Made by a program: the position numbers and the translations under genes
Shown here: positions 1 through 64,000 of the stretch, one piece after another
How the letters are laid out: the number at the start of each line of letters is the position of its first letter
How positions within the stretch are numbered: the first letter of the stretch is position 1
Source: an uncultured Gemmatimonadota bacterium
GTDB taxonomy: Bacteria > JAAXHH01
Assembly (NCBI GenBank): GCA_951812955.1
Contig: OX638340.1
Coordinates: 672,001-736,000, forward strand
Direction of reading: 5' to 3'
Length of the DNA stretch: 64,000 nucleotides
The notes under the pieces: generated by a model
Seen by the model: only the letters and a program-made list of their open reading frames with translations
Databases searched by the model: none
What the model was told of the DNA's origin: nothing

Positions 1-1079
1 ACCACTGCCGTAATAGCGTTGACCCCCGAGTCCAGGCTCGACATGGCGGCTGCGAACATGGCGGCTACCACGAATCCGGACACGCCGGGGGGAAGATAGT
101 AGGCAATGTAATGGGGGAACACGTGGTCCGCCCGGCCGGCCAGGTCGGTACTGGCGGGCAGCAGATCGGGCTGGGCCTGGAAGAAGCCCAGGAGCGCGAA
201 ACCGGCCACCCACAGGGTGATCCCGATGCAGAGCCCCACCAGTTGCTGGGTCAGGTACGACCGCCGGGCCGCGCGGGCGTCGGTCGTCGCCATGAAGCGC
301 TGTACCACGGTCTGGTCTCCCCCGGCCGTGGCTATGGCCCACGTCATGGACGCCAACATGGATCCGATCACGGTCAGTCGCACGGACGGGTCCAGACTGA
401 AGACCGGCTGTTCGTCCCAGTGAGGCTGCCAGGAATTCGGAATCCAACCGAATCCGTCGAAATGCATGGTAACCGTGACGATAACCAGGATGGCGCCTCC
501 GAGCATGAGCAGGGTTTGCATCGTATCGGTGATCACCACCGCCCGCAGGCCGCCGAGTGAGGTGTAAACAACCGCGACGAACCCGGTAACCAGCGTGATG
601 GCGGGGATCCAGTCATCTCCCACGCCCAGCATGACCGTCATGGCCTTGGCGGACAGGTAGATCAGGAGGGCCATCCAGACCAGTCGGAGCAGGATGAACA
701 TGACCGCGCCCAGCAGGCGGATGCCCACGCCGAGCCGATCCTCCAGCAGCTCATAGGCGCTCGTAACGCGCGTCCGCATGTAAACCGGGATCAGTACGTA
801 GCCCACCACCACGAAGATGATCGGGATCGTCAGGTAGTTGAGCATCCAGACGGGCCCCTTGCCGATGGCCTCGCCCGGGATGGACAGGTAGGAGATCGTG
901 CTGAGCAGGGTGGCGAACAGTGAGAAGCCGATCAGCGTCGGCGGCATGTTCCCCCCGCCGGTGAAATACTCGCTGACCGTGCTTTGCCTTCGGCTGTAAT
1001 AGTATCCCAGCGAGATGGTCGCGAAGGCGTATCCGACGATGATGGTCCAGTCGACGAGCGTCAGTCCGCCGGAGGGCAT
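1..1079 (-). CDS. Sodium:solute symporter (SSF) family transporter; start ATG at 1079, 3' end beyond the window edge
   Basis: Hand translation of the minus strand gives a continuous, highly hydrophobic reading frame (MPSGGLTLVDWTIIVGYAF...GGLRAVVITDTMQTLLMLGGAILVI...) with the SSF signature. The plus-strand ORFs listed here (111..560 etc.) are arginine-rich antisense artefacts. Confidence 0.7.
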   Translation of the reverse strand, partial: MPSGGLTLVDWTIIVGYAFATISLGYYYSRRQSTVSEYFTGGGNMPPTLIGFSLFATLLSTISYLSIPGEAIGKGPVWMLNYLTIPIIFVVVGYVLIPVYMRTRVTSAYELLEDRLGVGIRLLGAVMFILLRLVWMALLIYLSAKAMTVMLGVGDDWIPAITLVTGFVAVVYTSLGGLRAVVITDTMQTLLMLGGAILVIVTVTMHFDGFGWIPNSWQPHWDEQPVFSLDPSVRLTVIGSMLASMTWAIATAGGDQTVVQRFMATTDARAARRSYLTQQLVGLCIGITLWVAGFALLGFFQAQPDLLPASTDLAGRADHVFPHYIAYYLPPGVSGFVVAAMFAAAMSSLDSGVNAITAV

Positions 1080-1140
1080 GGCGCCTCGCTTCCGTTCGTG
1101 GGCATATGCAGTATATCCAAAGACACCGAAAAAACACAAT

Positions 1141-2565
1141 CTACGGTATGGCGGCGACTCGCAGAAAGTCGGTATGACCAGGGCCCGCCGCGGGCGATCC
1201 GCCGACGATGACTATATGGTCCCCCCGGACCAGGCCACCGGCCTCCCGGGCCGCGTCGATCGACGTGCGAATCATGCCGTCGGTTCCGTCCGGCGAATCG
1301 AACTCTTCGCACTGCACGGGTTTGACGCCCCATACCAGGGCGAGACGTCGGACAGTTTCCTCATCCGGGCTCACCGCGATGACCGGAACGTTGATTCGGT
1401 ACCGGGCGGCCATCCGGGCGGTGTGGCCGGACCGCGTGCAGCAGACGATGGCCTTCGCGCGTGATTCCCGGGCAAGCACGCAGGAAGCGTGGCTGATGGC
1501 ACCGGAAACACCGTGCGTTTCGAATGGTCCAGACATACCGCCGGGCTTACGCTGGAACAGTCTTTCCTCGGCCTGTTCCGCGATGGCCGCCAGTGCGCGC
1601 ACCGCTTCCACCGGATAGGCGCCGATGGCGCTTTCTTCCGATAACATCACGGCATCCGATCCGTCGAGGACGGCATTGGCCACGTCCGCGGCCTCGGCCC
1701 GGGTGGGCCTGGGACTTTCGACCATGGAACGCAGCATCTGCGTCGCGGTGACCACGGGCCGTGCCGCGTGCAGGGCCTTGGTTATGATGTCCTTCTGTAC
1801 CAGCGGGACTTCCTGGTACGGTATTTCCACGCCCAGGTCTCCTCTCGCGACCATGAGCGCATCCACGGCCGGCAGGATGTCGTCGAGCGCATCCACGGCC
1901 TCCGGTTTCTCTATCTTCGCCATCAACGGCAGGCTCGAACCCCGGCTGTCCAGCAATGCGCGTGCGCTCATCACGTCCTTGCGGTTGCGGACGAAGGAAA
2001 GGGCGGCCATGTCCACACCCATGTCGAGCCCTTCCACCAGCAGGTCCCGGTCTTTCTCCGTGAAGGCGGCAATGCCCGACGCGCCGCGTGGTACCGTGAT
2101 GCCCTTGTGATCGGACAATATACCTCCCAGGAGCACCTTGCATCGTATATCGGGAGGTTCCACGGCCTGAATGCGCAACTCGACCAGCCCGTCCGCGAGC
2201 AAAAGGCGTTGCCCGGCTCGCACCTCGTCGGCCAGTTGCGCGTAGTTGACCGGGATGCGGGTCCGGTCTCCGGTCACGCGATCCGTAGTGAGGGTAATCT
2301 CTTCGCCCGCTCCCAGGGTTACGGGGCCGTCCCGGAATGTTCCAATGCGGATCTTGGGGCCGGGCAGGTCCTGAAGAACGGCGACGGGTTTACCGAGATC
2401 GCCCGCGGCGGATCGAATACGACGGACGCAGTCGCTATGTTCGTCGGGCGTGCCATGGGAGAAATTGAGCCGGAAGACATCGACGCCCGCTTCGAGTACC
2501 CGGCGGATCATATCGGATGAACTGATCGCGGGACCCACGGTGCAAACGATTTTGGTGCGTCGCAT
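1141..2565 (-). CDS. pyk: Pyruvate kinase
   Basis: N-terminus MRRTKIVCTVGPA, the FRLNFSHG and MVARGDLGVEIP motifs, and a length of 474 aa. Co-directional with, and 60 bp upstream of, the symporter. Confidence 0.9.
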   Translation of the reverse strand: MRRTKIVCTVGPAISSSDMIRRVLEAGVDVFRLNFSHGTPDEHSDCVRRIRSAAGDLGKPVAVLQDLPGPKIRIGTFRDGPVTLGAGEEITLTTDRVTGDRTRIPVNYAQLADEVRAGQRLLLADGLVELRIQAVEPPDIRCKVLLGGILSDHKGITVPRGASGIAAFTEKDRDLLVEGLDMGVDMAALSFVRNRKDVMSARALLDSRGSSLPLMAKIEKPEAVDALDDILPAVDALMVARGDLGVEIPYQEVPLVQKDIITKALHAARPVVTATQMLRSMVESPRPTRAEAADVANAVLDGSDAVMLSEESAIGAYPVEAVRALAAIAEQAEERLFQRKPGGMSGPFETHGVSGAISHASCVLARESRAKAIVCCTRSGHTARMAARYRINVPVIAVSPDEETVRRLALVWGVKPVQCEEFDSPDGTDGMIRTSIDAAREAGGLVRGDHIVIVGGSPAAGPGHTDFLRVAAIP

Positions 2566-2655
2566 CGGCTGGTCCTTCTGCGTGCCGTTCGCGTATAGGG
2601 GACCGGCCAGGTGCGGGTACGGCGGATGGTCCGGACCGCATCGCGCGTCCGGGGG

Positions 2656-5600
2656 TTACTTCAACACCCCGATGCGCGCGACATGCCCGCCGAGTTTGAG
2701 TTCGCCGGCGTGCACATCCACAGGTACGGGCTCCTCGCGCAGTTCCGTTGAAAGCGTTTCGGTCCTGATGTAGTCCGCGTGGGCGTCTATGGCCTCGGCC
2801 AGATCGCCTTCGGCTTCGTAGAACAGGGTAATCCTGTCGTTCACGTTGAAATCCGCTTCCTTGCGCATATTCTGCACATGACGGACAAAATCCCGCATCA
2901 ATCCCTCGAGGAGGAGATCGCGGGTGACCCTGGTGTCAATGGCGACCGTGCAGCCAAAGTCGGATGTCACCGCGAGCCCGTCCGCATCCACCCGTTCGAC
3001 AACGAGCTCCTCAGGCGTCAGCTCGACCTGTTCGCCGTCCACTTCAAGCGAAAGGGACCCGCCCGCCGCGACACGGGCACCGGTTTCGTGGCCGTCCAGC
3101 ACCTCGAGCGCCTGGCGCACGGCATTCAAACGCTTGCCGAACCGGGGACCCCATTTTGAAAAATCCGGTTTCACGGCGTACCCGCGAAAGGCATCCTCAT
3201 TATCGACCAGGTCCAGGTCCTTCACATTCAGTTCTTCCAGGATCTGAGCGCGCAGCCGCGTCAGGGTGTCTCCCTGCCGGGCGGTCGCGGGTTTCACCAG
3301 CAGGCGCAACGCGGGCTGGCGGACCTTCATCCGGGCTTCGTTGCGAACCGCGCGGCCCAGTTCGATCACCTGCATCAGGTCTTCCATGTCGTCCATGAGG
3401 TCCTGGTCGATCAATTCCTCGGAGACCTCCGGGTATCTGCAGAGATGGACGCTTGATGGCGCTGAAGAATCGATGGGCGGAACCAGGCTCTGATAGAGTT
3501 CCTCCGCGGAGAAAGGCAGAATAGGCGCGATCAGCTTGCTCATCGTGACCAGAACTTCGTAGAGCGTCTGGATGGCCGATTGCTTGTCCGCGTCATCGCC
3601 GCTCTTCCAGAACCGGCGCCTGCTCCGGCGGACGTACCAGGTGGAAAGCACGTCCATGAACCGTTCGGTTTCGCGTACCACGGTCGCCGAATCGAAATTA
3701 TCCAGCCGGTCGTTGCAGAGTCGGACCAGTTGATTGAGCCGGGAAAGCACCCACCTGTCGAGTTCGCTACGGCCCGAAACAGGAGCTGAGGCAGAAATGG
3801 GAGGGCAGTCCGGCAGATTGGCGTAGGTCACGAAGAAAGCGTATACGTTCCACAACCTGAGCATTTTCCGCATGACGTCTTCGGCGGGTCCATAGCCGAA
3901 CCGGAAGACCATGTTCAGCGGCGCGCCAGCGTATTGCCATCTCATCACATCGGCGCCCATACGGGCGGTGGCGTCCTCCACGGCGATCGCGTTATCGCCG
4001 CTCTTGCTGAAGGGTTCCCCGTTCTCGTCCCGCATTTCTTCGAAGGTGAGTACCGCCTTGAACGGGGTCCGGTCGTACAGGGTCACCGACATGAACAACT
4101 GGGAATAGAACCACAGCCTGATCTGTTCGCGCATTTCCGTGATCCAGTCAGCGGGAGACCATGATTCCCAGGCAGTATCCGTGCCGTTGCGGGAAACTCC
4201 GGTCTTGTCCCTTTCGGCCTCGGGCCCCCGTTCCGACCGGATCGTGCCATTGATCCCGCGGTGCTCCGGCAGATAGTTCAATGTTGAAAAAGGGACGATT
4301 CCCGCGTCGAGCCAGCAGTCCCCGACTTCGGTCACCCGCTTTACGGCCTCTCCGCAACGCTCGCAGGAAATCTCGATATCATCGATCCACGGACGATGGA
4401 GTTCGGGCAGCTCTTCGACCAGCGCGGGATTCACGGCCCGCTGCCGCAGTTCGGCCGTGCTGCCGATGACGTTCACGTGATCGCAGTTCCCACAATTGTA
4501 GAAGGGCAGGGGCAACCCCCAGAATCGGCGGCGCGATATGCACCAGTCCCCCATGTTGTCCAGCCAGTCCTGCATCAGGAGGCCGCTGTATTCGGGTACC
4601 CACCGGACCGTCGCGGCGGCCTGCTTCATCGGCGCCCTGATCTCGTCCGCTGAAATGAACCACTCGTCGGCCAGGCGAAAGACCAGCGGAGTCTTGCAAC
4701 GCCAACAGAAGGGATACCGGTGCGTGTAGTCTTCCCAGCGAAACAACACGCCCCTGGATTCCAACTCCCGCCTGACGCCTTCTGCTGATTCCCGTACATG
4801 GGTGGCTGTCAGTGGCCCCATATCGTCTGTGAAATAACCGTTCTCATCAATGGGCACAATGATGGCCAGGCCGAGTTCCTGCCCGAGCTGATAATCCTCG
4901 GCGCCACAGCCCGGTGCGATATGCACGATGCCCGTGCCTTCCTCGTCAGATACCATGTCCCACGGAACGGTGGTGCGGTTGACCTCACGCTGCGCGGGGA
5001 GATCCTCCAGAGGGCCGTGGAAGGGCAGCCCGATCAGATCCTTGCCCTTCACGGTCTCGACCACTACCGCTTCGGGCGGCAGGACGGTCTCGACGAGTGA
5101 CTTCATCAAGTAGTAGTATTCGCCGTCCAGGCTCGCTTTCGCGTATTCGGCTTCAGGATGCAAGGCCAGGGCCGTATTGGCGGTCAGGGTCCACGGCGTA
5201 GTGGTCCAGACCAGGAAATACTCGTCCCTTCGGCCCCCGACCCGGCATCGGAAGAAACAGGATGGATCGGTCTGCTCCTGGTAAGAATCCACCAGCTCGT
5301 GCTGGCTCAGGCTGGTCCCGCACCGCCAGCACCAGGGCATGGAACGGTAACCGCGGTACAGCCATTTCCTGGCGTCGCAGGCCTTCAGAAAATGCCAGAT
5401 ATGCTCGATGTTGTTGTCATCCAGGGTGTAGTAGGAGGCCGGATGGCCGTCGTCGTGGTACCACTGCATCCAGTGTCCCATGCGAATGGACTGCCGCGTT
5501 ATCCGCTCCGCGTACTCGTCCACCCGAGCGCGGCACGCCCGGGAGAACTCGGCGAGACCGAACGACTCGATGTCCCGTTTCGAATCAAAACCAAGCGCCC

Positions 5601-5895
5601 GCTCCACCTCGACTTCCACCCACAAGCCCTGACAGTCGAACCCGTTCTGCCACCGCTGGTTGAATCCCTTCATGGCTTTGTACCGGCAGTACATGTCCTT
5701 GTAGGTCCGGCCCCAGGCGTGATGAACGCCCATGGCGTTATTCGCGGTGATCGGTCCGTCGATAAAGGACCAGGTCGGTCGATCCGCCAATTGTGCTCGC
5801 AGTTTGTCGAAAATCCGATGGTCCTCCCACCATGCGAGGATGCGCTCCTCCATCCGGGGGTATTCCATCTTTCCATCAAAGGGTTTGAATTTCAT
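2656..5895 (-). CDS. ileS: Isoleucine--tRNA ligase
   Basis: 1079 aa class-I aaRS with a HIGH-type region (NNAMGVHHAWGRT), a KMSKS-like FSKSGDN motif, and an editing and anticodon-binding architecture typical of IleS. Confidence 0.92.
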   Translation of the reverse strand: MKFKPFDGKMEYPRMEERILAWWEDHRIFDKLRAQLADRPTWSFIDGPITANNAMGVHHAWGRTYKDMYCRYKAMKGFNQRWQNGFDCQGLWVEVEVERALGFDSKRDIESFGLAEFSRACRARVDEYAERITRQSIRMGHWMQWYHDDGHPASYYTLDDNNIEHIWHFLKACDARKWLYRGYRSMPWCWRCGTSLSQHELVDSYQEQTDPSCFFRCRVGGRRDEYFLVWTTTPWTLTANTALALHPEAEYAKASLDGEYYYLMKSLVETVLPPEAVVVETVKGKDLIGLPFHGPLEDLPAQREVNRTTVPWDMVSDEEGTGIVHIAPGCGAEDYQLGQELGLAIIVPIDENGYFTDDMGPLTATHVRESAEGVRRELESRGVLFRWEDYTHRYPFCWRCKTPLVFRLADEWFISADEIRAPMKQAAATVRWVPEYSGLLMQDWLDNMGDWCISRRRFWGLPLPFYNCGNCDHVNVIGSTAELRQRAVNPALVEELPELHRPWIDDIEISCERCGEAVKRVTEVGDCWLDAGIVPFSTLNYLPEHRGINGTIRSERGPEAERDKTGVSRNGTDTAWESWSPADWITEMREQIRLWFYSQLFMSVTLYDRTPFKAVLTFEEMRDENGEPFSKSGDNAIAVEDATARMGADVMRWQYAGAPLNMVFRFGYGPAEDVMRKMLRLWNVYAFFVTYANLPDCPPISASAPVSGRSELDRWVLSRLNQLVRLCNDRLDNFDSATVVRETERFMDVLSTWYVRRSRRRFWKSGDDADKQSAIQTLYEVLVTMSKLIAPILPFSAEELYQSLVPPIDSSAPSSVHLCRYPEVSEELIDQDLMDDMEDLMQVIELGRAVRNEARMKVRQPALRLLVKPATARQGDTLTRLRAQILEELNVKDLDLVDNEDAFRGYAVKPDFSKWGPRFGKRLNAVRQALEVLDGHETGARVAAGGSLSLEVDGEQVELTPEELVVERVDADGLAVTSDFGCTVAIDTRVTRDLLLEGLMRDFVRHVQNMRKEADFNVNDRITLFYEAEGDLAEAIDAHADYIRTETLSTELREEPVPVDVHAGELKLGGHVARIGVLK

Positions 5896-6103
5896 TCTTC
5901 ACACCTGGCGCTTCGTGATACAGTGACCACAACACGTTCCATGGATCACACGATGCATGACTCAAGCCGGCGTCGTAAATGACCTGCTGCCATCAAGAAG
6001 GGCGATCCGCGACGCCGGTCAGAAAATAGGCGGTAGAGGGCCGGTACACAAGGTAATTCTGGGGTATGGTCGAGCGCGCAGGGACGAGCAGGCCACCTGA
6101 GAT

Positions 6104-6784
6104 TCAGGCCGTAGGATTCCCATCAGGGAACCGGTTCAGTTCTTCTCTGTACGATCGCCAACTCGGCATAAATCTGTCGAGAATGCCCCAAAACCGCCGA
6201 TTGTGCGATGGCTCGATCAGGTGCGCCATTTCGTGGACGATCACGTACTCCAGGCAACGGATGGGTTTCTTGGCCAACTCCAGGTTCAGCCAGATCCGCC
6301 GGGCACGGCAGTTGCAGGTGCCCCAGCGGGTCTTCATGCGCCGGATGCGCCATTCCGCCACCTGGACCTCCATTACCGGCTCCCACGCCGCAATGATCGC
6401 GGGTACCCGGGACCCCAGACGGTGTCGGTACCAACGGGTGAGCAGTTCGCTGCGCTGTCTCAGGTCCGCACCCGGACGGACCCGCATCTCAAGGGTCGAT
6501 TCACCCAGCAGGTAGACGGAAGGGGGGCCATCATAGGTCGTGACGTTGAGCGATACGCTCGATCCCTCTACGTAGTGGTGTTCTCCCGAAACGAGTCGAA
6601 GTTCGGTTTCACGACCGCGACGGCGGTGCTTCTCCTGTTGCCGTCGAATCCACGGCATCCTTTTGGCCACGGCCTGTCGGACCGCCGCTTCGTCGATGTA
6701 CAGCGGGGCGGAAACCCGCACGCGGCCGTCAGGTGGTCCCACCCTGATGTACAGGTGCCGGATCCGCTTGCGGTAGACGTCCAC
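6104..6784 (-). CDS. YgjP-like (DUF45 / M48-like) zinc-dependent hydrolase
   Basis: HEMAHLIEPSHNRRFW zinc-binding motif near the C-terminus. Starts on GTG; the frame stays open about 60 nt upstream without ATG, GTG or TTG. Confidence 0.65.
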   Translation of the reverse strand: MDVYRKRIRHLYIRVGPPDGRVRVSAPLYIDEAAVRQAVAKRMPWIRRQQEKHRRRGRETELRLVSGEHHYVEGSSVSLNVTTYDGPPSVYLLGESTLEMRVRPGADLRQRSELLTRWYRHRLGSRVPAIIAAWEPVMEVQVAEWRIRRMKTRWGTCNCRARRIWLNLELAKKPIRCLEYVIVHEMAHLIEPSHNRRFWGILDRFMPSWRSYREELNRFPDGNPTA

Positions 6785-7097
6785 TTCAACGTCTTCCAGG
6801 AGGAGCGTGTAACTTTTTTTGCCTTTGATGTACAGCCTCTTTCTGCTTCAAACCGACGGCCGTTCGGGGAAGATTGCGCCCTTGCCGGCAAAATCGGCAT
6901 CAACCTTCCTGAACACCCAATATAGTCTCGAGCATGAAGCGACGGTAGTGCTATGGGATATCATGGGACAGGGCCTGACGGGCTTGACATGGACTGGACA
7001 AAACGGCTCTATAAAATACCCCGATGGCGGCGTCTTCGATGGCACCTCGCCTCGGGATGCCACATGAATCGCTCGTAACTATCTCATGCATTCCTGC

Positions 7098-7133
7098 GGG
7101 CGTACCGTCATCAAGGGCGTACCGTCATCAAGG
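7098..7133. repeat. Perfect 18-bp tandem duplication (gggcgtaccgtcatcaag x2) in the divergent intergenic region just upstream of the sulfatase gene
   Basis: Read directly at 7098-7115 and 7116-7133. Confidence 0.8.
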
Positions 7134-7174
7134 GCATACCCCCAGTAACGACGCGAAGAAGGAGTAGATGTAAA

Positions 7175-8577
7175 TTGCATAGCGAAAAACCCAACATCCT
7201 CTTTTTGTTTTCAGATGACCAGCGCTTCGATACGGTGAATTCGCTTGGAAATCCAGGCGTGCATACGCCGTCGATGGATCGGCTTGCGGCACGGGGGACG
7301 GCCTTCACGCACGCGCACATTCCCGGAGGCACGTCCGCCGCGATATGCATGCCGAGCCGTGCCATGCTGCACACCGGGCGCACGCTGTTTCACCTGGACG
7401 GCGCGGGCGAGGACATACCTCGGGACCATGTGCTCATGGGCGAGCATCTGAAAAGTTGCGGATACCGCACCTGGGGCACGGGCAAATGGCACAACGGCGT
7501 CTCGGCTTTCGCACGCAGCTTTTCTGATGGGGCCGAGATATTCTTCGGAGGTATGGACGACCACTGGAACGTGCCCGTCTTCGACTATGATCCGCAAGGC
7601 CGGTATGAAGGGACGTTACCGCAGTGTCCCGACGCGTTTCATTCCAATGCGTTGAAAGTCCGGCGCGGGGACCGCGTGTCGGCGGGAAGGCATTCCAGCG
7701 AGTTGTTCGGCGAATGCGCCGCGGACTGGCTGGAGAGCTACGAAGGCACCGATCCATTTTTCATGTACGTGTCCTTCATGGCGCCCCACGATCCCCGGAC
7801 CGTGCCACAGGCGTACCTGGACCTGTACGATCCGGAACAGATCCCGCTTCCCGGCAATTTCCAGGGCGGCCATCCCTTCGACAACGGCGATCTCAAAGTC
7901 AGGGATGAAGTGTTGGAAGATTTTCCGCGCGACCCGTTTAAAGTACGCCGGCACATCGCCGAATACTACGGAATGATCACCCACCTGGACGCCCAGATGG
8001 GCCGAATCCTGGACGTGCTGGACACCCGGGGCATGACGGACAATACGATCGTGGTCTTTGCCGGCGACAACGGATTGGCCGTGGGGCAGCACGGACTGTT
8101 CGGCAAACAGAACATGTACGAACACAGCGTGCGGATTCCCCTTATGTTCGCCGGACCGGGAATACCCCGGGGGTTTGCCGATCTTCCTACGCTTACCTGC
8201 TGGACATCTTCCCGACGCTGTGCGAACTGGCCGGCATCGATACACCCGAATCCGTCGAAGGAACGAGTCTGGCCTCCGCCATGGCGGATCCCGGCGTGCG
8301 ACCCCGGACATCCCTGTATGCCGCGTACCAACAGTGGCAACGCATGGTCAAGGATGCCCGGTTCAAACTGATCGAATACGTCGTCGACGGCCGTCGAACG
8401 ACCCAGTTGTTCGACCTGGAACGCGATCCGTCGGAGTGTCGCAACCTGGCCGGCGATCCGTCCGAACAGGACCGGCTGCGAGCACTCAGGGACCTGCTTT
8501 TTCAATGGCGCGACGACTGGGACGATGCCCGGAGTCCATGGGGCAAGGCCTTCTGGGACGGTTACGACGCCCATTGA
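7175..8577 (+). pseudogene. Cys-type sulfatase (arylsulfatase family) interrupted by a single -1 frameshift near 8180-8190; either a pseudogene or a 1-nt assembly error
   Basis: Frame A (7175..8371) carries LFLFSDDQRFD and the C-M-P-S-R FGly motif. Frame B (8191..8577) continues with AYLLDIFPTLCELAGI...LERDPSECRNLA, the conserved sulfatase C-terminus. Inserting one nucleotide near 8183 restores ...GIPRGFADxSYAYLLDIFPTL. Confidence 0.6.
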
Positions 8578-8609
8578 GATAGTCAGCCCGGGTCTTGGCT
8601 CAGCTTCCC

Positions 8610-10346
8610 TCAGGCGACGGCCGTCCGGTTCCTGGCAATCCGGTACAGTATCTGGCTCATGGCGCCAAGTCCCAATATGACCAGCAACCCGTTGACAACC
8701 CAGCCGACATAGGGCAGGCTGACCGCGACCAGCACCAGTACCAGTCCAACAGACAACGCCAAAGCCACCGAACGCATGTCCTGCCGCTTCGATCGCAACA
8801 GTGCGGTGCCCAGATAGTGCGCCACGACGATCTTGGACAGGTAAAGTCCCACCGCCCATATAACCACCGTGACCAATCCTACTGGAATACCGATGAGTGT
8901 CACGGCAAACACCGCCGCTGCGACCGGCAGGGTAATGAGGATAACAACCCCGGTGCCGGCGGACACGAGTATCGACCTGAAATCTTCCAGCGGCTGGATT
9001 CTGAAAGCGGGTAGTGCCCAGAACACCAACATGCCCGATATGAATGCCGCGGCCAGCCACAAGACCGAAAACAGGAGCGACCAGAACGACCAGGACGACC
9101 AGAACGACCCGGCCTCCTCCTGGCGCTCTTCGTAAACGTCGATACTTGTCGTGCCCGCCACAGATGAGACGGAGTCCACCAGCAGGTCTTCCTCACTCGG
9201 CAATTCCACGTCGAGGTTGCCGCCGATCGATGCGGACGACTGAATGGCCGCAACACGCCCCGAGAAGGTTACATCCCGCAATACCTTGCCCGATACGGTA
9301 AGCCTGTTGCCGAACACCGTCACATTGCGGCCTACCGAACCGCCCACGTTGATCTGGTCGGCGAAAGCAAAAAGATCGCCTCCGATAGCGGCGTCCCGTC
9401 TCGTTAGAATGGACTTGCCGAACCAGTATACGCTTTGTCCGACCGTATTTCCCATGCGAATCATCTCTCCGAATGCCCCGACTCCGCCTTCGACCTTGCC
9501 TTCAATCTCTATGATCTGCCCGAAAAAGAACGCGTCTCCGTGCACCGAGCCCTGGATATCGATCGATTCCGCGAAGGCGATCAGGTCTCCGGTTACCACC
9601 CCGTCAATACGCACGGTACGACCGAAGGCAACGAAGGTGTCATCGATGACTTCATTGGCTTCAATCGACACACTCTCGCCGGATTTGATCTCGATGGCTT
9701 TCGCCGGCGTGGCTGCTATGAATGCCAGAATCAGGGTGCCAAGTATCACCGGCAACCCAGAGGACCTTTGAAAACTCGCATAAATCAAATAGACAAGCGT
9801 GCCGAGAAGGGCGGTGATTCCGGCGGTTATCATCAGGGATTCCATGATCGATCCTCCTTCGCGAATTAAATAGACACATGAGCTGAACAGCAGGGACAGC
9901 TGACCGGAAACCTGGAGCGGATTGAGCCAGGCCAGTCCCCAGGGCAGCTGAAGTCCGGTAACCAGGTCGAACCCCATCCTCAACAAAAGCGCGGTTCCGA
10001 TGACCAGTCCCATGAGTTGCAGGACCAGTGCCGGGGAAGAGGCCGGGACAGGCACATGAGACGAGGCCGGGACAGGCACATGAGATGAGGCCGGGACAGG
10101 TAACGGAGATGAGGCCGGGACAGGTAACGGCTCAGATTCAGCCAGGAACGCATCTGCGTTACCGATAAACCCGACGAGCGTTTCTCTTTCCACCTGGAAC
10201 GCAAGGACCAGTTCACGGCAACGGGGACAGCGGTCCAGATGTTCGCGCAACAGCTTGGCTTCGGATACGGACAACTCGCCATCGGCGTACATCGCGCAGG
10301 TCAGTTCGGCCGGACAGGACTTGCTACGCACACCTGTATCGGTCAT
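8610..10346 (-). CDS. Anti-sigma factor: N-terminal zf-HC2 zinc finger, PVPASS 8-aa repeats, TM segments, a beta-helical bactofilin/CcmA-like repeat domain and a C-terminal multi-TM region
   Basis: CPxC...CPRCRELV zinc-finger motif. Its start overlaps the stop of the upstream ECF sigma gene (ATGA). Repetitive V-x-G-x-V-x-GD-x-x-FA motifs and hydrophobic stretches are present. Confidence 0.65.
   Translation of the reverse strand: MTDTGVRSKSCPAELTCAMYADGELSVSEAKLLREHLDRCPRCRELVLAFQVERETLVGFIGNADAFLAESEPLPVPASSPLPVPASSHVPVPASSHVPVPASSPALVLQLMGLVIGTALLLRMGFDLVTGLQLPWGLAWLNPLQVSGQLSLLFSSCVYLIREGGSIMESLMITAGITALLGTLVYLIYASFQRSSGLPVILGTLILAFIAATPAKAIEIKSGESVSIEANEVIDDTFVAFGRTVRIDGVVTGDLIAFAESIDIQGSVHGDAFFFGQIIEIEGKVEGGVGAFGEMIRMGNTVGQSVYWFGKSILTRRDAAIGGDLFAFADQINVGGSVGRNVTVFGNRLTVSGKVLRDVTFSGRVAAIQSSASIGGNLDVELPSEEDLLVDSVSSVAGTTSIDVYEERQEEAGSFWSSWSFWSLLFSVLWLAAAFISGMLVFWALPAFRIQPLEDFRSILVSAGTGVVILITLPVAAAVFAVTLIGIPVGLVTVVIWAVGLYLSKIVVAHYLGTALLRSKRQDMRSVALALSVGLVLVLVAVSLPYVGWVVNGLLVILGLGAMSQILYRIARNRTAVA
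10036..10131 (-). repeat. 24-nt in-frame tandem repeat x4 encoding (P/H)(L/V)PVPASS inside the anti-sigma gene
   Basis: ggccgggacagg recurs every 24 nt at 10041, 10065, 10089 and 10113. Confidence 0.75.
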
Positions 10347-10918
10347 AATTCGGCCAGCTCCTTTCTCAATTGCTGCTTGGCGCGGAATAGCAGCGTCGCT
10401 ACCGTATTTCGTTTCAGCCCGAGGGCATTTCCGATTTCGTCGTAGGTAAACTGGTTATAGTAAGCCAGTATGAGCGGCACGCGGTACTTCTCAGGTAGCG
10501 ATTGGACGGCGGACCGCACGCTTTCCCCCTTTTCCGCCTGCACAAGATATTCGAGCGTATCCTCGGACACCCTGGACGGTCCGATCCGATCGAAGCCTGC
10601 GGTTTCGAAGATCCTGGTCTCCGAACTGCTACGCCGCAATCGGTCAAGACAGTGATTGGTCGCTATTTTAAGCAGCCAGTTCAGGCATGACTTCGAGTGA
10701 TCAATCGTCGAACGCTTCTCGTAGGCGCGGACGAAAACTTCATGGGTCGCGTCCTCGGCCTCGTCGGCTGACTTCAACAGATACCTGCAAAGCGCGAGAA
10801 TCCGCCGGGAGTGCTTCCGGTAGCTCTCGTCGAAGTCGTAATCCATCATGGAGGGATTTCCAGCATTCGAATTCACGTCTCTACTACGGATAACCGGACG
10901 AAATAGTTTCATTTCCAT
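10343..10918 (-). CDS. ECF (sigma-70 family, group 4) RNA polymerase sigma factor
   Basis: Region 2 and region 4 features (LLKIATNHCLDRLRR; YDEIGNALGLKRNTVATLLFRAKQQLR) and a 4-nt overlap with the downstream anti-sigma gene. The true start may be the internal MMDYDF. Confidence 0.8.
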   Translation of the reverse strand: MEMKLFRPVIRSRDVNSNAGNPSMMDYDFDESYRKHSRRILALCRYLLKSADEAEDATHEVFVRAYEKRSTIDHSKSCLNWLLKIATNHCLDRLRRSSSETRIFETAGFDRIGPSRVSEDTLEYLVQAEKGESVRSAVQSLPEKYRVPLILAYYNQFTYDEIGNALGLKRNTVATLLFRAKQQLRKELAEL

Positions 10919-11108
10919 GTCCGAAAGGACTGGTACGCCGGCGGCACCGGTGGAATCGAGACATTACAGGTGGGGACCGGACGGGCCGGTGTTGCGCGTT
11001 ACTGCTGATCAGGCAGGGGAGTGGAAGGGAATAAACCGGGTTACAAAAACACATCGTCAGGCCAGGGGAGCCTGGACGTGCAAATACCCTTCAATTACCG
11101 GCTGTTCC

Positions 11109-14010
11109 CTAATCCTCTACAACGACTTTCTCGACCGCCACAGCGCAGTACTTGAACTCGGGGATCTTGCCCTCGGGATCCAGCGCGTCGTTGGTCAGGA
11201 TATTGGCGGCCGCTTCCTTGAAGTGGAAGGGAATGAAAACGTTGCCTTCGGCGACCCGCGTCGAAGCCTTCGACTTCAGCGTGATGGCGCCGCGGCGGGA
11301 GGAGACGACGACCGGTTCGCCGTCGACTACGCCGAGCAGGTCCAGGTCTGCCGGCGTCATCTCGACGAACGCTTCGGGCGCTATGGCATCCAGGGCCTTC
11401 GCCCGGCGGGTCATGGTTCCCGTATGCCAGTGTTGCAGAAGCCGTCCGGTATTCAGGACAAAGGGGAACTCAGCGTCCGGCAGTTCATCGGGCGGCGCGA
11501 AGGATACGGGCATGAATCGCCCCCGTCCGATGGGGAAGGTGTCGCTGAAGAGGATGGGCTCGTCAAGCGGCCATACCACCGTGCTTTGTTCCATCGATTC
11601 ATAGGTGATCCCATTGAATATAGGCGTTAGGCCCACGATCTCCTCCCAGACTTCCTCCGGCCCCCCGTATTCCCATGCGTCTATCGCATCGCCTTGCTCC
11701 ATCCGTATCATCCGGTTGGCCAGATCGATCAGTATATCCCCGTCCAGCCGCGCTTCGCCTGGTGGCTGGATCGCCTGCCTGCCGACCTGGACCATGCGGT
11801 TGGTGTTGACATAGGTGCCTCGTTTCTCGATCGCGGTGGAAGCCGGCAGGACCACGTCGGCGAATTCGGCGGTCTCCGTCAGGAAGATGTCCTGAACGAC
11901 CAGGAAGGACAGGTTCTGCAGGGCTTTTCTTACCTTGTTCATGTTCGGGTCCGACAGGAAGGGATTCTCTCCCATCATGAACATGCCCGCGATGCGTCCA
12001 TCGAGCGCGCCGTGCATGATCTCCACGACGGTCAGTCCATCCGCCGGATCCAGGGCTTTGCCCCATGCGGATTCGAATCGTCTGCGAACTTCCTGGTCCG
12101 TAACAGGCTGATAGCCCGGGTAGTACCGGGGGATCAGTCCCACGTCAGAAGCGCCCTGCACGTTGTTCTGGCCGCGCAGGGGATGCAGCCCGGTGCCGCG
12201 GCGCCCGATATTGCCGGTCATGAGACACAGCGAAATGAGCGCGCGGGCATTGTCGGTGCCCTTGACGTGCTGGCTGATCCCCATGCCCCAGAAGATGATC
12301 GCCCGCTCCGCGCGCCCGTAAACTCGCGCCAGCTCTTCAATCAATTCCGCGGAAACGCCGGTGATCCTGGAGGTCATTTCCGGGTTGTATGAACGCACCG
12401 ATTCGGCGAGTGCTTCGATTTTTTCGGTACGGTCCGCGATGAACGCGTCGTCCTGCAATCCTTCCCGCAGAATTACGTGCATCAATCCGTTGAGTAACGC
12501 GACATCCGTGCCGGGCTTGAACCGCACGTACCGGGTGGCGTGGTCCGCGATGGTGGGCCGACGCGGATCGAGCACGTAGAGCTTGATCCCCTTCTGGGCC
12601 GCCTGTTTCAAGTAGGTGGCGGCAACGGGATGGTTGTCCTCGGTATTGGAGCCGATCACGAAGATCACGTCCGTATCGAGGACTTCCTGGAAGGCGTTCG
12701 ACACGGCCCCGCTTCCGATGGCCTCCGTGAGTGCCGCAACGGAAGACGCGTGGCAGAGACGCGTGCAGTGGTCTACGTTGTTGGTACCGAATACGACACG
12801 GATCAGCTTCTGGAAGAGGTAGGCTTCCTCGTTGGTGACCTTGGCCGAACCGAAGCCGGCCAGGGCGCCCGGTCCGTTCGATTGCTTGATTTCCAGCAGC
12901 TTTCGGGCCGCGAGGTCGAGCGCCTCATCCCATTCGGCTTCCCGGTATACTTCGCGGATGCGGTCGTTCCAGTCCGCGGACCGCAGCGAACGCCTGAATT
13001 CCCGGTAATCCGTAAAATCCGCCGAAAGCGGTTGCTTGGGATAGGCGTCTTCCCTCCTGATGAGCGGTTTCAGGAGCCGCTGCGGATGGTGCGTGTAGTC
13101 GTAGCCATACCTTCCCTTGACACACAGCCTGCCTTCCGTGTGGGTTTCCTCCCGTCCGGTCGCCCTCAGGATCCTGTTGTTTCGAACATGGTACGTGATG
13201 CCACAGCCCACCCCGCAGTAGGGACACAGGGAGTCGATCCGCGTAACGTCCCGTTCATCCCCTTGCGAAACGACATCGCGGGGTACGTGTTGTTCGCGAT
13301 CGGACAGGCAATCCGGGTCTGCGGCCGGTTTCACGGACCCGGGACTGCTCCCGGCCGTATCTACGAGCGGGATGTCGGTCAGAGCCCCGGTGGGACAGGC
13401 GGCCACACATTCACCGCAGGAGACGCAGGAGGACTTCCCCATGGGCAGGTCGTTGTCGAAGGCGATCCGGGTACCGCAGCCCTTGCCGGCACGGCCAATG
13501 ACGTCGTTTACCTGCACGTCGTCGCAGGCGCGGATACAACGGTCGCACAGGATGCAGGCATTGTGCGCCACCGCGATCACCGGCGAGGACACATCCTCAT
13601 GTTGCGTCGGATTCGGCGCCGCCGGGGCAAACCTATCGGGTCGCGCGGCGAGTTGCCTACCCAGACGCGCCAGTTCATCATGCTCGACCGGCTTGCGCCG
13701 TTCCGGCGCCTTCGGCTGTCCGGCCTCCAGCAATTCCACGAGGGTACGGCGGGTGCGCCGGACCCGCTCCGTATCGGTACGCACGACCATGCCCTCTTCC
13801 ACCTGGCGGATGCAAGCCGCCGGCAAGGTCCGGGCGTTTTCCACGTCTACTACGCACACGCGGCATACGGCCACGGGACGCATCCCTGGATCGTGGCAAA
13901 GCGTGGGGATTTCGATACCGGCCGAGCGGGCCGCATCCCAGATCGTGGCGCCTTCCGGCGCGGTTACGCGTCTGCCGTCGAGGGTCAGCGTCACGGAATC
14001 ACTGCGCATC
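11109..14010 (-). CDS. fdhA: Formate dehydrogenase catalytic (alpha) subunit, molybdopterin oxidoreductase with N-terminal 2Fe-2S/4Fe-4S domains; Cys-type with no in-frame TGA
   Basis: N-terminus MRSDSVTLTLDGRRVTAPEGATIWDAA...CHDPG...CRVC followed by multiple Cys clusters and the molybdopterin-binding regions. The longer ORF extending to 14189 reads through the upstream gene's 3' end and is not credible. Confidence 0.8.
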
Positions 14011-15702
14011 GGCACCGCCCGTGGTACGATCGGCCTGGCGATCGGCCTGAGGATCGGCCTGGCGATCCGCCGCTTGCCGACAGAGGATCTCGAACTCTTC
14101 CGGGAAATGCCGGCGGGCGGAGGTAAGCGGAAGTGCCGCAGCCTGGCCGAGCCCGCATATGGACGATAGCTCCATCGCTTCTGCAACATCCTTTACGGGT
14201 GCCAGCATGTCGGGCCGCCCGTTGCCTTCAAGTACCTTTTCCAATAGCTGAACGAGATGCTCCGTACCGGTCCGGCAGGGCACGCACTTTCCGCAGGATT
14301 CGTTGCGAAAGAACGTTACCGCGTTCAAGGCTAGATCCACCATGTTTGTGCCCTCGGCCAGAACGATGACCGCACCGGACCCCAGCATGGACCCGGCGTC
14401 CGCGAGGGGCTTGAAGTCAAGCGGGATATCCGCCATGGAAGCTGGAAGGAAACCCGACGACGTGCCTCCCGGAGAAAAGGCCTTCAGCTTGCGACCGTCG
14501 GAAACGCCGCCCCCCTCGTTATCAATGAGATCGCGAACCCGCGTTCCGAGGGGGATTTCGTACACGCCGGGCCGGTTGACATGCCCGCTGAGGGCGATGT
14601 ACTTGCGTCCCGCCGCGCCGTTTATCCCCTGGCTTCTGAACCATTCGGCGCCGCGACGCAAAATGGCGGGCACCCAGGCGAACGTCTCCACATTGTTGAT
14701 GAGCGTGGGCCTGCCGTGTAGCCCGTGCGTACCCGGGAACGGCGGCTTGTTCCGGGGTTCTGCACGTTTGCCTTCCATTGCTTCCAGCAGAGCCGTCTCC
14801 TCGCCGCAGATATAACCGCCCGGACTGTCGAAGATCTCAAGGTGAAACGAATGTTCCGAATTGAACACGCCGTCGCCCAGGTATCCCGCGGAGTAGAACG
14901 CCCTGATGGTCTTCTCCAGCACTTCCCGTTCCCGTTCGTATTCATGGCGAAGGTAAAGGTATCCCTGATTTGCCCCGACCACGAGACCACCCAGGATCAG
15001 CCCTTCGACGACGAGATGGGGATAGTGGTACAGGATCTCGCGGTCCTTGAACGTGCCGGGTTCGCTCTCGTCCGCATTGCAGATCGCGTACTTGTCCTCG
15101 GATTCGGCCTTTCGGACCAGATCCCACTTCACCCCCGTCGGGAACCCGGCTCCGCCCATGCCGCACAGCCCGCTGTCCTTGATTACCTGCAGAATCCGGT
15201 CCGAGTTGCCGTCCGAAACCCACGCTTTTAACGATTCGGCGGCCAGTGGATGGCCATAGGGATCAATAAGCCCGGGGCTGGCACGCCGCCGGGTGGGCTG
15301 CCGGGCGACCCTTCCGTCCTCGGCCAACCGGGCGACGAAATTGCTAAGACGGTCCGGTGACATGGAACGGTAACTGAGATCGTTGATCGAGACCGCCGGC
15401 GCCCCATCGCACTGTCCAAGGCAGGAAACTCCGGTTACCTCCCAGTTTTCAAGCCCGGCATAATCCACGGTTTCCCGCAGGGTCTCCAGCAGGTCACAGG
15501 CGCCGTGGAGGTGGCACGTGAGGTCGGTACAGACGCGCAGCGTAGCCACCGGGGGAGGCTCAAGTCTGAAGTGAGGGTAGAAGCTGGCCACGCCATGGGC
15601 TTCGTAGAGGGGAATGCCCTTCCGCTCCGACAGGGATTTCAGTTCATCTTCAGGCAGATAGCCGTGGCGCGCCTGTATCTCCTTCAGATCATCTATCAGC
15701 AT
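13999..15702 (-). CDS. NuoE-like thioredoxin-fold 2Fe-2S domain fused to NuoF-like NAD/FMN/4Fe-4S flavoprotein (formate dehydrogenase beta/gamma fusion)
   Basis: N-terminal VCTDLTCHLHGA...CLGQCDGAP (NuoE 2Fe-2S) followed by the GMGGAGFPTG and ESCGKCVPCR motifs of the 51-kDa NuoF family. The 12-nt overlap with fdhA start suggests translational coupling. Confidence 0.8.
   Translation of the reverse strand: MLIDDLKEIQARHGYLPEDELKSLSERKGIPLYEAHGVASFYPHFRLEPPPVATLRVCTDLTCHLHGACDLLETLRETVDYAGLENWEVTGVSCLGQCDGAPAVSINDLSYRSMSPDRLSNFVARLAEDGRVARQPTRRRASPGLIDPYGHPLAAESLKAWVSDGNSDRILQVIKDSGLCGMGGAGFPTGVKWDLVRKAESEDKYAICNADESEPGTFKDREILYHYPHLVVEGLILGGLVVGANQGYLYLRHEYEREREVLEKTIRAFYSAGYLGDGVFNSEHSFHLEIFDSPGGYICGEETALLEAMEGKRAEPRNKPPFPGTHGLHGRPTLINNVETFAWVPAILRRGAEWFRSQGINGAAGRKYIALSGHVNRPGVYEIPLGTRVRDLIDNEGGGVSDGRKLKAFSPGGTSSGFLPASMADIPLDFKPLADAGSMLGSGAVIVLAEGTNMVDLALNAVTFFRNESCGKCVPCRTGTEHLVQLLEKVLEGNGRPDMLAPVKDVAEAMELSSICGLGQAAALPLTSARRHFPEEFEILCRQAADRQADPQADRQADRTTGGADAQ
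14028..14075 (-). repeat. 12-nt tandem repeat (gatcggcctggc/gag, about 3.5 copies) encoding a DRQA/DPQA repeat tail at the C-terminus of the NuoEF-like protein
   Basis: Read directly from the sequence. Confidence 0.7.
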
Positions 15703-15725
15703 GTAACTGGTCCGGTATGATTCGG

Positions 15726-16493
15726 TTACGAGGCGAGTTGGCGTATCGAGGTCGTCCAGCCCGAGTCGTCGATATCGACGATCCGGAACGCGGCCGGTTC
15801 GTCCGTAGCAATGACACGGGTGCCGTCCGCTCTGATTACGGGGTCCTTGCGAAACTGCAGTCCCACGCTCGGTGCGGTCAGGACGGTTGCATGGTCGAGT
15901 TCAATGCAGAAGTCGTGGTGCACGTGACCGCACAGGATCAGTCGTAACGAGGGGTGGGCATTGCATATTCGGAGAAAACGGCCGCTTTCCTGCAGTATCA
16001 ACTCATCCATCCAGGCGACGCCCACGGGTACGGGCGGGTGATGCATGCAGATGACGGCGGGCGGATTGGTAGACAACCCACGCTCCAGCCAGTCCAGCTG
16101 AACGTCGTTCAGCCTGCCCGCCACCTCCCCTTCGTCCTGCGTATCGAGCACGATAACCCGTTGGCCGGCCCGCTCCAGCGCGTAGTAGTAAGGGGCCGAA
16201 TTCGCAACGGACTCTTCCAGCATGATCCGGCGGAAGACCGGTCTGTAATCGTGATTGCCTATAGCCATGTGACAGGGAAAACGAAGGTAAGAAAGAACGT
16301 CCTTGATCGCCCGGTAGGAGTCTTCGGATCCGTCGTTTATTTGATCGCCCGTCATGACGACGAGATCGGGCGAGGGACTCAGCACGTTGACCGCATCAAT
16401 GGCGGCCCGAAGCCGTCCCAGCGTGTCCTGGCCGTGGACGGGCTGCCGGTCCGCCGGCACGATATGGGGATCGGAAAGCTGAACGATGCGCAT
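15726..16493 (-). CDS. Metallophosphoesterase (calcineurin-like; CpdA-type phosphodiesterase)
   Basis: DPH...GDQ...GNHD...GHVH metallophosphatase motifs in order. Confidence 0.75.
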   Translation of the reverse strand: MRIVQLSDPHIVPADRQPVHGQDTLGRLRAAIDAVNVLSPSPDLVVMTGDQINDGSEDSYRAIKDVLSYLRFPCHMAIGNHDYRPVFRRIMLEESVANSAPYYYALERAGQRVIVLDTQDEGEVAGRLNDVQLDWLERGLSTNPPAVICMHHPPVPVGVAWMDELILQESGRFLRICNAHPSLRLILCGHVHHDFCIELDHATVLTAPSVGLQFRKDPVIRADGTRVIATDEPAAFRIVDIDDSGWTTSIRQLAS

Positions 16494-16496
16494 GAA

Positions 16497-17993
16497 TCAG
16501 GGTTTCCAATCTCTAACCAGCTGAACGAGCAGGCGAACCCCCACTCCTGTAGCGCCTTTAGGGCAATAGGACTTGCTCGACTCCGTGTAGGCCGTTCCCG
16601 CGATGTCCAGGTGCACCCAGGGACGCTCGATGAATTTCTCCAGAAAGGCGCCGGCGGTCAGTGCGCCGCCCCATCGACCGCCCGTGTTTTTCACGTCGGC
16701 GATATGGCTCTTGATCTGGTCGTGGTAATCCTTCCAGATTGGCAGGGGCCAGACTCGCTCGCCCGTCGTCTCTCCAGCCTTGCGTACCCGTTCCTGCAAA
16801 GGCTCGTCATTGCCCATCATCCCCGATGCCGCGTGGCCGAGGGCGACCACACATGCGCCGGTCAACGTGGCCAGGTCGATCACCGCCGCCGGACTGAATC
16901 GTTCCGCGTACCCCAGGGCGTCGGCCAGGACGAGGCGCCCCTCGGCGTCGGTGTTGATGACTTCGATCGTCTTCCCCGAAAGGGCCGTGATGATGTCGCC
17001 TGGTTTCAAAGCCTTGCCGTCCGGGAGGTTTTCGGTGGCGGGAACGAGCCCCACCACGTGAAGGGGTGGTTTCAACATGGCGATAGACTGCATGGCGCCG
17101 ATTACGGCCGCCGCGCCCGACATGTCGTGTTTCATTTCTTCCATGCCGCCGCTTGACTTGATGGAAATGCCCCCGCTATCGAAGGTGATGCCCTTCCCAA
17201 CGAAAACCAGGGTATCCCGGTCTTCGGAAGGTTCTCCGTACTCCAGAACAATGAATCGGGGGGGTTCCTCACTGCCCGCATTGACTGCGACCAAAGCGCC
17301 CATGCGTTCTTTTTCAATGTCCTTACGGGTAAGGACTCGGCATTTAAGATCGGAATCAGCGGCCATTTTTCGGGCGGCCGAAGCCAACTTGCGCGGTGGT
17401 AGCGCATTCCCTGGGGCGTTGGAGAGGTCGCGTGCCAGCGCCGTTCCCGCGGCGGTTATCCGCGCGGTTTCGATTCCGTCCCGGACCTCATTGGCTTGTG
17501 CGCGCTGCTGTATCACGACCGTCAGGTTCTCGAGCCTGGTTCGCTCGGGACCGGCGGACTTGTGGCAATCATATCGGTATTCGCCCAGTAACAGTCCTTC
17601 CACGGTGGCTTGTGTGCATTCCTGCAGTTCAAAGTCCGGTACGTCCAGTCCATGCACGGCCGTCGAAAGTTCAGAGACGCCGAGTTTAAGCGCCCGTTTG
17701 ACCGCTATGCCCGATGCGCGCCGGGCCGTTTCCAGACAGAAGTCGTTTCGTGGTCCGAGCCCCAGGAGGATAACCCTTCCGGGCGGCGCCTGGCCGCACG
17801 GATACAGCACCGCGACTTCCTGTTCATCGCCCTTGAAATCACCCAACTTCAGCATGCCATGCAGATAACGGCGCAGGGCGCTCTCCATGACCATGGAATC
17901 GGTCTCCTCGAGCTGATCGCCCTTGAAGAGCCCGATGATTACGTTGGTGTCGATTTCCGATCCGATTCGACCGATTTTCACGTCTATTTGCAT
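16497..17993 (-). CDS. pepA: Leucyl aminopeptidase (M17)
   Basis: NTDAEGRLVLADAL signature; about 500 aa. Confidence 0.9.
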   Translation of the reverse strand: MQIDVKIGRIGSEIDTNVIIGLFKGDQLEETDSMVMESALRRYLHGMLKLGDFKGDEQEVAVLYPCGQAPPGRVILLGLGPRNDFCLETARRASGIAVKRALKLGVSELSTAVHGLDVPDFELQECTQATVEGLLLGEYRYDCHKSAGPERTRLENLTVVIQQRAQANEVRDGIETARITAAGTALARDLSNAPGNALPPRKLASAARKMAADSDLKCRVLTRKDIEKERMGALVAVNAGSEEPPRFIVLEYGEPSEDRDTLVFVGKGITFDSGGISIKSSGGMEEMKHDMSGAAAVIGAMQSIAMLKPPLHVVGLVPATENLPDGKALKPGDIITALSGKTIEVINTDAEGRLVLADALGYAERFSPAAVIDLATLTGACVVALGHAASGMMGNDEPLQERVRKAGETTGERVWPLPIWKDYHDQIKSHIADVKNTGGRWGGALTAGAFLEKFIERPWVHLDIAGTAYTESSKSYCPKGATGVGVRLLVQLVRDWKP

Positions 17994-18092
17994 GCGTTTC
18001 CGTCCGGTTTGCGGCCGGTAGATCGTACTGTACGACTATACGATCACCCTGACCGGGTGAATTGGGGTCTCACCGAATGTGTTTCATCAACA

Positions 18093-18317
18093 TTAATGAT
18101 GGCATCCGCAGGCGGGACCGCATGGCGCGGATGGCACGGGTGCCGGGGCCGCCGAGGTGTCTTTCGCCGAAATCGCCGTGGCGAAGGCGGAGAATTTCTT
18201 GACCACGTCGTTGTCCGAGCACGCGGGGCACGAAACGTTTTCCGACGCGTCCGCGTTCTTTACCAGCAATTCAAAATCTTCACCACAACTGGCGCATTCA
18301 TATTCGAAAACAGGCAT
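18093..18317 (-). CDS. FmdB-family zinc-ribbon protein
   Basis: MPVFEYECASCGEDFE...CPAC plus a second C-terminal Cys cluster; 74 aa. Confidence 0.7.
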   Translation of the reverse strand: MPVFEYECASCGEDFELLVKNADASENVSCPACSDNDVVKKFSAFATAISAKDTSAAPAPVPSAPCGPACGCHH

Positions 18318-18403
18318 AACGATAACACTCCAATGGGATGTTGCGGCGCCGGGCCGAAACCCGGTCGCGATGATGCATGCTAACCGCCGTCAGGTAATTC
18401 CGG

Positions 18404-19711
18404 TTAAACGTTGTTTGCTTCCTCGCGCTTCAGGCGATAGGCCCTGTCCAGCAGTTCCACCGGATGAAGGACATCGATCTCCCTTCCGTCCCGTCGAACG
18501 CCGTGCTGGATCTGAAGGATGCAGCCGGGATTTCCTGTCGCCACCATATCGGGCTCCGCTTGTCTGACATGACCCATCTTGCGGACCAGCAGCCTGTCCG
18601 CCATTTCGGGATGCGTCAGGTTGTATATGCCGGCGCTGCCGCAGCACCAGTCCGATTCCTCCAGTTCGACGAGTTCGAGTCCGGGAATCAGGCTCAGCAG
18701 GTCCCGGGGTTCCTCCCGCACGCGCTGGCCGTGAGCAAGGTGGCAGGCGTCGTGATAGGCGACCCGCGCCCTGATCGTACCCATCTCCTCATTAACGGGT
18801 ATCCCGGCGAGAAACTCGTGAACGTCCTTAACCTTGTTCGAAAAGGCAAAGGCGCGGTCTCGGTAAGCGGGATCCCCTGCCAGCAAATCACCGTACTCTT
18901 TCAGTTGTGCACCGCAGCCCGCGGCGTTTATGATGATGGTGTCCACTTCCGCCTTTTCGAAAGCATCGATGTTCCTGCGGGCAAGCGATTCGGCCACGGT
19001 ACGCTCACCGCTGTGCACCTGAAGCGCGCCGCAGCAGGTCTGTGTCTCGGGTATGACTACGTCGCAACCGTTTTCGTTCAACACCCGGGCGGTGGCGGTG
19101 TTCACATGGGTGAACATTTCGTTCATCACGCAACCCGATATCAGGCCCACGCGGTGGCTGGACTTCCCCCGTGCGGGCATGAACGGTCTCAACTGCCCTT
19201 TCATGGCCCGGTCCGGCATGACAGGGATCATGGATTCCATGTCGCGAATCCGTGACGGGAGCAGTTTCGTCAATCCCAGAATCCGTACGATCTTCTGAAG
19301 ACCCAGTGCCTGGTAGGCGCGCAACGGCAGGAAGGCGACGGAGAGCCTGAAGCGCGAAGGCAGCAGCATTTCGAACACGAGTTTCCGGAGAAACCGGTCA
19401 ATCACGGAACGGGGCCGTTTTTCCGCGATCTCCGCCCGGGCGGCTTCCACGAGACTGCCGTAGTGGACACCCGCGGGACAGGCCGTTTCGCAGGCCCGGC
19501 AGTCCAGGCACCCGTCCATGTGCTTCTCGAAATGATCCGTCAGTTCAATTCGACCATCCGCATAGGCGCGCATGAGGTGGATGCGGCCACGCGGCGAATC
19601 CATTTCCACGCCGAGTTCAGTATAAGTCGGACATGCCGGAAGACACAATCCGCAGTGCACGCAATCCAGAAACTTGTCGTATTCGTGTACCAGTCTATTC
19701 TGCGAGCTCAT
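18404..19711 (-). CDS. (Fe-S)-binding oxidoreductase subunit, GlcF / heterodisulfide-reductase-like (two 4Fe-4S ferredoxin motifs plus two CCG domains)
   Basis: CVHCGLCLPACP and CLDCRACETACP ferredoxin motifs, then CCG-type cysteine-rich repeats (QTCCGA...; WCCGSAG). The likely start is the internal ATG at 19711 (MSSQNRL); the ORF extending to 19807 is less likely. Confidence 0.75.
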   Translation of the reverse strand: MSSQNRLVHEYDKFLDCVHCGLCLPACPTYTELGVEMDSPRGRIHLMRAYADGRIELTDHFEKHMDGCLDCRACETACPAGVHYGSLVEAARAEIAEKRPRSVIDRFLRKLVFEMLLPSRFRLSVAFLPLRAYQALGLQKIVRILGLTKLLPSRIRDMESMIPVMPDRAMKGQLRPFMPARGKSSHRVGLISGCVMNEMFTHVNTATARVLNENGCDVVIPETQTCCGALQVHSGERTVAESLARRNIDAFEKAEVDTIIINAAGCGAQLKEYGDLLAGDPAYRDRAFAFSNKVKDVHEFLAGIPVNEEMGTIRARVAYHDACHLAHGQRVREEPRDLLSLIPGLELVELEESDWCCGSAGIYNLTHPEMADRLLVRKMGHVRQAEPDMVATGNPGCILQIQHGVRRDGREIDVLHPVELLDRAYRLKREEANNV

Positions 19712-19941
19712 GCTATACGGATTCCGATCTTGCGGGAACGGGTGTACCGGCCGGTCGCGCCTGGACGCGCCTGGTCGCACCTGGACCGGCCTGGCCATGG
19801 CGCTCACGAGGGGATTCCACTAAGTGCAACGGCACGATCGGCTGGTTTGCAGGGCGATAGTCGTAGAATAACAGTAGTTTAAACGTATAATGTCAAGCAG
19901 TTTATGGGATGTCCACAGGGCGAAATAAACCTTCCATATTC

Positions 19942-20078
19942 CGTCGATTGACATACTTTCCCCTGAAGACGCCGCCGGCTTGCGTGGCGCGGTAGGGAAC
20001 ATCCGAAATTCACCGTTCGACATACTTTCCCTTGAAGACGCCGCCGGCTTGCGTGGCGCGATAGGGAACATCCGATTC
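19942..20078. repeat. Tandem duplication of about 69 bp (2 copies, about 95% identical) in the 5' region of the DapA-family gene; each copy contains a TTGACA hexamer
   Basis: gacatactttccc(c)tgaagacgccgccggcttgcgtggcgcg(g/a)tagggaacatccga occurs at 19950 and 20019. Confidence 0.75.
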
Positions 20079-20115
20079 GTACGTCATGTCCACCCGACTG
20101 GAAGGAGTTGTACGC

Positions 20116-21000
20116 ATGTCCGCGTTTGAAGGTATCCTGCCTGCCATTATTACCCCGATGAACGGCGACGGAAGTTTCAATGAAGAGGCGTTCCGCCGGG
20201 TCATGGAATTCAACATTGGGTCCGGAGTTCAAGGATTCTGGATCGCAGGCGGCACAGGGGAAAGCATACTGCTAAGCGACGAGGAGAACATGCGGATCGC
20301 TTCGGCGGCGGCGGACCAGTCCCAGGGCCGGGTAAACAATATCATGCACGTCGGCGCCGCAACCACGGACCGTGCGGCCAGGCTGGCGGAACATGCCGCG
20401 GGCGCCGGGGTGGAAGCCATTTGCTGCGTGCCCCCTTTCTTCTACGGCAGGACAGACGACGCGATCGCCGAACACTATCGTATCGTGGCCGCGGCGGCGG
20501 ATCTACCCCTGTTCGTCTATAACCTGCCCCAGTCCACGGGCGTTGAGATCACCACCAGCCTGATGCGGAAGATCCAGGAGCGGGTGCCTCAGCTGGCCGG
20601 ACTCAAACATTCCTCGCAGTTCTTTCCCGCCATGCGGAACTTCTCGGCCATGGGGCTCGACTGCCTGGTAGGCAATCACCAGTTGATGCTCCCCGCCTTG
20701 ACGATCGGCGCTACGGGCTGCGTTGACGGTCCGCCCATCGTAACGCCGGAATACTGGGTTGAAATATGGAATGCCTACCAGGCGGGTGATCTCGAACGCG
20801 CAGAAACCGCGCAGGACCGGGCCAGTGGGGTGTGGGCAGCCCTGGGCGCGTGCGGCGGGGAGTTTCACTCCGTGGCCAAGGCGGCGCTCAGCGAGCGCCT
20901 CGGCATCGAGTGCGGCGCGGCGCGGCCGCCGGGCAGGCCCCTATCGATAGAGCAAAGAGAAAAGCTGCGCGGGACCATGGCGAAACTAGGTCTACTGTAA
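20116..21000 (+). CDS. DapA family protein (dihydrodipicolinate synthase / N-acetylneuraminate lyase family)
   Basis: GILPAIITPM...GSGVQGFWIAGGTGE...YNLP with a conserved Schiff-base lysine region. GAAGGAG RBS at 20101-20107, 9 nt upstream of ATG 20116; an alternative start lies at 20086. Confidence 0.8.
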   Translation: MSAFEGILPAIITPMNGDGSFNEEAFRRVMEFNIGSGVQGFWIAGGTGESILLSDEENMRIASAAADQSQGRVNNIMHVGAATTDRAARLAEHAAGAGVEAICCVPPFFYGRTDDAIAEHYRIVAAAADLPLFVYNLPQSTGVEITTSLMRKIQERVPQLAGLKHSSQFFPAMRNFSAMGLDCLVGNHQLMLPALTIGATGCVDGPPIVTPEYWVEIWNAYQAGDLERAETAQDRASGVWAALGACGGEFHSVAKAALSERLGIECGAARPPGRPLSIEQREKLRGTMAKLGLL

Positions 21001-21030
21001 CAGTCCGTGTATCGAGGATTACAAACAGGA

Positions 21031-22092
21031 CTACCGTTGCGACAGGCGCCGCACGATGTCATCGCCCACATCGACGGTACGCGACGTGCCACCGATATCG
21101 GGCGTGCGGATCCTGGCCTCGCCGAGGTTTTCCGCCACGGCTTTTCGTATGGCCGATCCGGCTTCCGCCTGGCCCAGGAACTCGACCATCATAGCCGCCG
21201 CCAGGATCGTGGCGATGGGGTTGACCTGGCTCTTACCGATCAGTTCGAAGGCCGAACCGTGGACCGGTTCGAACATGGAGGGATGTAAACGTTCGGGGTT
21301 CAGGTTCGCGCTGGGGGCCAGTCCCATGCTGCCAATGGTAATCGCCGAGATATCGGTCAGGATGTCGCCGAAAAGGTTCGAGGCCACCACTACGTCGAAA
21401 TCCTGCGGCCTGCGCACGAAATCCATGGCCGCCGCGTCGATCAGGAGGGATTCGGTCTCGATATCTTCGTATTCCTGCTTCACGTTATCGAACACCTCGT
21501 CCCAGAATACCATGCCGTGACCCTGGGCATTCGACTTCGTAATGGACGTGACCCTGCGCCTTCCTCCGCGCCGCCGCGCTTCTTCGAATGCATACCGGAT
21601 AATCCGTTCCGTGCCGTGCCGGGTGAAAACAGAAGTCTGGACTGCGACCTCCTGGTCGGTCTGGTGATACACGCGGCCCCCAATGTCGGCGTATTCCCCT
21701 TCTGTGTTCTCACGGACGACCACCAGGTCAATGTCCCCGGGTCCCTGGTCCGCCAGGGGGGACCGAACCCCTTCGTACAAATAAGCGGGCCGGACACAGG
21801 CGTACTGGTCGAACCTGCGGCGAATGGGTAGGATCAGGTTGTTCAGGGTAATGTGATCCTGGACTTCCTCATCGCCGACCGCACCGAAGAAAATCGCGTC
21901 GAAAGCAGCCAGTTCATCCAGGCCGTCTTCCGGAATAAACCTGCCCGTACGTTTGTAGCGGTTGGAACTCCAGTCGAACCGGGTAAAACGGAAAGCCGGT
22001 TCGCCCAGCGCTTCGAGCGTCTTTATGCCTTCCTCGATGACTTCGGGGCCTACACCGTCCCCGGCGATCACGGCAATTTCGAAATTTGTCAT
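21031..22092 (-). CDS. Tartrate dehydrogenase / 3-isopropylmalate dehydrogenase family NAD-dependent decarboxylating dehydrogenase
   Basis: MTNFEIAVIAGDGVGPEV N-terminus and NLFGDILTD motif. The upstream 130-codon extension of the listed ORF overlaps the neighbouring gene and is rejected. Confidence 0.8.
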   Translation of the reverse strand: MTNFEIAVIAGDGVGPEVIEEGIKTLEALGEPAFRFTRFDWSSNRYKRTGRFIPEDGLDELAAFDAIFFGAVGDEEVQDHITLNNLILPIRRRFDQYACVRPAYLYEGVRSPLADQGPGDIDLVVVRENTEGEYADIGGRVYHQTDQEVAVQTSVFTRHGTERIIRYAFEEARRRGGRRRVTSITKSNAQGHGMVFWDEVFDNVKQEYEDIETESLLIDAAAMDFVRRPQDFDVVVASNLFGDILTDISAITIGSMGLAPSANLNPERLHPSMFEPVHGSAFELIGKSQVNPIATILAAAMMVEFLGQAEAGSAIRKAVAENLGEARIRTPDIGGTSRTVDVGDDIVRRLSQR

Positions 22093-22637
22093 GTTTTGAT
22101 GGTACAATCGTCGCAGATCCACGCGGCCCGTGTCATCCCACCCACCGGGATTTCCGTATCGTAGTCCTGCATTACCGGCACCCGAGTTCTTCCACAGAAG
22201 TCGCATTTGCCCGTCCGCTTGCCTGGCGGGCTTTCCGCCCGTTTCATGGCGACCACATCGCTTTCCCGGTACGGATCCGCGAAACGTCGTGCGAATCCGA
22301 GCACCTGTCGATCCGTTTCTGTTTGCAACGCTCGCCTGACAATGGGTTCGAAGGCGGGATCGGTGGGACAACCTCCGTCTTCCAGCGTATGCCACGCCCG
22401 GCGGCGGACACGGGCGTCCTCGTCCTCCATCATGCGGTAGATCGCCTTCCAGACTTCTTCGTTGCGGTGACGGACGTGGCACGGACACATGTAGGTCGCC
22501 GCCACGATCCGTTCCTCGGGATCCGTGCTCTGGGACAGGCGCAGGAGTTCGGCGATATCTTCCCTGCTCACGCGTTCCTCGCCCGGTTTTCGCCAGGCCT
22601 TCTGATGTCTGTTAAGGCCGGTGTTTCGTTTTGCCAT
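22089..22637 (-). CDS. HEAT-like repeat (PBS-lyase type) protein with a C-terminal Cys4 zinc-ribbon
   Basis: Repeated Arg/Ala-rich helical repeats (ERIVAATYMCPC...; ARVRRRAWHTLEDGG; PIVRRALQTETDRQ) then CDFCG...CDDC. Its stop overlaps the dehydrogenase start (ATGA). Confidence 0.5.
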   Translation of the reverse strand: MAKRNTGLNRHQKAWRKPGEERVSREDIAELLRLSQSTDPEERIVAATYMCPCHVRHRNEEVWKAIYRMMEDEDARVRRRAWHTLEDGGCPTDPAFEPIVRRALQTETDRQVLGFARRFADPYRESDVVAMKRAESPPGKRTGKCDFCGRTRVPVMQDYDTEIPVGGMTRAAWICDDCTIKT

Positions 22638-22650
22638 GGTTTTAAGCGAC

Positions 22651-23583
22651 CTATAGCTGATGCACGGGATTGGAGAGCACGCCGATCTGGGGAGAGGAAA
22701 TTACTACGATGTCATCCTCCTTCAGTCCCAGGTCGTTCGGTATGATAATGCCCGTCCCCGTGGAAACGACGGTACCCGCCGGAATGAGATTGTCCCGGTA
22801 GAGGTATTCGTTCAACTCGTCGAAGCCGCGCGCCAATTGCGACGTGTTGGCCTCCCCTTCGAACACGACGGCGTCGTCCCGCAGTATCCGGCAGTGAATG
22901 TCGATGTCGTAAGGATCGTCGATCGCATCCGCTGTGACGAGCGTGGGGCCGAGCGCGCAACAGCCCTGGTATATCTTGGACTGGTTCAGATAAAGGGGAT
23001 TCTCCTTCTCGATATCCCAGGCCGAAACGTCGTTGCACAGGGTGTAGCCGATTATCTCGCCTTCTTCGCCCAGTACGTAGGCCAATTCGGGCTCGGTTGC
23101 GGTGAACTTCGAGTCACTGCGCACGCAAATAGGCGCGTTCGGTCCCGAACACCGGGAAGCGGTGGCCTTGAAGAACGATTCCGGCCGGTCGGAATTGTAC
23201 ACCTGGTCATAGATGGTCTGTTGGGCGTCGTCGTCTCTGAACTCTGCGCTCCGTTTGTAGGTAACGCCGAAGCCCCATACCTCGGGCGCGAATACCGGGA
23301 CCATCAGGTGCGGTACGCCTACGTCCGGCGTGACATCGATCGATTCGTAGGTGAACCCGGTCAACTGGCCTTCATAGTCCTGCACGGCGCGATCGACGAG
23401 TTCGGACAGTGAAAGGCGCGCGACTCCGGATACGTGCATGAGGTCGTTGACGGTCTCCACCTCCGGCATAATCTCCGTGAGGTCGATGACATGATCGTCC
23501 TGGACGATACCCAGACCGGAATCCTGGCCGGGTTCATAGAATTGAACCAGTCTCATTCGCTTCTTCCCCGTATTGGTCAGCAA
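22651..23583 (-). CDS. Fumarylacetoacetate hydrolase (FAH) family protein
   Basis: C-terminal FAH-fold features and a length of 310 aa; the weakest motif call in this set. Confidence 0.6.
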   Translation of the reverse strand: MLTNTGKKRMRLVQFYEPGQDSGLGIVQDDHVIDLTEIMPEVETVNDLMHVSGVARLSLSELVDRAVQDYEGQLTGFTYESIDVTPDVGVPHLMVPVFAPEVWGFGVTYKRSAEFRDDDAQQTIYDQVYNSDRPESFFKATASRCSGPNAPICVRSDSKFTATEPELAYVLGEEGEIIGYTLCNDVSAWDIEKENPLYLNQSKIYQGCCALGPTLVTADAIDDPYDIDIHCRILRDDAVVFEGEANTSQLARGFDELNEYLYRDNLIPAGTVVSTGTGIIIPNDLGLKEDDIVVISSPQIGVLSNPVHQL

Positions 23584-23726
23584 CGTTGCATTGGATTCAT
23601 GCCTGTAAATGGCTCAGCTAAAGATAGGATGCAGGCGCCACGTGTAAAGGGGATTTTAAACCAGGTCCCATGAGGATATACGGGGTTAGTGCTTGATCGA
23701 GGAGTCGGCGCGCGTTACTTTTTGCG

Positions 23727-24614
23727 ATGGTGTTATTTGTTGAAGCGGGAAGGGCTGGACGGTGTACATTACTGCGTCCCAGCCGTACCTACAGGTGGCG
23801 CAAACAGCAAACACAGAAAGCGTACCGAGTGACCTACTTGATCCGGACCGCCGTCGTCATGCTCTTGTTGACCGTCATGATCGCCGTGGCTCTGCCAACG
23901 GCCCGTGGACAACGTACGCCCGATTCTCCCGTAACGAGCTGGCGCAAACTCGAAACGCGGATGACAGACAATTGCGCCCTCTGTCACCAGCGCCTGGGCG
24001 AACCCCTCGCCAAACAGGTCGCGCAATGGCAGGGGAGCATCCATGCGTGGCGCGGAGTTTTCTGCGACACGTGCCACGGGGGCGATCCCACCAGCACCAT
24101 CCTCACCGTGGCCATGGGCGAGCAGAATGGGTTCATGGACGCGCCGCTGCCCGAGGCCATACCCGATGACTGCGGACGCTGTCACCCGGAAGCGCTGGAA
24201 AGCTTCTGGGAAAGCGCCCACGGGGACCTGTTCGAGGCCAATGACTTCGAACCCGGATGCGTCACCTGCCACGACAGTCACGACGTGAAGGAAGTGCATA
24301 TCGACATGGTATCGATCACCGCGCCTTGCGGCGAATGCCACGACCAGGACTATATCGACGAGGTCCGCAACCCCCTGGTCGACACGGACGGAAGATTAGA
24401 ACGGCTCTACGGCCAGATCCTGGCGATGCCAGGGGACAACCCCAACGCGCCCTACCTCCGCAACCGTCTCATCCGCGTCCGCAAGCAGTTCCGTGGCCTG
24501 GCCCACTACCTGGCCACCAACACCATTGTCACCAAGCGGCAGGCTATCGACCGGGAACTCGACTACATCGAATTCATGCTGCATTTCGATGACAACACCG
24601 TCGAAGGCAAGTAG
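23727..24614 (+). CDS. Membrane-anchored or secreted pentaheme c-type cytochrome
   Basis: Five CxxCH motifs (CALCH, CDTCH, CGRCH, CVTCH, CGECH) and a signal/anchor-like segment MLLLTVMIAVALPTARG. The probable true start is GTG 23831 or ATG 23859. Confidence 0.75.
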   Translation: MVLFVEAGRAGRCTLLRPSRTYRWRKQQTQKAYRVTYLIRTAVVMLLLTVMIAVALPTARGQRTPDSPVTSWRKLETRMTDNCALCHQRLGEPLAKQVAQWQGSIHAWRGVFCDTCHGGDPTSTILTVAMGEQNGFMDAPLPEAIPDDCGRCHPEALESFWESAHGDLFEANDFEPGCVTCHDSHDVKEVHIDMVSITAPCGECHDQDYIDEVRNPLVDTDGRLERLYGQILAMPGDNPNAPYLRNRLIRVRKQFRGLAHYLATNTIVTKRQAIDRELDYIEFMLHFDDNTVEGK

Positions 24615-24693
24615 CTACAAGACCGCGTATAACCCGCTTTATTACCCCCGTTTACAGCTCTGCCGGGTTTTCCTTCCATACGGGTAATTTTTG

Positions 24694-24722
24694 TTGACAT
24701 CGAACGTGGCCATCGCTAATAT
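24694..24722 (+). promoter_or_regulatory. Consensus sigma70-type promoter for tRNA-Phe: TTGACA-17 nt-TAATAT
   Basis: TTGACA at 24694-24699 and TAATAT at 24717-24722, with a 17-nt spacer; the tRNA 5' end lies 25 nt downstream. Confidence 0.5.
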
Positions 24723-24746
24723 TGACAGGCTTTGCGAGGTAAGGTT

Positions 24747-24819
24747 GCCGAGGTAGCTCAGGCGGTAGAGCAGTGGACTGAAAATCCATGTGTCGACAGT
24801 TCGACTCTGTCCCTCGGCA
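24747..24819 (+). tRNA. tRNA-Phe (anticodon GAA)
   Basis: GCCGAGGTAGCTCAGGCGGTAGAGCAGTGGACTGAAAATCCATGTGTCGACAGTTCGACTCTGTCCCTCGGCA folds as a cloverleaf: a 7-bp acceptor stem GCCGAGG/CCTCGGC, an AGCTCAG D-loop, a CTGAAAA anticodon loop and a GTTCGACTC T-loop. CCA is not encoded. Confidence 0.9.
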
Positions 24820-25302
24820 TTTCATTTCATATTCAAATAGTCGACTGTCGTGGCAATCTTGGCCCGTGTATCCCACGCCGAGGCGCCAGCAGCTTTAGAA
24901 AGCTCAGGCGCGCCACCAAAGCCACCGCTGCCTGGAAATCCTGGGATGGCCCCAGCCACCCCCGATGTGCTGGCACGGATTGCATCCCCATCGTACCTCC
25001 CGTCCGTTCTTCCATACTGCCACTGGTATTTCCGCGGACAACCGCCTGCATGCTGCATCATCCCGCAGACCGGTTACCTCGAAATCACAGCCTGTTTGAC
25101 AACGGCGCCGCCCGGTCGATAGGCGGCAAAAAGCGAGGCGGCCGCGTCGGCTCGAAATGCGAAGCACAATTCTTTCGCAACGTTTCAGGTAAACCAGGGG
25201 TCAAACAACAGATCGCCATAATCAAGCAAATGACAACAGACACAAACCAGTTCATCCGCTGACGCTCCAAGACACCCATTTCCCTGAACCCAAGGCGCAA
25301 TC

Positions 25303-27723
25303 ATGTTCCGAAATTACCTCAAGATCATCCAACGAAACACCCTGCGCCAAAAGGGATACGCCGTGATCAACGTCCTTGGTCTCGCGGTGGGGATGGCCAG
25401 TTGCATCCTGATCATGCTCTATGTACAGGATGAACTCGGTTATGACCGGTACGCGGCGCGGCACGACCGGATCTATAGGCTTGCCATGTCGATAGAGACG
25501 GCGGACAGAGCGGAAACCAGGACCGCGCGGAGCCCGGCAGCCTGGGGATGGATGCTGGCCGACTCCTTCCCGGATGTCGAAGGATACGCCCGGGTAAAAG
25601 CACCGCTGGTCTCCTGGCAGGTCACCTACGTGGAGGGCAACAAACGGTTCAACGAACCGGGATTCTATTTCGCGGATCACGGCATACTGGATATGTTCGA
25701 TTTCGAACTGGTACGCGGCGATGCGAACACGGCCTTGAATGCCCCCAATACGGTGGTGATTACCGAAACCACGGCGGCAAGGTACTTCGGACGGGACGAA
25801 GCACTGGGCAAAGTGATTCGGATCGATAACACGTACGACCTGACCGTTACCGGCGTAATGCAAGACGTACCGCGCAATTCCCATATGACGTTCAGTTTCC
25901 TGGGGTCCTTCGAAACGCTCAACGTGAACCCGATTTACGGTGGGCTGGATTACGGCCGGAATACCCAGAACTTCGCCCCGGACCTGTACACCTATCTGCT
26001 GCTAGCCGACGGTTACACGCCGGATTCCCTCGAACCGAAACTGGCGGAGTTTGTAGAAACGCGCTACGGACCGGCCCTGCGGCAGTTCAACGCGCAAATC
26101 AAGGCCAGTCTTCAGCCACTGACCAGCATTCACCTGCATTCGAACCTCGACGGGGAACTGGGCGCGAACAGCGACATCGCTTACATCTACATCTTCACGG
26201 CCGTTGCTTTCTTTCTACTGTTGATCGCCTGCATCAACTTCATGAACCTCGCGACGGCCCGCTCCGCCGGGCGAGCCAGGGAGGTAGGTATCCGCAAGGT
26301 ATTGGGGGCGTACCGCGTTCAGTTGATCGGTCAGTTCATGGGTGAATCCACGATCATGGCGTTGCTTTCATTGGCCGTGGCCGCGGGACTGGTCCTTGCG
26401 TTTCTGCCGGCGTTCAACACCCTGGCCGGCAAGGAACTGATCTTTGCCTTCGACGATATGCGCACGGTATTCGGCCTGCTCGGAATCGTTGTGCTGGCCG
26501 GTGCACTGGCCGGCAGCTATCCGGCACTGTTCCTGTCTTCATTCCAACCGGTCTCCGTGCTGAAGGGCTCTTCCAGGGCGGGTGCGGTGAATACGAACCT
26601 TCGGAAGATACTGGTCGTACTGCAATTCGTAATATCGGTCATGTTCATCATCGGCACGGGCGTGGTAGCAGACCAGATGCGGTTCGTGCAGGACAAGCAC
26701 CTTGGATTCGAGAAAGAACAACTGGTGGTCATGCCGCTCGGAGACCCCAGGCAACGCGTGATCTACAATGCCTACAAGGACAGGATCGCCGACTATCCCA
26801 ACGTATTGGGCGTTACGGTGGCCAACGAATTGCCGGGCGGCCTGGTGAACGACATCCTGTTTACTCCGGACGGCGCTCCGGAAGAGGAATCGGTCCGCAT
26901 CAACAACATGTGGATCGACCACGACTTCATCCGCACGATGGGCGTTGAACTCGCGGAGGGGCGCGATTTCTCCAGATCCTTCCCCGCGGATACGATGCAG
27001 TCTTTCGTGATTAACGAGGCCGCCGTAAAATGGCTCGGTTGGGTAGACGCTCCGATCAACAAGAGAGTCCGCCTCGGAAACTTCAAAGATGGGCGGGTCA
27101 TCGGTGTTGTGCGAGACTTCCATGTGCGGTCACTGCACAGCGACATCGAACCGATGATGCTGCAGCTGCCGCCCAGTCCGGACCCGTACCATTATCTCGC
27201 CGTGCGGATTGCACCGGATGACGTGGCCGGAACCATGGGATTCCTGGAAGGCAGCTGGCGCGAGATCTATCCGGACGACTCGTTTACCTATTCGTTTCTT
27301 GACGCGGACTTCGACAGTCTGTATCAGAATGAAGCACGGCAGGGACGCATCTTCCGGAGTTTCTCCCTGCTGGCCGTTTTCATCGCGTGCCTTGGTCTGC
27401 TGGGACTTGCCTCCTTCACCGCGGAACAGCGAACCCGGGAAATCGGCGTGCGGAAAGTGCTGGGCGCGACCGCATCCGGCATCGTCGCGCTGGTTTCGAA
27501 AGAATATGTCAAACTGGTCGTGTACGCCAACTTGATCGCCTGGCCTGTTGCCTACTATGTGATGAACGGCTGGCTCGACAGCTTCGCTTACAGTACGGGC
27601 CTTTCACCCTGGGTTTTCGTGCTCGCCGCGGCGCTTGCGATAGCCGTTACGATGCTGACGGTAAGCTACAAGGCCATCAGCGTCGCCCACACCGATCCCG
27701 TGGACGCGTTGCAACACGAATGA
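25303..27723 (+). CDS. FtsX-like ABC transporter permease with two FtsX domains (MacB/YtrF-like); no adjacent ATPase
   Basis: 806 aa. An N-terminal TM is followed by a large extracytoplasmic domain, and two hydrophobic FtsX-type 4-TM bundles are separated by a second loop. Confidence 0.75.
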   Translation: MFRNYLKIIQRNTLRQKGYAVINVLGLAVGMASCILIMLYVQDELGYDRYAARHDRIYRLAMSIETADRAETRTARSPAAWGWMLADSFPDVEGYARVKAPLVSWQVTYVEGNKRFNEPGFYFADHGILDMFDFELVRGDANTALNAPNTVVITETTAARYFGRDEALGKVIRIDNTYDLTVTGVMQDVPRNSHMTFSFLGSFETLNVNPIYGGLDYGRNTQNFAPDLYTYLLLADGYTPDSLEPKLAEFVETRYGPALRQFNAQIKASLQPLTSIHLHSNLDGELGANSDIAYIYIFTAVAFFLLLIACINFMNLATARSAGRAREVGIRKVLGAYRVQLIGQFMGESTIMALLSLAVAAGLVLAFLPAFNTLAGKELIFAFDDMRTVFGLLGIVVLAGALAGSYPALFLSSFQPVSVLKGSSRAGAVNTNLRKILVVLQFVISVMFIIGTGVVADQMRFVQDKHLGFEKEQLVVMPLGDPRQRVIYNAYKDRIADYPNVLGVTVANELPGGLVNDILFTPDGAPEEESVRINNMWIDHDFIRTMGVELAEGRDFSRSFPADTMQSFVINEAAVKWLGWVDAPINKRVRLGNFKDGRVIGVVRDFHVRSLHSDIEPMMLQLPPSPDPYHYLAVRIAPDDVAGTMGFLEGSWREIYPDDSFTYSFLDADFDSLYQNEARQGRIFRSFSLLAVFIACLGLLGLASFTAEQRTREIGVRKVLGATASGIVALVSKEYVKLVVYANLIAWPVAYYVMNGWLDSFAYSTGLSPWVFVLAAALAIAVTMLTVSYKAISVAHTDPVDALQHE

Positions 27724-27902
27724 GCCGTCGGCGCCCCGCTTGGATTTCTGGTTTGACGACCTCCCCTTGCAACTGTAGATTCCATCGTCTCGAAGGTATA
27801 AAGTGCGGGCAAGCATCACCGTAACTTCATGCGACCATTAAGTCGCGCATCGCGGCGCATCGCGCAGATCTGCCGTGCCGCCCGGGAAAGACAGCGCTGA
27901 TC

Positions 27903-29834
27903 GTGGCTACTAAAAACTATGCCTCGCTGCCTTACACCGAACCGGACAACCTCGTCCGGGATTTCGCCAGTCGCGGCATCGTCGCCCTGCCGCCTGAAAG
28001 CCTGGGCATCCCCGAAGAAATCCATCATCGCATATACACCCTGGAAAAGCAGGCCTACCTGGCGAGAAAGCCCGTAACACCGGGCGGCATGCCGGACGTC
28101 CTGAAGGTCATCAACGCCCCGGGCGTGGTTGAAGCCTGCAACCGCATCGTGGGACGAAACTGGGCCATCGTCCCTTTCACACACAACGCCTCATTCGCGA
28201 GCGGCGCGCGGGACCAGCACTGGCACAAGGACGACAACGGCCCCTACAACGGCCGCAAGCAACGCCATCACCAGGCTGTGCAGATCGAAATGCTGTACTA
28301 TCCCCAGGACGTGAGCGAAGTCATGGGGCCGACGGCCACCATCCCCTACTCCCATTACTGGACGTTCAATCACGAAGAGAACCATGATAATTTCGCGGGG
28401 GCCGATCACCTCGATTTCGAGTACCAGATCAGCGGGATGGAAGGCGTCCCGGTCAGCGGTCCCGACTCCGAATACGACTGGGAGGAAGTCGTCCAACGGC
28501 GCACGGCCCACGACGTCCGCATGCGGGAAGCGGTGACCAATACGGGATGGCCCCTCGTGAGACCCTACGAGGCCGCGCCGCTACGGGCGGGAAGCGTGCT
28601 GCTTTACTCCCACAACACGTTCCACAGGGGAAATCACAGGCGCGACGACTGGAAACTGTGGGACAGCCATCCGCGCTTCATGTGGCGATTCTGGATCTAC
28701 CGAACTACCGAACCGGCCATACGCGATGGCGATGATCCCGGGGAAACCGCCTGGCGAAGCCTCGGCGCGGACCCCTTGACCGGTGTTGACCTGCGGTCGG
28801 CCGATGACGACGTGACGGTTGTCTGGCGCTACCACAACTACTGGATGCAGACCGGGAAAACACCCCCGCCGAGACCCGAAGCCGATTCGCAATCCATTGC
28901 GGGACGGAAATCCGAGGCACGGAATCTAAACGCGCAGTTGCACGCCATGGGCGACGAGTCGGAACCTCTCCGTATCGGCGCGGCCTACAAGCTCGCTTCG
29001 ATCGGGGACGACGCACTGGCGGTAAAGCACCTCGGCGAGGCGTTGTACAGTCATAGGGAAAGCGTACGCCGGGCGGCGACTTACGGCCTGATCGCCACTG
29101 GAGAGCAGGCCACGGCGACCTTCATCGAAGCGACGAAGTCACCGGTCAAATGGGTCAGAAAGGCCGGCGTATACGGACTGGGCGACTGCGCGCCGCTCAC
29201 CGACGAAGTACTGGCATCCGCAACTTCGCTCCTCCACGGTGATCCGTCCGTCTACGTCCGTGCTGTAGCCGCCGGAACACTGGGCTGCCTGGGACGGCGC
29301 GCCGCGGGAACGGGTATCGGAACGACCCTGATTCCCCGATGCCTCGCTGCGCTAGTACGCAGCATCGAGCGCGAAGAGAACCGGCTGAGCATGGACCTTG
29401 CGCAGCAGCGTAGCATCAAGTTCGCGCGACCCACCGACGCGTGCGACGTCTGCGAAGGCAACGGAGTCGACATGGGCCTGGACCGGTTCGAACCGGTACG
29501 CTCGGCGGTTCGGGAAAACGCCTTGTGGTCCATGGTCATCCTTTGTTCCCATGGAACTTACCTGGCGGACGATGCCCTGGTTTCCACCATCGAAGCCTTG
29601 AAAATGGTGGTGCGCAACGATAAAAACGTCATCTGCGTAGGATTCGCAATGGACGCCCTCAATCGCCTGGCGAACCTGGAAACCACCGGACCCACGCCGG
29701 CCGCGCTCGACAGACTGCGTGCAGACCTGCTGCAGATTCTCGGCGAATCCCCCATACGGTGCTGGGAAGCGCTCGTTCGGGGCGGACTGAGTACGGAGTT
29801 CCTGGCCGCGTTCTCCGAATCCGAAGCCGGATAG
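27903..29834 (+). CDS. Fusion protein: N-terminal PhyH-family Fe(II)/2-oxoglutarate dioxygenase domain plus C-terminal HEAT-like repeat domain
   Basis: N-terminal domain carries ...ASGARDQHWHKDD... (H-x-D) and ...IPYSHY... (distal His). The C-terminal roughly 300 aa contains repeated helical motifs of the PBS-lyase HEAT type (VRRAATYGLIATGEQA; VRKAGVYGLGDCAP; VRAVAAGTLGCLG). Starts on GTG. Confidence 0.6.
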   Translation: MATKNYASLPYTEPDNLVRDFASRGIVALPPESLGIPEEIHHRIYTLEKQAYLARKPVTPGGMPDVLKVINAPGVVEACNRIVGRNWAIVPFTHNASFASGARDQHWHKDDNGPYNGRKQRHHQAVQIEMLYYPQDVSEVMGPTATIPYSHYWTFNHEENHDNFAGADHLDFEYQISGMEGVPVSGPDSEYDWEEVVQRRTAHDVRMREAVTNTGWPLVRPYEAAPLRAGSVLLYSHNTFHRGNHRRDDWKLWDSHPRFMWRFWIYRTTEPAIRDGDDPGETAWRSLGADPLTGVDLRSADDDVTVVWRYHNYWMQTGKTPPPRPEADSQSIAGRKSEARNLNAQLHAMGDESEPLRIGAAYKLASIGDDALAVKHLGEALYSHRESVRRAATYGLIATGEQATATFIEATKSPVKWVRKAGVYGLGDCAPLTDEVLASATSLLHGDPSVYVRAVAAGTLGCLGRRAAGTGIGTTLIPRCLAALVRSIEREENRLSMDLAQQRSIKFARPTDACDVCEGNGVDMGLDRFEPVRSAVRENALWSMVILCSHGTYLADDALVSTIEALKMVVRNDKNVICVGFAMDALNRLANLETTGPTPAALDRLRADLLQILGESPIRCWEALVRGGLSTEFLAAFSESEAG

Positions 29835-29917
29835 ACTCGCAGACCTCTTTTTCGTTTCACTGTCTACGCGGAGCACCGTACTCCTCGGAACGTACCTGCC
29901 AGATTGATACAAGGGCG

Positions 29918-30910
29918 ATGCCCGTGCCGCATATCCTCGTCGAAAATATCGTCAAAACCTTCCGCATCGCCCAGCGCCGATCCGGGCTCTGGGGGGCCTT
30001 CCAGGGCGTCCTTCGCCGTGAATACAGGACGATCAAGGCCCTGGACCGCGTCTCCTTCGAACTGGCGCAGGGAGAACTGGTCGGTTATATCGGACCCAAC
30101 GGGGCGGGCAAGTCCACGACCGTTAAAGTCCTCTCCGGCATCCTGGTACCTGATTCGGGACGTTGCGAGGTCGATGGGCGCGTCCCATGGCGAAACCGTA
30201 TCGCCAACGCGGCCAACATCGGCGTGGTGTTCGGACAGCGGACCCAGTTGTGGTGGGATCTGCCCGTTATCGAATCTTTCGACCTGCTTCGGGATATCTA
30301 CCGGATCGGAAGCGGCGAATACGAGCGGGCCAGGGACGAGCTCGCGGCGCTCATGGATTTGGAACCGCTGTACGATATCCCGGTGCGTCAACTCAGCCTC
30401 GGACAGCGCATGCGGTGCGACCTGGCCGCGGCCCTGCTTCACGCACCCTCGGTGCTCTTCCTGGACGAGCCCACCATCGGCCTGGACGCCGTGTCAAAAC
30501 TTGCCGTACGGGATTTCATCAAGCGGCTGAACCGGGAACGGGGCGTTACCGTCGTACTGACAACCCACGACATGGACGATATCGAGGCCCTGTGTGAACG
30601 CGTGATGGTGATCGGTCACGGGAGCATTCTGTCCGACAGCACGCTGGACGACCTGCGCGCCCGTGTCACCCGGGAACGTCGTCTCATCATAGATCTGCTC
30701 GACGATGGCCAGGCGATCGAGGACCCGGACGTCGACTTCATCTCGCGAAGCGGAAACCGTGTCCACCTGCAGTTCGATCCGGACCGCGTTCAGACCGCGG
30801 CCCTGATCAGCCGGATTACGGCGAAGTACGCCATCAAGGACTTGTACGTAGAGAACCCGCCGATAGAAGAAATCATTTCCCGGCTGTACGACGAACACGA
30901 ACTCCGCTGA
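29918..30910 (+). CDS. ABC transporter ATP-binding protein (ABC-2 type, uncharacterized-transport-system class)
   Basis: Walker A GPNGAGKST, LSLGQRMRC signature, Walker B LLFLDEPTIGLD, and an H-loop TTHDM. The upstream extension of the listed ORF is rejected. Confidence 0.85.
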   Translation: MPVPHILVENIVKTFRIAQRRSGLWGAFQGVLRREYRTIKALDRVSFELAQGELVGYIGPNGAGKSTTVKVLSGILVPDSGRCEVDGRVPWRNRIANAANIGVVFGQRTQLWWDLPVIESFDLLRDIYRIGSGEYERARDELAALMDLEPLYDIPVRQLSLGQRMRCDLAAALLHAPSVLFLDEPTIGLDAVSKLAVRDFIKRLNRERGVTVVLTTHDMDDIEALCERVMVIGHGSILSDSTLDDLRARVTRERRLIIDLLDDGQAIEDPDVDFISRSGNRVHLQFDPDRVQTAALISRITAKYAIKDLYVENPPIEEIISRLYDEHELR

Positions 30911-30923
30911 AAACCGGCCAGGC

Positions 30924-31730
30924 ATGATACAATCCTTTGTTCTCCCGTATACCGCCGTGCTATCCGCCCGGTTCCGGATGATCCTCCAGTACCGGGCCGC
31001 GGCCATTGCCGGCTTCGTCACGCAGATCGGCTGGGGCGCGATACGTGTCATGGCCATGGAAGCCTTTTACCGGTCCACGAACGCCCCCCAGCCCATGAAC
31101 CTCGAAGACGTAGTGACCTATGTCTGGCTGGGCCAGGCCCTCCTCGGCCTTTTACCGTGGAATCCCGACACGGAAGTCCGCACCATGGTCCGCTCCGGTA
31201 CCGTGGCCTACGAGCTGGTCCGGCCGGTAAACCTCTATGCCTACTGGTTCTCCCGTTCGCTGGCATTCCGTATAGCGCCGACACTGATGAGATCCATCCC
31301 GCTTGCGTTACTTGCGTTGCTGTTTTTCGGGATGCAGCCTCCGGCATCACCGGAGGCACTGGTCGTCTGGCTGGCGGCGACCCTCGGCGCGGTATTGCTA
31401 AGTACGGCGCTTACCGTAATCCTCACGATTACATTAATGTGGACGATTTCGGGGGAAGGCGTGGCCTTGCTTGTCTCGCCGGTCATCTATATTCTGGCGG
31501 GAATGGTCATCCCCCTGCCGCTCTTTCCCGACTGGGCGCAATTCGCGCTCGAAATCCTGCCTTTCCGCGGCATTTGCGACGCTCCGTTCAGGCTGTACAT
31601 GGGCCATATACCAATCACGGAAGCCTGGACCGTCCTGCTACATCAGTTGATCTGGATCATAGTCCTGGTGGCATTCGGCGCATGGTTGCTCTCGAAAGCG
31701 ACCCGCCGCCTGGTCATTCAGGGAGGCTAA
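30924..31730 (+). CDS. ABC-2 family transporter permease
   Basis: Multi-TM hydrophobic protein immediately downstream of the ATPase and 3 bp from the next permease. Confidence 0.65.
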   Translation: MIQSFVLPYTAVLSARFRMILQYRAAAIAGFVTQIGWGAIRVMAMEAFYRSTNAPQPMNLEDVVTYVWLGQALLGLLPWNPDTEVRTMVRSGTVAYELVRPVNLYAYWFSRSLAFRIAPTLMRSIPLALLALLFFGMQPPASPEALVVWLAATLGAVLLSTALTVILTITLMWTISGEGVALLVSPVIYILAGMVIPLPLFPDWAQFALEILPFRGICDAPFRLYMGHIPITEAWTVLLHQLIWIIVLVAFGAWLLSKATRRLVIQGG

Positions 31731-31733
31731 CGG

Positions 31734-32537
31734 ATGGCGAACCCACTTGCGCTGTACACCCACTACGTGAGCATCTCCCTGCGCAGCCAGATGCAGTACC
31801 GGGTCTCCTTCATACTCGGTACGATGGGACAGCTGCTCGGTACGGCGGTGGAATTCATCGGTATCCTTGCCCTGTTCGACCGTTTCGGGAGCCTGAGCCA
31901 GTGGTCGCTCGCCGAGGTCGCATTCTTCTATGGACTGGTCAACGTGGCATTCGCCGTCACCGACATGTTGTCTCGCGGATTCGACCACGTGGGCGACCTG
32001 GTGCGCACGGGCGAGTTCGACCGCATGCTGCTCAGGCCCCGGAGCACCGTGCTCCAGTTGATCGGGCAGGAATTCACACTGAAACGGTTCGGACGGTTTT
32101 TTCAGGGCGGCGGCGTCCTGCTCTGGTCGACGCTCTACCTGGACATCGCGTGGTCTCCGGCAGTCGTGGCCCTAACCGCGGTAACCGTAATCTGCGGCGC
32201 CTGCTTCTTTCTCGGCCTTTTTATCAACATCGGTACGCTGTCCTTCTGGACCACGGAGACCCTGGAACTCATGAACGTGTTGACCTACGGCGGCATTGAG
32301 GCTTCCAAATACCCCCTGGCCATCTATCGGACCTGGTTCCGCAGGTTCTTCACCATGGTGATCCCCATGGGATGCGTGACCTATTTCCCGATCCTCGCCA
32401 TTCTCGGCCGGCCGGACCCGCTCGGTACGTCTCTCGCGTTTCAATACACCGCCCCTTTCTTCGGCCTGCTGTACTTTGTGCTGTCGCTATTCATCTGGCG
32501 ACTGGGCCTGAGGCACTACCGTTCGACCGGAAGCTGA
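31734..32537 (+). CDS. ABC-2 family transporter permease (second subunit)
   Basis: Paralogous multi-TM protein; the operon layout is typical of ATPase plus two ABC-2 permeases. Confidence 0.65.
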   Translation: MANPLALYTHYVSISLRSQMQYRVSFILGTMGQLLGTAVEFIGILALFDRFGSLSQWSLAEVAFFYGLVNVAFAVTDMLSRGFDHVGDLVRTGEFDRMLLRPRSTVLQLIGQEFTLKRFGRFFQGGGVLLWSTLYLDIAWSPAVVALTAVTVICGACFFLGLFINIGTLSFWTTETLELMNVLTYGGIEASKYPLAIYRTWFRRFFTMVIPMGCVTYFPILAILGRPDPLGTSLAFQYTAPFFGLLYFVLSLFIWRLGLRHYRSTGS

Positions 32538-32691
32538 CGCGCACACCCGATCACCGGTACGGAGCACGCGCTTACGGTTGTATTCGGGACGGAGCACGCG
32601 CTCCCGGCGCACCCGAGGGCAAGCCCGCCATACCATCGGGATACACCGTCCTTCTTGACGATACCGCGGGTCCCGTATTAATTGGACCGGT

Positions 32692-33147
32692 ATGGCGAAC
32701 GACAGACAATATCGATCGAATACGCGCTTCGTAGCCACCCGCGGCGTCAAGGAATACCGGGCCAGCATACCCGAGTGGGTGAATGAATCCGATACCGTCC
32801 TCGAAATCGGCTGCGAATGGGGCACGACGACCCGGATCATCTCCGACCACGCCGCGTCGGTCATCGGTACAGATGTCAGTCCGGAAGTAATCGAACGGGC
32901 CCGGGAACGCCACCCCCACATTCGGTTTGAAGCGCTGGACGCATTCGACGTGAGGGCGGCGCTCGAATTGAACGTGGACTTCACCAAGATCTACATCGAC
33001 ATGTCGGGGATATCCGGCTACCGGTCGCTGCTGGACCTGATCGCCCTGCTGAACAGCTATGCCGCCGTGTTGAGACCGGAAGCGATCGTGGTCAAGAGCG
33101 GCGCCTTGAAGCACTTCGCATCCCGTTGCATCCCGTTCAAAGGGTGA
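32692..33147 (+). CDS. Class I SAM-dependent methyltransferase (small, about 150 aa)
   Basis: LEIGCEWG glycine-rich SAM-binding motif and a downstream acidic residue (IGTDVS). Confidence 0.55.
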   Translation: MANDRQYRSNTRFVATRGVKEYRASIPEWVNESDTVLEIGCEWGTTTRIISDHAASVIGTDVSPEVIERARERHPHIRFEALDAFDVRAALELNVDFTKIYIDMSGISGYRSLLDLIALLNSYAAVLRPEAIVVKSGALKHFASRCIPFKG

Positions 33148-33899
33148 TGGAGCCTCCTATGTGCGACCACCTGCCCACCAGTGGATCTGGCGTTCCGTCA
33201 GGTCGAAAGACCGGCATCCTCGTCCATGGCTACAATCTGAATGCCGGCCAGTGGGAGTCCGTGGTCTGGGGAGAACCGCGTGACCGGACCGGCCGCGTGC
33301 CCATGGGCGTGTTCGTCGCCCTGTGTGAACAGGCGGACGTAATGGTCTTTGGTTCCGGCGCGTCCAGAAAGGACGGGCTGCTGGAGTCCGAGTCCACGGC
33401 CCGATTGTTATGGGAACGGTTTGACGAACTCGCCGGATTTTCGGTATTTGGAAACTACCTGCACGAACTGAAGCGTCCTCCTTCAGCCGGCCGGTTCAGG
33501 AAACGGATTGAATCCATTTTGCGCCTGGACACGGATTCGAGGAATACCCGTGATGAAATCGCCCATGCCGGCGAGGTATTCGTCGACCTGGACGTGGAGC
33601 GGGTCATCCTGGTATCGAGCCCGACTCACCTGCCGCGTTGCCTGCGGGACGCCTGCTCAATCTACGGTGAGAACAGAAAAATGTCCCATCTGCGGCAGGA
33701 ACTCTACGCCACGCCCAGCGTCACCGGTTATCCCGGCTACTCGGCGGACGACGTCGCCATTTTCGAACCGCCGCATCGACCGGACCGTCCAGGATCAAAC
33801 CTCAGCAGGTTGGTGGCCCGAGTCCACGACCTCCCGGACAACGCGCGTGAACGGTTTGTCCGTCGCATGGAAGACCTGCTCCGGGAATTCAGGGTGTAA
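33147..33899 (+). CDS. DUF218-like (YdcF/ElyC/SanA family) protein
   Basis: GILVHGY...VMVFGSGASR...ILVSSPTHLPR resembles the DUF218 core. Its start overlaps the methyltransferase stop (TGATG). Low confidence. Confidence 0.4.
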   Translation: MEPPMCDHLPTSGSGVPSGRKTGILVHGYNLNAGQWESVVWGEPRDRTGRVPMGVFVALCEQADVMVFGSGASRKDGLLESESTARLLWERFDELAGFSVFGNYLHELKRPPSAGRFRKRIESILRLDTDSRNTRDEIAHAGEVFVDLDVERVILVSSPTHLPRCLRDACSIYGENRKMSHLRQELYATPSVTGYPGYSADDVAIFEPPHRPDRPGSNLSRLVARVHDLPDNARERFVRRMEDLLREFRV

Positions 33900-33953
33900 G
33901 CATAGATCCAGCGACCGGATCGGGATTCAGCAGGCAATCGCGAGGAGCAAGGC

Positions 33954-34772
33954 ATGATGACCCCGGAACAAAGGTACCTGTTCGATGTTTTTGGATACCT
34001 GCACATTGAAAATGCGCTTTCAAAAGAGGAACTCACGGCCTGCCAGCGAGCTTCGGCCCGATACATGAACACGCCGGAAGACAGGCTCCCGCCCGGATTC
34101 GGATTCGACGGCAAACGCCATCTCCATGGGTTCGCCTTCGACAAGTCGCTGGAAGCCCTGACCCGCCATGCGTCGATCTGGCCCATCGTCCGGGAACTCA
34201 CCAACGACAAGCCACGGTTGATCAGCGGCACCCTCCAGGTGGACCGTCCCGGCGAATCGGCCGTGGGCGGACTCCACTGCGCCAGGGAGGGATTCGGATG
34301 GGAGAGCACCCGGTACGAGACGCATCACGGAAGGGTCTATTGCGACGACATCATCGTGTTTCCCTATCTGGACGACGTATTGCCCGGCGACGGCGGCCTG
34401 ATCGTCCTGCCCGGATCCCACAAGGCCAATTTCCCGCGGCCGGAGCACCTTTTCAACAACGGGCTCATGCACGGTGTGGAGGACCTCGCGCCCGGCGTGG
34501 TCAACATCACGCCCAGGGCGGGTGACATCATCGTGACCTCGGAGCTCATGACCCACGGCATCCTGGAATGGCGGCCCAGGGACCGCATCCGGCGTATCGT
34601 CGTGCTGCGTTACAAACCCCAGCACGCCGGGCTCGCGACGCCGTTTCCCGATGAGATTAAGGCCGTGCTTTCTCCCGAAACTCGGGAACTGATCGAGACG
34701 GCCCACTACAACCATGTCAAGGAAATCGTGAAGGACGACCCGGACGGCAGCCCGAAAAGGGCGATTTCATGA
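33954..34772 (+). CDS. PhyH-family Fe(II)/2-oxoglutarate oxygenase with an atypical first metal-ligand motif H-C-A (His-x-Ala) in place of H-x-D/E
   Basis: ...PGESAVGGLHCAREGFGW... aligns to the PhyH '...G...WHQD' block, and ...GGLIVLPGSHK... matches the distal-His block. I verified the codons directly: cac tgc gcc = H C A. Confidence 0.7.
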   Translation: MMTPEQRYLFDVFGYLHIENALSKEELTACQRASARYMNTPEDRLPPGFGFDGKRHLHGFAFDKSLEALTRHASIWPIVRELTNDKPRLISGTLQVDRPGESAVGGLHCAREGFGWESTRYETHHGRVYCDDIIVFPYLDDVLPGDGGLIVLPGSHKANFPRPEHLFNNGLMHGVEDLAPGVVNITPRAGDIIVTSELMTHGILEWRPRDRIRRIVVLRYKPQHAGLATPFPDEIKAVLSPETRELIETAHYNHVKEIVKDDPDGSPKRAIS

Positions 34773-35929
34773 ACATCAGGGATATCCGCGCCTTCACCGT
34801 GGACCTGTCTCGTGCCAGGAAAGCGGTCAAATCCTCGCTGCAAAGGAAAGGCCGCCAACCTGCCGGCCCCATGGATCGATACCCTGACTACCGGGGCAGT
34901 CGTTCGGCCGCGGGACCCTCCTGGCCAAGCGCGGCGTGCATTGTCGAAGCTGATGACGGATCTTTCGGCCTGGGTATCACCCAGCAGAGCGGCCCGGTCC
35001 TTCCCATCATCAACGATCACTTCCGGTCGCTGCTGGCGGGTCAGCCCGTCATGGCAACGGAGAAGTGCTACGACCTCATGGTCCGCGCGAGCGCCGCGTA
35101 CGGAAGCCAGGGCGCGGCCGGTTTCGCCATCAGCGCGGTGGATCTTGCGCTCTGGGACCTGAAAGGCAAGCTACTCGGCAGGCCGGTGTACGAGTTGCTG
35201 GGCGGTCCACAGAAGAAACACATCGACTGCTACGCCACGGGATTCGATATCGAATGGTACCTCGAGCTGGGGTTCAAGGCGGTTAAACTGCCTATGCCTT
35301 ACGGCCCCGACGACGGGATCGACGGACTGAACCGGGCCGATGAAATGGTTGCCGAAACGCGGGCGACGATCGGCGACGATATCGAATTGATGCTCGATTG
35401 CTGGATGGCGCTTGACGTGGAATACGCCGTTAGGTTGGGCGAGACGCTGAGACCCTATCGGTTGAAGTGGCTGGAGGATTACCTGATGCCCCACGACCTG
35501 GGCGGATTCGCGGCCGTCCGGCGTCGCTTACCTGCACAGGGTCTGGCCACGGGAGAACACTGGTACCTGGCGGAACCGTTCCTGTATGCCGCTGAACACC
35601 GGCTGGTGGATATCTTTCAACCGGATATCAAGTGGTGCGGCGGGATGTCCGCCGCGGTCCGCATCTGCCACATCGCCGAGGCCGCCGGGTTGACCGCCGC
35701 ACCGCATGGCGCCATGAACGATCCCTATGGACAACACCTGGTGTTCGCCATGCCCGCGGCAAGGTGGGGCGAAAGGTCAAGCGGAGTCTCCCCGCCCGGG
35801 GTACCCCTCGCGGAGATGGTTGAACTGCCGGGAACGGCCGTTATCGAAGACGGCTGTTTGACGCCCAGTGACGCTCCGGGTTTCGGGATCGAGGTGGACC
35901 AGGCATGGCTGGACCGCTTTGCCGTATGA
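34769..35929 (+). CDS. Enolase-superfamily enzyme (mandelate racemase / muconate lactonizing enzyme subgroup; dehydratase or epimerase)
   Basis: ...DLALWDLKGK..., metal-ligand acidic residues in ...LMLDCWMALD... / ...KWLEDYL..., and DIKWCGG. Its start overlaps the previous stop (ATGA). Confidence 0.8.
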   Translation: MNIRDIRAFTVDLSRARKAVKSSLQRKGRQPAGPMDRYPDYRGSRSAAGPSWPSAACIVEADDGSFGLGITQQSGPVLPIINDHFRSLLAGQPVMATEKCYDLMVRASAAYGSQGAAGFAISAVDLALWDLKGKLLGRPVYELLGGPQKKHIDCYATGFDIEWYLELGFKAVKLPMPYGPDDGIDGLNRADEMVAETRATIGDDIELMLDCWMALDVEYAVRLGETLRPYRLKWLEDYLMPHDLGGFAAVRRRLPAQGLATGEHWYLAEPFLYAAEHRLVDIFQPDIKWCGGMSAAVRICHIAEAAGLTAAPHGAMNDPYGQHLVFAMPAARWGERSSGVSPPGVPLAEMVELPGTAVIEDGCLTPSDAPGFGIEVDQAWLDRFAV

Positions 35930-35932
35930 CGG

Positions 35933-37084
35933 TTATTCCTCCGGCCCACGGTCTTCAGATTCCTGCGGTAGATGAACCGTCCGGGTCGGAAAGGCCAGAC
36001 TGAGTCCGAGCGATTCGACGATCTCCATGATCTTCAGGTTTACGTCCTCCCTGATCCGCAGGTAGTCCTCCCACACCGTTGTCGCGGTAAAGTAGTAGAC
36101 CATGATGTCGAGGGAGTTCTCGGCAATCTCGTTGAAGCGTACGAGCATGGTCGATTCCTGGCTTACTTCGGGATGGGTACGCAGCAGTTTTTCTATCCTT
36201 GAAACGGTCTCTCTCATCAATTCCGACGGCGTATCGTAGGTGAGTCCCACCGTGATCCATACCCGGCGGAATGGCCGGGAAGAGATATTGTCGATTACGA
36301 ATTCCGCCAGCCGGTTGTTCGGAATAACGACGACGGTCTGTTCAAATGTCCGGATCCTGGTGCTGCGAAATCCGACGCTTTCCACCACGCCTTCGATCTC
36401 CCGGTCGGGCGACACGATCCAGTCCCCGGCGACGAAGGGTCGGTCGACCAGCAGCATGATGGACCCGAACACGTCGGCCAGGGTCTTTTGAGCTGCCAGC
36501 GCCACGGCCAGGCCGCCGATCCCCAGACCGGCCAGCAATCCCGAAACCGAGTAACCCAGATTCTGCAGGATCATGAGCGCCGCCAGGATCCAGACCAGAA
36601 TCTGAAGCGCTCGCTCCACGAGCGGAACCAGGTGGTCGTCCAGGGTCGTGTCCGTTTTGTGGGCCCATTCCTTGAGCATTGACGTGAATACGTTGACGCA
36701 TCTGAAAATCATCCAGGCCGTCAGAAGTGAAAAGGGCACCCAGAATCCCGCTCGTAACACCCCCATGACCAATTCAGGCGGACGAAGCGTATAAATGGCG
36801 AGATACAAACCTAGCACGACGATAACCCATTCGAGGGGTTTCTCGACCGCCATGATCAGCATATCGTCCAGGTGGGTCCTGGTAACGCGGGCCAGCCGTT
36901 TGGCGGCGCGGGTCATCAAATGCTTGAACAGCCATTTAAATACTAGCGTCCCAAGCAGAATCGCAAAGGTTGTACCGATTTCCCTGCCCGTCCACTGCCA
37001 CGACTGTTCAAGCAGGTTGTAAAGGGCGTCCATAGACTGATCCTTCCCGCCGGGGCCGGTTCTCCCGGCATTTTTTTGTCGCAT
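35933..37084 (-). CDS. Small-conductance mechanosensitive channel (MscS family)
   Basis: N-terminal TM helices then the conserved MscS beta-domain (...GDWIVSPDREIEGVVESVGFRSTRIRTFEQTVVVIPNN...). A possible later start lies at 37033. Confidence 0.8.
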   Translation of the reverse strand: MRQKNAGRTGPGGKDQSMDALYNLLEQSWQWTGREIGTTFAILLGTLVFKWLFKHLMTRAAKRLARVTRTHLDDMLIMAVEKPLEWVIVVLGLYLAIYTLRPPELVMGVLRAGFWVPFSLLTAWMIFRCVNVFTSMLKEWAHKTDTTLDDHLVPLVERALQILVWILAALMILQNLGYSVSGLLAGLGIGGLAVALAAQKTLADVFGSIMLLVDRPFVAGDWIVSPDREIEGVVESVGFRSTRIRTFEQTVVVIPNNRLAEFVIDNISSRPFRRVWITVGLTYDTPSELMRETVSRIEKLLRTHPEVSQESTMLVRFNEIAENSLDIMVYYFTATTVWEDYLRIREDVNLKIMEIVESLGLSLAFPTRTVHLPQESEDRGPEE

Positions 37085-37095
37085 CGCCGGCGCCG

Positions 37096-39315
37096 ATGCA
37101 TATATTTCAAGGGCTGTATCTTAACGTAAGGCCGATGGACTGTCAAGTCGAGGTCGACTTGGCAGGATTGCCCGGCAAGGGTACATACCGAAGGAGGAAG
37201 GGTGTGTCGACTCGCGTCAGCGTCCTGATTATCTCGGCTGTGTTTATCAGCTTAACCGCTGTGCTTTGCGATGGTTCTGGTCTGCCGGAACCGCCAAAGT
37301 ACACCGGCGATCTACCGGAACTCCGTGCGCGCGGTGTGATCCGTTTCATAGTTCGTCCGGATGCAATCGACCATATACCCCGCAATGCGGAGCCCGTTGA
37401 GCTCGACCACGACATGGCAAGGGGCATAGCCGAATCGCTTAAGATGGAATTGCGGATGATCACGGTCGACGACCACCGATCCATGGTCGACAAGCTCCTG
37501 CTGGGCGAGGGTGACATTGTCGCCGCGAATCTCACGGATACACCAGAACGGGAGGCGAAAACCGCATTTTCGGTTCCCTATCACTATGTCGATGAGTACC
37601 TGATCGTTCCCGCCGGCGAAAGTGTCCCGGATAGCCTTGGCGATCTGGCCGGCATGGAGATCAGCGTTCGGGAATCCAGCGCATACTACCAGACCCTCCT
37701 GGAGTTGCAGAAGCAGGTGCCCGACCTGAGGATAAACATCGTCCCAGAAACGATGCTGACGGAAAGTATCATCGACGGGGTAGCCCGCGGTGAGTTCGAG
37801 GCAACGGTCTGCGACAACAACCTTTGGTATGCCGTCGAGAAAGCCTACGACGACCTGGCCGCGCCGCTTGTGTTGGCGGAAAACCGTGAGATCATCCTGC
37901 TGATGCGGCCCGGCGACGAGGAACTGAAGAAGAAAGTCGACGAGACCCTGCTGGCGCTGCAGCTATCACGCACCCGCGAAAGCGTTTACACCGATGACCT
38001 GGACGGTTTGAAGAAGCGCGGCCGGCTTCGCATGATCACGAGAAACAACACGCTCACCTATTTCATTCACCGCGGAATGCAGGTCGGTTACGAATACGAA
38101 TTACTGAAAGAATTCGCCAGTCGGCATGATCTCCGCCTGGAAATCGTCATACCGGACAACCACGCCAAACTGCTCGACTACCTGAACGAGGGAAAGGGAG
38201 ACATCGTCGCCGCGGCCATGACGATCAACGAAGAGCGGGAGACGAAAGCGGATTTCACCATATCATACAACGACGTGGATGAACTGGTGGTGGTCCGCTC
38301 GGATGAAACCGACATTTCGAGTTTCGGGGATCTTGCCGGACGCAAGGTGCATGTCCGGGCCAGTTCATCGTTCCGCGCTACGCTCGAGGCGGTCGCCGAT
38401 TCCATCGAAGGGCTGGAGATTGTCGAGCTTCCGGACGATATCGAAACGGAGGACATCCTGGTCGGTATTGACGAGGGTATCTACGATGTGACCATGGCCG
38501 ATTCCAACCTGCTAGAGGTGGAACAGGCCTATGGACGCAACCTGAAGGCCGCGTTTCGTGTCAAGCCGGCTTCGCTGGGATGGGCGGTGCGCAAAAACAA
38601 TACTGCCCTCGGTGCCGCGCTCGACCAGTATATCAAGCAAGAAAAAAGAGGGCTGTTCTTCAACCTGATGCACAAAAAGTACTTCGAGAACCTGCGTACA
38701 ATCGCCAAATCCAGGGATTCTCTGAGGGTTGATCTGAGCGGGCAGCTTTCTCCGTACGACGATCACGTCAAGAAATACTCCGAATATTACGGGCAGGACT
38801 GGCGGCTGGTCACGGCGCAAATGTATCAGGAATCCAAGTTCGATCCGGATGCCGTGAGCTGGGTTGGTGCCCTGGGACTCATGCAGGTGATGCCGGCAAC
38901 GGGAAAGCAGATGGGTTTCACCGAACTGCATGACCCGGAGCAGGGGATCCATGCCGGCGTGAAGTACATGGATCACCTCCTGAACCGATTCGATCCCAAA
39001 CTGCCGATGGAGGTGCGGGTGCACTTCGCCCTCGCTTCCTACAATGCCGGATACGGCCATCTCCTCGACGCAAGGCGCCTGGCCAGGGAACTGGGCCGGG
39101 ACCCCGACCAGTGGTTCGGGCACGTAGAACAAGCCATGCTGCTCCTTTCCAAACCCGCTTACTACAAACGCGCCCGATACGGATTCTGCCGCGGCGGCCA
39201 GCCCGTCCACTACGTCGCGAACATACAGCAGTCCTACGAAGCCTACGTGGAAGCGCTCGCCTCGGACAAACCGGTTTTCTCGGACGACGCGGCTGAACTC
39301 GCCACGCGGAAATAG
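37096..39315 (+). CDS. Membrane-bound lytic murein transglycosylase (MltF-like) with two tandem solute-binding (SBP_bac_3-like) domains and a C-terminal SLT domain
   Basis: Two paralogous domains (...GDIVAANLTDTPERE... and ...GDIVAAAMTINEERE...) followed by ...ESKFDPDAVSWVGALGLMQVMPATG...YNAGYGHL (SLT catalytic motif). The start may be the internal GTG near 37204. Confidence 0.7.
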   Translation: MHIFQGLYLNVRPMDCQVEVDLAGLPGKGTYRRRKGVSTRVSVLIISAVFISLTAVLCDGSGLPEPPKYTGDLPELRARGVIRFIVRPDAIDHIPRNAEPVELDHDMARGIAESLKMELRMITVDDHRSMVDKLLLGEGDIVAANLTDTPEREAKTAFSVPYHYVDEYLIVPAGESVPDSLGDLAGMEISVRESSAYYQTLLELQKQVPDLRINIVPETMLTESIIDGVARGEFEATVCDNNLWYAVEKAYDDLAAPLVLAENREIILLMRPGDEELKKKVDETLLALQLSRTRESVYTDDLDGLKKRGRLRMITRNNTLTYFIHRGMQVGYEYELLKEFASRHDLRLEIVIPDNHAKLLDYLNEGKGDIVAAAMTINEERETKADFTISYNDVDELVVVRSDETDISSFGDLAGRKVHVRASSSFRATLEAVADSIEGLEIVELPDDIETEDILVGIDEGIYDVTMADSNLLEVEQAYGRNLKAAFRVKPASLGWAVRKNNTALGAALDQYIKQEKRGLFFNLMHKKYFENLRTIAKSRDSLRVDLSGQLSPYDDHVKKYSEYYGQDWRLVTAQMYQESKFDPDAVSWVGALGLMQVMPATGKQMGFTELHDPEQGIHAGVKYMDHLLNRFDPKLPMEVRVHFALASYNAGYGHLLDARRLARELGRDPDQWFGHVEQAMLLLSKPAYYKRARYGFCRGGQPVHYVANIQQSYEAYVEALASDKPVFSDDAAELATRK

Positions 39316-39334
39316 CCGAAAATCGGAGCAATCC

Positions 39335-40708
39335 ATGGATTCCGACGTCAGAGACCCCATCCGCCGGGCACCCTGGCAGAACCTCCAGGTACTCATCCAG
39401 GCCGATTCACGGCACGTACTGCCTTCCTATATCGGTTCGCTGACGGCGAGCGAACTCGCCCTGGCCGTCTCGCGCCTGAGCCAGGAAGAGCATACCCGGC
39501 TGCTCAATCTCCTTTCGCCCCAGGACGCGGCCGAGTTGATCGATCAGATCGAAGACGTGCAGGCGGTCGACCTGATCGAGGATCTCCCGGCGTCGGAAGC
39601 CGCGGCGATCGTCGACGAGATGTACAGTGACGCCCAGGCGGACCTGCTCGGCGACTTGAAAGACGAAGAAGCGGAAGCTATTCTCGAGGCGATGCCGGAC
39701 GAAACGGCCGAGGAAGTCCGGCGCCTGATGCAGTATCGGGACGATACGGCCGGCGGCATGATGCTGACCGAGTTTGTATCCTATCCCGCGGATTACTCCG
39801 TTCAGCACGTAATCGACGACCTGCGGAACAGACACGATGAATACGCCGGTTACGATGTACAGTATCTTTATGTTTCGGACGGACCGAAGCTGTCCGGTGT
39901 ACTGAGACTGCGCGACGTGCTCATGGCACTGCCCGGCCAGCCGCTCACGGAGATCATGTCGGCTGACCCGGTGCGCGTCGACGTCCATACGCCGCTTGAA
40001 GAAATGCGCGACCTCTTCGAGACCTATACCTATCTCGGACTGCCGGTTATCAATGAAGAAGGGAAACTGGTCGGCGTAGTACGCGCCGCGGACGTGCAGG
40101 AAAAACTGGCGGAGAAAACCGAAAGCGAGTTCCGAAAGACGAGCGGTATCGTGGGCGGCGAGGAACTGCGCAGCATGCCCGTCCTTACAAGGTCCTCTCG
40201 CCGGCTGTCCTGGCTCAGCGTCAACGTCGTGCTGAACATCCTGGCGGCGAGCGTCATCGTATTATACCAGGATACCATTGAAAAGGCGATCACCCTGGCG
40301 GTATTTCTGCCCATCATTTCAGACATGAGCGGATGCTCGGGCAACCAGGCCGTGGCCGTGAGCATCCGGGAACTGGCCCTGGGCCTCGTACGGCCCCGGG
40401 AGATCCTGCGCGTCCTCTTCAAGGAAGCCTCGGTGGGACTCATGAACGGACTGGCGCTCGGGACGCTCTTGGCCATAGCCACCCAGTTGTGGCAGGGAAA
40501 CCCGTACCTGGGTCTAGTCGTCGGAACCGCTCTGGCTGCAAACACAGTGCTCGCTGCGTGCCTGGGTGGGGTCATTCCCCTTGCGCTCAGGGCACTCAAG
40601 GCCGATCCCGCGCTGGCCTCCGGCCCCATGCTCACGACGGTAACCGACATGTGTGGCTTCTTTCTTCTCCTCAGCCTGGCGCAGTTCGTATTGCCGAAAC
40701 TGGTATGA
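39335..40708 (+). CDS. mgtE: Magnesium transporter MgtE
   Basis: N-terminal MgtE_N acidic domain, tandem CBS domains, and a C-terminal 5-TM domain with ...FLPIISDMSGCSGNQ... Confidence 0.88.
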   Translation: MDSDVRDPIRRAPWQNLQVLIQADSRHVLPSYIGSLTASELALAVSRLSQEEHTRLLNLLSPQDAAELIDQIEDVQAVDLIEDLPASEAAAIVDEMYSDAQADLLGDLKDEEAEAILEAMPDETAEEVRRLMQYRDDTAGGMMLTEFVSYPADYSVQHVIDDLRNRHDEYAGYDVQYLYVSDGPKLSGVLRLRDVLMALPGQPLTEIMSADPVRVDVHTPLEEMRDLFETYTYLGLPVINEEGKLVGVVRAADVQEKLAEKTESEFRKTSGIVGGEELRSMPVLTRSSRRLSWLSVNVVLNILAASVIVLYQDTIEKAITLAVFLPIISDMSGCSGNQAVAVSIRELALGLVRPREILRVLFKEASVGLMNGLALGTLLAIATQLWQGNPYLGLVVGTALAANTVLAACLGGVIPLALRALKADPALASGPMLTTVTDMCGFFLLLSLAQFVLPKLV

Positions 40709-40759
40709 AACAGGTAAATTGGATCAAACCCACGGTCGAACTACCCCGACGTCGGGCAG

Positions 40760-42157
40760 GTGGATCGTGCGACATGCTATTCGGACACAAGGACATTCGC
40801 GGTGCACCCCAGCATATCCAACACCCTCGGTAGTATCCGCAAGGCAAGCCGGTTCATCGGCAGCGAGATCTGGCTCATCAATACCCAGGGATTGTCCCGG
40901 CTGCACGCACTTCTGGTGCGTATTGCCAAGTCCGTAATCTTCCTGTATAACCAGTTCTGGGAAGACCGCCTGCTGACCCGCGCCTCGGCGCTGACCTTCT
41001 CCAGCCTGCTGGCCCTTGTCCCGCTGCTCGCTATCGTCTTTACCCTGTACCAAAGCATGGGCCTGTACGTGGAAATCGAACCTACCCTCCGAGAATGGCT
41101 GAGTCCACTGGGCAGCAACGGAGATGTCGTGGCCACGAATATCATGAATTTCCTGGCCAATGCCCAAACCGGCACGCTGGGATACGTCGGGGTGGTGGTC
41201 CTTCTATTCGCGGTCCTGGGAATCCTGGCGAATATCGAGGAATCCTACAACGACATCTGGCACGTACGGCAGATGCGAAACTGGAAGCAACGACTGGTCA
41301 GCTACCTGGCCCTGTTGCTCATTGGACCGCTGATCATCACCGGCGTAGTTACTTTTACGGGTTCGTCCGACAGCATTGCCATCCTGGCCTACATCGAACG
41401 GATCGCGGGATTCTCGCCCCTGTCCTTATTGCTGATCGGACTCTTTTTTTCACTCATTATCTGGTCGGTGCCCAATACGCGGGTTTGGATCCGTTCCGCC
41501 CTGGTCGGCGGCATGAGTTCCGGGTTCGGCTGGTTGTGGCTCAACTGGGCCTTCGCCCAGTTCATTGCCGATACGACGCAGGCGAGCGCGAGAGAGATCC
41601 TTTTTGCCGGTTTCGCCGCCCTGCCGCTATTCCTGATCTGGCTGTACCTGGGCTGGGTGATCCTGCTGCTGGGAGCGATCCTGGCCTATTCGATTCAGAA
41701 CGTGAACACCATGGAGTGGAGGCAATCGGAGCGGGTCCACGGGACGGCGCTGCGGAATTACATCAACGTCCTCGCGTTCCTCTACATCATCCGCAATTAC
41801 GTGGAAGAAAACCGGCCGACCAGGCTGGATCGGCTTGCCGTACAGACAGGGGCTCCGGAGAACGTACTGGACGAAATGCTGTCTTCCTACGTGGATTCCG
41901 GTCTGCTTTCGAGGAAATCCGGACACCGCGTCACCTACGTTCCTGCCACCTCGCCTGCGGATATTCCCCTGCGTTCCCTGCTGAACGTGCTGTATCATCC
42001 GGAAACGCTGCCGGACCGGTTCGAGGGTGTCGATCCGCTGCATGCCATGGCCCGGGACCTACTGCAGTACTACCGGACGTCCTACCACTATCCCCTCGAT
42101 CAGTCCCTTACGGACACGGTGCTTTCACTCACGCCGCCGAGGAAGAACGCCCAGTGA
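40760..42157 (+). CDS. YihY/BrkB family inner-membrane protein with a C-terminal extension
   Basis: ...ASALTFSSLLALVPLLAIVF... and a multi-TM core typical of YihY; 465 aa. Confidence 0.65.
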   Translation: MDRATCYSDTRTFAVHPSISNTLGSIRKASRFIGSEIWLINTQGLSRLHALLVRIAKSVIFLYNQFWEDRLLTRASALTFSSLLALVPLLAIVFTLYQSMGLYVEIEPTLREWLSPLGSNGDVVATNIMNFLANAQTGTLGYVGVVVLLFAVLGILANIEESYNDIWHVRQMRNWKQRLVSYLALLLIGPLIITGVVTFTGSSDSIAILAYIERIAGFSPLSLLLIGLFFSLIIWSVPNTRVWIRSALVGGMSSGFGWLWLNWAFAQFIADTTQASAREILFAGFAALPLFLIWLYLGWVILLLGAILAYSIQNVNTMEWRQSERVHGTALRNYINVLAFLYIIRNYVEENRPTRLDRLAVQTGAPENVLDEMLSSYVDSGLLSRKSGHRVTYVPATSPADIPLRSLLNVLYHPETLPDRFEGVDPLHAMARDLLQYYRTSYHYPLDQSLTDTVLSLTPPRKNAQ

Positions 42158-42175
42158 TCCGAGGCGGGTAAACGC

Positions 42176-43357
42176 CTAATAACAGGTACCGGAACGCCTC
42201 AATCCCTCCAGGCTGCATCCCCGCGCTAGGTCGTGTTCCTTGACCGTGCGGAAGAATTCTTCCATCCCGAGCAGAAAGGGTTCGATGTATTCCCGCGAAC
42301 CGGCCTTGCCCATGTGACCCACGCGTAGCGAGTCCCTTGCGAATTCACCCATGGCCTGTGCCGCCAGGAAGCCATGGTTGCGCAGCAGGTAGGTCCGCAG
42401 TTCCGCGGCTTCGGAAACGTCCGGGTGGACCCGGAAGGTAGTCACCGTGTAGGACGCGGCCGGATCGGCAACGATGGGGGCGCACCCCACCGCGCGCAGT
42501 CCGGCGCGGACCACGGACTGGGCCCATGCGTACCGGGACCAGTGGCCTTGAAGGGTCTCGCGGTGGATGATCCGCCGCAGGCTGGCGTGAAGGGAGACGA
42601 TCAGGCTGCTGGACTGCGTCGTGGGATAGGGATGTTCTCCCGAAGCTTCGGACGCCCGCTTCCAAACGGCGAGGTCGTAGTACCAGCCCCGGTGAGCGCT
42701 GTCCTTGGCGCGTATGATATCCCACGCCCGGTCGCTGACCGCCAGAATACCCAGGCCCGGTGCGGTTTCAAGGGCCTTGTTTGAAGAAGTCACGGCCACG
42801 TCGATCCCCAGTTCGTCCACGGGAATGTCATAGCCGCCCAGGGCCGAAACGCCGTCAACGAAGAAGGGCAGGTCGAACTCGCGTGCCAGGCCGGCATATT
42901 CCTCCAGGGGATTCCGGACGCCCGTGCCCGTATCGTTGGCGACCACGACCAGGCCGGCTGCCGCCGGATGCCGTTCAAGCGCATCGCGCATTTTGGCCGG
43001 ATCGGCGGGCTCGCCCCATGGGTCATCCACGGCGACGACCTCGCTTCGGAATGCCTTGAGTATTTCGACGAGCCGGTTGGCGAATGGGCCGTTGGTCGCC
43101 ACCACCACCTGTTCACCGGGCCGGAAGAGGCTGCACAGCCCCGCATCGAGCGCGCCGGAACCGGGGGCGGTCATGATGATGATGTCGTTACGGGTCTGGA
43201 AGATGGTCCGGAGCATCGATACGGTTTCTTCGTAGATGGGACCGAAGTCTTCGCCGTAGTGGGGCAGTACCTGCTCGCTCAGGGCCTGCAGGGTTTCCTC
43301 CCAGATATCGATGGGACCGGGCAACAGCAATTTGGGTCGGGCCATGGGTTTACTCAA
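42176..43357 (-). CDS. Class-V aminotransferase (AGXT / serine-pyruvate / PhnW-like)
   Basis: ...VDGVSALGG...VTSSNKAL... PLP-lysine region; about 390 aa. Its start overlaps the upstream aminotransferase stop. Confidence 0.75.
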   Translation of the reverse strand: MSKPMARPKLLLPGPIDIWEETLQALSEQVLPHYGEDFGPIYEETVSMLRTIFQTRNDIIIMTAPGSGALDAGLCSLFRPGEQVVVATNGPFANRLVEILKAFRSEVVAVDDPWGEPADPAKMRDALERHPAAAGLVVVANDTGTGVRNPLEEYAGLAREFDLPFFVDGVSALGGYDIPVDELGIDVAVTSSNKALETAPGLGILAVSDRAWDIIRAKDSAHRGWYYDLAVWKRASEASGEHPYPTTQSSSLIVSLHASLRRIIHRETLQGHWSRYAWAQSVVRAGLRAVGCAPIVADPAASYTVTTFRVHPDVSEAAELRTYLLRNHGFLAAQAMGEFARDSLRVGHMGKAGSREYIEPFLLGMEEFFRTVKEHDLARGCSLEGLRRSGTCY

Positions 43358-44565
43358 TCCAGGTGAACGTCGGGTTGCTTGGCGATTATCTCGTTGATTG
43401 CGCTGATGAAGCGGTCGATGTCTTCGTAGGAATCATAGAAGTGCGTGGAGACCCTGAAGAATGAAAGGTCGTTTGCTCCAATGGCGGTGACCTCGATCTT
43501 GTAGTCTTTCCAAAGGTACTCACAGACTTTGGGAAGATCTATGCCTTCGATCGAGAAACTGGAGATGAACCCGGACATGGATTCGTCCATGGGAATCGTA
43601 AGCCGGGCACCCCGGATCCGTTCGAGCGCCTGCGCCTTCAGGTACCGGGCCAGGCCGAGACAGTAAGGACGGATCCTGCTCTCCCATCCGATGTCGAGCT
43701 GGTAATCGATGGCGTCTCCCAGGCAGGCATGGGGGGTCAGATCGCGCGTTCCGTTCACATCGTAGCGGCTGGCTGCATCCGTTTCACGCATATTGTGGCC
43801 GATTACCACGGGACGGACCTTGTTCTGGTACTTGGCATCCATGTAGAGAAACCCCACGCCCTTGGGCGCCAGCAGCCACTTGTGGGAACTGCTCGCGTAG
43901 AAGTCACACCCGACGTCCGAAAGGTCCAGGGGAACCATGCCGACGGCGTGGGCGCCGTCCACCATGGCCACGGCGCCGTGCGCATGGGCCAGGCGGGTGA
44001 GTTCCTTGATGGGGGCGACGAGTCCGGTCGTGAAGTACACGTGGCTGAAAACGACCACGCTGGTGTTATCGGTGATTCCCGCTTCGTAGGCTTCCACGAT
44101 ATCCCGGGGTGAGGACGGTGGCGTGGGTAACGGAACATAGTTCAGGTTCAGGCCGTCCCGCTCGGCCAGCCACGTCCACAGGGCGCGGACGGCGGGGTAT
44201 TCCTGGTCGCTCAGCAGCACGTCGCTTCCACGTTCCCAGATCAGACCCTGACCGGGTATGTTCATGCCCATGGTCGTGTTCAGCACGAGGGCAATCCGGT
44301 CCGGGGTCGTTCCGACGAACCGGGCGAGCTTCTCCCTGGACTGCTCCACCAGGGGCCTGAGAAGATCGCCGTGCCGACGATGCAGGGGATCCGCCTCGAA
44401 TTCCCGCATCAATTCGATGATCCGTTCGATGACCGGCCTGGCGGACGGCCCGACCGTTCCGCCCTGCAGGTAGGTTACGTCGTCCATCAGGTAGAACTGT
44501 TTCCTGATGTCGGACCAATAGGCGGCTTCTTCGGCGGCGATAGGATGCCTGGATTGAGCGGTCAT
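43354..44565 (-). CDS. Class-V aminotransferase-fold PLP enzyme (cysteine desulfurase / isopenicillin-N-epimerase-like)
   Basis: ...DFYASSSHKWLLAPKGVGFLY... PLP-lysine motif; 403 aa. Confidence 0.75.
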   Translation of the reverse strand: MTAQSRHPIAAEEAAYWSDIRKQFYLMDDVTYLQGGTVGPSARPVIERIIELMREFEADPLHRRHGDLLRPLVEQSREKLARFVGTTPDRIALVLNTTMGMNIPGQGLIWERGSDVLLSDQEYPAVRALWTWLAERDGLNLNYVPLPTPPSSPRDIVEAYEAGITDNTSVVVFSHVYFTTGLVAPIKELTRLAHAHGAVAMVDGAHAVGMVPLDLSDVGCDFYASSSHKWLLAPKGVGFLYMDAKYQNKVRPVVIGHNMRETDAASRYDVNGTRDLTPHACLGDAIDYQLDIGWESRIRPYCLGLARYLKAQALERIRGARLTIPMDESMSGFISSFSIEGIDLPKVCEYLWKDYKIEVTAIGANDLSFFRVSTHFYDSYEDIDRFISAINEIIAKQPDVHLD

Positions 44566-44860
44566 GGTCTGTCCCGGACTAGGGTGAAAAACGGCGAGAA
44601 TCGTTGACGGACATCGCGATTATACTAACCGGACCGCATAGGGGTGTCAAGGCGTTACGAAGCTTTTGAACCGGCGAGGTGAATGTCGGTAAGATCGTCG
44701 AATGGAAAGCGATCCGCACCATGCGTTGAACGTCAGAAATGCCTTGTCAACACGGCCGCGGCATCTACCTTTTGCTGGATTGCCTTCGTTGAAGGAATCA
44801 CGACGATCGAGGTTTTCGTTCGCACGTTTCAAACTGGACCAGAAAAGGAGAAAACAGCCG

Positions 44861-45616
44861 ATGCGAGGAAACAGAGTGCTGGAGAAACTGAGGGCCGGAG
44901 AGACCGCCCACGTGGTCGGCGGCCACAGCCACACGGCGAATTCCATCGATTTCATGGGCCAGTTTGGATTTGACGGCTTCTGGATCGAGGGCGAACACGG
45001 CGACATTACTTTCGACCGGATCGGTGACGTCTCCCGGGCATGCGACCTGTGGAACATGGCGTCTGTCATGCGTGTACACGCCAACGAGACCGGGTTGATC
45101 GGCCGCACGCTGGACTGCGGTGTCAGCGGCCTGGTCGTCCCCCATGTGAGCAGCGCGGAGGCGGCGGACCGCGTGGTGCGCGCCAGCCGGTTCGCGCCGG
45201 CCGGCATGCGCGGCATGTACTTCAACCGACGGGGCTACGGCACCGACAACAGCGAGTTCATCGCGAAGGTGAACGATGAGATCCTCGTCATCGTACTCAT
45301 CGAAGAGATCGAGGCCGTGGAAAACCTGGACGAGATACTCGCCGTGGACCACATCGACGTATTCTTCGTCGCCCCGGGCGACCTCGCCCAGACCATGGGC
45401 CATCCGGGACGGATGTATCACCCGGAAGTGAAGAAAGTGGTTTCCGATACGCTAGGACGGATCGTCGCGGCCGGTCGGAACGCTGGATCACTTGTCGGGG
45501 AGGAGACCTTCGACGCACACGCCGAGATCGGCGTCCGGTTCTTCTTCACCGTGTATGACCACTGGCTCCGGGCTGGCGCCAAGGGCTACTGGGACAGGGT
45601 GGCTTCCCAGGGGTAG
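44861..45616 (+). CDS. HpcH/HpaI family aldolase (2-keto-3-deoxy-acid aldolase / citrate-lyase-beta-like)
   Basis: ...GFDGFWIEGEHG...VLIEEIEAVENLDEIL...VFFVAPGDLA... AAAAGGAG RBS 10 nt upstream of ATG 44861. The longer listed ORF (from 44702) is rejected. Confidence 0.8.
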   Translation: MRGNRVLEKLRAGETAHVVGGHSHTANSIDFMGQFGFDGFWIEGEHGDITFDRIGDVSRACDLWNMASVMRVHANETGLIGRTLDCGVSGLVVPHVSSAEAADRVVRASRFAPAGMRGMYFNRRGYGTDNSEFIAKVNDEILVIVLIEEIEAVENLDEILAVDHIDVFFVAPGDLAQTMGHPGRMYHPEVKKVVSDTLGRIVAAGRNAGSLVGEETFDAHAEIGVRFFFTVYDHWLRAGAKGYWDRVASQG

Positions 45617-45631
45617 ACCGGACGAACGGAT

Positions 45632-46588
45632 TCAATCGGTCCGGCTTCCCGGATCACCCGCGCCTTCGGCCTTTGCCCGTTCGTAGACGACGGCGGCCAC
45701 GGCCACATCTTCCACGGCCAGCCCCTGGGATTCGAAGAGGGTAATTTCATCGGAATCGGTACGGCCTGGCACGTGGCCGGCAACTACGTCGGCCAACTCG
45801 TGGACGCGGTCCCATTGAAGGAGTCCCTTTTCCACCGATTCGAGCAAGTCTCCGCACTCCACCTTCGCCTGCTCCCTGGAATCGACGGTGACCACGCCGG
45901 CTCGACTGACCGTCTCCGCATCGATTTCACTGCGTATGAGCGCGTTGGAACCAGCTGCGTTCACATGGGTGCCCGGTGCGAGCCAGGCGCCTTCCAGCAC
46001 CGGTCGCGCCGCGCTGGTGATCGTGATCGCCACTTCCACTTCTTCAACGCAGGCCCTGGCTGAATCAGCCGGGCGTACCGGCACTCCCAGGGCCTCGCTC
46101 ATCTCGCGGCAATACGCCTCTCTTCGCGTCCGATCCCGTCCATAGGCTTTAACACCCGTCACGTTGCGTACTTCACATACTGCAGCCAACTGGCTTCGGG
46201 CCTGCCATCCCGTTCCGATCACTCCCACGGTAGCCGCGTCATCCCGCGCCATGTACTTCGTCGCCACGCCGCTCGCCGCGCCCGTTCGCATCTGGCCGAG
46301 CCGGTCGGCCTCGATCGCAACCAGCGGTTCGCCCGTGTCGGCTTTGAACAATAAAACCAGGAATCTCGCACCGTGCCGCGTAGTCGTGTACGCTTTCAGT
46401 CCGGTGAGATTCAACTCCGGGATCCCCCCGGACATGACGTGGAGCGTATGGCCCGGAAGCCGTACCCTCGAACGCGGGATGTTGACCGCCGATCCAGCGC
46501 CGAGTCCACGGAACACTTCTTCGACCGCGCGGACTGCCGCGGCCATGGACAGTAAACCTCCTACTTCTTCCTCATTGATGTACAGCAT
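45632..46588 (-). CDS. Ornithine cyclodeaminase / mu-crystallin family protein
   Basis: ...LTGLKAYTTT...VGVIGTGWQARSQL... Rossmann motif and OCD family length. Confidence 0.8.
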   Translation of the reverse strand: MLYINEEEVGGLLSMAAAVRAVEEVFRGLGAGSAVNIPRSRVRLPGHTLHVMSGGIPELNLTGLKAYTTTRHGARFLVLLFKADTGEPLVAIEADRLGQMRTGAASGVATKYMARDDAATVGVIGTGWQARSQLAAVCEVRNVTGVKAYGRDRTRREAYCREMSEALGVPVRPADSARACVEEVEVAITITSAARPVLEGAWLAPGTHVNAAGSNALIRSEIDAETVSRAGVVTVDSREQAKVECGDLLESVEKGLLQWDRVHELADVVAGHVPGRTDSDEITLFESQGLAVEDVAVAAVVYERAKAEGAGDPGSRTD

Positions 46589-46620
46589 GCTTGCGCTCCG
46601 ATCGGTTCGGTTAACGGTTC

Positions 46621-46760
46621 CGGGAACTTCGCTGCCGTCCGGGAACTCCGCTGCCGGACGTGAACTCCGCTGCCGTCCGGGAACTCCGCTGCCGTCCGGG
46701 AACTCCGCTGCCGGACGTGAACTACGCTGCCGTCAGGGCACTCCGCTGCCGGACGGCACT
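46621..46760. repeat. 19-bp tandem repeat, about 7 copies (consensus cgggaactccgctgccgtc), non-coding, in the divergent intergenic region between the OCD-family gene and the MFS transporter gene
   Basis: Units read directly. The period is not a multiple of 3, and copies alternate ...gccgtc / ...gccgga endings. Confidence 0.85.
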
Positions 46761-46941
46761 CCACTGGTGACAGCGCGTGTTCAAACCGGAGCGGCCATGC
46801 CTCGGGCGAACGGGCGGTGATCCCATACAGCAGGCCATGATATCCGGTCCTTCGACGGGGTGTCAAGGCCAATGTTACGGCTTAACCGCAGAGGACGCGC
46901 GTCTTGACAGTACCCGTGGGCGTGGTATCTTCAGCTTCGTC

Positions 46942-48177
46942 ATGCCTCTGCCCTTCCAAGCGTTTCGAGACCGGTTTCCCGCGCTCCGATACCGCGATTT
47001 CCGCCTCCTGTGGTCCGGTCAGATCGTTTCGCTTACCGGATCACGAATGCAGCAGACGGCCGTGCTGTGGCATATGTATTTGTTGACCGAGTCCGCGTAT
47101 GCCCTTGGTGCGATGGCAGTTATAAGACTCATACCCATCGTGATTCTTTCTCCGCTCGCCGGTGTGATCGCCGACACCCATGACCGCAAGCGCGTACTGC
47201 TCATCGCCCAGTGCGGCCTCGCCCTGATCAGTACGACGCTGGCGTGGATCACCTGGTCGAGCCAGGATTCCCCCACCATGTTGTATGTGATCACCGCCAT
47301 AAGCGCTGGGATCGGTTGCTTCAGTAGCCCGGCCAAAAACGCCATGGTGCCGAACCTGGTCGACCGGAGGCACCTGGCCAACGCCATGAGTATCAACATC
47401 ACCGCCTCCCATGTCGCATCGGTGACCGGGCCGGGCATTGCCGGCCTGATCCTGGCATCGGGCTCAATCGCGGCCGTTTACTGGATCAATACGGTTTCAT
47501 TTGTCTTCATGATTGTTCCAATCCTCATGTTGCGTTCCGGGCACCGCAGCATCGGCGGCGTGACACGGGTCAGCTTTGCGGCAGCGCTCGAGGGGCTGCG
47601 GTTCATAAGGCGTTCGTCCATTATACGCTCGGCGATGTTGCTGGACTTCACCGCTACGTTCTTTGCGTCCGCCACATCGTTGCTGCCGATTTTTGCCGTT
47701 GAAGTACTGGACGTCGGGGAACAGGGGTACGGCCTGCTTACGGCGGCCCCGGCGATCGGCGCCGTGCTGACCGGCGCAATCATGTCCACCTTCCCAGTGA
47801 TTTCGGGCCAGGGACGGCTGTTGTTCAAAGCGGTGGCGTGTTACGCGCTGGCCACCGTGGTCTTCGGCATATCATCAAGCTTCTGGCTCACCTTCGCCGC
47901 GCTGTTCCTGACTGGGGCGTTCGATACGGTAAGCATGGTGCTGCGCCATACCGTCATGCAGCTGTCGACCCCGGATGAATTGCGCGGCCGCATGACTTCG
48001 GTGAACATGATTTTCGTCATGGGCGGACCCCGGCTCGGCGAAGCAGAAGCCGGCCTGGTGGCGGGACTCGCGGGAGCCCCCTTCTCCGTAATTACAGGTG
48101 GGATCGGCTGCCTCGTGGCCGTCGCCGTCATAGCCTGGCGGTCTCCCACGTTGAGACGATACGACGGCCAACGATGA
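46942..48177 (+). CDS. MFS transporter
   Basis: 12-TM hydrophobic profile with an N-terminal MFS motif region (...LWSGQIVSLTGSRMQ...). ATG 46942 is chosen over the longer ORF. Confidence 0.75.
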   Translation: MPLPFQAFRDRFPALRYRDFRLLWSGQIVSLTGSRMQQTAVLWHMYLLTESAYALGAMAVIRLIPIVILSPLAGVIADTHDRKRVLLIAQCGLALISTTLAWITWSSQDSPTMLYVITAISAGIGCFSSPAKNAMVPNLVDRRHLANAMSINITASHVASVTGPGIAGLILASGSIAAVYWINTVSFVFMIVPILMLRSGHRSIGGVTRVSFAAALEGLRFIRRSSIIRSAMLLDFTATFFASATSLLPIFAVEVLDVGEQGYGLLTAAPAIGAVLTGAIMSTFPVISGQGRLLFKAVACYALATVVFGISSSFWLTFAALFLTGAFDTVSMVLRHTVMQLSTPDELRGRMTSVNMIFVMGGPRLGEAEAGLVAGLAGAPFSVITGGIGCLVAVAVIAWRSPTLRRYDGQR

Positions 48178-48199
48178 CTCGGTTTCGAAAGGACTAGTT

Positions 48200-49051
48200 A
48201 TGATATACGATGTTCACGCTCACGCATGGCGGTACCCCGATCACTTCAACGATACCTTCCGTAACCAGGCGATCAGAATGCGGGGGTATGAGCTGGACCT
48301 GACTCCGGAATACGCGAGCTACCTGGCTTCCGCGCGGACCGCCGGACAGCCCGTGAAAACTGTGGTCTTCGGTGGTAAGGCAAGGCTGTCGGGACTGTGG
48401 ACGCCGGACAGTTACGTGGCGGCATACTGTGCGGAGTATCCCGACCAGGCGATCCCCTTCATGTCTCTGGACCCCACCCAGGACGGATGGAGAGACGAGA
48501 TGACCGAAGGGCGGGAACACCTGGGCATGCGCGGTATCAAGCTTCTGCCCATGTACGCGGGGTTCTATCCCCAGGACCCCGAACTCGACGACCTGTGGCA
48601 GTACGCTGCCCGAAACGACCTACCGGTGCTTCTGCATACCGGCACGACCTTCGTCGACCAGGCACCCCTGGACTGCACCCTGCCGCGGCACCTCGACGCG
48701 GTCGCCATCAAGTTCCCGGAATGCCGGATCATCCTGGCCCACCTCGGCCACCCCTACGAAGGGGAAACCGTGGCAGTGATCCGCAAGCACCCCAACGTGT
48801 ACGCCGATGTGTCCGCGCTGCACTACCGCCCCTTTCAGCTCTATCACAGTCTCATGCTCGTCCAGGAATACGGGGTATGGAACAAGCTCCTCTTCGGTAC
48901 CGACTACCCGGTCACGACGGTGGACGACACGCTTCGCGACCTGCGCGGACTGAACGGCATGCTCGAAGGCACGGCCCTGCCTCGGCTGGACATAGCGGAA
49001 ATGGAGGAGATGATTCACCGGGACGCGGGGGAGATCCTGGGGATTGACTGA
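48200..49051 (+). CDS. Amidohydrolase-2 family TIM-barrel metal-dependent hydrolase
   Basis: MIYDVHAHAW...LLHTG...ILAHLGHP...GTDYP metal-ligand pattern. Confidence 0.75.
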   Translation: MIYDVHAHAWRYPDHFNDTFRNQAIRMRGYELDLTPEYASYLASARTAGQPVKTVVFGGKARLSGLWTPDSYVAAYCAEYPDQAIPFMSLDPTQDGWRDEMTEGREHLGMRGIKLLPMYAGFYPQDPELDDLWQYAARNDLPVLLHTGTTFVDQAPLDCTLPRHLDAVAIKFPECRIILAHLGHPYEGETVAVIRKHPNVYADVSALHYRPFQLYHSLMLVQEYGVWNKLLFGTDYPVTTVDDTLRDLRGLNGMLEGTALPRLDIAEMEEMIHRDAGEILGID

Positions 49052-49106
49052 TCCCGCCGGGAGGGGCGGGGCAGTCAACGCCAAACCGCACGTTTGACCG
49101 CGCGTC

Positions 49107-50924
49107 CTATCCTTCGCCTGTCAGCCACTGCCAGAATCGGAAGGGTTCCGGTTTCTTTTTAGTGGGATCCTCGAAGACGTCCCTGGTGATATAGAGATTG
49201 GTCTGCAGGTTGGACATCAGTTCGCCGCGCCAGGCCCTGTAGCCCCACTGGTTGGGTTCCAGGGACACTCCCCGGACGAAGGGCTTCCACATCTGGTTGA
49301 TCCGGATGTACCACAGGAAAATCCCGCCGGCTTCGTCGACCAGGATCCGCTCGGCGTCCCGGTACATGGCCATGCGGCCCTCCGGGTCGCCGACGAGTTC
49401 GTTGGCCTGCCTCACGAGTCGCTCGAAACGATCGTTGTGCCAGGCGTGCCGGCCGTTCGAAAGCCAGATGGTAAGCAGGTTTCCCGCGTCGATGAAGTCA
49501 TACTGGTAGGGAACCATCCCCAGGGTCAACTCCCGGTTGCTCATGGCGTCCAGGTAGACCTTCCGTTCCACGTTGCGTACACCGACATTCAGCGCAAGGT
49601 GCTGATTCAACATGGCCTGGACCGCCTCCGCGGCTGTCCGTATGTTTGCGGCCTCTCCGCGCAGCCAGATGTTCACCTCCGGAAAACCGCGTCCGCCGGG
49701 ATAGCCGGCCTCGGCGAGATAGCGACGCGCGAGATCGGGATCGAATTTCTGCAGTGGGGCCAGTTCCTCCGTGTTGGAACCAGGGAACCCGGGCGGCAGC
49801 ATGGAGGAAGCCGGTATGCCGACATCCCGCATGGCCGATTTGATGATGGCATCGACATCGATGGCATGGGCGAAGGCCTTGCGAACGCGCACATCGTCGA
49901 ACGGCGGGTTGAAGGTGTCCAGCATCAGGTAGTACGTTGAGAAGTCCGTATAGGCATTGAGTTGATCGCGCAGGACCCGATCCGCCTTGATCCGGTTGAT
50001 TTCGGCCTGGTTGGTCAGGGGGACGTAGTCTACTTCGCCGGCTTCATAGGCGGAGAGAAACTGCGGGGGAACGGCCAGGTTGTACAACCGGGCCACTACC
50101 CGTTCCAGCATGGGCCTGGTGGGACCCCGGTAGTTCTGATTGATTCCGAGCACGATGCGGTCGCCCTTGATCCATTCGACCAGGCGGTAAGGACCACTGC
50201 CGAAATGGGTTTCGGGCCGCGTCGCCCATTCAGGACCGTATTTATCAAACAAATGTGTCGGCGAAACCCAGCTTTTGGCGAGCAGGAGCGGCAGGTAGGG
50301 CGTCGGATTTTCCGTCGTGAACGCCACGGTGTGATCATCGAGGGCCTTGACGCCCAGGGAGTCGAGCGGAAGGCGTCGGCCAACGACGTCGGTCCAGTTT
50401 TTTATGGACCTGAAGTACCATTCGAAGTCGAAACCCGTCTCCGGATTCGCCCAGCGACGAAAGGTGGCCTCGTAGTCGCGGGCCGTCAGAGGATGGCCGT
50501 CTGCGAAGATCATCCCCTTGCGAATCTGGTAGGTCCAGGTCAGCCCGTCTTTGGACAGTTCCCACGAGGTGGCGCCCGCGGGCAGCAGGTTGAAATCCCG
50601 GTCCACGCGGACGAGCGGCTCGGCTACCAGTCCCACGCCCCACGCCTGCTTGTAGGTGGACGTGCCCCGGTCGAGGTACCGGTTGTCGGGTGAGAACTGA
50701 GTAAGGACCTGGAGTTCCGGCGGAGCGGCATCGGGAGGTAGCGTGACGCCGAATGAGTTTACATATCGTTCCGTCCCGCCGGCTTCGCTGTCGCCGTCAT
50801 CCTGCAGGGCCGGGACGGATAGGCTGGACAGCGCAAGGGCCGCCCCGAGGAAGGTCAGAACGGCCGCCGTGTGCACGCATCGCACGTTACGCAGGATGGA
50901 CACGGCCTGATAAGGTCGGAACAA
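49107..50924 (-). CDS. ABC transporter substrate-binding protein, family 5 (peptide/nickel/oligosaccharide type), orphan
   Basis: A signal-peptide-like N-terminus and a 600-aa SBP_bac_5 pattern (...LVEWIKGDRIVL...). No permease or ATPase genes are adjacent. Confidence 0.8.
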   Translation of the reverse strand: MFRPYQAVSILRNVRCVHTAAVLTFLGAALALSSLSVPALQDDGDSEAGGTERYVNSFGVTLPPDAAPPELQVLTQFSPDNRYLDRGTSTYKQAWGVGLVAEPLVRVDRDFNLLPAGATSWELSKDGLTWTYQIRKGMIFADGHPLTARDYEATFRRWANPETGFDFEWYFRSIKNWTDVVGRRLPLDSLGVKALDDHTVAFTTENPTPYLPLLLAKSWVSPTHLFDKYGPEWATRPETHFGSGPYRLVEWIKGDRIVLGINQNYRGPTRPMLERVVARLYNLAVPPQFLSAYEAGEVDYVPLTNQAEINRIKADRVLRDQLNAYTDFSTYYLMLDTFNPPFDDVRVRKAFAHAIDVDAIIKSAMRDVGIPASSMLPPGFPGSNTEELAPLQKFDPDLARRYLAEAGYPGGRGFPEVNIWLRGEAANIRTAAEAVQAMLNQHLALNVGVRNVERKVYLDAMSNRELTLGMVPYQYDFIDAGNLLTIWLSNGRHAWHNDRFERLVRQANELVGDPEGRMAMYRDAERILVDEAGGIFLWYIRINQMWKPFVRGVSLEPNQWGYRAWRGELMSNLQTNLYITRDVFEDPTKKKPEPFRFWQWLTGEG

Positions 50925-51154
50925 CGTCAGGTGTCCCTCTATCTACAGGTTGGATATTGTCATGGAGTCGATGGTGGATCTTACGGAATTCCAGTTGGAC
51001 TGTCAACGGTTTCGTCCCGTGACAGCGCACATAAAACAGGTGACACGTAACATCAGGGCATTTACTCTATACAGGTTCCGCCAGCGATGTAATCGCCTCC
51101 CGACTCGAGGCAAAGGGGAGTCTGGAGGACGGATTCCACAGAAAGGAAGACAGC

Positions 51155-52174
51155 ATGCCTATCGCCACGAGACAACTGGGAACAACGAACGCCCACGTGA
51201 CCGAACTGGGTTTCGGATCCGCGCCGCTTGGTGACCTGTTCCAGCCCGTCACGGACGCCAAATCCCGCGCCACGCTGCGGGCGGCCTGGAGGGCAGGTAT
51301 ACGCTACTACGACACTTCACCATGGTACGGCTACGGGAAGAGCGAACTGCGACTGGGCGAGTTTCTGCGTCAGAAAAGCCACGGTTCCTACGTGGTGTCC
51401 ACCAAGGTCGGCCGCGTGTTCAAGGCAACCAGGGACCTCAAGAATTTCGACTACGGCTTCTGGTGCGGTGGCCTGCCCTTCGATCACGTCTACGATTACA
51501 GCTACGACGGCCTCATGCGGTCCTACGAAGACAGCCTCATCCGCTTCGGAGTCCACCGGGTCGATCTTCTGTTGATCCACGACCTGGATCCCTTCTATCA
51601 CAACGAGGCCCAGATCCAGGCTTATCTTCATCAACTGTTCACCAGCGGCTGGCGCGCGCTGGCGGAGCTCAAGGCCTCGGGCGATATCAAGGGCGTGGGC
51701 GCGGGACTCAACAAGACCGGCATGATGCTGCGCTTCCTGGAGCTGATGCCCCTGGACTTCTTCATCGTGGCGATGCCTTACACCCTGCTGGACCAGGAGG
51801 CCCTCGACCGGGAGCTTCCCCGGTGCGTGGAAGACGGGATCGGCATCGTGATCGGCGCCGTCTTCGCTTCCGGAATCCTGGTCACCGGTCCCACGGAAAA
51901 CTCGACCTATGGTTACATGCCCGCGACGCCGGAGATCATGGAGAAGACACGGCGCATCCAGGCGGTCTGCGAACGGTACGGCGTGCCGCTGGCCGCTGCC
52001 GCCTTGCAGTTCCCGCTGTTTCACCCGGCGGTCGCGTCCGTCATCCCCGGTGCGATCAGGCCGGAATACGTCGAATCGAACCTGTCAAACTACCAGCACG
52101 AGATTCCCGTGGATCTGTGGGCCGAATTGAAATCGGACGGGTTGATACGTGAAGACGCTCCGACTCCCGGGTAA
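51155..52174 (+). CDS. Aldo/keto reductase
   Basis: ...LGFGSAPLG...YYDTSPWYGYGKSE... AKR catalytic tetrad context. Confidence 0.8.
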   Translation: MPIATRQLGTTNAHVTELGFGSAPLGDLFQPVTDAKSRATLRAAWRAGIRYYDTSPWYGYGKSELRLGEFLRQKSHGSYVVSTKVGRVFKATRDLKNFDYGFWCGGLPFDHVYDYSYDGLMRSYEDSLIRFGVHRVDLLLIHDLDPFYHNEAQIQAYLHQLFTSGWRALAELKASGDIKGVGAGLNKTGMMLRFLELMPLDFFIVAMPYTLLDQEALDRELPRCVEDGIGIVIGAVFASGILVTGPTENSTYGYMPATPEIMEKTRRIQAVCERYGVPLAAAALQFPLFHPAVASVIPGAIRPEYVESNLSNYQHEIPVDLWAELKSDGLIREDAPTPG

Positions 52175-52177
52175 CCG

Positions 52178-52921
52178 TTGATGGAATTCGAACTCTGGCA
52201 ACTGTTCCTGCTCGCCGGCGTGGGTGTTCTTTCAGGCTTCCTGAACGTCATGGCCGGCGGCGGATCTCTGCTGGCCCTCCCCGTCCTCATCTTCATGGGG
52301 CTCCCCGGCAACGTGGCCAACGGCACCAACCGCGTGGCCATCGTCGCCCAGAACGTTTCCGCCTTCACCAGTTTCTTCAGGAAGGGGTATTCGGAGTTAC
52401 GCACGATGCTGACCCTTGCGCTTTGCGCGGTGCCGGGGGCGGCGATGGGGGCGTACCTGGGTACCCAGGTCAGTGGCGAACTGTTCAATCGGATCCTCGG
52501 CGGCCTGATGATCGTGCTGCTGATCCTGATGAGCAGGAAACAGCGTGACGTGGCAGTAGTCGAAAATCCCCGGAGACTGGTGCTGGGACACTTCCTCATG
52601 GTCGCGGTGGGGTTCTACGGCGGATTCATCCAGGCCGGAGTCGGGTTTATACTCATGGCGGTGCTTTACCGTGTCGTCGGACTTGACCTCGTCCGGGTCA
52701 ATGCCTACAAGGTATTCATCATAGGCATATATACCCTGGTGGCGCTGGCCATATTCGCGGACAAGGGACAGGTGCTCTGGCTTGCCGGGGCCAGTCTGGC
52801 CGTTGGCACCACGATCGGTGGATGGATCGGCGCACATTTCACCGTCAAACGGGGCGAGAAACTGATCCGCGTCATCCTAAACGTGGTGCTGGTCGTCATG
52901 GCCGTAAGACTGCTGTTCTAA
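52178..52921 (+). CDS. TauE/SafE family (DUF81) anion exporter
   Basis: ...GVLSGFLNVMAGGGSLLALPVL... duplicated 4-TM repeats; 247 aa. Confidence 0.75.
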   Translation: MMEFELWQLFLLAGVGVLSGFLNVMAGGGSLLALPVLIFMGLPGNVANGTNRVAIVAQNVSAFTSFFRKGYSELRTMLTLALCAVPGAAMGAYLGTQVSGELFNRILGGLMIVLLILMSRKQRDVAVVENPRRLVLGHFLMVAVGFYGGFIQAGVGFILMAVLYRVVGLDLVRVNAYKVFIIGIYTLVALAIFADKGQVLWLAGASLAVGTTIGGWIGAHFTVKRGEKLIRVILNVVLVVMAVRLLF

Positions 52922-52943
52922 ACCCGGATAACCGGAGGTCGGC

Positions 52944-54356
52944 ATGGCTGATAAGGCAGGCGGGTCCAGGCCGAATGTCGTACTTTGTATTTGCGACCAG
53001 CTACGCGCTTTCGAACTGGGATGCTACGGGAACGAGGTCGTCCGGACACCCCACCTGGACCGATTGGCGACGGAAGGCGTCCGTTTCGAAACGGCGGTTA
53101 GCAACAACCCCGTCTGCATGCCCGCGAGATCCTGTCTCATGACCGGCCAGTACAGCCGGACCTGCATGGGCATGCTGGGCAACTACGCGGAGCCGAACGA
53201 GGATGGATCGACGACGATGCCGGAGTATCCCGCGGCGGGCCGTCCCCACCTGCCCGCGCCTACGCTGCCCGAAATGTTTAAAAGCCTTGGTTACGATACG
53301 GCGCTGATCGGTAAATGGCATATCCACACCGCGCCTGGTTCATCCGGATTCGACTACAGCCTCTATCCGCGGGTGCACCACCGTCACAGTGGACAGTCTT
53401 TCGTGGAGAACAACGGAGAGGAATTCCAGTTAGACGGGTTCAGCGTCGGATTCGAGTCGGACCAGGTCGGGGGCTACCTGCGAGACCGGGAAAACATAGA
53501 TAAGCCCTTTTTCCTCTACTACAGCATTTCTCCACCCCACATGCCTCTGATGGATGCGCCCGAAACATACCTGGAAATGTACGATCCCAATGATATCCCC
53601 TTGCGGCCCAATGTCTTCCGGGACGGCGAACTTCCATACGACGAGCACTGGTTCAGGGTCTATCTGTGGGACTTTCTCTTCTACGATAAAAACCTGCCGT
53701 TTACACGCGCGCTGCCCTCCGGATTCGATCTGCGTCGTCTGATCGCACTCTATTACGGCATGACGTCCTGGGTCGACGACATGGTCGGACGCCTCATGCG
53801 TTTTCTCAGGGCATACCGCCACGCGGAAAACACCATCGTCGTTTTCCTCTCCGACCACGGCGACAACCTCGGTAGCCACCATTTGTTCAACAAGGGCCGC
53901 GTGATCGAAGAATCCATCCGCATCCCACTGGTCTTTCACGCGCCGAACCGTTTGCAACCCCTGGTCAACACGACCTCGACGGCCCAGATCATCGACGTCA
54001 TGCCCACCCTCCTATCCCTTTGCGGCGGTTCCACTCCAGCCCACGTCCAGGGGAGAAACCTGGCCGGAACGATTTCGACTGGAGAAGCCCAGGGAGAAGA
54101 TGGCGCATTCATAGAGACGGGTAGAGGGGAAATCGGACTGCGGACGACGACCCACACGTACGGGATTCGTATCGATACGAAGACTGGCCGCGTACTGGAC
54201 GACCGGGCGGGTTTTTACGATTTGCGGACTGACCCTTACCAGTTGACCGACCTGCGGAACCCGGCCCTCGAGGACAATCTGGCAGCCGGCCTACGGGACC
54301 GGGTACTCTCCTGGCACTACGAAACGCCCTGGATGCACAGCGGTTCATTGGTCTGA
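52944..54356 (+). CDS. Cys-type sulfatase (arylsulfatase family)
   Basis: ...VVLCICDQLR...NPVCMPARSCLMTGQY... (C-x-P-x-R FGly motif) and C-terminal sulfatase blocks. Confidence 0.88.
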   Translation: MADKAGGSRPNVVLCICDQLRAFELGCYGNEVVRTPHLDRLATEGVRFETAVSNNPVCMPARSCLMTGQYSRTCMGMLGNYAEPNEDGSTTMPEYPAAGRPHLPAPTLPEMFKSLGYDTALIGKWHIHTAPGSSGFDYSLYPRVHHRHSGQSFVENNGEEFQLDGFSVGFESDQVGGYLRDRENIDKPFFLYYSISPPHMPLMDAPETYLEMYDPNDIPLRPNVFRDGELPYDEHWFRVYLWDFLFYDKNLPFTRALPSGFDLRRLIALYYGMTSWVDDMVGRLMRFLRAYRHAENTIVVFLSDHGDNLGSHHLFNKGRVIEESIRIPLVFHAPNRLQPLVNTTSTAQIIDVMPTLLSLCGGSTPAHVQGRNLAGTISTGEAQGEDGAFIETGRGEIGLRTTTHTYGIRIDTKTGRVLDDRAGFYDLRTDPYQLTDLRNPALEDNLAAGLRDRVLSWHYETPWMHSGSLV

Positions 54357-54378
54357 CTCGAAACAACCGGAAATACCC

Positions 54379-55584
54379 ATGACCGAGACGAGCCGGATTG
54401 GCAATAACCGACTGATTGCGTTGCTGTTCGGCATCATGTTCGTAGCCGTTGCGGACAACCAGATGATCTCCCCGCTCCTGCCCGACCTGATGTCCGCTTT
54501 CGGCATGGACGCGGGACAGGCCGGATTGCTGGTCTCGGTCTATGCGATCGCGGCTGCGGCCGTCTCCTTCGGCCTCGGTCCCCTGTCGGACAGCTGGGGC
54601 CGAAGGAAGATGTTATTCGCCGGGCTGATCGTGTTCACCACGGCGACCCTGATGTGCGGCCTGGCATGGGACTATGCTTCGATGGTAGCCTTCCGAGCCG
54701 TCACGGGTGCGGCCGCGGGGACCCTCTCACTGAACGTAACCGCGAGCATCGGGGACCACTTTCCCTATAAGCGTCGAGGCGCCGCCATGGGCATGGTAAT
54801 GTCGGGGTACTTCACGGCCATGATCCTGGGCGTGCCGGCGGGGGCCTTTATCGCGGAAGCCTGGTCCTGGCGGTGGGCCTTTTGCGCATTTGCGGGTGCC
54901 GGGCTCTTATTATGGTTGCCGGCGCTGGCCGTTTTACCCTCAAGGGCTCAGGTTGTACGCGGTGCCAACATAATCGACCTGGTGAAGCGTTATCGTAGAT
55001 TCCTCGTTCGCACCGGACCCCTGTCGGTCGTTGCGGCGTCGTTTCTCGTATCGGCATCCACGGTCGGTTTCATTACCTTCGTAGGGACCTGGCTGCGGGA
55101 CATTTACGGACTTTCGACCGACTGGATCGGCATGATATTTCTCTTCGCCGGTCTGGGCGCGCTATTGGGCAGTCCATTGGCCGGGCATCTCTCGGACCGG
55201 GTGGGAAAGAAGAGGATTGTCGTGGGCAGCGGGCTGGCGATGGCCGTCCTGCTGGCCGGTATACCGTGGATTACCGATCTGTTGCCGGTGGTATTCGCCG
55301 GGTTCATATTGACCGGCATCGCAGGGGCGTTTCGCCACGCGCCGCTGCAGGCACTGGTCACGGCCATGGCGACGGACGAGGAACGCGGCACCTTGATTGC
55401 GCTTAAGAACACCGTGGCGGAAATCGGCATCGCGACCGGAACGGCGCTGTGCGGCGTGCTTTACGTCGCCTTCGGATACGGCTCCGTCGGCGCGGCCTGC
55501 GGCGTCATGGCCGCTGCCGCGTCCCTCATCATCCTGCGCTGGGTGAGCGAACCGGGCGCTCCGGACGAAACGGGACCGGGTTAG
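54379..55584 (+). CDS. MFS transporter
   Basis: 12-TM profile with a ...GPLSDSWGRRKML... MFS loop motif. Confidence 0.8.
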   Translation: MTETSRIGNNRLIALLFGIMFVAVADNQMISPLLPDLMSAFGMDAGQAGLLVSVYAIAAAAVSFGLGPLSDSWGRRKMLFAGLIVFTTATLMCGLAWDYASMVAFRAVTGAAAGTLSLNVTASIGDHFPYKRRGAAMGMVMSGYFTAMILGVPAGAFIAEAWSWRWAFCAFAGAGLLLWLPALAVLPSRAQVVRGANIIDLVKRYRRFLVRTGPLSVVAASFLVSASTVGFITFVGTWLRDIYGLSTDWIGMIFLFAGLGALLGSPLAGHLSDRVGKKRIVVGSGLAMAVLLAGIPWITDLLPVVFAGFILTGIAGAFRHAPLQALVTAMATDEERGTLIALKNTVAEIGIATGTALCGVLYVAFGYGSVGAACGVMAAAASLIILRWVSEPGAPDETGPG

Positions 55585-55594
55585 ACTCGATGGA

Positions 55595-56323
55595 TCAGGA
55601 TTCGTCGTAGGCGGTCAGGCGCCTGATCCAGATGTTGCGGTACCTGACGGGATTGCCGTGATCCTGCAGCTGCACGGGGCCCGTCACGGCGTGGGGCGAG
55701 TCGTAGTTCGCCAGGTTCCTGTGCCCGGTGGGTCCAACGGCCTTCTGCCTGTGGTGCGCCACGATGCCGTTGTGCAGCACCGTCAGGTGTGTGCCTTTGA
55801 CCAGCCTGTCGCCGTCCCACGACGGCGCTTCGAAGACGATGTCGTAGCTTTGCCATTGCCCGGGTCCCCGGCTCGCGTTGATCAGGGGAGGGTACTGGCC
55901 GTAAATCGACGAGGCGGACCCGTCGGCATATGTCCGGTTGTTGAAACTGTCCAGCACCTGGATTTCATACAGTCCCAGCAGAAATACGCCGCTGTTTCCC
56001 CGGCCCTGGCTGTCTCCCGCGACTTCCTCGGGTGTAGCCCATTCCAGATGCAACTGGCAGTCGCCGAAGTGTGCTCGGGTCGAGATATCTCCCGTGCCGT
56101 TGACCTCCATATAGCCGTTTTCCACCTTCCAGGCGGCGGCGCCATCCCGGCCGGTCCACTGGTCGAGGTCCGATCCGTCGAATAACACGACCGCGTCCGA
56201 GGGCGGGCCACCTGCATCGCCGCCCGGGGTGACGACCCGGGGCTGCGGCCGGTCGCCATCGTGAACGCGCCAGGTGCCGCCCGGAATTACGGGAGTATCG
56301 CTGTAACCTACGGAATCCGCCAT
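55595..56323 (-). CDS. DUF1080 / 3-keto-disaccharide hydrolase family (GH16-like beta-jelly-roll)
   Basis: ...DLDQW...WKVENGYMEVNG...GNSGVFLLGLYEIQVLDS...GQWQSYDIVFEAP...NIWIRRL typical DUF1080 blocks. Confidence 0.7.
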   Translation of the reverse strand: MADSVGYSDTPVIPGGTWRVHDGDRPQPRVVTPGGDAGGPPSDAVVLFDGSDLDQWTGRDGAAAWKVENGYMEVNGTGDISTRAHFGDCQLHLEWATPEEVAGDSQGRGNSGVFLLGLYEIQVLDSFNNRTYADGSASSIYGQYPPLINASRGPGQWQSYDIVFEAPSWDGDRLVKGTHLTVLHNGIVAHHRQKAVGPTGHRNLANYDSPHAVTGPVQLQDHGNPVRYRNIWIRRLTAYDES

Positions 56324-56335
56324 GTATATCGACTC

Positions 56336-57451
56336 CTATAAGCAAACTTCGTGAATCATGCGTGAGTAGATGTCCACTGCTTCGTAAAGCTGCGGAATTT
56401 CCACGTATTCGCCCACCGTGTGGGCACGTTCGATGCTGCCTGGGCCCAGGACTACCATATCCAGCTGCTCTCTGAAATGGGGAGCGTCCGTCCCGTAGGG
56501 CACGGTTTCCGGCCGCTTACCGCCTGTGACTTCGGACGCCAGTTGCACGATGGGACTCGAAGGATCGGCGTAGAAGGGACGGGAAAGGGTGCTCGAAACC
56601 TCGAACCCGTAACTTTCGGCCCGAGAAACCAGTTCTTTCACCAGTACCTCGCTGTGATCGTCCGGCATCGTGCGGAAACAGACGTGACAGGTCGATCGCG
56701 CGGCGGAGACATTCTGCTTCGTGTCGTAGTCGGTGATTACCATGTTGAACCCGTTCGAAGGCGGATTGAACTCCGTGTTCCGGAACCGTTCATCCTCTTT
56801 TATCTGCTCCGACAGTTTGGCCATTTCGGCAAGGAAAGGGGCAATCTTGAAATTGGCGGATTCCCCGAGACCTGTGCTGGTGTGGGCCGCCCGGCCGTGG
56901 GCCGTCACCACGACGTGCGCCGCACCCTTGTGGGCGTACACCGGCGTCAGGCTTGTCGGTTCGGCCACCACGCCGAAGTCCGGTCGAAGGGTGCTCATGA
57001 TACCGGATTCCGTGGCTACCTGGTGCGCTCCGCCGCCACCCACCTCCTCATCGGCCGTCGCCACCACGATCAGCGGCTTCTTCAGACGGTCCGCATCCAC
57101 CTTTGCGGCGGCGATCATGGTGCATGCCAGGGGACCCTTCATGTCGCAGCTGCCCCGGCCCAGCAGCCGGTCGCCGTCGACCACGCCGTGATAGGCATCC
57201 CAGTCCTGTTCCTGCCCCGGGACGGTGTCCGTGTGGGACAGGAAGGCCAGTCCGCCTTCGCCTTCACCTTTGCGTCCGACGAGACTGACTTTCAGTTCGC
57301 CGTTTTCATCTTCGTAGGACAACCGTTCCACTTCAAGCCCGCATGCCTTCATCCGGTCTTCGACCAAATCGGATATGGCGGCGTTGCTCCACCGGCTGAC
57401 GGACTTCACATCCACGAACTCCTTCGTCATTTCAACTGGATCCAGACCCAC
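56336..57451 (-). CDS. M20 family metallopeptidase (ArgE/DapE-type deacylase)
   Basis: ...LSHTDTVPG...GRGSCDMKG...ATADEEVGG... metal-binding motifs. Confidence 0.8.
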   Translation of the reverse strand: MGLDPVEMTKEFVDVKSVSRWSNAAISDLVEDRMKACGLEVERLSYEDENGELKVSLVGRKGEGEGGLAFLSHTDTVPGQEQDWDAYHGVVDGDRLLGRGSCDMKGPLACTMIAAAKVDADRLKKPLIVVATADEEVGGGGAHQVATESGIMSTLRPDFGVVAEPTSLTPVYAHKGAAHVVVTAHGRAAHTSTGLGESANFKIAPFLAEMAKLSEQIKEDERFRNTEFNPPSNGFNMVITDYDTKQNVSAARSTCHVCFRTMPDDHSEVLVKELVSRAESYGFEVSSTLSRPFYADPSSPIVQLASEVTGGKRPETVPYGTDAPHFREQLDMVVLGPGSIERAHTVGEYVEIPQLYEAVDIYSRMIHEVCL

Positions 57452-57499
57452 GGAATCCCCCTCTCAAGATCGTCGTTATCGCACCCGTAATGGTGCTGT

Positions 57500-58489
57500 T
57501 CAGTCCGTCAGCCAGCTCGACATTTCGTCCCGCAATTCCGAGTCCGTCCTCAGGGCGAGGGCTTCGAATGCGTTATCGAGGTGGCCGGTATGCCGGGCGC
57601 CGACGATGACCGACGTGACATCCGGATGCCCCATTGTCCAGGCCATGGCCAGGCGCACCATGGGGAGTCCCCTGGAGTCCGAGAGGGCGCGCAGCCTCTC
57701 CACGTTTCGGAAATTCCGGTCGTTGAAGTAGATGTCCGCGTGACCGGGTATAACGTCGAATCGCGAGCCCCTGGGAAAGTCGTTCCGATCCGGCGTGTAT
57801 TTGCCCGTAAGGAAACCGGCGGCGAGCGGACTGTAGGACGTAACACCTACTTCCTCGCGCCGGCACAGGGGGAAGAGTTCGTCCTGCGCGCCGGGATCGG
57901 CCAGGTTGTAGGGAGGCTGGATCACCTCGAAACGGGCATAACCATGCCGCGCGGAGGCATCCAGGGCTTCCTGGAGTTGTGAAGCATTGAAATTGCTGCA
58001 CCCCACGGTTTTGATTCTGCCGGCTGTCACCGCCTGGTCCAGCACGGCCAGGCTTTCATCGATGGGAACGGATTCGTCGGGGGAATGCAGTTCGTAGATG
58101 TCAATGCAGTCCACCTGCAGCCGGTCGAGACTGACCTGAAGCGCCCGGGCTATGTTCTCCGGCTTGTTTCCGCTGCTCACCTTGGAACAGATCACCACTT
58201 CGTCCCTGCAACCCCGCTCCTTCATCCAATTACCAATGATGATTTCGGAAGAACCCATGACGTCCGAGGTCTCACGCACGTCATCGACCTTCAACACGTC
58301 ACGCCGGTATGTACGGGCGTTGCCGCCCCCGTACGCCTCCGCCGTGTCGAGCCAGTCGAGGCCGTTTTCGACGGCATAATCCAGAATGGCTACCGAATTC
58401 TCCTCGTCTATCTCACGGCCAAAGGTCACGCAACCCAGGCCGATGAAGCTGATCGACATATCGGTACGGCCGAGTTTTCGGTGTTCCAT
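57500..58489 (-). CDS. Aldo/keto reductase
   Basis: MEHRKLGRTDMSISFIGLGCVTFG...; ATG 58489 is chosen over the upstream extension. Confidence 0.8.
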   Translation of the reverse strand: MEHRKLGRTDMSISFIGLGCVTFGREIDEENSVAILDYAVENGLDWLDTAEAYGGGNARTYRRDVLKVDDVRETSDVMGSSEIIIGNWMKERGCRDEVVICSKVSSGNKPENIARALQVSLDRLQVDCIDIYELHSPDESVPIDESLAVLDQAVTAGRIKTVGCSNFNASQLQEALDASARHGYARFEVIQPPYNLADPGAQDELFPLCRREEVGVTSYSPLAAGFLTGKYTPDRNDFPRGSRFDVIPGHADIYFNDRNFRNVERLRALSDSRGLPMVRLAMAWTMGHPDVTSVIVGARHTGHLDNAFEALALRTDSELRDEMSSWLTD

Positions 58490-58650
58490 GCACACTCCCC
58501 GGTTGTATCCAACGGATACGATGGACGTCCTTGGCAAATCGCATCATGCAGCCGGACCGGCTGTGGTGTAAATGTACATCCGGCAGGATCAGGTGGGCAA
58601 GAGATGTTTGTCGTGGAAACCGGTAGGAAAGGGAGACTGAAGGCCGGCGG

Positions 58651-58785
58651 CCCGGACAGTCAGGCCCAAACGGCTGCGAATGACGATCCAGGTGGTCCGG
58701 GCTGTCAGGCCCAAACGGCTGCGAATGACGATCCAGGTGGTCCGGGCTGTCAGGCCCAAACGGCTGCGGCTGGCGATCCAGGCGG
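58651..58785. repeat. 45-bp tandem repeat x3 in the intergenic region downstream of the HtrA-like gene and upstream of the AKR gene
   Basis: ccgggctgtcaggcccaaacggctgcgaatgacgatccaggtggt repeated; the third copy is degenerate. Confidence 0.8.
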
Positions 58786-58813
58786 TTTTAGACAGTCCAG
58801 GCAGTCCAGCAGA

Positions 58814-60118
58814 TTAGAATCCATTATCCCCGGGCAGGACCGCCGACCGCTGACCGATACGCCGCATGCGTTCATCCAGCAGCCTTTTGAGCTGATTCAA
58901 CTTGAGCCGGTGGGCCGCAAGTTCCATTTCGTGTTCCAGGATCATTTGCTGGATTAGATTGGGATCTTCACTGGGCAGGGGATCGTCCGCATCATCTTCG
59001 ACGAGTAAAGGCGAGGCGGGGGCATTCAGCAGTTTCGGCTGAGGCGCGAGAACCGTGTTCACCGTCTTTTCCGTATCTCCCCGCAGGTACGTGATTTCGA
59101 TCCGGGTGCCCACCGGTAGCGCGGTCACGAATTCTGCAAGGACAATGGGATGGTTCATCGGGACACCGTTTACAGCCTGCAGAATATCGCCCTTGCGCAG
59201 ACCGATCTTCATGGCCGGGCTATCGGGATATACATCAGAAACGACCATACCTTCTCCGGCGCCCAGCATGATATTGCGGTCGCCGCCGACATTGATGCTG
59301 TCCCAGATTTTCTCCACGTACACACCCAGCCAGCTCCGGCGGATCTCACCGTATTCGATGAGCTGTCTGGCGAAGGTCTTTACGCGGTTGATGGGAATGA
59401 CCGAAATCAATCCTCCGTCATTTCCTCCACTAAAGTGCTCCGACAGGGAGGTCTGTGCCCCCTGGGAATCGGCCACGAGACCGAGCAGGCGACCGTTCGT
59501 TGAAAACACGGCGCCGCCGGTGTAACCTCCGCCGACCACTGCGCTGACCTGCAACATGACATCTTCTTCCCTTACCCCGTTCACGATTCCCGTCGTCATC
59601 GAGGATGGAAATCCATGGGCGTTATTCAGCACAAGAACCCAGGATCCGGGACGGACGCCATCGGAATCACCGATGCGCGCGGTATGGACCGACACGCTGT
59701 CAACACGGATCACGGCGATATCGGAAAGCCTGTCCACCCCGACGAGTTCGCCGAGGCGGTACTGGCCATCCTGGAAATTCACCAGGATATCGTGGGCATG
59801 ATCCACGACGCCGGCCGTCGTGATGATGAAACCGTCTCTGTGGAGGACAACACCGGTCCCAATGGATCGTTCCCAGTCGGTGAAAGTCTGCCCGTTCACC
59901 GTATTGATGAATTTCCGCTGTACGATCACGCTGGCGATCGTCGGTTCCACGCGTTCAACGAGTCCGACGATCTCTTGTTCCAGGTTATGCAGGTACGGGG
60001 GGGCCTGCGCGTAAGCCCTGGAAGCGGCATAAAGGTGCCCCATACAGCACAGCAGCGCGGCACATATCAGGGGCCGAAAGTGTTCGGTTCCGAGTCGTAT
60101 GGGTTGAGAACCAAGCAT
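58814..60118 (-). CDS. HtrA/DegP-family protein (trypsin-like domain plus PDZ plus C-terminal coiled-coil-like tail) with Thr in place of the catalytic Ser
   Basis: His (VVDHAHDIL) and Asp (LSDIAVIRV) of the triad are present. The oxyanion/nucleophile block reads GGGYTGGAVF (DegP consensus GNSGGAL). Codons verified as ggt tac acc ggc ggc. Confidence 0.75.
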   Translation of the reverse strand: MLGSQPIRLGTEHFRPLICAALLCCMGHLYAASRAYAQAPPYLHNLEQEIVGLVERVEPTIASVIVQRKFINTVNGQTFTDWERSIGTGVVLHRDGFIITTAGVVDHAHDILVNFQDGQYRLGELVGVDRLSDIAVIRVDSVSVHTARIGDSDGVRPGSWVLVLNNAHGFPSSMTTGIVNGVREEDVMLQVSAVVGGGYTGGAVFSTNGRLLGLVADSQGAQTSLSEHFSGGNDGGLISVIPINRVKTFARQLIEYGEIRRSWLGVYVEKIWDSINVGGDRNIMLGAGEGMVVSDVYPDSPAMKIGLRKGDILQAVNGVPMNHPIVLAEFVTALPVGTRIEITYLRGDTEKTVNTVLAPQPKLLNAPASPLLVEDDADDPLPSEDPNLIQQMILEHEMELAAHRLKLNQLKRLLDERMRRIGQRSAVLPGDNGF

Positions 60119-60124
60119 GGTTGG

Positions 60125-61057
60125 TCAGAACGAGATACGGACGCGTCTGAGAGGGGTGGTCGGACCTGACGACCCTTGCGTGTCAGGCGAACCAGGCAAA
60201 CCATATGCTCGCTGTGTTGCGCGAAATTCGGTGGTTCCGACGGGTTGCAGACGTTCCTCCGTCGTCGGTTGATCTATATTGCCGCTGGTATCCAGGCCCC
60301 GGCCGAAGGACTCGCTGAACAGGGATGGATCGAGGCGCATGCCCGTACCTGCCGACACGAATCGGATCCCATGGGTTTTTGGTTCCATGGTCCTGACGGT
60401 CATGATGCCCGGTCTGTTGCCGGTGATTCCGGATGCGTTCAAAGAGAGACTGGATGCAGAAGAAGTGGGGAGAATGGATGCCTGTTCCTGGCTCAGTGCC
60501 GGCTTTACCGCCATGTACGGCGCGAGTTCTCTTTCTAGGGGAAAGGGCGAAATCGGATCGGGGGGTGCAAGTTCGGGTTCAACGGGCGTCGGCAGGGAAA
60601 AGGCCATGGGAGGGGACGGAGACGATTCGGACCGCCCCGTAGGCGCGGACAGTTCCCAGAATCCGCCGATCACGGTTATGGTAAGGATCAGGCTGGTCGC
60701 AAATACCAGTTGAACGGGACGCTGCCGGCTGTGTTCGCCCAGTTCGGCAAAAGCCCCCGATACGCGCCTCCACCAGGAAGCGGCGTACAGTTCACGGGCA
60801 ATTTCCAGGTTCAGCAGATTACCGAGTCGATGATCGAATCCTGGTTGAGGGGATACGGCGGGCAGACTCTTCACGGCCTGTATGGAGCTTTCCATGTCAT
60901 CAATCTTGAGCCGGCACCGTGGACATCCGTTCAGGTGAAACCGTAGTTCGTCTTCGGTTGCCTTCGACAACTGACCGTCCAGGTAGTCGGACATCTTCCG
61001 CTCGTAACCACTACAGTTCAAAATATCCTTCCTCCTCAAAGTATCTCTACCTGCCAC
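60125..61057 (-). CDS. Anti-sigma factor, zf-HC2 type, single-pass
   Basis: ...LNGCPRCRLKIDDMES... zinc-finger, one TM (LVFATSLILTITVIGGFW) and a Pro/Ser-rich periplasmic tail. Its start at 61057 overlaps the ECF gene; an alternative ATG lies at 60994. Confidence 0.65.
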   Translation of the reverse strand: MAGRDTLRRKDILNCSGYERKMSDYLDGQLSKATEDELRFHLNGCPRCRLKIDDMESSIQAVKSLPAVSPQPGFDHRLGNLLNLEIARELYAASWWRRVSGAFAELGEHSRQRPVQLVFATSLILTITVIGGFWELSAPTGRSESSPSPPMAFSLPTPVEPELAPPDPISPFPLERELAPYMAVKPALSQEQASILPTSSASSLSLNASGITGNRPGIMTVRTMEPKTHGIRFVSAGTGMRLDPSLFSESFGRGLDTSGNIDQPTTEERLQPVGTTEFRATQRAYGLPGSPDTQGSSGPTTPLRRVRISF

Positions 61058-61698
61058 TGCCTGAGCATTTCCTGCAGTCTCAGCCGGCCCCGGTTGACCC
61101 GCGACTTGACGGTTCCGGTCGGACAGTGCAGTATCTCGCCGATCTGTTCGTAAGACAGTTCTTCAATATCGCGCAGCACGATCACGGATTTGTATTTCTC
61201 CGGCAGTTGATCGATCGCGTGCTGGATGGCCCTGCCCAGTTCATTCTGCTCCAGGTGATCGCCAGGCCCCGCGTTCTTGTCCGGCAGATCGATTCCTTCC
61301 CTGGTGCTGTTCTCGTGGGGCGACGCGTTCAGGGAGAAGAACTGGCGGCGTTTTCGCTTGCGCAACTCGCTCCGGGCGAGATTGAGCGCGATGGTATAAA
61401 TCCAGGTGGAAAGATTGGAGATCGCCTTGTAGTTGTGGCGGTTCCGGTAGACCCTGAGAAACGTCTCCTGCACCAGGTCTTCCGCGCACTCCATATTGTG
61501 GACCATGCGATAAATGCAATTATACAACCTGGTACGGTATCTTCCGACGATAACTTCGAAAGCGCGCGCATCCTCCCGTTGAACCCGGATGAAAAGCGCT
61601 TCATCCGACAGGGTCAATTCGTCGAGCACCCCTGATTCGATATCGGAGACCTGTACCGCGTTTATATAGGTGTTGTCAGCCATTTTCTTCTCTCCCAT
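61036..61698 (-). CDS. ECF sigma factor (RpoE-like)
   Basis: Region 2 (...AEDLVQETFLRVYRN...) and region 4 (...LSYEQIGEILHCPTGTVKSRVNRGRLRL...). Confidence 0.85.
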   Translation of the reverse strand: MGEKKMADNTYINAVQVSDIESGVLDELTLSDEALFIRVQREDARAFEVIVGRYRTRLYNCIYRMVHNMECAEDLVQETFLRVYRNRHNYKAISNLSTWIYTIALNLARSELRKRKRRQFFSLNASPHENSTREGIDLPDKNAGPGDHLEQNELGRAIQHAIDQLPEKYKSVIVLRDIEELSYEQIGEILHCPTGTVKSRVNRGRLRLQEMLRQWQVEIL

Positions 61699-61802
61699 AC
61701 CACGTTATACGTTGCGCGGAGGGATGGGTTTCAGAAAAAGTGGCCGGTATCCATCACAACCGGATTGATTCCGGCTTGCCGGCCCGCAATGGTCAATTAG
61801 GA

Positions 61803-61831
61803 ATATAGAATACTGCCGGCCGGATGTCAAT
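61803..61831 (-). promoter_or_regulatory. Sigma70-like promoter candidate (TTGACA-17-TATATT on the minus strand) upstream of the ECF sigma operon
   Basis: Reverse complement of 61803-61831 = TTGACAtccggccggcagtattcTATATT. Confidence 0.35.
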
Positions 61832-61838
61832 CGGACCG

Positions 61839-63518
61839 TCATGCCCGCACCTCGCTCACATCGTGTATGGTATACTGATAGCCCTGCTCAGTGAGGAAGA
61901 GCTGACGGTTCACGGCGTAGTCCTGGTCCAGGGTGTTTCGCGTGATGAGCGAGTAGAATATGGCGGCCGAGCCGTCAGCCTTGGGACGGAGGATCCGGCC
62001 CAGACGCTGGGCTTCCTCCTGGCGAGACCCGAAAGTGCCCGATATCTGGATCGCCACGTTGGCGTCCGGCAGGTCGATGGCGAAATTGGCGACTTTGGAC
62101 ACCACGAGGCGTTTGAGTTCACCGTTTCTGAACCGGTTATACAGATCGAGTCGGGCCTGCAGGGGCGTGCTGCCGGTGATCAGGGGGAAATCGAACAACG
62201 CGGCGATCTGCTTGAGCTGTCTCACGTATAGACCGATTATCAGAACCTGGTCCGTCGGATGTTGATCCAGCAGGTTGCGGATGATCTCCGTCTTCCGGCT
62301 GTTTTCCGAGGCGATCCTGAACTTCTCCCTGCGATTGGCCACGGCGTAGGACATGCGCCGTGCTTCGGGCAGGTCTATCCGGATTTCACGGCAGTACGCC
62401 TCCGCGATCCAACCCTGCCGCTCCAGCAGTTTCCAAGGCATGTCGTACCTTCGGGGACCAATGAGGCTGAAGACGTCGTCCTCGCGGCCGTCTTCCCGAA
62501 CCAGCGTAGCGGTCAGCCCGAGGCGCCTTCGGGCCTGGATCTCGGCCGTGAAACGAAAAACCGGGGCCGGCAGCAAGTGAACCTCGTCATAGATGATGAG
62601 GCCCCAGCCCTTCTGGTCGAATAGACCGAAATGCTTGAATTCGTCTCCCCTGCTTTTCCTGTAAGTCAGAATCTGGTATGTGGCCAGTGTTACGGGCCGA
62701 ATCTGTTTCGTTTCACCGGAATACTCACCGATCATATCCTCGGAAAGCGAAGTCTTCCCGATCAGTTCCTCCCGCCACTGCCGCAGTGCCACCGTGTTGG
62801 CCGTAAGTACGAGGGTGTGACATTTCAGGGCGGCCATGGCACCGAGGGCCACGATCGTTTTCCCCGCGCCGCAGGGGAGCACGACGACTCCGTTGCCGCC
62901 CTGCGGTTCGCCGTTCATGTGGAACGCGCCAACGGCGTCCACCTGGTAATCCCTCATGCTGAAGGATTTACGGTCGCCGGGCGTGGTGCGCAAATCGATT
63001 GCCAACGGGGCGCCTTCTACGTAACCCGCCAGATCTTCCACCGGAAATCCGACTTTTATCAGCGCCTGCTTGATGTGGCCGCGGAATCGATCACCCACCC
63101 GGACCCGTCGCTCGTCCAGCGGTTGTGCGAGAAACTGCTTGACCGAGGGCAGCCCGGAAACTTCCGCGATAAGCGCCGCATCGTCGGACTCGAGTATAAG
63201 CTTCCCGTCCTCCTTGCGCAGCCTGAGCTGGCCGTACCGGGCTATGAAATCGACGATCTCGCGGCGGATGTTCTGTGGAATCTCGTACTTGCTCAGGCCT
63301 TCGAGCGACTCGAGCACGCCGTCCGCTTCCATGCCCGCCGAGGCGGCGTTCCACAGTGACAGGGGGCTCAGCCTGTATACGTGGATATGCTCAGGGGACT
63401 TTTCCAGTTCCGCGAATCGCGCCAGCGCATCCCGAGCGTCCTCGTAGCGTGGATGGTCGACTTCGACGAGGATGGTCCGGTCGCTCTGCACGATCAATGG
63501 GTTCTTCAGGTCAGGCAA
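61839..63518 (-). CDS. XPB/Ssl2-like superfamily-2 DNA helicase (bacterial ERCC3 homolog)
   Basis: Walker A ...LPCGAGKT..., DEVH box (...IIYDEVHLLPA...), motif VI (...QEEAQRLGRILR...), and an N-terminal XPB-type damage-recognition-like domain. Confidence 0.85.
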   Translation of the reverse strand: MPDLKNPLIVQSDRTILVEVDHPRYEDARDALARFAELEKSPEHIHVYRLSPLSLWNAASAGMEADGVLESLEGLSKYEIPQNIRREIVDFIARYGQLRLRKEDGKLILESDDAALIAEVSGLPSVKQFLAQPLDERRVRVGDRFRGHIKQALIKVGFPVEDLAGYVEGAPLAIDLRTTPGDRKSFSMRDYQVDAVGAFHMNGEPQGGNGVVVLPCGAGKTIVALGAMAALKCHTLVLTANTVALRQWREELIGKTSLSEDMIGEYSGETKQIRPVTLATYQILTYRKSRGDEFKHFGLFDQKGWGLIIYDEVHLLPAPVFRFTAEIQARRRLGLTATLVREDGREDDVFSLIGPRRYDMPWKLLERQGWIAEAYCREIRIDLPEARRMSYAVANRREKFRIASENSRKTEIIRNLLDQHPTDQVLIIGLYVRQLKQIAALFDFPLITGSTPLQARLDLYNRFRNGELKRLVVSKVANFAIDLPDANVAIQISGTFGSRQEEAQRLGRILRPKADGSAAIFYSLITRNTLDQDYAVNRQLFLTEQGYQYTIHDVSEVRA

Positions 63519-63536
63519 GAATCTCCCCTTTTGGTT

Positions 63537-64000
63537 TCAGCGCTCTGCTGTAGAATCCTGTCCGCCTTTACCGGCCAGAATGCCTGCCAGTTCAGGGCGC
63601 CCAGTCATGAGCCGGCCGCGAACGGTCTCGTATACGTCGTCGACTGCGATGCGCTCCATGCAATCGAAATATGGACAGGCGGTCTCGATACACCGGGGGC
63701 AGGGAGGTACTTCCGGCATCAGGATATCATGATCCCCACCGAAGGGGCCCCAGCGTGCCGGGCTGCATGGTTTTATGGGGCAGAACAACGCAACAGTGGG
63801 CGTTCCCACGGCCGCCGCGACGTGCAGGGGCCCGGTACTGTTCGTGACGCAGAGCGAGGATGCCTGGAGCAACGCCGCCAGTTCCTTGAGGTCGAGTTCT
63901 CCGGCGACACGAATGACCGATTCCGGCAGCGATCCCGCGACCCTTTCGACCAGGTCCCGTTCTCCGGCCGATCCTGTTACAACGACGCGGACGCCGCGCC
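63537..64000 (-). CDS. Glycosyltransferase family 9 (ADP-heptose:LPS heptosyltransferase-like); C-terminal part only, 5' end beyond the window
   Basis: ...VIRVAGELDLKELAALLQASSLCVTNSTGPLHVAAAVGTPTVALF... followed by an unusual Cys-rich tail (PPCPRCIETACPYFDC). The frame is open to the window edge. Confidence 0.7.
   Translation of the reverse strand, partial: RGVRVVVTGSAGERDLVERVAGSLPESVIRVAGELDLKELAALLQASSLCVTNSTGPLHVAAAVGTPTVALFCPIKPCSPARWGPFGGDHDILMPEVPPCPRCIETACPYFDCMERIAVDDVYETVRGRLMTGRPELAGILAGKGGQDSTAER

Follow-up and report, generated by a model that had tools for sequence, protein, structure and literature searches.

A conserved ECF sigma/anti-sigma gene pair whose class I zinc-binding anti-sigma factor has eight predicted membrane helices and a predicted extracytoplasmic, bactofilin-like beta-helix

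We analysed a window of 64,000 nucleotides from an uncultured Gemmatimonadota bacterium in which two overlapping minus-strand genes encode an ECF-type sigma factor and a large anti-sigma factor. The sigma gene (10343..10918, 191 aa) was recognized from its open reading frame and domain matches, and the anti-sigma gene (8610..10346, 578 aa, eight predicted membrane crossings) from its open reading frame, its homologues and an AlphaFold2 model. They overlap by ATGA, which joins the sigma stop codon to the anti-sigma start codon. The sigma factor scored above cut-off with Pfam Sigma70_r2 (E=7.6e-15, 54.9 bits) and Sigma70_r4_2 (E=3.6e-14, 52.6 bits), whereas region 1 and region 3 were not matched in the Pfam scan, and it passed TIGR02937 (sigma70-ECF) with 86.4 bits against a cut-off of 42.9. 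These matches support membership of the ECF group (group IV) of the sigma-70 family, as the earlier note had claimed; no ECF subgroup-specific model reached its cut-off. Translation may begin at the second ATG (10912), 6 nt downstream of 10918, because orthologues align there.

The pairing itself, which the earlier note had also proposed, is conserved. In all 24 evaluable loci (20 of 20 genome loci, from a search based on 21 closer sequences, and 4 of 4 distant ones), the gene immediately upstream of the anti-sigma gene encodes the sigma factor. The four distant relatives are only 30-38% identical and keep the sigma adjacency, while the rest of their gene neighbourhood does not match that of the window. 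An apparent absence of the sigma gene at one locus (L016) proved to be a masked run of N. We weighed synteny with formate-dehydrogenase-like genes and a sulfatase as a pointer to function and discarded it, because it is confined to one lineage and lost in the distant relatives. In the window, the neighbouring sulfatase gene is frameshifted in a homopolymer run. Nothing in the window neighbourhood of the pair pointed to a regulon.

The 190-bp gap between open reading frames upstream of the sigma gene (10919..11108, minus strand) is its presumed promoter region. We found no sigma-70-type promoter on the minus strand of this interval. Upstream alignments and a search for a bipartite ECF-like pattern likewise returned no autoregulated ECF-type promoter and no motif shared convincingly with relatives. 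A possible AAT[TA]C-N14-15-CGTAA element precedes the sigma gene in some related loci (L028-L030 and L007/L008/L020); its counterpart in the window is not convincing.

The anti-sigma factor begins with a cytoplasmic class I anti-sigma domain (aa 9-68; 10143..10322, minus strand), identified by a zf-HC2 match and a zinc motif. The HMM search that the earlier note had suggested for its zinc-finger claim bears it out: zf-HC2 (PF13490) matches with E=4.4e-7 and 30.3 bits, above the gathering score of 22.2, and 73 of 75 relatives match it too. The motif reads C11 ... H36-x3-C40-x2-C43, and in an alignment of 75 sequences C43 is invariant and C11, H36 and C40 are each at least 90% conserved. A family profile matched the anti-sigma domains of RsiW (2.3e-5), RslA (6.9e-5) and DdvA (1.6e-4), and Foldseek gave local matches of this domain to ChrR (probability 0.98) and RslA (0.95). 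Helices are predicted at residues 14-21, 27-39, 41-61 and 65-68, with pLDDT of 88-91. The zf-HC2 match, the H-x3-C-x2-C motif with its upstream ligand and the adjacent sigma gene together point to a zinc-binding anti-sigma factor of class I (ZAS).

Known proteins of this class (RsiW of Bacillus subtilis, RslA of Mycobacterium tuberculosis, ChrR, RsrA and DdvA) resemble the one described here in their N-terminal helical domain, in the H-x3-C-x2-C motif with an upstream cysteine, and in a gene that lies immediately downstream of, and overlaps, that of an ECF sigma factor. RsiW, RslA and DdvA are single-pass membrane proteins, and RsrA and ChrR are soluble. Unlike all of these, the present protein has eight predicted transmembrane (TM) helices and a putative beta-helix sensor. 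A survey of ECF groups gives typical anti-sigma TM counts of 1, 2, 3, 4 or 6, never 8 (PMC7826278).

Between the anti-sigma domain and the first membrane helix lie four in-frame 24-nt tandem repeats (aa 73-104; 10035..10130, minus strand), two encoding PLPVPASS and two HVPVPASS. Tandem Repeats Finder (TRF) located them with 4.1 copies and 88% matches, in agreement with the earlier note. The stretch has pLDDT below 50 in the AlphaFold2 model and is predicted to form a disordered cytoplasmic linker. A mutable linker length had been anticipated as well, and comparison of relatives upholds this: those 86-92% identical carry 1-4 PVPASS copies, and those 50-60% identical have none. TRF also found a small in-frame 9-nt repeat (period 9, 3.6 copies; SFWSSWSFWS, aa 414-423; 9078..9107, minus strand) where the beta-helix meets TM4. 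Its length differs among close relatives by a 3-aa indel in the alignment.

Hydropathy predicts that three membrane helices precede the beta-helix and five follow it, which gives definite numbers to the TM helices and multi-TM C-terminus that the earlier note had described. TM1 (aa 106-126; 9969..10031, minus strand) emerges from the Kyte-Doolittle profile and coincides with a predicted helix at 105-130. TM2 and TM3 form a hairpin, likewise drawn from hydropathy (aa 169-192 and 197-216; 9699..9842, minus strand), around a short, Arg-rich, cytoplasmic loop that averages 2.1 K+R and no acidic residues; TM3 terminates in PAKA, immediately before the beta-helix. In 75 sequences, each loop assigned to the cytoplasm has about two K+R, and those assigned to the outside have none or are net acidic. 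Because this distribution obeys the positive-inside rule, and because hydropathy and relatives with signal peptides agree with it, the protein is predicted to adopt an N-in, beta-helix-out, C-in topology, with the beta-helix outside the cytoplasm and tethered to the membrane at both ends. The topology prediction thus does not place the repeat domain inside the membrane, the outcome that the earlier note had named as damaging to its proposal.

The segment between TM1 and TM2 (aa 127-166; 9849..9968, minus strand) bears on this topology. It is highly conserved, with many invariant alignment columns and the motif ELPW..WLNPL..SGQLS.LF....Y.I.EGG; it is net acidic (mean K+R 1.19 against D+E 3.53), and hydropathy shows in it no stretch long enough for a TM helix. 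We predict that it is extracytoplasmic or sits at the membrane interface. It has low pLDDT in the AlphaFold2 model. Were it to cross the membrane, the whole topology would invert; the signal-peptide-bearing relatives speak against this.

The predicted extracytoplasmic domain (aa 218-405; 9132..9695, minus strand) was recognized from its repeat pattern and from AlphaFold2 as a right-handed beta-helix of about 10 windings, each of 17-19 residues, with the pattern phi-x-phi-F-G-x-x-phi-x-phi-x-G-x-V-x-G-D. Mean pLDDT rises to 97.8 for this domain modelled alone, against 75.7 for the entire protein. The modelled fold is that of bactofilins such as BacA of Caulobacter, the Thermus bactofilin and CcmA, which share its right-handed winding, their turns of roughly 17-18 residues and a pattern of the G-x-V-x-GD type. 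Fold searches do not set bactofilin apart from other beta-helices: Foldseek, run against the PDB with the whole model and with the domain alone, gave no significant beta-helix match, and the method does not discriminate among beta-solenoids, leaving only its local anti-sigma-domain matches informative. Sequence comparison was more specific. BacA (E=1.5e-4) was the sole significant PDB sequence match of the beta-helix domain profile, and the Bactofilin model (PF04519) was matched at E<=0.01 by 67 of 75 relatives (best 7.8e-11) in one set and 28 of 30 (best 4.8e-10) in another. The protein itself scored 19.0 bits whole and 22.6 bits as the domain alone, below the gathering score of 27.9. Homology to bactofilins is therefore likely, given that relatives match the model, even though this protein fails the formal Pfam test; the domain is likely a remote homologue of bactofilin, its closest sequence family. 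The earlier description of a bactofilin-like beta-helix accordingly holds for the fold and the nearest family, and not for the protein's own Pfam score. The other outcome that the note had named as damaging, a lack of any bactofilin-like or beta-helix profile hit, did not occur either.

Bactofilins have about 6 windings. The present domain differs in having about 10, in being flanked on both sides by TM helices and in its predicted location, which departs from the cytoplasmic one of bactofilins. A published analysis reported bactofilin homologues with TM segments to be rare (about 3.2%) and did not include them (PMC12448750).

The protein ends in a five-helix membrane domain (aa 418-570; 8637..9095, minus strand), delimited by hydropathy and by predicted helices at 421-577 with pLDDT of 80-90. 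A precomputed match to DUF8173 (PF26514) exists for an identical protein (P0001) and most of the relatives. It is also recorded for P0066 and P0110-P0119, which keep the C-terminal region; P0068 and P0069, where that region is missing, have no such record. The five-helix domain is probably the part that DUF8173 models; this boundary is indirect because it was deduced from the relatives without the region. Altogether we collected 131 full-length homologues of the anti-sigma factor, with precomputed Pfam annotation of zf-HC2 and DUF8173, with or without Bactofilin.

The same beta-helix and five-helix domain also occur in stand-alone DUF8173 proteins of 350-450 aa, which have neither the anti-sigma domain nor TM1 and its juxtamembrane segment. 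These are 25-40% identical to the anti-sigma factor over aa 210-578; a signal peptide immediately precedes their beta-helix, and the five TM helices follow it. In one of them (P0118) the signal peptide ends VKA|IEIKSGESV, where the anti-sigma factor has AKA|IEIKSGESV. No sigma gene was seen beside stand-alone relatives in the contexts inspected, and the literature searched makes no mention of DUF8173 and assigns it no function.

At the scale of sequence databases the module is common. Searching clusters at 50% identity returned 9114 representatives at E<=1e-3, and among the best 150 the fusion to a zinc motif (an N-terminal HxxxCxxC, counted by regular expression) was found in 103. Labelled relatives come from metagenome-assembled genomes (MAGs) of Gemmatimonadota, Latescibacterota, Acidobacteriota and Zixibacteria, and from one Pseudomonadales MAG. 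The earlier note had called the architecture uncommon. This is true of the literature searched, which lists no ECF group with eight TM helices as the typical anti-sigma count, where we found no anti-sigma factor combined with a bactofilin domain in a like sense and where bactofilin goes unmentioned in the main texts of two ECF classification papers (one being PMC7826278) and in two supplements of the other; it is not true of the sequences.

Our preferred reading, to which we assign a probability of roughly 70%, is that the locus encodes a translationally coupled module of an ECF sigma factor and a membrane-embedded class I zinc-binding anti-sigma factor. The N-terminal 70 residues, in the cytoplasm, would hold the sigma factor at the membrane and off RNA polymerase. 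The flexible Pro/Ala/Ser linker, variable in length, would connect them to an eight-helix membrane body, from which a rigid bactofilin-like beta-helix of about 190 aa would project outside the cytoplasmic membrane, its ends held by TM3 and TM4. Beta-helix and five-helix domain probably represent a pre-existing module of the DUF8173 type, fused here to an anti-sigma domain. We infer that the outward-facing and membrane parts perceive a signal associated with the envelope. Release of the sigma factor would then follow from a conformational change relayed through the helices, or else from regulated proteolysis. Among anti-sigma factors, regulated intramembrane proteolysis is known chiefly from proteins with one membrane pass.

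Two further groups of proteins invite comparison. Anti-sigma factors of the NrsF type (DUF1109), the six-helix partners of the sigma-F ECF group, are thought to release sigma through a change in their membrane or periplasmic part rather than by classical single-pass proteolysis. They share a multi-pass membrane architecture with the present protein and lack both the zf-HC2 domain and the beta-helix; we found no sequence relationship between the two. Likeness to the Toastrack signalling proteins (LiaF, LiaG, VraT and YvlB; DUF4097, DUF2154 and DUF2807) is analogy only. The corresponding Pfam models gave no match at E<=1 for the anti-sigma factor and were not among the families of its relatives. 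Toastrack domains are predicted to be intracellular and their output is mostly a two-component system, whereas the beta-helix here is predicted to lie outside.

A more far-reaching version of our reading would make the DUF8173-type module a new class of envelope sensor, in which an extracytoplasmic relative of bactofilin, positioned at or close to the cytoplasmic membrane's outer face and anchored at both ends, signals to the cytoplasmic anti-sigma domain across eight helices without proteolysis; we offer this tentatively and consider it unlikely to hold in full. Just as speculative is the corollary that such a sensor reports a physical property of the envelope, such as how the membrane packs or curves, cell-wall contact or lateral clustering. 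If it were true, the hundreds of fused relatives would form a large unrecognized branch of ECF signalling, represented here mostly by MAGs of uncultured bacteria.

The earlier note had gone in another direction, suggesting a self-polymerizing domain that couples sigma release to cytoskeletal or envelope state. On this view the beta-helix would assemble end to end as bactofilins do, and assembly would govern release. Remote homology to a polymer-forming family, a regular helix predicted with high confidence and possible clustering in the membrane plane lend this idea some appeal. It sits poorly with a domain predicted to be extracytoplasmic and with an own Bactofilin score under the Pfam threshold. 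Because TM segments follow on directly at either end of the beta-helix, whose outermost windings are irregular and acidic, free stacking ends are unlikely. Nor is a helix predicted to lie outside the cytoplasm, with both ends held by the membrane, likely to form a cytoskeleton-like polymer that responds to the state of the cytoskeleton, and we regard this proposal as unsupported and improbable.

Sensing might instead reside in the zinc-cysteine site, working as a thiol/redox switch like that of RsrA, with the membrane body a mere anchor or engaged in some unrelated role. The four ligands are conserved with almost the spacing of RsrA (C11/H37/C41/C44), and the RsrA model TIGR03988 matches weakly (E=4.5e-4), at 20.3 bits far under its cut-off of 62.5. 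Many anti-sigma factors of the zinc type do not sense redox state. Moreover, conservation is highest in the outward-facing and membrane parts of the protein, which argues that they are functional, and 3 of 106 long relatives lack the zinc motif and keep the architecture. The redox switch seems to us a doubtful candidate.

Alternatively, the DUF8173-type module may have a structural or transport function of its own in the envelope, and the anti-sigma domain would report its abundance, insertion or integrity, with no external ligand involved. The module is widespread alone and without sigma linkage, polar residues in invariant columns lie inside its C-terminal helices (S504, K505, H510 and N552), and a few family members weakly match the YccF membrane domain. 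Against this stand the absence of any DUF8173 function from the literature searched and the difficulty of separating the idea from our main explanation, both predicting sigma release when the module is perturbed; we rate it as having slim prospects. That the pairing or the long reading frame is an artefact of chance adjacency, gene fusion or assembly error is in effect refuted: the sulfatase frameshift does indicate an assembly or genome that is not error-free, but over 100 full-length homologues that agree in length and architecture and come from many independent assemblies, and a sigma gene adjacent in every evaluable locus, contradict it.

The sigma/anti-sigma pair is thus confirmed as real. 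It represents a variant of a familiar regulatory scheme, with a sensor module undescribed in the literature searched, and the pair in the window is an ordinary member of a widespread family. ECF sigma/anti-sigma pairs are a main bacterial route of envelope sensing, and the sensor domain sets what is sensed. The family is large, with at least 103 clusters at 50% identity carrying the fusion and thousands carrying the module alone. Working out its signal would give DUF8173 a role and test the idea that helices of the bactofilin type also work beyond the cytoskeleton.

Two minus-strand ORFs lie where the earlier note placed an ECF sigma factor and a large anti-sigma factor. They encode a 191-aa sigma factor (10343-10918) and a 578-aa anti-sigma factor (8610-10346), and the sigma stop codon overlaps the anti-sigma start codon in an ATGA. 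The sigma factor matched both Sigma70_r2 and Sigma70_r4_2 and passed the ECF superfamily model TIGR02937, while none of the specific ECF subgroup models was passed. Its ORF begins MEM... (10912-10918, minus strand), and because orthologue ATG, GTG or TTG starts line up with the second ATG, the true start may be 10912. No promoter or regulon was identified for the pair. A candidate ECF-type promoter element, AAT[TA]C-N14-15-CGTAA, occurs 20-90 nt before the sigma start in distant relatives (L028-L030, and L007, L008 and L020); it is not clearly present upstream of the window sigma gene.

We scanned related loci using one genome per species, which yielded 21 loci (L001-L021), all from metagenome-assembled genomes labelled Latescibacterota, Gemmatimonadetes or Terriglobia. 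The sigma orthologue ends where the anti-sigma gene starts in 20 of them; in the remaining locus, L016, a masked run of N covers the sigma region. Within this lineage the whole neighbourhood is syntenic; the window has NuoE/F-like and formate-dehydrogenase-like genes upstream of the pair and a convergent sulfatase, then a YgjP-like peptidase and a class I tRNA synthetase, downstream. Four relatives from other lineages (30-38% identical) keep an ECF sigma gene immediately upstream with a 4-nt overlap and retain none of the window's other neighbours, so that, judged by gene order, the conserved unit is a two-gene sigma/anti-sigma module. As a clue to function, neighbourhood synteny says little, since it is lost in these same four relatives.

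The flanking genes have features of their own. The formate-dehydrogenase-like set (11109-16268, minus strand), conserved upstream on the pair's strand and syntenic in 18-19 of the 21 loci, resembles an NAD-dependent formate dehydrogenase. Three ORFs make it up: a molybdopterin oxidoreductase (1026 aa) whose N-terminus is NuoG-like, a NuoE/NuoF fusion (567 aa) and a third (180 aa) without a Pfam match. The L016 orthologue (2560-5856) carries a low-complexity Gly/Ala/Ser/Asp-rich insertion (GAGAPGAGASGSDAS repeats) that adjoins the masked N run and is absent from the window protein. The sulfatase gene (7175-8577, plus strand) is frameshifted at about 8170-8173 in a CCCCGGGGG run, giving 398-aa and 98-aa ORFs; its L001 orthologue is intact at 496 aa and 93-94% identical either side of the break. 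Either the window gene is a pseudogene or the assembly has a homopolymer indel error there. Record labels across L001-L021 differ (Latescibacterota, Gemmatimonadetes, Terriglobia, plain 'bacterium') despite at least 50% protein identity and synteny, suggesting inconsistent taxonomic labelling; the loci probably represent one lineage of uncultured bacteria.

The zf-HC2 domain proposed for the anti-sigma N-terminus was borne out, with a match above threshold. Across an alignment of 75 full-length relatives, C11, H36, C40 and C43 are kept in at least 90% of sequences, and so show the H-x3-C-x2-C motif that marks class I zinc-type anti-sigma domains. Searching the family profile against PDB sequences recovered the anti-sigma domains of RsiW (2.3e-5), RslA (6.9e-5) and DdvA (1.6e-4), and Foldseek gave local matches to ChrR (probability 0.98) and RslA (0.95). 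AlphaFold2 predicted N-terminal helices at residues 14-21, 27-39, 41-61 and 65-68 (pLDDT about 88-91). The zinc site might conceivably act as a redox switch, but the anti-sigma factor scores far short of the RsrA model's cut-off.

A linker that AlphaFold2 leaves disordered (residues 71-104) follows. Tandem Repeats Finder recovered the four in-frame 24-nt units (10035-10130, minus strand), encoding PLPVPASS twice and HVPVPASS twice. Relatives 86-92% identical carry one copy of the 8-aa unit (P0010, P0011), two (P0006, P0008), three (P0003, P0005) or, like the window protein, four (P0002, P0004); by this comparison linker length is free to vary, as had been proposed. Relatives 50-60% identical have one Pro/Ala/Ser stretch at this site, and P0030 a different Ala/Pro-rich insertion. 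A second, small in-frame repeat, also found by Tandem Repeats Finder and made of 9-nt units encoding SFWSSWSFWS (9078-9107, minus strand), marks the junction between the beta-helix and TM4 and varies too, close relatives differing by one 3-aa unit. Separately, in L013, L010 and L018 stretches of 20-40 nt are duplicated in tandem in the intergenic DNA preceding the sigma gene (about 5200-5420 in locus coordinates), with several copies of a GCTGC(C/T)GCTTCGCG-type unit in L013. The promoter region seems prone to repeat expansion, as the linker is.

AlphaFold2, run on the 75-sequence alignment, predicted a beta-helix at residues 218-405 (pLDDT 86-95; modelled by itself, 97.8 with pTM 0.91), built from about ten windings of 17-19 residues with the repeating pattern phi-x-phi-F-G...G-x-V-x-G-D. 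Its proposed kinship to bactofilins held in part. By the formal Pfam test the window domain is not a Bactofilin member, scoring 19.0 bits as whole protein and 22.6 bits as isolated domain against a gathering score of 27.9. At E<=0.01, however, the model matched 67 of 75 full-length relatives (best 7.8e-11) and 28 of 30 isolated beta-helix domains (best 4.8e-10), and the sole significant PDB match of the domain-only profile was Caulobacter BacA (2n3d; E=1.5e-4). Foldseek returned no significant match for the beta-helix and did not single out bactofilin. At sequence level the relationship is remote but specific, and the beta-helix is probably a distant relative of bactofilins. Bactofilin homologues seldom have N-terminal TM helices (about 3.2% do), and the study reporting this set such homologues aside (PMC12448750). 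In function, the closest parallel is with Toastrack, the beta-helix found in LiaF-type envelope-stress proteins (PMC11237479); no Toastrack model matched the window anti-sigma factor.

Hydropathy placed TM helices before the beta-helix (about residues 106-126, 169-192, 197-216) and after it (about 420-446, 458-480, 485-507, 525-545, 548-568). AlphaFold2 also predicted membrane helices, and five C-terminal helices (421-577, pLDDT 80-90). Over the 75 relatives, mean K+R is 2.1 in the TM2-TM3 loop, 1.8 in TM4-TM5, 1.9 in TM6-TM7 and 2.1 in the C-terminal tail, and 0 in TM5-TM6 and TM7-TM8; the TM1-TM2 segment is net acidic. These charges fit the TM map, and the anti-sigma domain is necessarily cytoplasmic, so the predicted topology is N-in, beta-helix out, C-in. 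Shorter relatives lacking the anti-sigma domain, which have a signal-peptide-like N-terminus immediately before the beta-helix (P0118 ...ALASVKA|IEIKSGESV versus ...ATPAKA|IEIKSGESV in the window protein), offer independent support. The repeat domain is thus predicted to lie neither in the membrane, the placement that would have counted against the earlier reading, nor, as far as these data go, in the cytoplasm. The idea that this bactofilin-like domain self-polymerises is weakened, because it is predicted outside the cytoplasm with both ends tethered to TM segments.

The evidence best fits a membrane-anchored class I anti-sigma factor. Its domain identities and conserved pairing are shown, and its fold and topology predicted; we infer that it would sequester the sigma factor at the membrane until perturbation of the outward-facing beta-helix, the eight-helix body or both releases it, conformationally or by proteolysis. 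The observation in the earlier note is confirmed, and its interpretation partly supported. Eight helices fall outside the usual TM-helix counts given for putative anti-sigma factors in the ECF reclassification: one (82 groups), two (14), six (5), four (3) and three (1) (PMC7826278).

The architecture is less uncommon than had been supposed. An exhaustive search with residues 210-578 (beta-helix and C-terminal helices) against cluster representatives at 50% identity returned 9114 at E<=1e-3, 5135 at 1e-10 and 471 at 1e-30. Among the best 150 of the 9114, 106 reach 500 aa or more; 103 of these carry HxxxCxxC within the first 90 residues, and three lack the zinc motif but have an N-terminus that resembles an anti-sigma domain. 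In the other 44, which are shorter, a signal peptide or TM hairpin comes first. Stand-alone members occur in varied gene contexts without sigma genes. Precomputed Pfam annotation labels the family PF26514 (DUF8173). The label is absent from relatives truncated before the C-terminal helices and present in those missing only the N-terminus, so the model probably covers the C-terminal membrane domain. In the literature we found no mention of DUF8173 and no anti-sigma factor described as having a bactofilin-type domain. The locus belongs to a large family of anti-sigma factors for which we found no published account.

Follow-up and report, generated by a model that had tools for sequence, protein, structure and literature searches.

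An eight-gene block in an uncultured Gemmatimonadota bacterium as a probable mosaic of three gene modules

Eight adjacent genes on one strand, separated by short gaps or overlapping, raise the question of whether they serve a single pathway. Such a block lies in the window analysed here, a 64,000-nucleotide stretch of contig OX638340.1 from an uncultured Gemmatimonadota bacterium, and the initial annotation had read its genes (g1 to g8; Table 1) as one operon that tailors and exports a single metabolite. We instead consider it reasonably probable that the block is a lineage-restricted, side-by-side placing of three independently evolving, probably separately transcribed modules, and not one pathway. 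Module 1 would be g1, a stand-alone PhyH-HEAT Fe(II)/2-oxoglutarate (2OG) oxygenase with its own promoter-like site. Module 2 (g2-g4) would be an ABC-2 exporter of the NatA-like/COG3694/COG4587 class, inserted between g1 and g5 within this sub-lineage alone. Module 3 (g5-g8) would be a compact operon of enzymes for carbohydrates or sugar acids, read from a conserved, near-leaderless promoter-like element.

Table 1. Genes of the block and predicted expression signals, with positions in the window.
Feature	Position	Strand	Basis
Promoter-like site 5' of g1: TTGACG, 17 nt, TAGATT	27753..27781	+	consensus scan; predicted only
g1, PhyH-like Fe(II)/2OG oxygenase with HEAT solenoid, 643 aa	27903-29834	+	Pfam
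g2, ABC-2 type ATPase (DrrA/NatA-like), 330 aa	29918..30910	+	ABC_tran, 88 bits
g3, ABC-2 permease	30924..31730	+	ABC2_membrane_6 (PF06182), 47 bits
g4, ABC-2 permease	31734..32537	+	ABC2_membrane_6 (PF06182), 170 bits
Promoter-like block directly 5' of g5 (44 nt)	32648..32691	+	conservation across loci; function predicted only
g5, minimal class-I SAM-dependent methyltransferase, 151 aa	32692..33147	+	Methyltransf_12 and Methyltransf_25, 38 bits each
g6, cytoplasmic YdcF-like DUF218 protein	33147..33899	+	DUF218, 27.1 bits (Pfam cut-off 27.6)
Shine-Dalgarno GAGGAG for g7	33942..33947	+	kept in nearly all clade loci
g7, HygX-like PhyH oxygenase	33954..34772	+	Pfam PhyH, 28 bits
g8, enolase-superfamily acid-sugar dehydratase, L-rhamnonate dehydratase subgroup	34769..35929	+	MR_MLE_N and MR_MLE_C (146 bits)

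Gene layout and predicted transcription signals

The descriptive part of the initial annotation holds. Eight plus-strand reading frames span 27903-35929 with the coordinates first given, the intergenic distances from g1 to g8 are 83, 13, 3, 154, -1, 54 and -4 nt, and both junctions (TGATG at 33145-33149 for g5/g6; ATGA at 34769-34772, where the start of g8 overlaps the stop of g7) match the frames. Profile searches likewise confirmed the domain calls for all eight products. The frame of g2 opens at 29759, and homologs support the ATG at 29918 as its start (the gene called in locus L001 is 328 aa); for g6 we place the start at the ATG at 33147, which overlaps the g5 stop, with a TTG at 33126 as the alternative. 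The genes 5' of the block are also on the plus strand (a cytochrome c gene at 23727-24614, tRNA-Phe at 24746-24820 and a MacB-like permease at 25303-27723), so a shared direction does not set the block apart.

A prediction scan returned no plus-strand terminator-like site inside the block, and transcription could therefore read through from g1 to g8. Ahead of g5, a conserved promoter-like element divides the block. It comprises TTGACG (32655-32660) and an AT-rich box, TATTAATT (32676-32683), close enough to the ATG at 32692 to be near-leaderless. As a predicted, consensus-like element rather than a mapped start site, it shows 84% mean identity and no indels across 16 loci, versus 36% in the 60 nt further upstream; its hexamers are invariant, and its spacer varies in sequence but is fixed in length. 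One relative, L002, has another element before its g5 (TTGACA, 17 nt, TAAAGA). Upstream of g1, the TTGACG...GTAGATTCC segment is kept in six of 15 aligned relatives (L010, L011, L012, L018, L020 and L023). The 83-nt spacer between g1 and g2 is poorly conserved among relatives, no ppGpp riboswitch or other Rfam element was found 5' of the g2-g4 triad, and the g6-g7 gap in clade loci has no conserved promoter-like block, only the Shine-Dalgarno sequence.

Gene order in close and distant relatives

The full eight-gene order occurs at 11 loci, all from close relatives, whose g1 is at least 80% identical, within a single group of uncultured Gemmatimonadota from marine and sponge habitats; NCBI phylum labels of these metagenome-assembled genomes are inconsistent, which weakens counts of independent lineages. 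Collinearity at the 11 loci extends into the flanking genes (cytochrome c, MacB, MscS, SBP-SLT, MgtE), and between the window and L002 it spans about 30 kb. The shared order thus reflects relatedness and not selection for a unit.

Within this clade the modules come and go separately. L002 lacks g2-g4 and MacB and retains g1, while the triad of L020 is decayed, with g3 and part of g4 lost; in both, g1 and g5-g7 persist. Gene g8 is absent from L018 and L020, and in L019 its place is taken by another enolase-superfamily gene, which runs in the opposite direction. Conversely, L022 has g1-g4 and lacks g5-g8. The ABC triad, g8, and g5-g8 have each been lost independently inside the clade.

At greater distance the partnership dissolves for every anchor gene tried. 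The distant g1 set comprises 63 loci from other phyla (42 groups once near-duplicates are removed); none links g1 to g2-g6, and within 10 kb no such ABC-2 triad is present at any of them. Away from this clade, g1 homologs lie in operons that also encode sulfatases, small PhyH proteins and enzymes for sugar acids. A sulfatase lies 2-25 nt downstream of distant g1 homologs (L070, L063), a small PhyH gene directly upstream of another (L058), and UxuA, HpcH, enolase-superfamily, GFO/MocA and DegT genes recur nearby; PhyH, sulfatase and dehydratase genes are plentiful in the genomes of these lineages, so some of these recurrent neighbours could be chance. Distant g7 homologs sit in islands rich in PhyH genes, alongside sulfatases, Opp-type importers and methyltransferases, and distant g6 homologs adjoin GH116, GH38 and SASA genes, but neither anchor keeps the block partners.

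These observations bear first on a single eight-gene operon, in which the two oxygenases, methyltransferase, DUF218 protein and enolase-superfamily enzyme would tailor a peptide or small metabolite for the dedicated ABC-2 exporter to pump out. Co-directional genes, short gaps, two overlaps, the lack of a predicted plus-strand terminator and the order retained in 11 related genomes all speak for it. Nevertheless, we regard it as unlikely: that order persists solely at loci with collinear flanks, the exporter and g8 can go missing while other members persist, g5-g8 can be absent as a group, a promoter-like block precedes g5, and no core biosynthetic gene (NRPS, PKS or RiPP precursor) was found near the block. 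Synteny confined to relatives, together with the element before g5, tells in part against the block as first drawn, and the proposal of one tailoring-and-efflux operon is left unsupported. Functional cooperation among the eight, such as export of a g5-g8 product, may still occur, as 11 related genomes keep the full order.

A narrower alternative pairs g1 with the ABC-2 triad, the oxygenase modifying a substrate or partner handled by the transporter and g5-g8 being unrelated neighbours. The two occur together without g5-g8 in L022, and just 83 nt without a predicted terminator separate g1 from g2. We nonetheless hold this pairing to be very doubtful, because L002 has g1 without the triad, 0/63 distant g1 loci have one within 10 kb and the intervening spacer is poorly conserved.

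The enzymes and their probable chemistry

The most unusual part of the block is g1, a member of an uncharacterised family that is extremely conserved across phyla. Its PhyH-like domain (about residues 1-280; 26.2 bits, cut-off 22) is followed by a linker and a HEAT-repeat solenoid (about 335-643; HEAT_2 38.7 bits, with HEAT also matched). Family members are 55-84% identical (median 67%) across at least eight phyla, a distribution that suggests horizontal transfer. Invariant residues in alignment A1 include H108, D110, H237, H241, H245, R258 and R262. The solenoid carries a cysteine cluster in which C462, C480 and C517 are invariant and C514 is present in at least 90%. No NCBIfam model or source name covers g1, and its N-terminal domain has no PDB relative.

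In module 3, g5 would be translationally coupled to g6, a member of a SAM-binding family, and g7 to the rhamnonate-dehydratase-like g8. The length of g5 is identical in relatives. As a methyltransferase, g5 fits a catabolic reading poorly. Homologs of g6 carry PF02698, are named 'YdcF family' by NCBI and share the invariant motifs GILVHG, NT..E, SSPTH and EPPH. With 160 relatives found among 5.8 billion proteins, g6 belongs to a rare, divergent subfamily, and its pairing with a 151-aa methyltransferase is seen in this clade only.

Members of the g7 family occur widely in marine Gemmatimonadota, Latescibacterota, Poribacteria, Chloroflexota and Planctomycetota, within islands that look catabolic. 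The non-canonical HxA motif of g7 is real: its iron triad reads H108-x-A110 (H108-C-A110) ... E197-x3-H201, and all of 20 homologs (52-82% identity) retain H108, C109, A110, R111, H156, K157, E197 and H201. The best PDB sequence match is HygX (E 9e-11). When an AF2 model of g7 (pLDDT 88) was searched against the PDB with Foldseek, HygX took the first 16 places (E 1.6e-16, TM 0.65-0.73), followed by SnoK and SnoN, PhyH-family natural-product enzymes. The E-x3-H arrangement is invariant and HygX is the best match in sequence and structure; the HxA is explained by the known HygX-type relocation of the carboxylate, and no ligand is missing. That g7 is an Fe(II)/2OG halogenase in which HxA replaces the carboxylate ligand, with the block making and exporting a halogenated metabolite, would be plausible for a sponge symbiont and in keeping with an invariant H108-C-A110, HxA/G being a halogenase hallmark and the HygX triad itself having been called 'reminiscent of' halogenases, but it is highly improbable given that the invariant E197, four residues before H201, matches the E-x3-H that supplies the carboxylate in HygX, an oxidative cyclase and no halogenase, and that no carrier protein or NRPS context was found around the block.

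By sequence, g8 falls in the L-rhamnonate dehydratase subgroup (PDB matches 2oz3, E 5.5e-64, and RhamD 2i5q, E 6e-60), with conserved alignment segments LMLDCWM, LKWLED, GEH, QPD..WCGG and PHG. It scores 266 bits against NF011968, below the equivalog cut-off of 393, so its substrate specificity is not assignable from the score.

Returning to the three-module reading, these enzymes suggest chemistry on carbohydrates or sugar acids, and not the amino-acid, betaine or peptide tailoring proposed initially. We infer that g7 oxidises a C-H bond of a sugar or glycoside and that g8 removes water from an aldonic or 6-deoxy sugar acid to yield a 2-keto-3-deoxy acid, which an HpcH-type aldolase, such as that at 44702-45616, could cleave. 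If so, these steps would break down or modify carbohydrates in a way typical of the marine and sponge-associated organisms that degrade sulfated glycans.

Comparison with known systems

HygX, the hygromycin B orthoester synthase of Streptomyces hygroscopicus (PDB 4XC9, 4XCA, 4XCB, 4ZPI), is a PhyH subfamily Fe(II)/2OG oxygenase that shares with g7 the relocated triad, H-x-(G/A) ... E-x3-H, and a GSHKANFP motif. Identity is only 22-25%, however, Ala in g7 stands for Gly in HygX, the g7 loop after the first His is shorter and g7 lies outside any aminoglycoside or orthosomycin gene cluster. Similarly, g8 aligns with RhamD/YfaW (PDB 2I5Q, 2P3Z) over 345 residues (E about 6e-60), with common segments LMLDCWM, LKW-E-, GEH, QPD..WCGG and PHG, which we take to carry the metal ligands and His-Asp dyad. 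Unlike RhamD, g8 has no adjacent YfaU-type aldolase or transporter, and the HpcH aldolase is 9 kb away.

YdcF of Escherichia coli is a cytoplasmic DUF218 protein that binds SAM, and ElyC and SanA are its membrane-anchored paralogs. Lacking an N-terminal membrane anchor, g6 resembles YdcF rather than ElyC or SanA, and it keeps the DUF218 match and the core SSPxH and NT..E motifs; it differs from E. coli YdcF in its rare, divergent subfamily and a Pfam score slightly under the cut-off.

Fusions of a repeat domain to a 2OG oxygenase are known from AspH, which joins TPR repeats to an oxygenase, and in known cases the helical-repeat architecture serves recognition of macromolecular substrates. Like these, g1 couples a solenoid of helical repeats to an Fe/2OG catalytic domain, an analogy for which we claim no homology; its HEAT_2 repeats, PhyH-like oxygenase subfamily and reverse domain order set it apart.

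Finally, g2 scores 201 bits against TIGR01188 (drrA), under the cut-off of 312, and g2-g4 match the operons of the NatA-like/COG3694/COG4587 class in having one ATPase and two tandem PF06182 permeases. That class is described as of 'unknown functions' (PMC6003355), in agreement with the initial view of the triad as a conserved, functionally unassigned transporter. In contrast to those operons, the triad here sits between two unrelated enzyme modules.

Layout of the block and its conservation among relatives

Profile searches supported the domain call for every gene of the block, that of g6 narrowly below its cut-off, and all eight plus-strand open reading frames are present, with the TGATG and ATGA junctions that the initial annotation had described. 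From g1 to g8, the intergenic gaps measure 83, 13, 3, 154, -1, 54 and -4 nt. Because the plus-strand run extends beyond the block, with a multihaem cytochrome c gene, a tRNA-Phe gene and a MacB-like permease gene on the same strand to its 5' side, co-directionality alone says little. No paralogs of g1, g7 or g8 were found in the window. A defence-system reading of the block was rejected, as the PADLOC matches were all generic, to ATPase, methyltransferase and HEAT domains.

Genes and sequence features of the block and its surroundings (positions in the window)
Feature	Position	Strand	Description
ORF	24732-25262		176 aa, overlaps tRNA-Phe; probably spurious
tRNA-Phe (GAA)	24746-24820	+	Between cytochrome c and MacB-like genes
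MacB-like permease	25303-27723	+	806 aa, two MacB_PCD/FtsX units; no adjoining ABC ATPase gene
Promoter-like site of g1	27753-27781		Own site of g1, kept in some relatives
g1	27903-29834	+	PhyH (26.2 bits, weak; cut-off 22), then HEAT_2/HEAT repeats
Cys cluster in g1	~29286-29453		Motif RPTDxCDVCEG
GTAC half-sites	29866-29898		CCGTAC ... CGTACC, ~9-11 nt apart, in g1-g2 spacer
g2	from 29918 (homolog-supported start)	+	DrrA/NatA-like ABC ATPase
g3	30924-31730	+	PF06182 ABC-2 permease
g4	31734-32537	+	PF06182 ABC-2 permease
g5	32692-33147	+	Class-I SAM methyltransferase core, 151 aa
g6	33147-33899	+	DUF218/YdcF-like
g7	33954-34772	+	PhyH protein with H108-C-A110
g8	34769-35929	+	Enolase-superfamily enzyme
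MltF-like fusion	37096-39315	+	SBP_bac_3 domains and SLT lytic transglycosylase, 739 aa
MgtE	39335-40708	+	
HpcH aldolase	44702-45616		

The nearest relatives are MAGs of uncultured Gemmatimonadota (for example GCA_028874685.1 and OY762445.1), many of which come from sponges. The closest record is OY762445.1 (locus L010), in which proteins are 92-99% identical to those of the window across the block. All window proteins were compared by tblastn with every one of 80 loci from a species-representative genome collection, retrieved with an alignment of g1 homologs (A1). The complete eight-gene order occurs in 11 loci, each with a g1 at least 80% identical, and the same 11 also keep the flanking cytochrome c, MacB, MscS, SBP-SLT and MgtE genes. 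A more distant relative, L002 (g7 82% identical), is collinear with the window to the left, from a Fer4/CCG protein through DHDPS, Iso_dh, FAA hydrolase and cytochrome c, and to the right, through MscS, BrkB, two aminotransferases, HpcH aldolase, OCD and MFS. We therefore attribute the conserved order to short evolutionary distance.

Within this clade of close marine and sponge relatives, parts of the block vary independently. L002 lacks the ABC triad and MacB; g8 is cleanly absent from L018 and L020, and L020 is also missing g3 and a portion of g4; in L019, an unrelated enolase-superfamily gene (25% identity) lies on the opposite strand; and L022 keeps g1-g4 without g5-g8. Outside the clade, g2-g6 lie within 10 kb of g1 in none of the 63 g1-bearing loci. 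Neighbours of g7 homologs at 59-73% identity and of g6 homologs at 44-50% identity differ from the block, and three distant loci show no conserved partners of g6. The initial annotation had suggested that the eight genes form an operon and a candidate tailoring and export system. The set is not kept beyond the collinearity of close relatives, and the proposed system does not hold together, since its modules are lost separately and its distant homologs have other neighbours. We favour reading the block as a mosaic peculiar to this clade, in which an orphan oxygenase, an inserted exporter and an enzyme operon of four genes stand side by side. Its components are new members of known superfamilies, with no new kind of system demonstrated, and we advise against following the block up as a biosynthetic gene cluster.

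The MacB-like gene is present in most close relatives and absent from L019 and L022 as well as from L002. In L002 and L019 the same tRNA-Phe sits directly upstream of g1, and the MacB-like gene therefore looks inserted between tRNA and g1 in the window lineage. The MltF-like and MgtE genes are missing at the matching place in L002, so that the two regions, collinear elsewhere, differ by an insertion or deletion here as well. NCBI phylum labels conflict among these records (L012, L018, L024 and L028 versus L013, L015 and L023), some being listed as Latescibacterota and others as Gemmatimonadota though the whole region is common to them at ~85-90% protein identity; the labels of these MAGs need caution.

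Transcription signals, the exporter and the g5/g6 pair

Of the signals that could divide the operon suggested by the initial annotation, a conserved promoter-like block is present before g5, whereas no terminator-like site is predicted on the plus strand of the block, so read-through is possible. In the g4-g5 spacer (154 nt), only the last 44 nt, up to the g5 ATG, can be aligned within the clade; mean identity there over 16 loci is 84% without indels, against 36% in the 60 nt further upstream. Within these 44 nt, TTGACGAT and a T-rich box (TnTTWATTGG) are invariant, and the 12 nt that separate the two boxes differ among loci in sequence but not in number. Between the end of the conserved TTGACG ... 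TTWATT block and the ATG lie 8 nt, and the arrangement is the pattern of a promoter predicted to drive a near-leaderless mRNA. L002 has a different element before g5 (TTGACA, 17 nt, TAAAGA) within an AT-rich spacer. Because a GAGGAG ribosome-binding site is the sole conserved feature before g7, and because the pairs g5/g6 and g7/g8 overlap, g5-g8 look like one unit.

An Rfam search of the gaps returned the tRNA-Phe only, with no riboswitch before the ABC triad. The GTAC half-sites upstream of the ABC ATPase gene are partly conserved in clade members and may form an operator; the block itself holds no regulator gene. The triad consists of one ABC ATPase (ABC_tran, 88 bits) followed, across the 13- and 3-nt gaps, by two PF06182 permeases (ABC2_membrane_6, 47 and 170 bits), as in the NatA-like/COG3694/COG4587 class, for which the function is reported as unknown (PMC6003355).

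The DUF218 match of g6 (27.1 bits) falls just under the cut-off of 27.6; its homologs carry PF02698 and YdcF family names, with SSPTH and NT..E invariant, and would place it in a rare cytoplasmic YdcF-like subfamily of 160 relatives. YdcF of E. coli binds SAM (PMC12176290), and by analogy the overlapping g5/g6 pair may have a common SAM-related role.

The PhyH-HEAT family

The PhyH (PF05721) match of g1 covers residues 77-243 and is weak but above the cut-off (E 1.2e-5). Across 22 sequences from several phyla (A1), WH108-K-D110, R258 and R262 are invariant, as are H237, H241 and H245 of the His-rich segment YSHNTFHRGNHRR. These residues predict an HxD/E ... H iron triad and a 2OG-binding Arg, and we infer the ligand His to be one of the three. 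Farther along, a Cys cluster comprises the invariant C462, C480 and C517 together with C514, kept in at least 90% of sequences; it lies in or beside an insertion of the HEAT domain that is poorly modelled, and may be a metal site. A weak PADLOC match of g1 to 'HEAT_CxxC_PD-DEXK' (17 bits) is probably generic. The AF2 model built from A1 has a mean pLDDT of 65 and falls below 50 in the catalytic region (99-181), where it is too poor for use. As to the double-stranded beta-helix fold of the PhyH family, Foldseek with this model matched only HEAT and ARM repeat proteins in the PDB, including designed ones. Likewise, neither g1 alone nor the A1 profile retrieved a PDB sequence relative of the N-terminal domain, the matches being alphaRep/HEAT proteins only.

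Full-length homologs at 59-73% identity occur in Gemmatimonadota, Latescibacterota, Poribacteria, Planctomycetota, Opitutales, Chloroflexota, Handelsmanbacteria, Zixibacteria and Gammaproteobacteria. Pairwise identity over the 63 loci has a median of 67% and a minimum of 55%; genes next to g1 that belong to a common Pfam family reach only 28-49% in those locus pairs. Among 1.8 billion representatives at 50% identity the family collapses to essentially one cluster, apart from a handful of full-length sequences at 41-48% and remote relatives at ~30-38%. No relative, however distant, carries a name, no NCBIfam model exists for g1, and a literature search on PhyH-HEAT proteins of sponge symbionts gave nothing specific. 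Single linkage at 74% identity or more unites sequences from seven phylum-level labels, and an Opitutales MAG (OY829953.1, locus L029, 7869-16609) encodes three tandem PhyH-HEAT paralogs within 9 kb on one strand, 70-79% mutually identical and followed by an enolase-superfamily gene. At the level of sequence, the cross-phylum linkage and the tandem copies indicate horizontal spread, duplication and strong constraint. One would not expect an accessory enzyme to be so strongly conserved (median 67% over 640 residues).

The neighbours of g1 homologs differ from lineage to lineage while a common theme is kept. Sulfatases lie 2-25 nt downstream in Poribacteria (L070) and Latescibacterota (L063), a small PhyH gene lies directly upstream in L058, and UxuA-like, HpcH, enolase-superfamily, GFO/MocA and DegT genes recur. 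These neighbourhoods would place the family among sulfated-glycan and sugar-acid catabolic genes, with chance adjacency possible because the host genomes are rich in such genes. A bolder reading, to which we give little credence, is that g1 represents an unrecognised enzyme class of marine sulfated-glycan degraders, in which the HEAT platform would keep a macromolecule or polymer (a sulfatase or sulfated glycan chain, for instance) in place while it is oxidised in a 2OG-dependent manner. It would explain the ~67% identity over 640 residues across at least eight phyla, the tightness of the sulfatase operons (gaps of 2-25 nt in Poribacteria and Latescibacterota) and the tandem duplication in Opitutales, and the g1-sulfatase coupling offers a concrete hypothesis for sponge-symbiont and marine glycan degradation.

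Several records lie at the margins of these families. A Chloroflexota MAG (GCA_039028975.1; L092, 12014-14029) encodes a sulfatase fused to a weak HEAT_2 domain, in an island that also holds four PhyH genes, an Opp-type importer and a methyltransferase; a HEAT module common to this fusion and g1 was rejected, with no tblastn similarity at E <1e-3. The contig of protein record P0015 (ENA ERZ1305449) bears six PhyH genes within ~5 kb. Two eukaryotic records, a Gymnodinium smaydae transcript (P0484, 824 aa; 28% identity to the oxygenase-plus-HEAT region of g1) and an Ectocarpus fasciculatus relative of g6 (P0357, 420 aa; 41% identity), may reflect contamination, symbionts or gene transfer.

The g7/g8 pair and the HygX-type iron site

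g8 matches MR_MLE_N (43.5 bits) and MR_MLE_C (146 bits) and aligns with L-rhamnonate dehydratases (RhamD) at E ~1e-60. In the alignment, LMLDCWM, LKWLED, TGEH, QPDIKWCGG and APHG of g8 fall on the corresponding segments of RhamD, which we take, following that enzyme, to be the metal-ligand and His-Asp segments. Against the L-rhamnonate dehydratase equivalog NF011968, g8 scores 266.2 bits, below the cut-off of 393, and is therefore a subgroup member and not an equivalog. It is predicted to be an acid-sugar dehydratase of the mandelate-racemase type, its specificity not being assigned by the NF011968 score.

We infer that g7 and g8 could act as a coupled pair, in oxidation of a sugar or glycoside and dehydration of an aldonic or 6-deoxy sugar acid. 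The HpcH aldolase encoded downstream could complete a route like the rhamnonate pathway of E. coli. In a reading even more speculative than that of g1 as a class of sulfated-glycan degraders, g7 might hydroxylate an anomeric carbon, the resulting oxidative glycoside cleavage yielding an aldonolactone that would feed the translationally coupled g8. Catabolic roles of PhyH-family enzymes on sugar moieties have a recent precedent in the demethylation of 2'-O-methyl nucleosides (PMC12709175), by enzymes to which g7 is not close.

The sole clear PDB relative of g7 by sequence is HygX (E 9e-11), which has a documented variant triad, H-x-G ... E-x3-H, with a relocated carboxylate (PMC13374393). In g7, H108, C109, A110, R111, E197 and H201 are invariant among 20 homologs (52-82% identical), and E197-LMT-H201 forms the E-x3-H arrangement; MAFFT aligned LHGG of HygX to LHCA of g7, and NEALMH to SELMTH. 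Foldseek with the AF2 model of g7 (pLDDT 88) ranked HygX chains 1-16 among PDB matches (E 1.6e-16 to 6e-14), followed by SnoK and SnoN of the nogalamycin pathway. The HxA motif, which the initial annotation called non-canonical, therefore does not signal a lost ligand, the HygX-type E-x3-H being predicted to supply the carboxylate. Fe(II)/2OG halogenases, which lack a protein carboxylate ligand and so leave an open site for halide, were considered for g7 and rejected: E197 is invariant at the E-x3-H position, that of the HygX carboxylate, and HxA is most likely not a halogenase signal.

The HygX-type triad occurs in small PhyH oxygenases that form a large and widespread family, a caution against labelling such proteins halogenases or inactive. 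We consider this triad in a widespread marine PhyH family, together with the PhyH-HEAT family, worth following up. Unlike HygX, whose orthoester-forming oxidative cyclisation belongs to such a gene cluster, g7 has no aminoglycoside or orthosomycin biosynthetic genes in its window neighbourhood or in related loci; like HygX, it has the relocated facial triad (H-x-G/A + E-x3-H), and HygX is its closest fold. The g7 family extends an unusual iron site, until now described for an antibiotic pathway, to abundant, catabolic-looking enzymes of marine heterotrophs.

Follow-up and report, generated by a model that had tools for sequence, protein, structure and literature searches.

The window (the whole 64,000-nucleotide stretch of DNA analysed) encodes a 643-aa protein in which an Fe(II)/2-oxoglutarate oxygenase domain of the PhyH class is fused to a solenoid of HEAT repeats. 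Both domains are well known; the fused family has no studied member and carries only generic names in the databases. The catalytic residues are invariant, the catalytic fold is nearest to that of PhyH enzymes acting on small molecules, and the gene recurs in at least seven phyla. The reading that we prefer, to which we would give a probability of about 45%, is that of an autonomous cytosolic PhyH-class catabolic oxygenase whose substrate is a small or oligomeric metabolite, with the HEAT repeats and the loop inserted between them serving in substrate binding or assembly.

The gene and its upstream region

The fusion is encoded by one frame, which according to the ORF list contains no internal stop (Table 1). 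In this respect the preliminary description, which had claimed a single-gene fusion from the letters of the window, was correct, and the homologs are likewise single proteins, spanning 97-100% of the query. The intergenic region upstream of the gene contains one match to a sigma-70-like promoter, against 0.5 expected in shuffled sequences, which is not statistically significant. No riboswitch or other RNA element was detected upstream of the gene with Rfam, whose sole match in the window is a tRNA elsewhere.

Table 1. Positions in the window of the fusion gene, its domains and catalytic residues, and nearby features referred to in the text
Feature	Position	Strand	Remarks
Small HEAT/zinc-ribbon-like protein	22089..22637	-	HEAT_2 28.8 vs 27.7 bits; C-terminal CDFC...CDDC
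Weak sigma-70-like promoter match	27753..27781	+	Inside the 179-bp intergenic region upstream of the fusion ORF
PhyH-HEAT fusion ORF	27903..29834	+	643 aa; GTG start; stop codon 29832-29834
N-terminal Fe(II)/2-oxoglutarate oxygenase domain, PhyH class	27903..28712	+	aa 1-270; double-stranded beta-helix core ~61-270
H108-K109-D110, assigned proximal His and Asp of the iron triad	28224..28232	+	In motif DQHWHKDD; invariant
H241 (assigned distal iron-binding His) and R242	28623..28628	+	Invariant in three alignments
R258, candidate 2-oxoglutarate C5-carboxylate-binding Arg	28674..28676	+	Invariant; opens strand PRFMWRF after the distal His
Linker, aa 271-335	28713..28907	+	Long helix 302-317 in models; least conserved internal segment
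HEAT solenoid, first block, aa 336-494	28908..29384	+	Repeats LRIGAAYKL, VRRAATYGL, VRKAGVYGL, VRAVAAGTLG
Conserved loop between HEAT repeats, aa 495-533	29385..29501	+	R509-P-T-D-x-C514-D515-x-C517-E518-G519; C517 at nt 29451-29453
HEAT solenoid, second block, and C-terminal helices, aa 534-643	29502..29831	+	Begins with invariant R533-S-A-V-R-E-N539; helices 535-639 modelled
Stand-alone PhyH paralog	33954..34772	+	272 aa; Pfam; orthologs only in Gemmatimonadota
Enolase-superfamily dehydratase, most like L-rhamnonate dehydratase	34769..35929	+	4-bp overlap with the stop of the small PhyH gene

The oxygenase domain

The Pfam PhyH model (PF05721), which the preliminary description had named for a domain search, matches aa 77-243 with 26.2 bits against a gathering cut-off of 22; this score is marginal and is reproduced in many homologs. 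NCBIfam holds no model specific to the 643-aa protein. The dioxygenase motif H-x-D...H that had been recognised earlier corresponds to H108-K-D110...H241 and is invariant even in relatives that are only ~25% identical. Conservation was followed in three alignments: one of 14 sequences, the most distant at 24% identity; one of 41 sequences from the tight family to which the window protein belongs; and one of 21 N-terminal domains drawn from that family and a sister family described below. The invariant positions are D104, Q105, H108, D110, H123, Y133-P134-Q135, P143-T144, Y152-W153, G230, H241, R242, R258 and R267.

By homology with the PhyH family, H108, D110 and H241 are assigned as the 2-His-1-carboxylate iron ligands. 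In the structure models a strand predicted at residues 258/259-266/267 follows the distal His, with R258 at its start, and to judge from the equivalent Arg of PhyH-family enzymes this residue is the natural candidate for binding the C5 carboxylate of 2-oxoglutarate. The catalytic fold is the double-stranded beta-helix of the PhyH subclass, and in structural alignments it comes nearest to small-molecule PhyH enzymes. When the PDB is searched with an N-terminal-domain profile, all relatives are remote: ectoine hydroxylase (E = 0.002) comes first, followed by FtmOx1, the leucine hydroxylase GriE and PHYHD1. Since the triad and R258 are invariant and the relatives belong to the PhyH class, we regard the domain as a PhyH-class enzyme with a full predicted catalytic set. 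Two segments, at about aa 99-120 and 143-173, combine very high conservation with low confidence in the models.

The HEAT solenoid and its inserted loop

The C-terminal half had been read as a series of ~30-aa helical motifs of the PBS-lyase-like HEAT class. The three motifs quoted there occur at aa 388, 418 and 452, at spacings of 30 and 34 residues, and repeat-family models do match this half of the protein: HEAT_2 (PF13646) reaches 38.7 bits against a cut-off of 27.7 in three stretches, the best of them at aa 375-460, and HEAT (PF02985) reaches 30.6 bits against 23.5. The HEAT part of the assignment is thereby borne out; the PBS-lyase model itself (PF03130) gives no match at E <= 1. The same half matches PDB entries deposited under the name alphaRep with E = 5e-15, in alignments that cover the motifs singled out earlier.

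The full-length structure model has a pTM of 0.83 and a mean pLDDT of 75.8. Its helical solenoid is confident from about aa 332 to 639 and is interrupted by a low-confidence segment at aa 495-526. The inserted loop, aa 495-533, is modelled with a pLDDT of 32-44 despite a conservation close to that of the catalytic core. Over the 32 sequences whose identity to the window protein is below 75%, cross-phylum identity amounts to 79% in the core (aa 61-270), 49% in the linker, 68% in the first HEAT block, 75% in the loop and 64% in the second HEAT block (aa 534-600). Within the loop D515, C517, E518 and G519 are present in all sequences of the 640-aa type, including those that are 37-47% identical.

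Six Cys and His residues of the HEAT half are conserved in the tight family (C462, C480, C514, C517, C548 and H550). Because only C517 survives in the full-length relatives of 37-47% identity, a multi-Cys/His metal site of the Cys4 type in the HEAT domain is unsupported. H550 is the only conserved His of this domain, and aa 336-643 contain no HE dipeptide.

Distribution of the family and of a sister family

Among the 5.8 billion proteins searched there are more than 675 full-length homologs. The best 120 of them are 618-677 aa long, cover 95-100% of the query and are 66-100% identical to it; the names that they bear are 'phytanoyl-CoA dioxygenase family protein', 'HEAT repeat domain-containing protein' or 'hypothetical protein', generic in every case. 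In an exhaustive search of 50%-identity representatives the family amounts in essence to one cluster, P0121, with few full-length relatives outside it at about 40-48% identity. The phylogenetic survey that had been proposed for the fusion, carried out as a scan of one genome per species, places the tight family in 207 species-level genomes from at least seven phyla, or ~0.1% of the species genomes, all of them uncultured metagenome-assembled genomes (MAGs). The carriers are labelled Gemmatimonadota (to which the MAG of the window protein itself belongs), Latescibacterota, Poribacteria, Planctomycetota, Opitutales, Chloroflexota (Caldilineales), Handelsmanbacteria, Zixibacteria and Gammaproteobacteria. 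To judge from isolate names, many of these MAGs come from sponges, corals, the deep ocean or deep lakes.

Within the tight family, pairs of proteins are 56-100% identical (median 68%), and identity often fails to follow the labels of the hosts. Opitutales and Planctomycetota proteins reach 77% identity where two Opitutales proteins share 69%; Planctomycetota and Poribacteria reach 77.6% where two Planctomycetota share 68%. As the nearest relatives are thus often found in another phylum, the sequences point to horizontal spread of the gene combined with strong constraint on the protein. The MAG labels 'Gemmatimonadetes' and 'Latescibacterota' are inconsistent, proteins of 94-96% identity being labelled differently, so that horizontal transfer has to be argued from the remaining phyla. 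One Opitutales genome carries three tandem copies that are 71-79% identical.

Farther removed, proteins of ~520-600 aa match residues 60-470 of the query; they make up a sister family of ~530 aa (e.g. P0227, P0273 and P0286), 25-30% identical to the window protein. It is sizeable and is found mostly in MAGs of gammaproteobacterial type. Its members have the same order of domains, PhyH followed by HEAT_2, and identical invariant catalytic residues. They differ from the window protein in being ~110 residues shorter, without the C-terminal helices, and in their loop, which is homologous to that of the tight family but shorter and free of Cys (EPDN...RSTVRE). They are also far more divergent among themselves (37-47% identical to P0227) than are members of the tight family. 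Like the latter, the sister family is uncharacterised and lacks a conserved operon, no cluster of neighbouring genes occurring in more than 8 of 49 loci. In all three genomes examined from one sublineage a gene for an RNA 2'-O-methyltransferase of the SpoU/TrmH type lies directly downstream on the same strand. Of 30 additional sister loci in a metagenome scan whose sequence extends far enough downstream, only 2 have this arrangement. With about 5 of 49 sister loci, and no instance beside a gene of the tight family, we consider the SpoU link a feature of the sublineage and have not retained it as a clue for the family.

The genomic neighbourhood

A MacB/FtsX permease gene precedes the fusion gene in the window, and genes for an ABC ATPase and two ABC-2 permeases come after it, with no predicted terminator between them. 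Farther downstream are a DUF218 gene, the gene for the 272-aa PhyH protein and that for the enolase-superfamily dehydratase. HygX (4xc9/4xcb) is the only PDB relative of the small PhyH paralog. The dehydratase scores 266 bits in NCBIfam, below the cut-off of 393, and its PDB relatives are 2oz3 and 2i5q. This gene order is preserved within one Gemmatimonadota lineage only.

To examine the context more widely, the ORFs of 87 loci were clustered all-against-all and the loci were dereplicated to 38 groups at 78% identity of the target protein. Only two families of neighbours span many groups, small PhyH proteins (within 10 kb in 22 of the 38 groups, within 3 kb in 15) and MR_MLE proteins, the family of the dehydratase (within 10 kb in 14), so that the linkage of both to the target is loose. 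Both become sparser farther away: PhyH falls from 0.62 to 0.12 per 10 kb and MR_MLE from 0.35 to 0.09. Across phyla, these neighbours are 23-32% identical to the copies in the window, compared to 63-70% for the target itself; to judge from these identities, the recurrent neighbours are different paralogs in different phyla and not orthologs. PhyH genes are extremely expanded in Poribacteria, where they account for more than 1.9% of genes (PMC3909097), and because of such expansions in some of the phyla concerned the PhyH enrichment is in part background. The two nearest ORFs on each side, over all 38 groups, comprise 141 flanking ORFs with 142 Pfam families; the commonest are PhyH (9), GFO/Idh/MocA (5) and sulfatase (4), then MR_MLE, beta-lactamase and GNAT (3 each). 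A conserved operon can thus be set aside, since neither the 38 lineages nor the Pfam content of the flanking ORFs reveals a shared partner. Judged by these neighbours, the gene tends towards catabolic islands of a carbohydrate or sugar-acid flavour, without a fixed partner.

A second HEAT protein with a zinc ribbon had been pointed out at 22089..22637; it is real and lies on the minus strand (Table 1). It accompanies the target in a single syntenic Gemmatimonadota lineage only (13 loci, 1 of the 38 identity groups), and because the co-occurrence is so limited nothing ties it functionally to the fusion protein. We have therefore rejected such a link.

A possible function for the fusion protein

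The analysis establishes the ORF and its domains, that the catalytic residues are conserved, the class of fold, where the family occurs and that it has no conserved operon. What we infer for the fusion protein concerns its oxygenase activity, the part played by R258, the role of the HEAT repeats and loop, and the class of substrate. In the proposed mechanism, iron would be held by H108, D110 and H241 and 2-oxoglutarate would be anchored by R258. The co-substrate would next undergo oxidative decarboxylation, yielding a ferryl species able to hydroxylate, or otherwise oxidise, a C-H bond of the substrate. The solenoid, of about seven PBS-type HEAT repeats, is a permanent component of the enzyme; in combination with the loop and its invariant D-x-C517-E-G it would most likely cap or extend the substrate pocket, or else hold an oligomer together. 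The most likely substrate would be a small or oligomeric metabolite taken from the environment, plausibly derived from carbohydrate, and the gene would represent an autonomous catabolic module spread horizontally among marine, sponge-associated and lake bacteria. A number of observations count against this metabolite reading. No operon partner is conserved, the recurrent neighbouring families are not orthologous across phyla, and the PhyH enrichment near the gene is in part background. A cross-phylum identity of 64-68% in the HEAT blocks and 75% in the loop would be more than a passive scaffold needs. HEAT solenoids are best known as binders of proteins or nucleic acids, and the active-site loops are modelled with low confidence.

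The main alternative, in our view doubtful, is that the protein is instead a hydroxylase modifying a macromolecule, the solenoid recognising a conserved protein or RNA and presenting one residue or nucleotide to the oxygenase site. The preliminary description had suggested a protein-substrate hydroxylase of this kind, and the present data bear it out in part only. The usual ligands of HEAT/ARM solenoids would fit, and the whole protein, solenoid and loop included, is 64-79% identical across phyla, as expected if it had to match a conserved partner. The gene also stands alone without a metabolic operon, as is common among modification enzymes, and in one sublineage of the sister family the PhyH-HEAT gene is directly followed by the SpoU/TrmH gene. 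On the other hand, that adjacency concerns few sister loci and none in the target family, and the 38 lineages have no recurrent partner gene, be it for translation, for the ribosome or of another kind. The fold is nearest to small-molecule PhyH enzymes and not to the PHD/P4H, JmjC/FIH or OGFOD1 classes, and a site of the His-Glu type found in deoxyhypusine hydroxylase (DOHH) is absent. A family restricted to ~0.1% of species genomes, and whose phylogeny disregards phylum boundaries, would be unusual for an enzyme serving a universal macromolecule, as would its tandem triplication in one genome. The PhyH class is otherwise known for substrates that are small molecules or tethered to a carrier. 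That a PhyH oxygenase has recruited a HEAT solenoid and a Cys-containing loop to hold a macromolecule, be it a protein, an RNA or a polysaccharide chain, appears unlikely to us.

A tailoring oxygenase of natural-product biosynthesis, whose HEAT domain would dock onto a carrier protein or partner enzyme, is improbable: nothing but the nature of the relatives with solved structures suggests it, and gene context lends it no support. We hold it for still more improbable that the protein is a sensor of O2, 2-oxoglutarate or iron, or a self-modifying regulator, with the loop at aa 495-533 acting as an internal pseudo-substrate or redox switch for its own oxygenase. The loop is indeed conserved like the catalytic core yet modelled as flexible, it carries an invariant Cys with acidic flanks, and the gene is autonomous. 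However, the 643-aa protein has no output domain (DNA-binding, kinase or cyclase), no conserved regulator adjoins its gene, the loop of the sister family has no Cys, and the idea is speculative. Finally, an artefact, be it a chance ORF or a junction of two genes through an overlooked frameshift or a fault of assembly, can practically be dismissed, because the frame is intact and full-length homologs from independent assemblies and phyla span nearly the whole query as single proteins, the PhyH and HEAT domains both exceed their Pfam cut-offs, and the linker can be aligned in every sequence of the 41-member alignment.

The metabolite reading and its alternatives matter since the family is large and restricted to uncultured bacteria that dominate sponge microbiomes and also occur in deep-ocean and lake water. 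The protein is far more conserved than the products of the neighbouring genes, which implies a specific and strongly selected activity. Identification of the substrate would provide a function for one protein out of the very large, still unexplained PhyH oxygenase repertoire of these phyla, and would also reveal what HEAT repeats contribute to a 2-oxoglutarate oxygenase. Should the substrate be a macromolecule, the family would constitute a new class of bacterial macromolecule hydroxylases, passed horizontally among sponge-associated and deep-water bacteria.

Comparison with known systems

The preliminary description considered the architecture uncharacterised, and this agrees with the searchable full-text literature, which contains no publication on it, and with the PDB, where no solved structure covers both a PhyH and a HEAT domain. 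Involvement in anti-phage defence was considered and rejected, PADLOC giving only weak generic repeat matches (HEAT-ARM_XIII, 19.1 bits; HEAT_CxxC_PDDEXK, 17.3 bits).

DOHH, to which the fusion had been compared earlier, is also an oxygen-dependent hydroxylase with HEAT repeats. In DOHH it is the HEAT repeats themselves that hold the metal, via His-Glu motifs, and there is no 2-oxoglutarate domain. In the window protein, catalysis would sit in the separate PhyH domain, and because the HEAT domain lacks a His-Glu dipeptide a DOHH-like di-iron site is excluded; the comparison does not hold. Among natural proteins of solved structure, the solenoid is matched best by E. coli YibA and by CpcF, a bilin-lyase subunit. 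A bilin lyase of the CpcE/F type was rejected in view of the PF03130 result, and no phycobiliprotein genes are found around the window gene or in the homolog loci. Compared with stand-alone HEAT scaffolds such as alphaRep, YibA and CpcE/CpcF, the solenoid described here is fused to an oxygenase and its repeats are interrupted by the 39-residue D-x-C-E-G loop.

Among 2-oxoglutarate oxygenases, PHD2/P4H, FIH and OGFOD1/Tpa1 have the fold of the superfamily and its chemistry in common with the target, and OGFOD1/Tpa1 also bear an extra domain; in the fold comparison the catalytic domain of the target lies outside the PHD/P4H, JmjC/FIH and OGFOD1/Tpa1 subclasses. The ectoine hydroxylase EctD, the kanamycin B dioxygenase KanJ and the orthosomycin oxygenases EvdMO1/EvdO1/EvdO2/AviO1/HygX belong to the same PhyH class as the target, at only 9-16% identity in structural alignments. 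It is distinguished from them by the long and highly conserved insertions at about aa 99-120 and 143-173, and by its permanent fusion to a HEAT solenoid of ~300 aa.

Gene neighbourhoods of the PhyH-HEAT families

In the record titles of the loci carrying relatives of the window's PhyH-HEAT fusion gene (L007–L086), NCBI's use of 'Gemmatimonadetes' and 'Candidatus Latescibacterota' is inconsistent: copies of the fusion protein that are 94–96% identical and syntenic occur in MAGs bearing different labels. The phylum labels of these records should not be relied on to infer horizontal transfer. In an Opitutales MAG the fusion gene is present as three paralogs, all located inside 9 kb and with a mutual identity of 71–79%. 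An MR_MLE (enolase-superfamily) gene is interspersed with them and starts 28 bp past one copy. Two large genomes, L002 and L003, one of them labelled Latescibacterota, have a small glyoxalase/VOC-family gene before the fusion gene and TauD, more PhyH genes, GNAT and methyltransferase genes downstream of it, an arrangement which may constitute a lineage-specific operon.

In one sublineage of the sister family (PhyH-HEAT proteins of roughly 530 aa) a gene for a SpoU/TrmH-type RNA 2′-O-methyltransferase lies directly 3′ of the PhyH-HEAT gene on the same strand. This adjacency is a trait of the sublineage and not general across the sister family. The methyltransferases of L087 and L088 contain an MRM3-like RNA-binding domain. 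The sublineage also frequently has a ThuA-like gene close by.

Coordinates of features in the window and at homolog loci (L-numbers)
Feature	Location	Strand	Remarks
HEAT_2-repeat protein, 182 aa	window 22089–22637	-	zinc-ribbon-like C-terminal motif CDFC...CDDC
Multihaem c-type cytochrome, Cytochrome_C7/c3-like	window 23727–24614	+	paired CXXCH motifs
tRNA-Phe (GAA)	window 24746–24820	+	Rfam 69.3 bits; ARAGORN
Stand-alone PhyH oxygenase, 272 aa	window 33954–34772	+	
Dehydratase resembling L-rhamnonate dehydratase	window 34769–35929	+	scores 266 bits; equivalog cut-off of 393 bits not reached
Fusion-gene paralogs, Opitutales MAG	L027 7896–9866, 10058–11905, 14666–16612		
Small glyoxalase/VOC-family gene	L002 9626–9970; L003 9319–9684	as fusion gene	directly upstream
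SpoU/TrmH-type gene, sister-family loci	L087 8606–9433; L088 8650–9453; L089 8689–9342		
SpoU/TrmH-type gene, additional sister-family loci	L093 3954–4733; L104 5271–6047		

Other genes of the window

The small HEAT_2 protein, whose first repeat also has a CPCH motif, is conserved only within the syntenic Gemmatimonadota lineage (13 loci). Its gene is overlapped by the adjoining isocitrate/isopropylmalate dehydrogenase ORF (listed as 21031..22488), which is probably too long at its 5′ end, since the Pfam domain begins only at residue 138. A 176-aa ORF listed at 24732..25262 overlaps the tRNA-Phe gene; it has no Pfam match and is probably not a genuine gene. The multihaem cytochrome gene is flanked by a fumarylacetoacetate-hydrolase-family gene on one side and the tRNA-Phe gene on the other.

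The stand-alone PhyH and dehydratase genes overlap by 4 bp and are therefore probably translationally coupled. Together they may specify an uncharacterised oxygenase-dependent sugar-acid pathway; the sole PDB relative of the oxygenase is HygX, a sugar-modifying enzyme.

Follow-up and report, generated by a model that had tools for sequence, protein, structure and literature searches.

The analysed window, that is, the whole 64-kb stretch of DNA, originates from a sponge-associated Gemmatimonadota bacterium. A tandem repeat array was located in it between two divergently oriented genes, one of the ornithine cyclodeaminase/mu-crystallin family (OCD) and one of the MFS_3 transporter family. Pfam identified both genes where the initial annotation had placed them. 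The OCD-family gene is monocistronic and convergent with an HpcH aldolase gene, and the array lies in its predicted leader. The features are the following, in the order of their coordinates.

45632–46588, minus strand: ornithine cyclodeaminase/mu-crystallin family gene, 318 aa (Pfam PF02423, E 3e-61; synteny)
46589–46618, minus strand: leader segment from the array to the OCD start codon, with the near-palindrome AGTTCCCGGAACC and the RBS CGGAGCG
46619–46751, minus strand: variable minisatellite of seven 19-bp units, mRNA-sense unit CGGCAGCGGAGUUCCCGGA
46752–46770, minus strand: degenerate eighth unit at the promoter-proximal end of the array, plus-strand reading GACGGCACTCCACTGGTGA
46837–46866, minus strand: predicted sigma-70-type OCD promoter, -35 TTGACA at 46866–46861, N18, -10 TATCAT at 46842–46837
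46904–46931, plus strand: predicted MFS_3 promoter, -35 TTGACA, 16-nt spacer with extended TG, -10 TATCTT
46942–48177, plus strand: MFS_3 family transporter gene, 411 aa (Pfam PF05977, E 4e-53, match from residue 14)
58652–58786, no strand: second, unrelated intergenic VNTR, 45 bp x 3.0 (Tandem Repeats Finder)

Tandem Repeats Finder reported a 19-bp repeat of 7.0 copies at 46619–46751 with 85% matches and a score of 196. The same interval was also scored with a period of 57 bp (2.3 copies, 94% matches, score 238). The seven tandem 19-bp copies that had been described at 46621–46760 are real, and their coordinates and consensus denote the same array with a phase shift of 2 nt. In the plus-strand reading, the units are as follows.

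Unit 1, start 46619: TCCGGGAACTTCGCTGCCG
Unit 2, start 46638: TCCGGGAACTCCGCTGCCG
Unit 3, start 46657: GACGTGAACTCCGCTGCCG
Unit 4, start 46676: TCCGGGAACTCCGCTGCCG
Unit 5, start 46695: TCCGGGAACTCCGCTGCCG
Unit 6, start 46714: GACGTGAACTACGCTGCCG
Unit 7, start 46733: TCAGGGCACTCCGCTGCCG

The units abut with a spacing of exactly 19 bp and without spacers, in agreement with the earlier statement that this is not a CRISPR array. Two unit types are present, A (TCCGGGAACTCCGCTGCCG, with a TCC-type junction) and B (GACGTGAACTCCGCTGCCG, with a GAC-type junction). Their order is AAB AAB A' B', with B' at the degenerate eighth position, and a higher-order block of 57 bp (AAB) is apparent. The alternation of gccgtc and gccgga at the unit ends, as first described, captured a real variation, which is the difference between A and B, but a strict alternation does not exist. 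Each of the junction octamers CCGTCCGG and CCGGACGG is the reverse complement of the other, and 10-nt perfect inverted repeats within the array result from this. A search of the 64-kb window with the 16-nt core gave seven matches in the array and one elsewhere with three mismatches. The shuffled controls had a mean of 1.5 matches, and eight matches were reached in none of 100. Therefore, a chance origin of the array is excluded. The degenerate eighth unit is the older, decayed edge of the array, and its diverged form is common to all close relatives.

Two strong promoter-like sites, placed back to back, came out of the consensus scan, against 0.2 expected from shuffles. The OCD site has 11 of 12 consensus matches. 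Its -35 element is invariant in all 12 lineages compared, over OCD protein identities down to 79%, and its -10 element is TATCAT in 11 of them and TAATAT in L009. The spacer is always 18 nt in these 12 lineages, with a variable sequence. The predicted MFS_3 promoter is conserved in all of the lineages compared. Only 10 nt separate the end of its -10 element from the ATG at 46942, which predicts a leaderless-type mRNA. The array has no effect on this promoter. Both promoters sit on the right-hand side of the array, which is therefore in the predicted OCD leader and not between promoter elements. The initial suggestion that copy number alters the spacing of promoter elements is unsupported on the same ground, as both promoter-like sites are at 46837–46931, to one side of the array and not within it. 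The transcription start site of OCD would be at about 46830, as judged from the promoter-like sequence, and the array would then occupy about +79 to +211 of the 5' leader. This leader measures 248 nt in the window from the end of the -10 element to the ATG. The array is at least 86 nt downstream of the predicted OCD -10 element and is about 150–290 nt upstream of the MFS -35 element. The GGAG core of the OCD RBS ends 9 nt upstream of the ATG, and the RBS block CGAAYGGAGCG is the sole leader segment conserved in all lineages.

A GTDB scan for two adjacent units, with one genome per species, returned five loci. Two of the five are orthologous to the window, namely L002 ('Gemmatimonadetes bacterium APA_bin_41') and L005 (the 3.9-Mb MAG chromosome OY762445.1), each about 95% identical to it over 8 kb. 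The other three (Streptomyces, Planctomycetota and Anaerolinea) were rejected as unrelated short repeats, whose common GGCAGCG follows from the search pattern itself. Further syntenic loci were obtained from homologues of OCD and of a nearby TauE protein, and from a promoter-pattern scan of metagenomes. The loci of the allelic series are collinear with the window at 94.5–97% identity. The copies counted at the orthologous site are given below.

Window: 7
L018: 4
L019: 5
L005, L031 and L032 (same allele): 3
L021 (95% identity): 1
L002: 3
L010 and L025 (same allele): 5
L022: 5
L023 and L024 (same allele): 6

The copy number is variable, as had been anticipated, with one to seven copies at the orthologous site among related genomes. 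At least three copies are kept by 10 of the 11 alleles in this clade of ~95% ANI, and the copy number of the window is the largest among the 11 alleles seen. Genomes with 100.0% identical 3-kb flanks differ in their copies (L002 and L025, 3 vs 5; L022 and L023/L024, 5 vs 6), but these five are short-read assemblies, in which perfect repeats may exceed the k of the assembler, so the copies may be collapsed. L019 and L031, both in Mb-scale contigs, have five and three copies with flanks 98.3% identical. The L018 allele reads A-A-B-A', and the window allele is equal to an L018-like allele with one extra 57-bp A-A-B block. Differences in allele length are multiples of 19 except for one 7-bp internal duplication in L022–L024. 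Within a lineage, all of the units carry a lineage-specific variant, which is ..CTGCGCTGCCG in L002 and L025, ..CTCCGATGCCG in L022–L024, and a CCG/CTG alternation in L019. The units evolve in concert, as expected of a rapidly turning-over minisatellite.

The allelic series also bears on the coding potential. The array had been called non-coding because its period is not a multiple of three. That conclusion is borne out, but the argument for it is weak because the 57-bp period is divisible by three, open reading frames cross the array on both strands, and the annotation of one relative extends through it. The stronger reason is that alleles of 1, 3, 4, 5, 6 and 7 copies, which differ in 19-bp steps, would shift any reading frame. 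A coding repeat or a leader peptide was rejected accordingly. The OCD protein of L025 is given as 366 aa in the public annotation, because the reading frame continues across the array there.

The array is confined to its locus. Only one stretch matched in the complete 3.9-Mb chromosome of the relative, and the same was true of the other species representative. Therefore, the array is not a dispersed element, and the REP-like alternative considered in the initial annotation gives way to a locus-specific one. The degenerate core was not found outside the orthologous site in the 35 fetched loci, and no 19-mer array was matched in viral contigs. A mobile element was likewise rejected, as the GTDB scan for two units gave only the orthologous loci and unrelated repeats.

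The gene order is the same in deeper relatives, with SBP_bac_5, Amidohydro_2 and MFS_3 on one side and OCD, HpcH, two class-V aminotransferases and BrkB on the other. The 19-bp array is absent in syntenic relatives with 79–88% OCD identity, and the promoters are retained in them. The OCD leaders of the deeper relatives are described below.

L013–L016: OCD identity 87%; one diverged 19-mer copy; leader 134–137 nt
L012, L007, L008 and L009: OCD identity 87–79%; without the 19-bp array; leader 127–134 nt
L006: OCD identity 88%; one 19-mer and a 12-bp x 3.2 repeat in overlapping register; leader 158 nt
L017: OCD identity 83%; unrelated 17-bp x 3.0 and 26-bp x 2.3 repeats; leader 161 nt
L011: no leader repeat; a 9-bp x 7 repeat between the two -35 boxes; leader 60 nt

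When the window array is collapsed to one unit, a leader of 137 nt is obtained, which equals that of L013 and that of L006 once the 12-bp repeat of the latter is collapsed. The array was therefore amplified recently from a sequence already present in single copy, within a leader that otherwise evolves freely. It was also observed that repeats arose independently in the same OCD leader in at least three lineages.

Repeat expansion had been proposed as a feature of this genome, and the comparison shows it to be a trait of the whole lineage. Both of the other repeats named at that time exist, that is, the 45-bp array and a 69-bp x 2 repeat at 19945–20075. Four intergenic minisatellites were found in the 64-kb window, and more were found in every relative examined. 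The 45-bp array varies from zero to three copies, with three in the window, one in L018, two in L019 and L020, 2.2 in L031 and L033, and none in L022 and L026. Against the window, megablast broke each of the full 20.7-kb loci of L018, L019, L022 and L031 into only three alignment pieces. The long middle one extends from within the 19-bp array to within the 45-bp array in L018, L019 and L031. The relatives carry further lineage-specific repeats, as listed here.

Where the 3' ends of OCD and HpcH converge: 25 bp x 2.6 in L006, 33 bp x 2.8 in L008, 32 bp x 4.2 in L013
In the gap between the SBP and amidohydrolase genes: 9 bp x 7.6 in L007, 18 bp x 5.6 in L013
In frame at the C-terminus of a sulfatase: 39 bp x 2.3 in L022

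Because repeats also arise where no promoter or leader exists, a mutational propensity is favoured over regulatory design. The density of minisatellites points to a slippage-prone background of replication or repair.

The best explanation, with a probability of roughly 0.7, is that the array is a young, lineage-specific and hypervariable VNTR, which was formed by tandem amplification in the OCD leader and has little or no dedicated function. The starting point would have been a 19-mer, GACGGCAGCGGAGTTCCCGG, that already existed as a single copy in the OCD 5' leader, which is under little constraint. Units and multi-unit blocks would then have been gained and lost through replication slippage or unequal recombination. 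Such events would be favoured by the direct repeats and possibly also by the 10-nt inverted repeats that result from the two junction types. The sole direct consequence would be that the predicted OCD leader is lengthened from ~130 to ~248 nt in 19-nt steps, as counted from the end of the -10 element to the ATG. The fitness effect is most likely small or none. We infer slippage and near-neutrality, just as we infer the transcription start site and the leader status of the array. Two observations count against near-neutrality. The retention of at least three copies in 10 of 11 alleles at ~95% ANI could mean selection for an expanded leader, and the independent repeats in the same leader, together with SD-like motifs, hint at a translational role.

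The array is neither a conserved set of regulator-binding sites nor an RNA element or a mobile element. Rfam, searched with E values up to 10, has no match to the intergenic region or the array, and the three listed matches were at chance level and inside the flanking genes. A conserved leader structure was not found with RNAalifold on seven leaders (-1.66 kcal/mol, 6 pairs). The RNA folds of the leader and of the array were no better than those of shuffles, with z-scores of -0.77 and -1.03. A riboswitch or structured leader was rejected on these three results. The DNA fold had a z-score of -1.60, and 11 of 200 shuffles were as good. This value is at most suggestive, and a DNA hairpin or cruciform was rejected as a strong feature. 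At the A-B unit junctions, a stem of 7 bp can close an 11-nt loop, CAGCGGAGUUC, but this loop is a poor fit to the CsrA consensus. CsrA-type sites with GGA in a loop were rejected, since most units are without the stem and the variant of L002 and L025 is without GGA.

Another explanation, which we regard as rather unlikely, is that the array works as a copy-number rheostat. The transcribed units would tune OCD via leader length or structure, mRNA stability, or GGAG motifs serving as standby or decoy sites, and slippage would supply the symbiont population with heritable differences in expression, comparable to those from the AGAT repeats of uspA2. The array indeed follows a conserved promoter-like site and precedes the RBS, and its copy number is hypervariable among near-identical strains. 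The mRNA-sense unit holds GGAG, which is the core of the RBS of the OCD gene itself. An SD-like GGAG or GAGG is present in the mRNA sense of most units, against a background of 8–12% per unit, in a post hoc observation, and the independent repeats of L006 (12-mer) and L017 (17-mer) also carry GAGG or GGAG. However, the lineage of L002 and L025 expanded a unit with GCAG in place of GGAG. In a partition-function model of SD/RBS accessibility with zero to seven units, a shift appeared only between zero and two copies and the curve was flat from two to seven, with the SD predominantly paired whenever two or more copies were present. Therefore, an RBS occlusion graded by copy number was rejected. 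In addition, similar repeats occur between convergent gene ends where no leader exists, and a single copy is present in L021 at 95% identity. OCD is a metabolic enzyme and not a surface or host-interaction factor. This property and the nearly constant modelled accessibility at two or more copies also argue against the contingency-locus behaviour that had been put forward initially.

The precedent for tuning, which would be the nearest functional analogue, is the 5' UTR of Moraxella catarrhalis uspA2. It has 6–23 AGAT copies, and expression is optimal with 18 of them (Attia and Hansen 2006, as summarised in PMC4679880). The two systems are alike in that a tandem repeat with a strain-dependent copy number is found between the promoter and the start codon. 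They differ in that uspA2 has a 4-nt unit, a surface virulence protein and a demonstrated optimum, whereas the present locus has a 19-nt unit, one to seven copies, a metabolic OCD and a predicted transcription start site. An uspA2-like tuning role of the array is possible, with a low probability, and no computed result supports tuning. If tuning is true, 5'-UTR repeat rheostats extend from the surface genes of pathogens to the metabolic genes of symbionts. It is quite improbable that leader minisatellites of this sponge-symbiont Gemmatimonadota lineage are evolvability devices, in which the copies of the 19-mer, each with an SD-like GGAG, set OCD translation or mRNA stability, slippage keeps a spectrum of OCD expression levels available among the uncultured symbionts, and the recurrent, independent birth of repeats (19, 12 and 17 bp) reflects selection and not mutation bias alone.

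The idea of an iterated operator, to which a transcription factor would bind in an iteron-like manner or as a leader roadblock repressor and thereby control OCD and/or MFS, has very little probability left. It came from the initial annotation, and the direct repeats with the 16-nt core GGGAACTNCGNTGCYG, a small palindrome, GTTCCCGGAAC, at the gene-proximal end of the array, and the divergent intergenic setting are in line with it. However, the array is missing in L007, L008, L009, L012 and L013, although synteny and promoters are unchanged in these relatives. The core positions drift, with homogenisation inside each lineage, and the 19-bp spacing is not helically phased. No DNA-binding regulator gene was found within ~12 kb by Pfam on 20 neighbouring genes, and the nearest relevant gene to the array is an ECF sigma factor at 61036–61698. 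Apart from the single three-mismatch core match, the motif occurs nowhere else in the window or the 35 loci, nor as an array elsewhere in the complete relative chromosome. The distances of the array from the OCD -10 and the MFS -35 elements speak against this idea as well. Finally, an expansion or collapse error in the assembly of the window is hardly credible as the source of the seven copies: tandem repeats are error-prone in short-read assemblies and the window has the highest copy number of the 11 alleles, but diagnostic substitutions in units 1, 6 and 7 make the 133-bp array resolvable by ordinary reads, independent assemblies, three of which (L018, L019 and L031) are in Mb-scale contigs, hold three to five units at the exact site, and the window allele differs from that of L018 by one clean 57-bp block.

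The reading of the array as a nearly neutral VNTR can be compared with known repeat systems. Mycobacterial MIRU and REP/BIME units belong to one family each that is dispersed over many genomic loci. They resemble the array in being intergenic with a variable copy number per locus, whereas the 19-mer is confined to one locus. The iterons of plasmids and oriC are also tandem direct repeats of ~17–22 bp, but the array is without a replication initiator gene, an AT-rich unwinding element, a plasmid context, and conserved copies or sequence. The TA repeats of Haemophilus hif are promoter-spacer contingency repeats. The T-tract rheostat of Helicobacter pylori sabA is also a contingency locus with a promoter-spacer repeat (PMC4081817). 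In these contingency loci, as would be the case here, slipped-strand mispairing makes length variants beside a promoter. On the other hand, their repeats are within or just upstream of the -35 and -10 elements and alter the promoter geometry, whereas the array leaves both promoters untouched. It is neither in a coding frame nor within or next to a core promoter, where contingency repeats are placed. Among the relatives, only the unrelated 9-bp repeat of L011 sits between the -35 boxes.

Marine Beggiatoaceae carry TAACTGA heptamer repeats at 169 sites genome-wide, for which a post-transcriptional role was proposed (PMC4679880). These are also direct repeats of an environmental bacterium that are often found between promoter and start codon. 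However, they share one motif, whereas each array here has its own unrelated unit, of 19, 45, 69 or 17 bp. A propensity to mutate in this way accounts for that better than a shared motif does. The closest likeness is to the bacterial VNTRs or minisatellites used for MLVA typing (Zhou, Aertsen and Michiels 2014, FEMS Microbiol Rev 38:119, as cited in PMC4679880). Like them, the array consists of head-to-tail non-coding units of 10–100 bp, is locus-specific, and differs in copies between close strains. Its units are homogenised within the array and change by whole units or multi-unit blocks. All three properties tested for a VNTR, namely a head-to-tail unit, strain-variable copies and concerted whole-unit change, were found in the array. 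The differences are that the host is an uncultured sponge-associated Gemmatimonadota bacterium and that several arrays are present in one 64-kb window.

As a regulatory element, the array is of little weight, and a dedicated function is unsupported. The 19-bp and 45-bp arrays are nevertheless ready-made MLVA-like strain markers, which can be applied to track uncultured populations of sponge symbionts. They are the sole points at which alignment is interrupted between these otherwise collinear genomes of about 95–97% identity. Such arrays are also spots where short-read assemblies and gene callers err. The lineage-specific density of intergenic minisatellites is a modest observation on the genome biology of this group.

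The 45-bp array is a second VNTR in the window. Its copy number is three in the window and differs among the close syntenic relatives, with one copy in L018, two in L019 and L020, 2.2 in both L031 and L033, and none in L022 and L026. The adjoining AKR-family gene is on the minus strand and its true start is at about 58489. Besides the 19-bp array, three repeats lie upstream of or between genes in the window.

58652-58786: 45-bp tandem repeat, 3.0 copies, flanked on one side by the AKR-family gene and on the other by an HtrA-like protease gene, whose stop is at 58814
19945-20075: 69-bp direct repeat, 2 copies, 94% identity over 62 aligned nt
7098-7148: 17-bp repeat GGGCGTACCGTCATCAA, two perfect copies and a third at 71%

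The 69-bp repeat stops 11 nt short of the ATG of the gene at 20086 (+). Each copy opens with a TTGACA- or TCGACA-like hexamer, and therefore the repeat may be a duplicated promoter. About 30 nt separate the end of the 17-bp repeat from the downstream gene at 7175 (+).

Relatives carry repeats of their own around the OCD gene. These are listed by position within each fetched locus.

L006, 4938-5002: 25-bp tandem repeat, 2.6 copies, between the convergent OCD and HpcH 3' ends
L008, 4935-5025: 33-bp tandem repeat, 2.8 copies, same location
L013, 4910-4972 and 5073-5206: 32-bp tandem repeats, 2 and 4.2 copies, same location
L011 (LXNJ01026364.1), 1861-1928: 9-bp repeat, 7.6 copies, with a 27-bp higher order, between two divergent -35 boxes
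L017, 289-339 and 358-417: 17-bp repeat GGTCTGTCNNNGGAGCG, 3.0 copies, and 26-bp repeat, 2.3 copies, in the OCD leader

The 3'-end repeats of L006, L008 and L013 are independent; the corresponding convergent gap in the window is only 15 bp. The 9-bp repeat of L011, a more distant relative with an OCD leader of only 60 nt, is the sole case in the set of a repeat altering the geometry of the promoter region. The 17-bp unit of L017, a relative at 83% identity, includes an RBS-like GGAGCG. Short repeats with a 19-bp period (2-4 copies with GGCAGCG(G/A)AGT) were also found in three genomes that are unrelated: L001 (Streptomyces pratisoli), L003 (a Planctomycetota MAG) and L004 (an Anaerolinea MAG). 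These loci are non-homologous, and the search pattern alone accounts for their retrieval.

On the MFS_3 side (46904-46944), a conserved -10 element, TATCTT, is followed by 10 nt and then the ATG at 46942. This arrangement is common to all 12 of 12 lineages, with the 10 intervening bases variable. No SD was found ahead of this ATG. Judged from sequence, the MFS_3 mRNA appears to be of the leaderless type.

The public gene call for OCD in the close relative L025 (MKWU01000418.1, 3470-4570) is 366 aa versus 318 aa. Its start is over-extended because the ORF reads through the 5-copy 19-bp array of that locus. Three relatives have a truncated or split version of the second class-V aminotransferase gene, 393 aa at full length (window equivalent 42176-43357), which may be on the way to a pseudogene there.

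L021, 345-953: 202 aa
L031, 70-1252: 227+176 aa
L032, 70-1240: 214+172 aa

Other repeats are in frame within coding sequence.

Window, 10032-10130: 24-bp repeat, 4 copies, encoding PLPVPASS/HVPVPASS four times
Window, 14027-14071: 12-bp repeat (RPIL/RPIA), 3.8 copies, near the N-terminus of ORF 11109-14189
L022, 12071-12159: 39-bp repeat, 2.3 copies, C-terminus of a sulfatase gene

The 24-bp repeat lies in the linker of a membrane protein, a zf-HC2-like anti-sigma factor encoded on the minus strand at 8610-10346. The 12-bp repeat possibly lies upstream of the true start of its ORF. The sulfatase is 483 aa long in L022-L024, L026, L028 and L029 versus 470 aa in the window and the other relatives.
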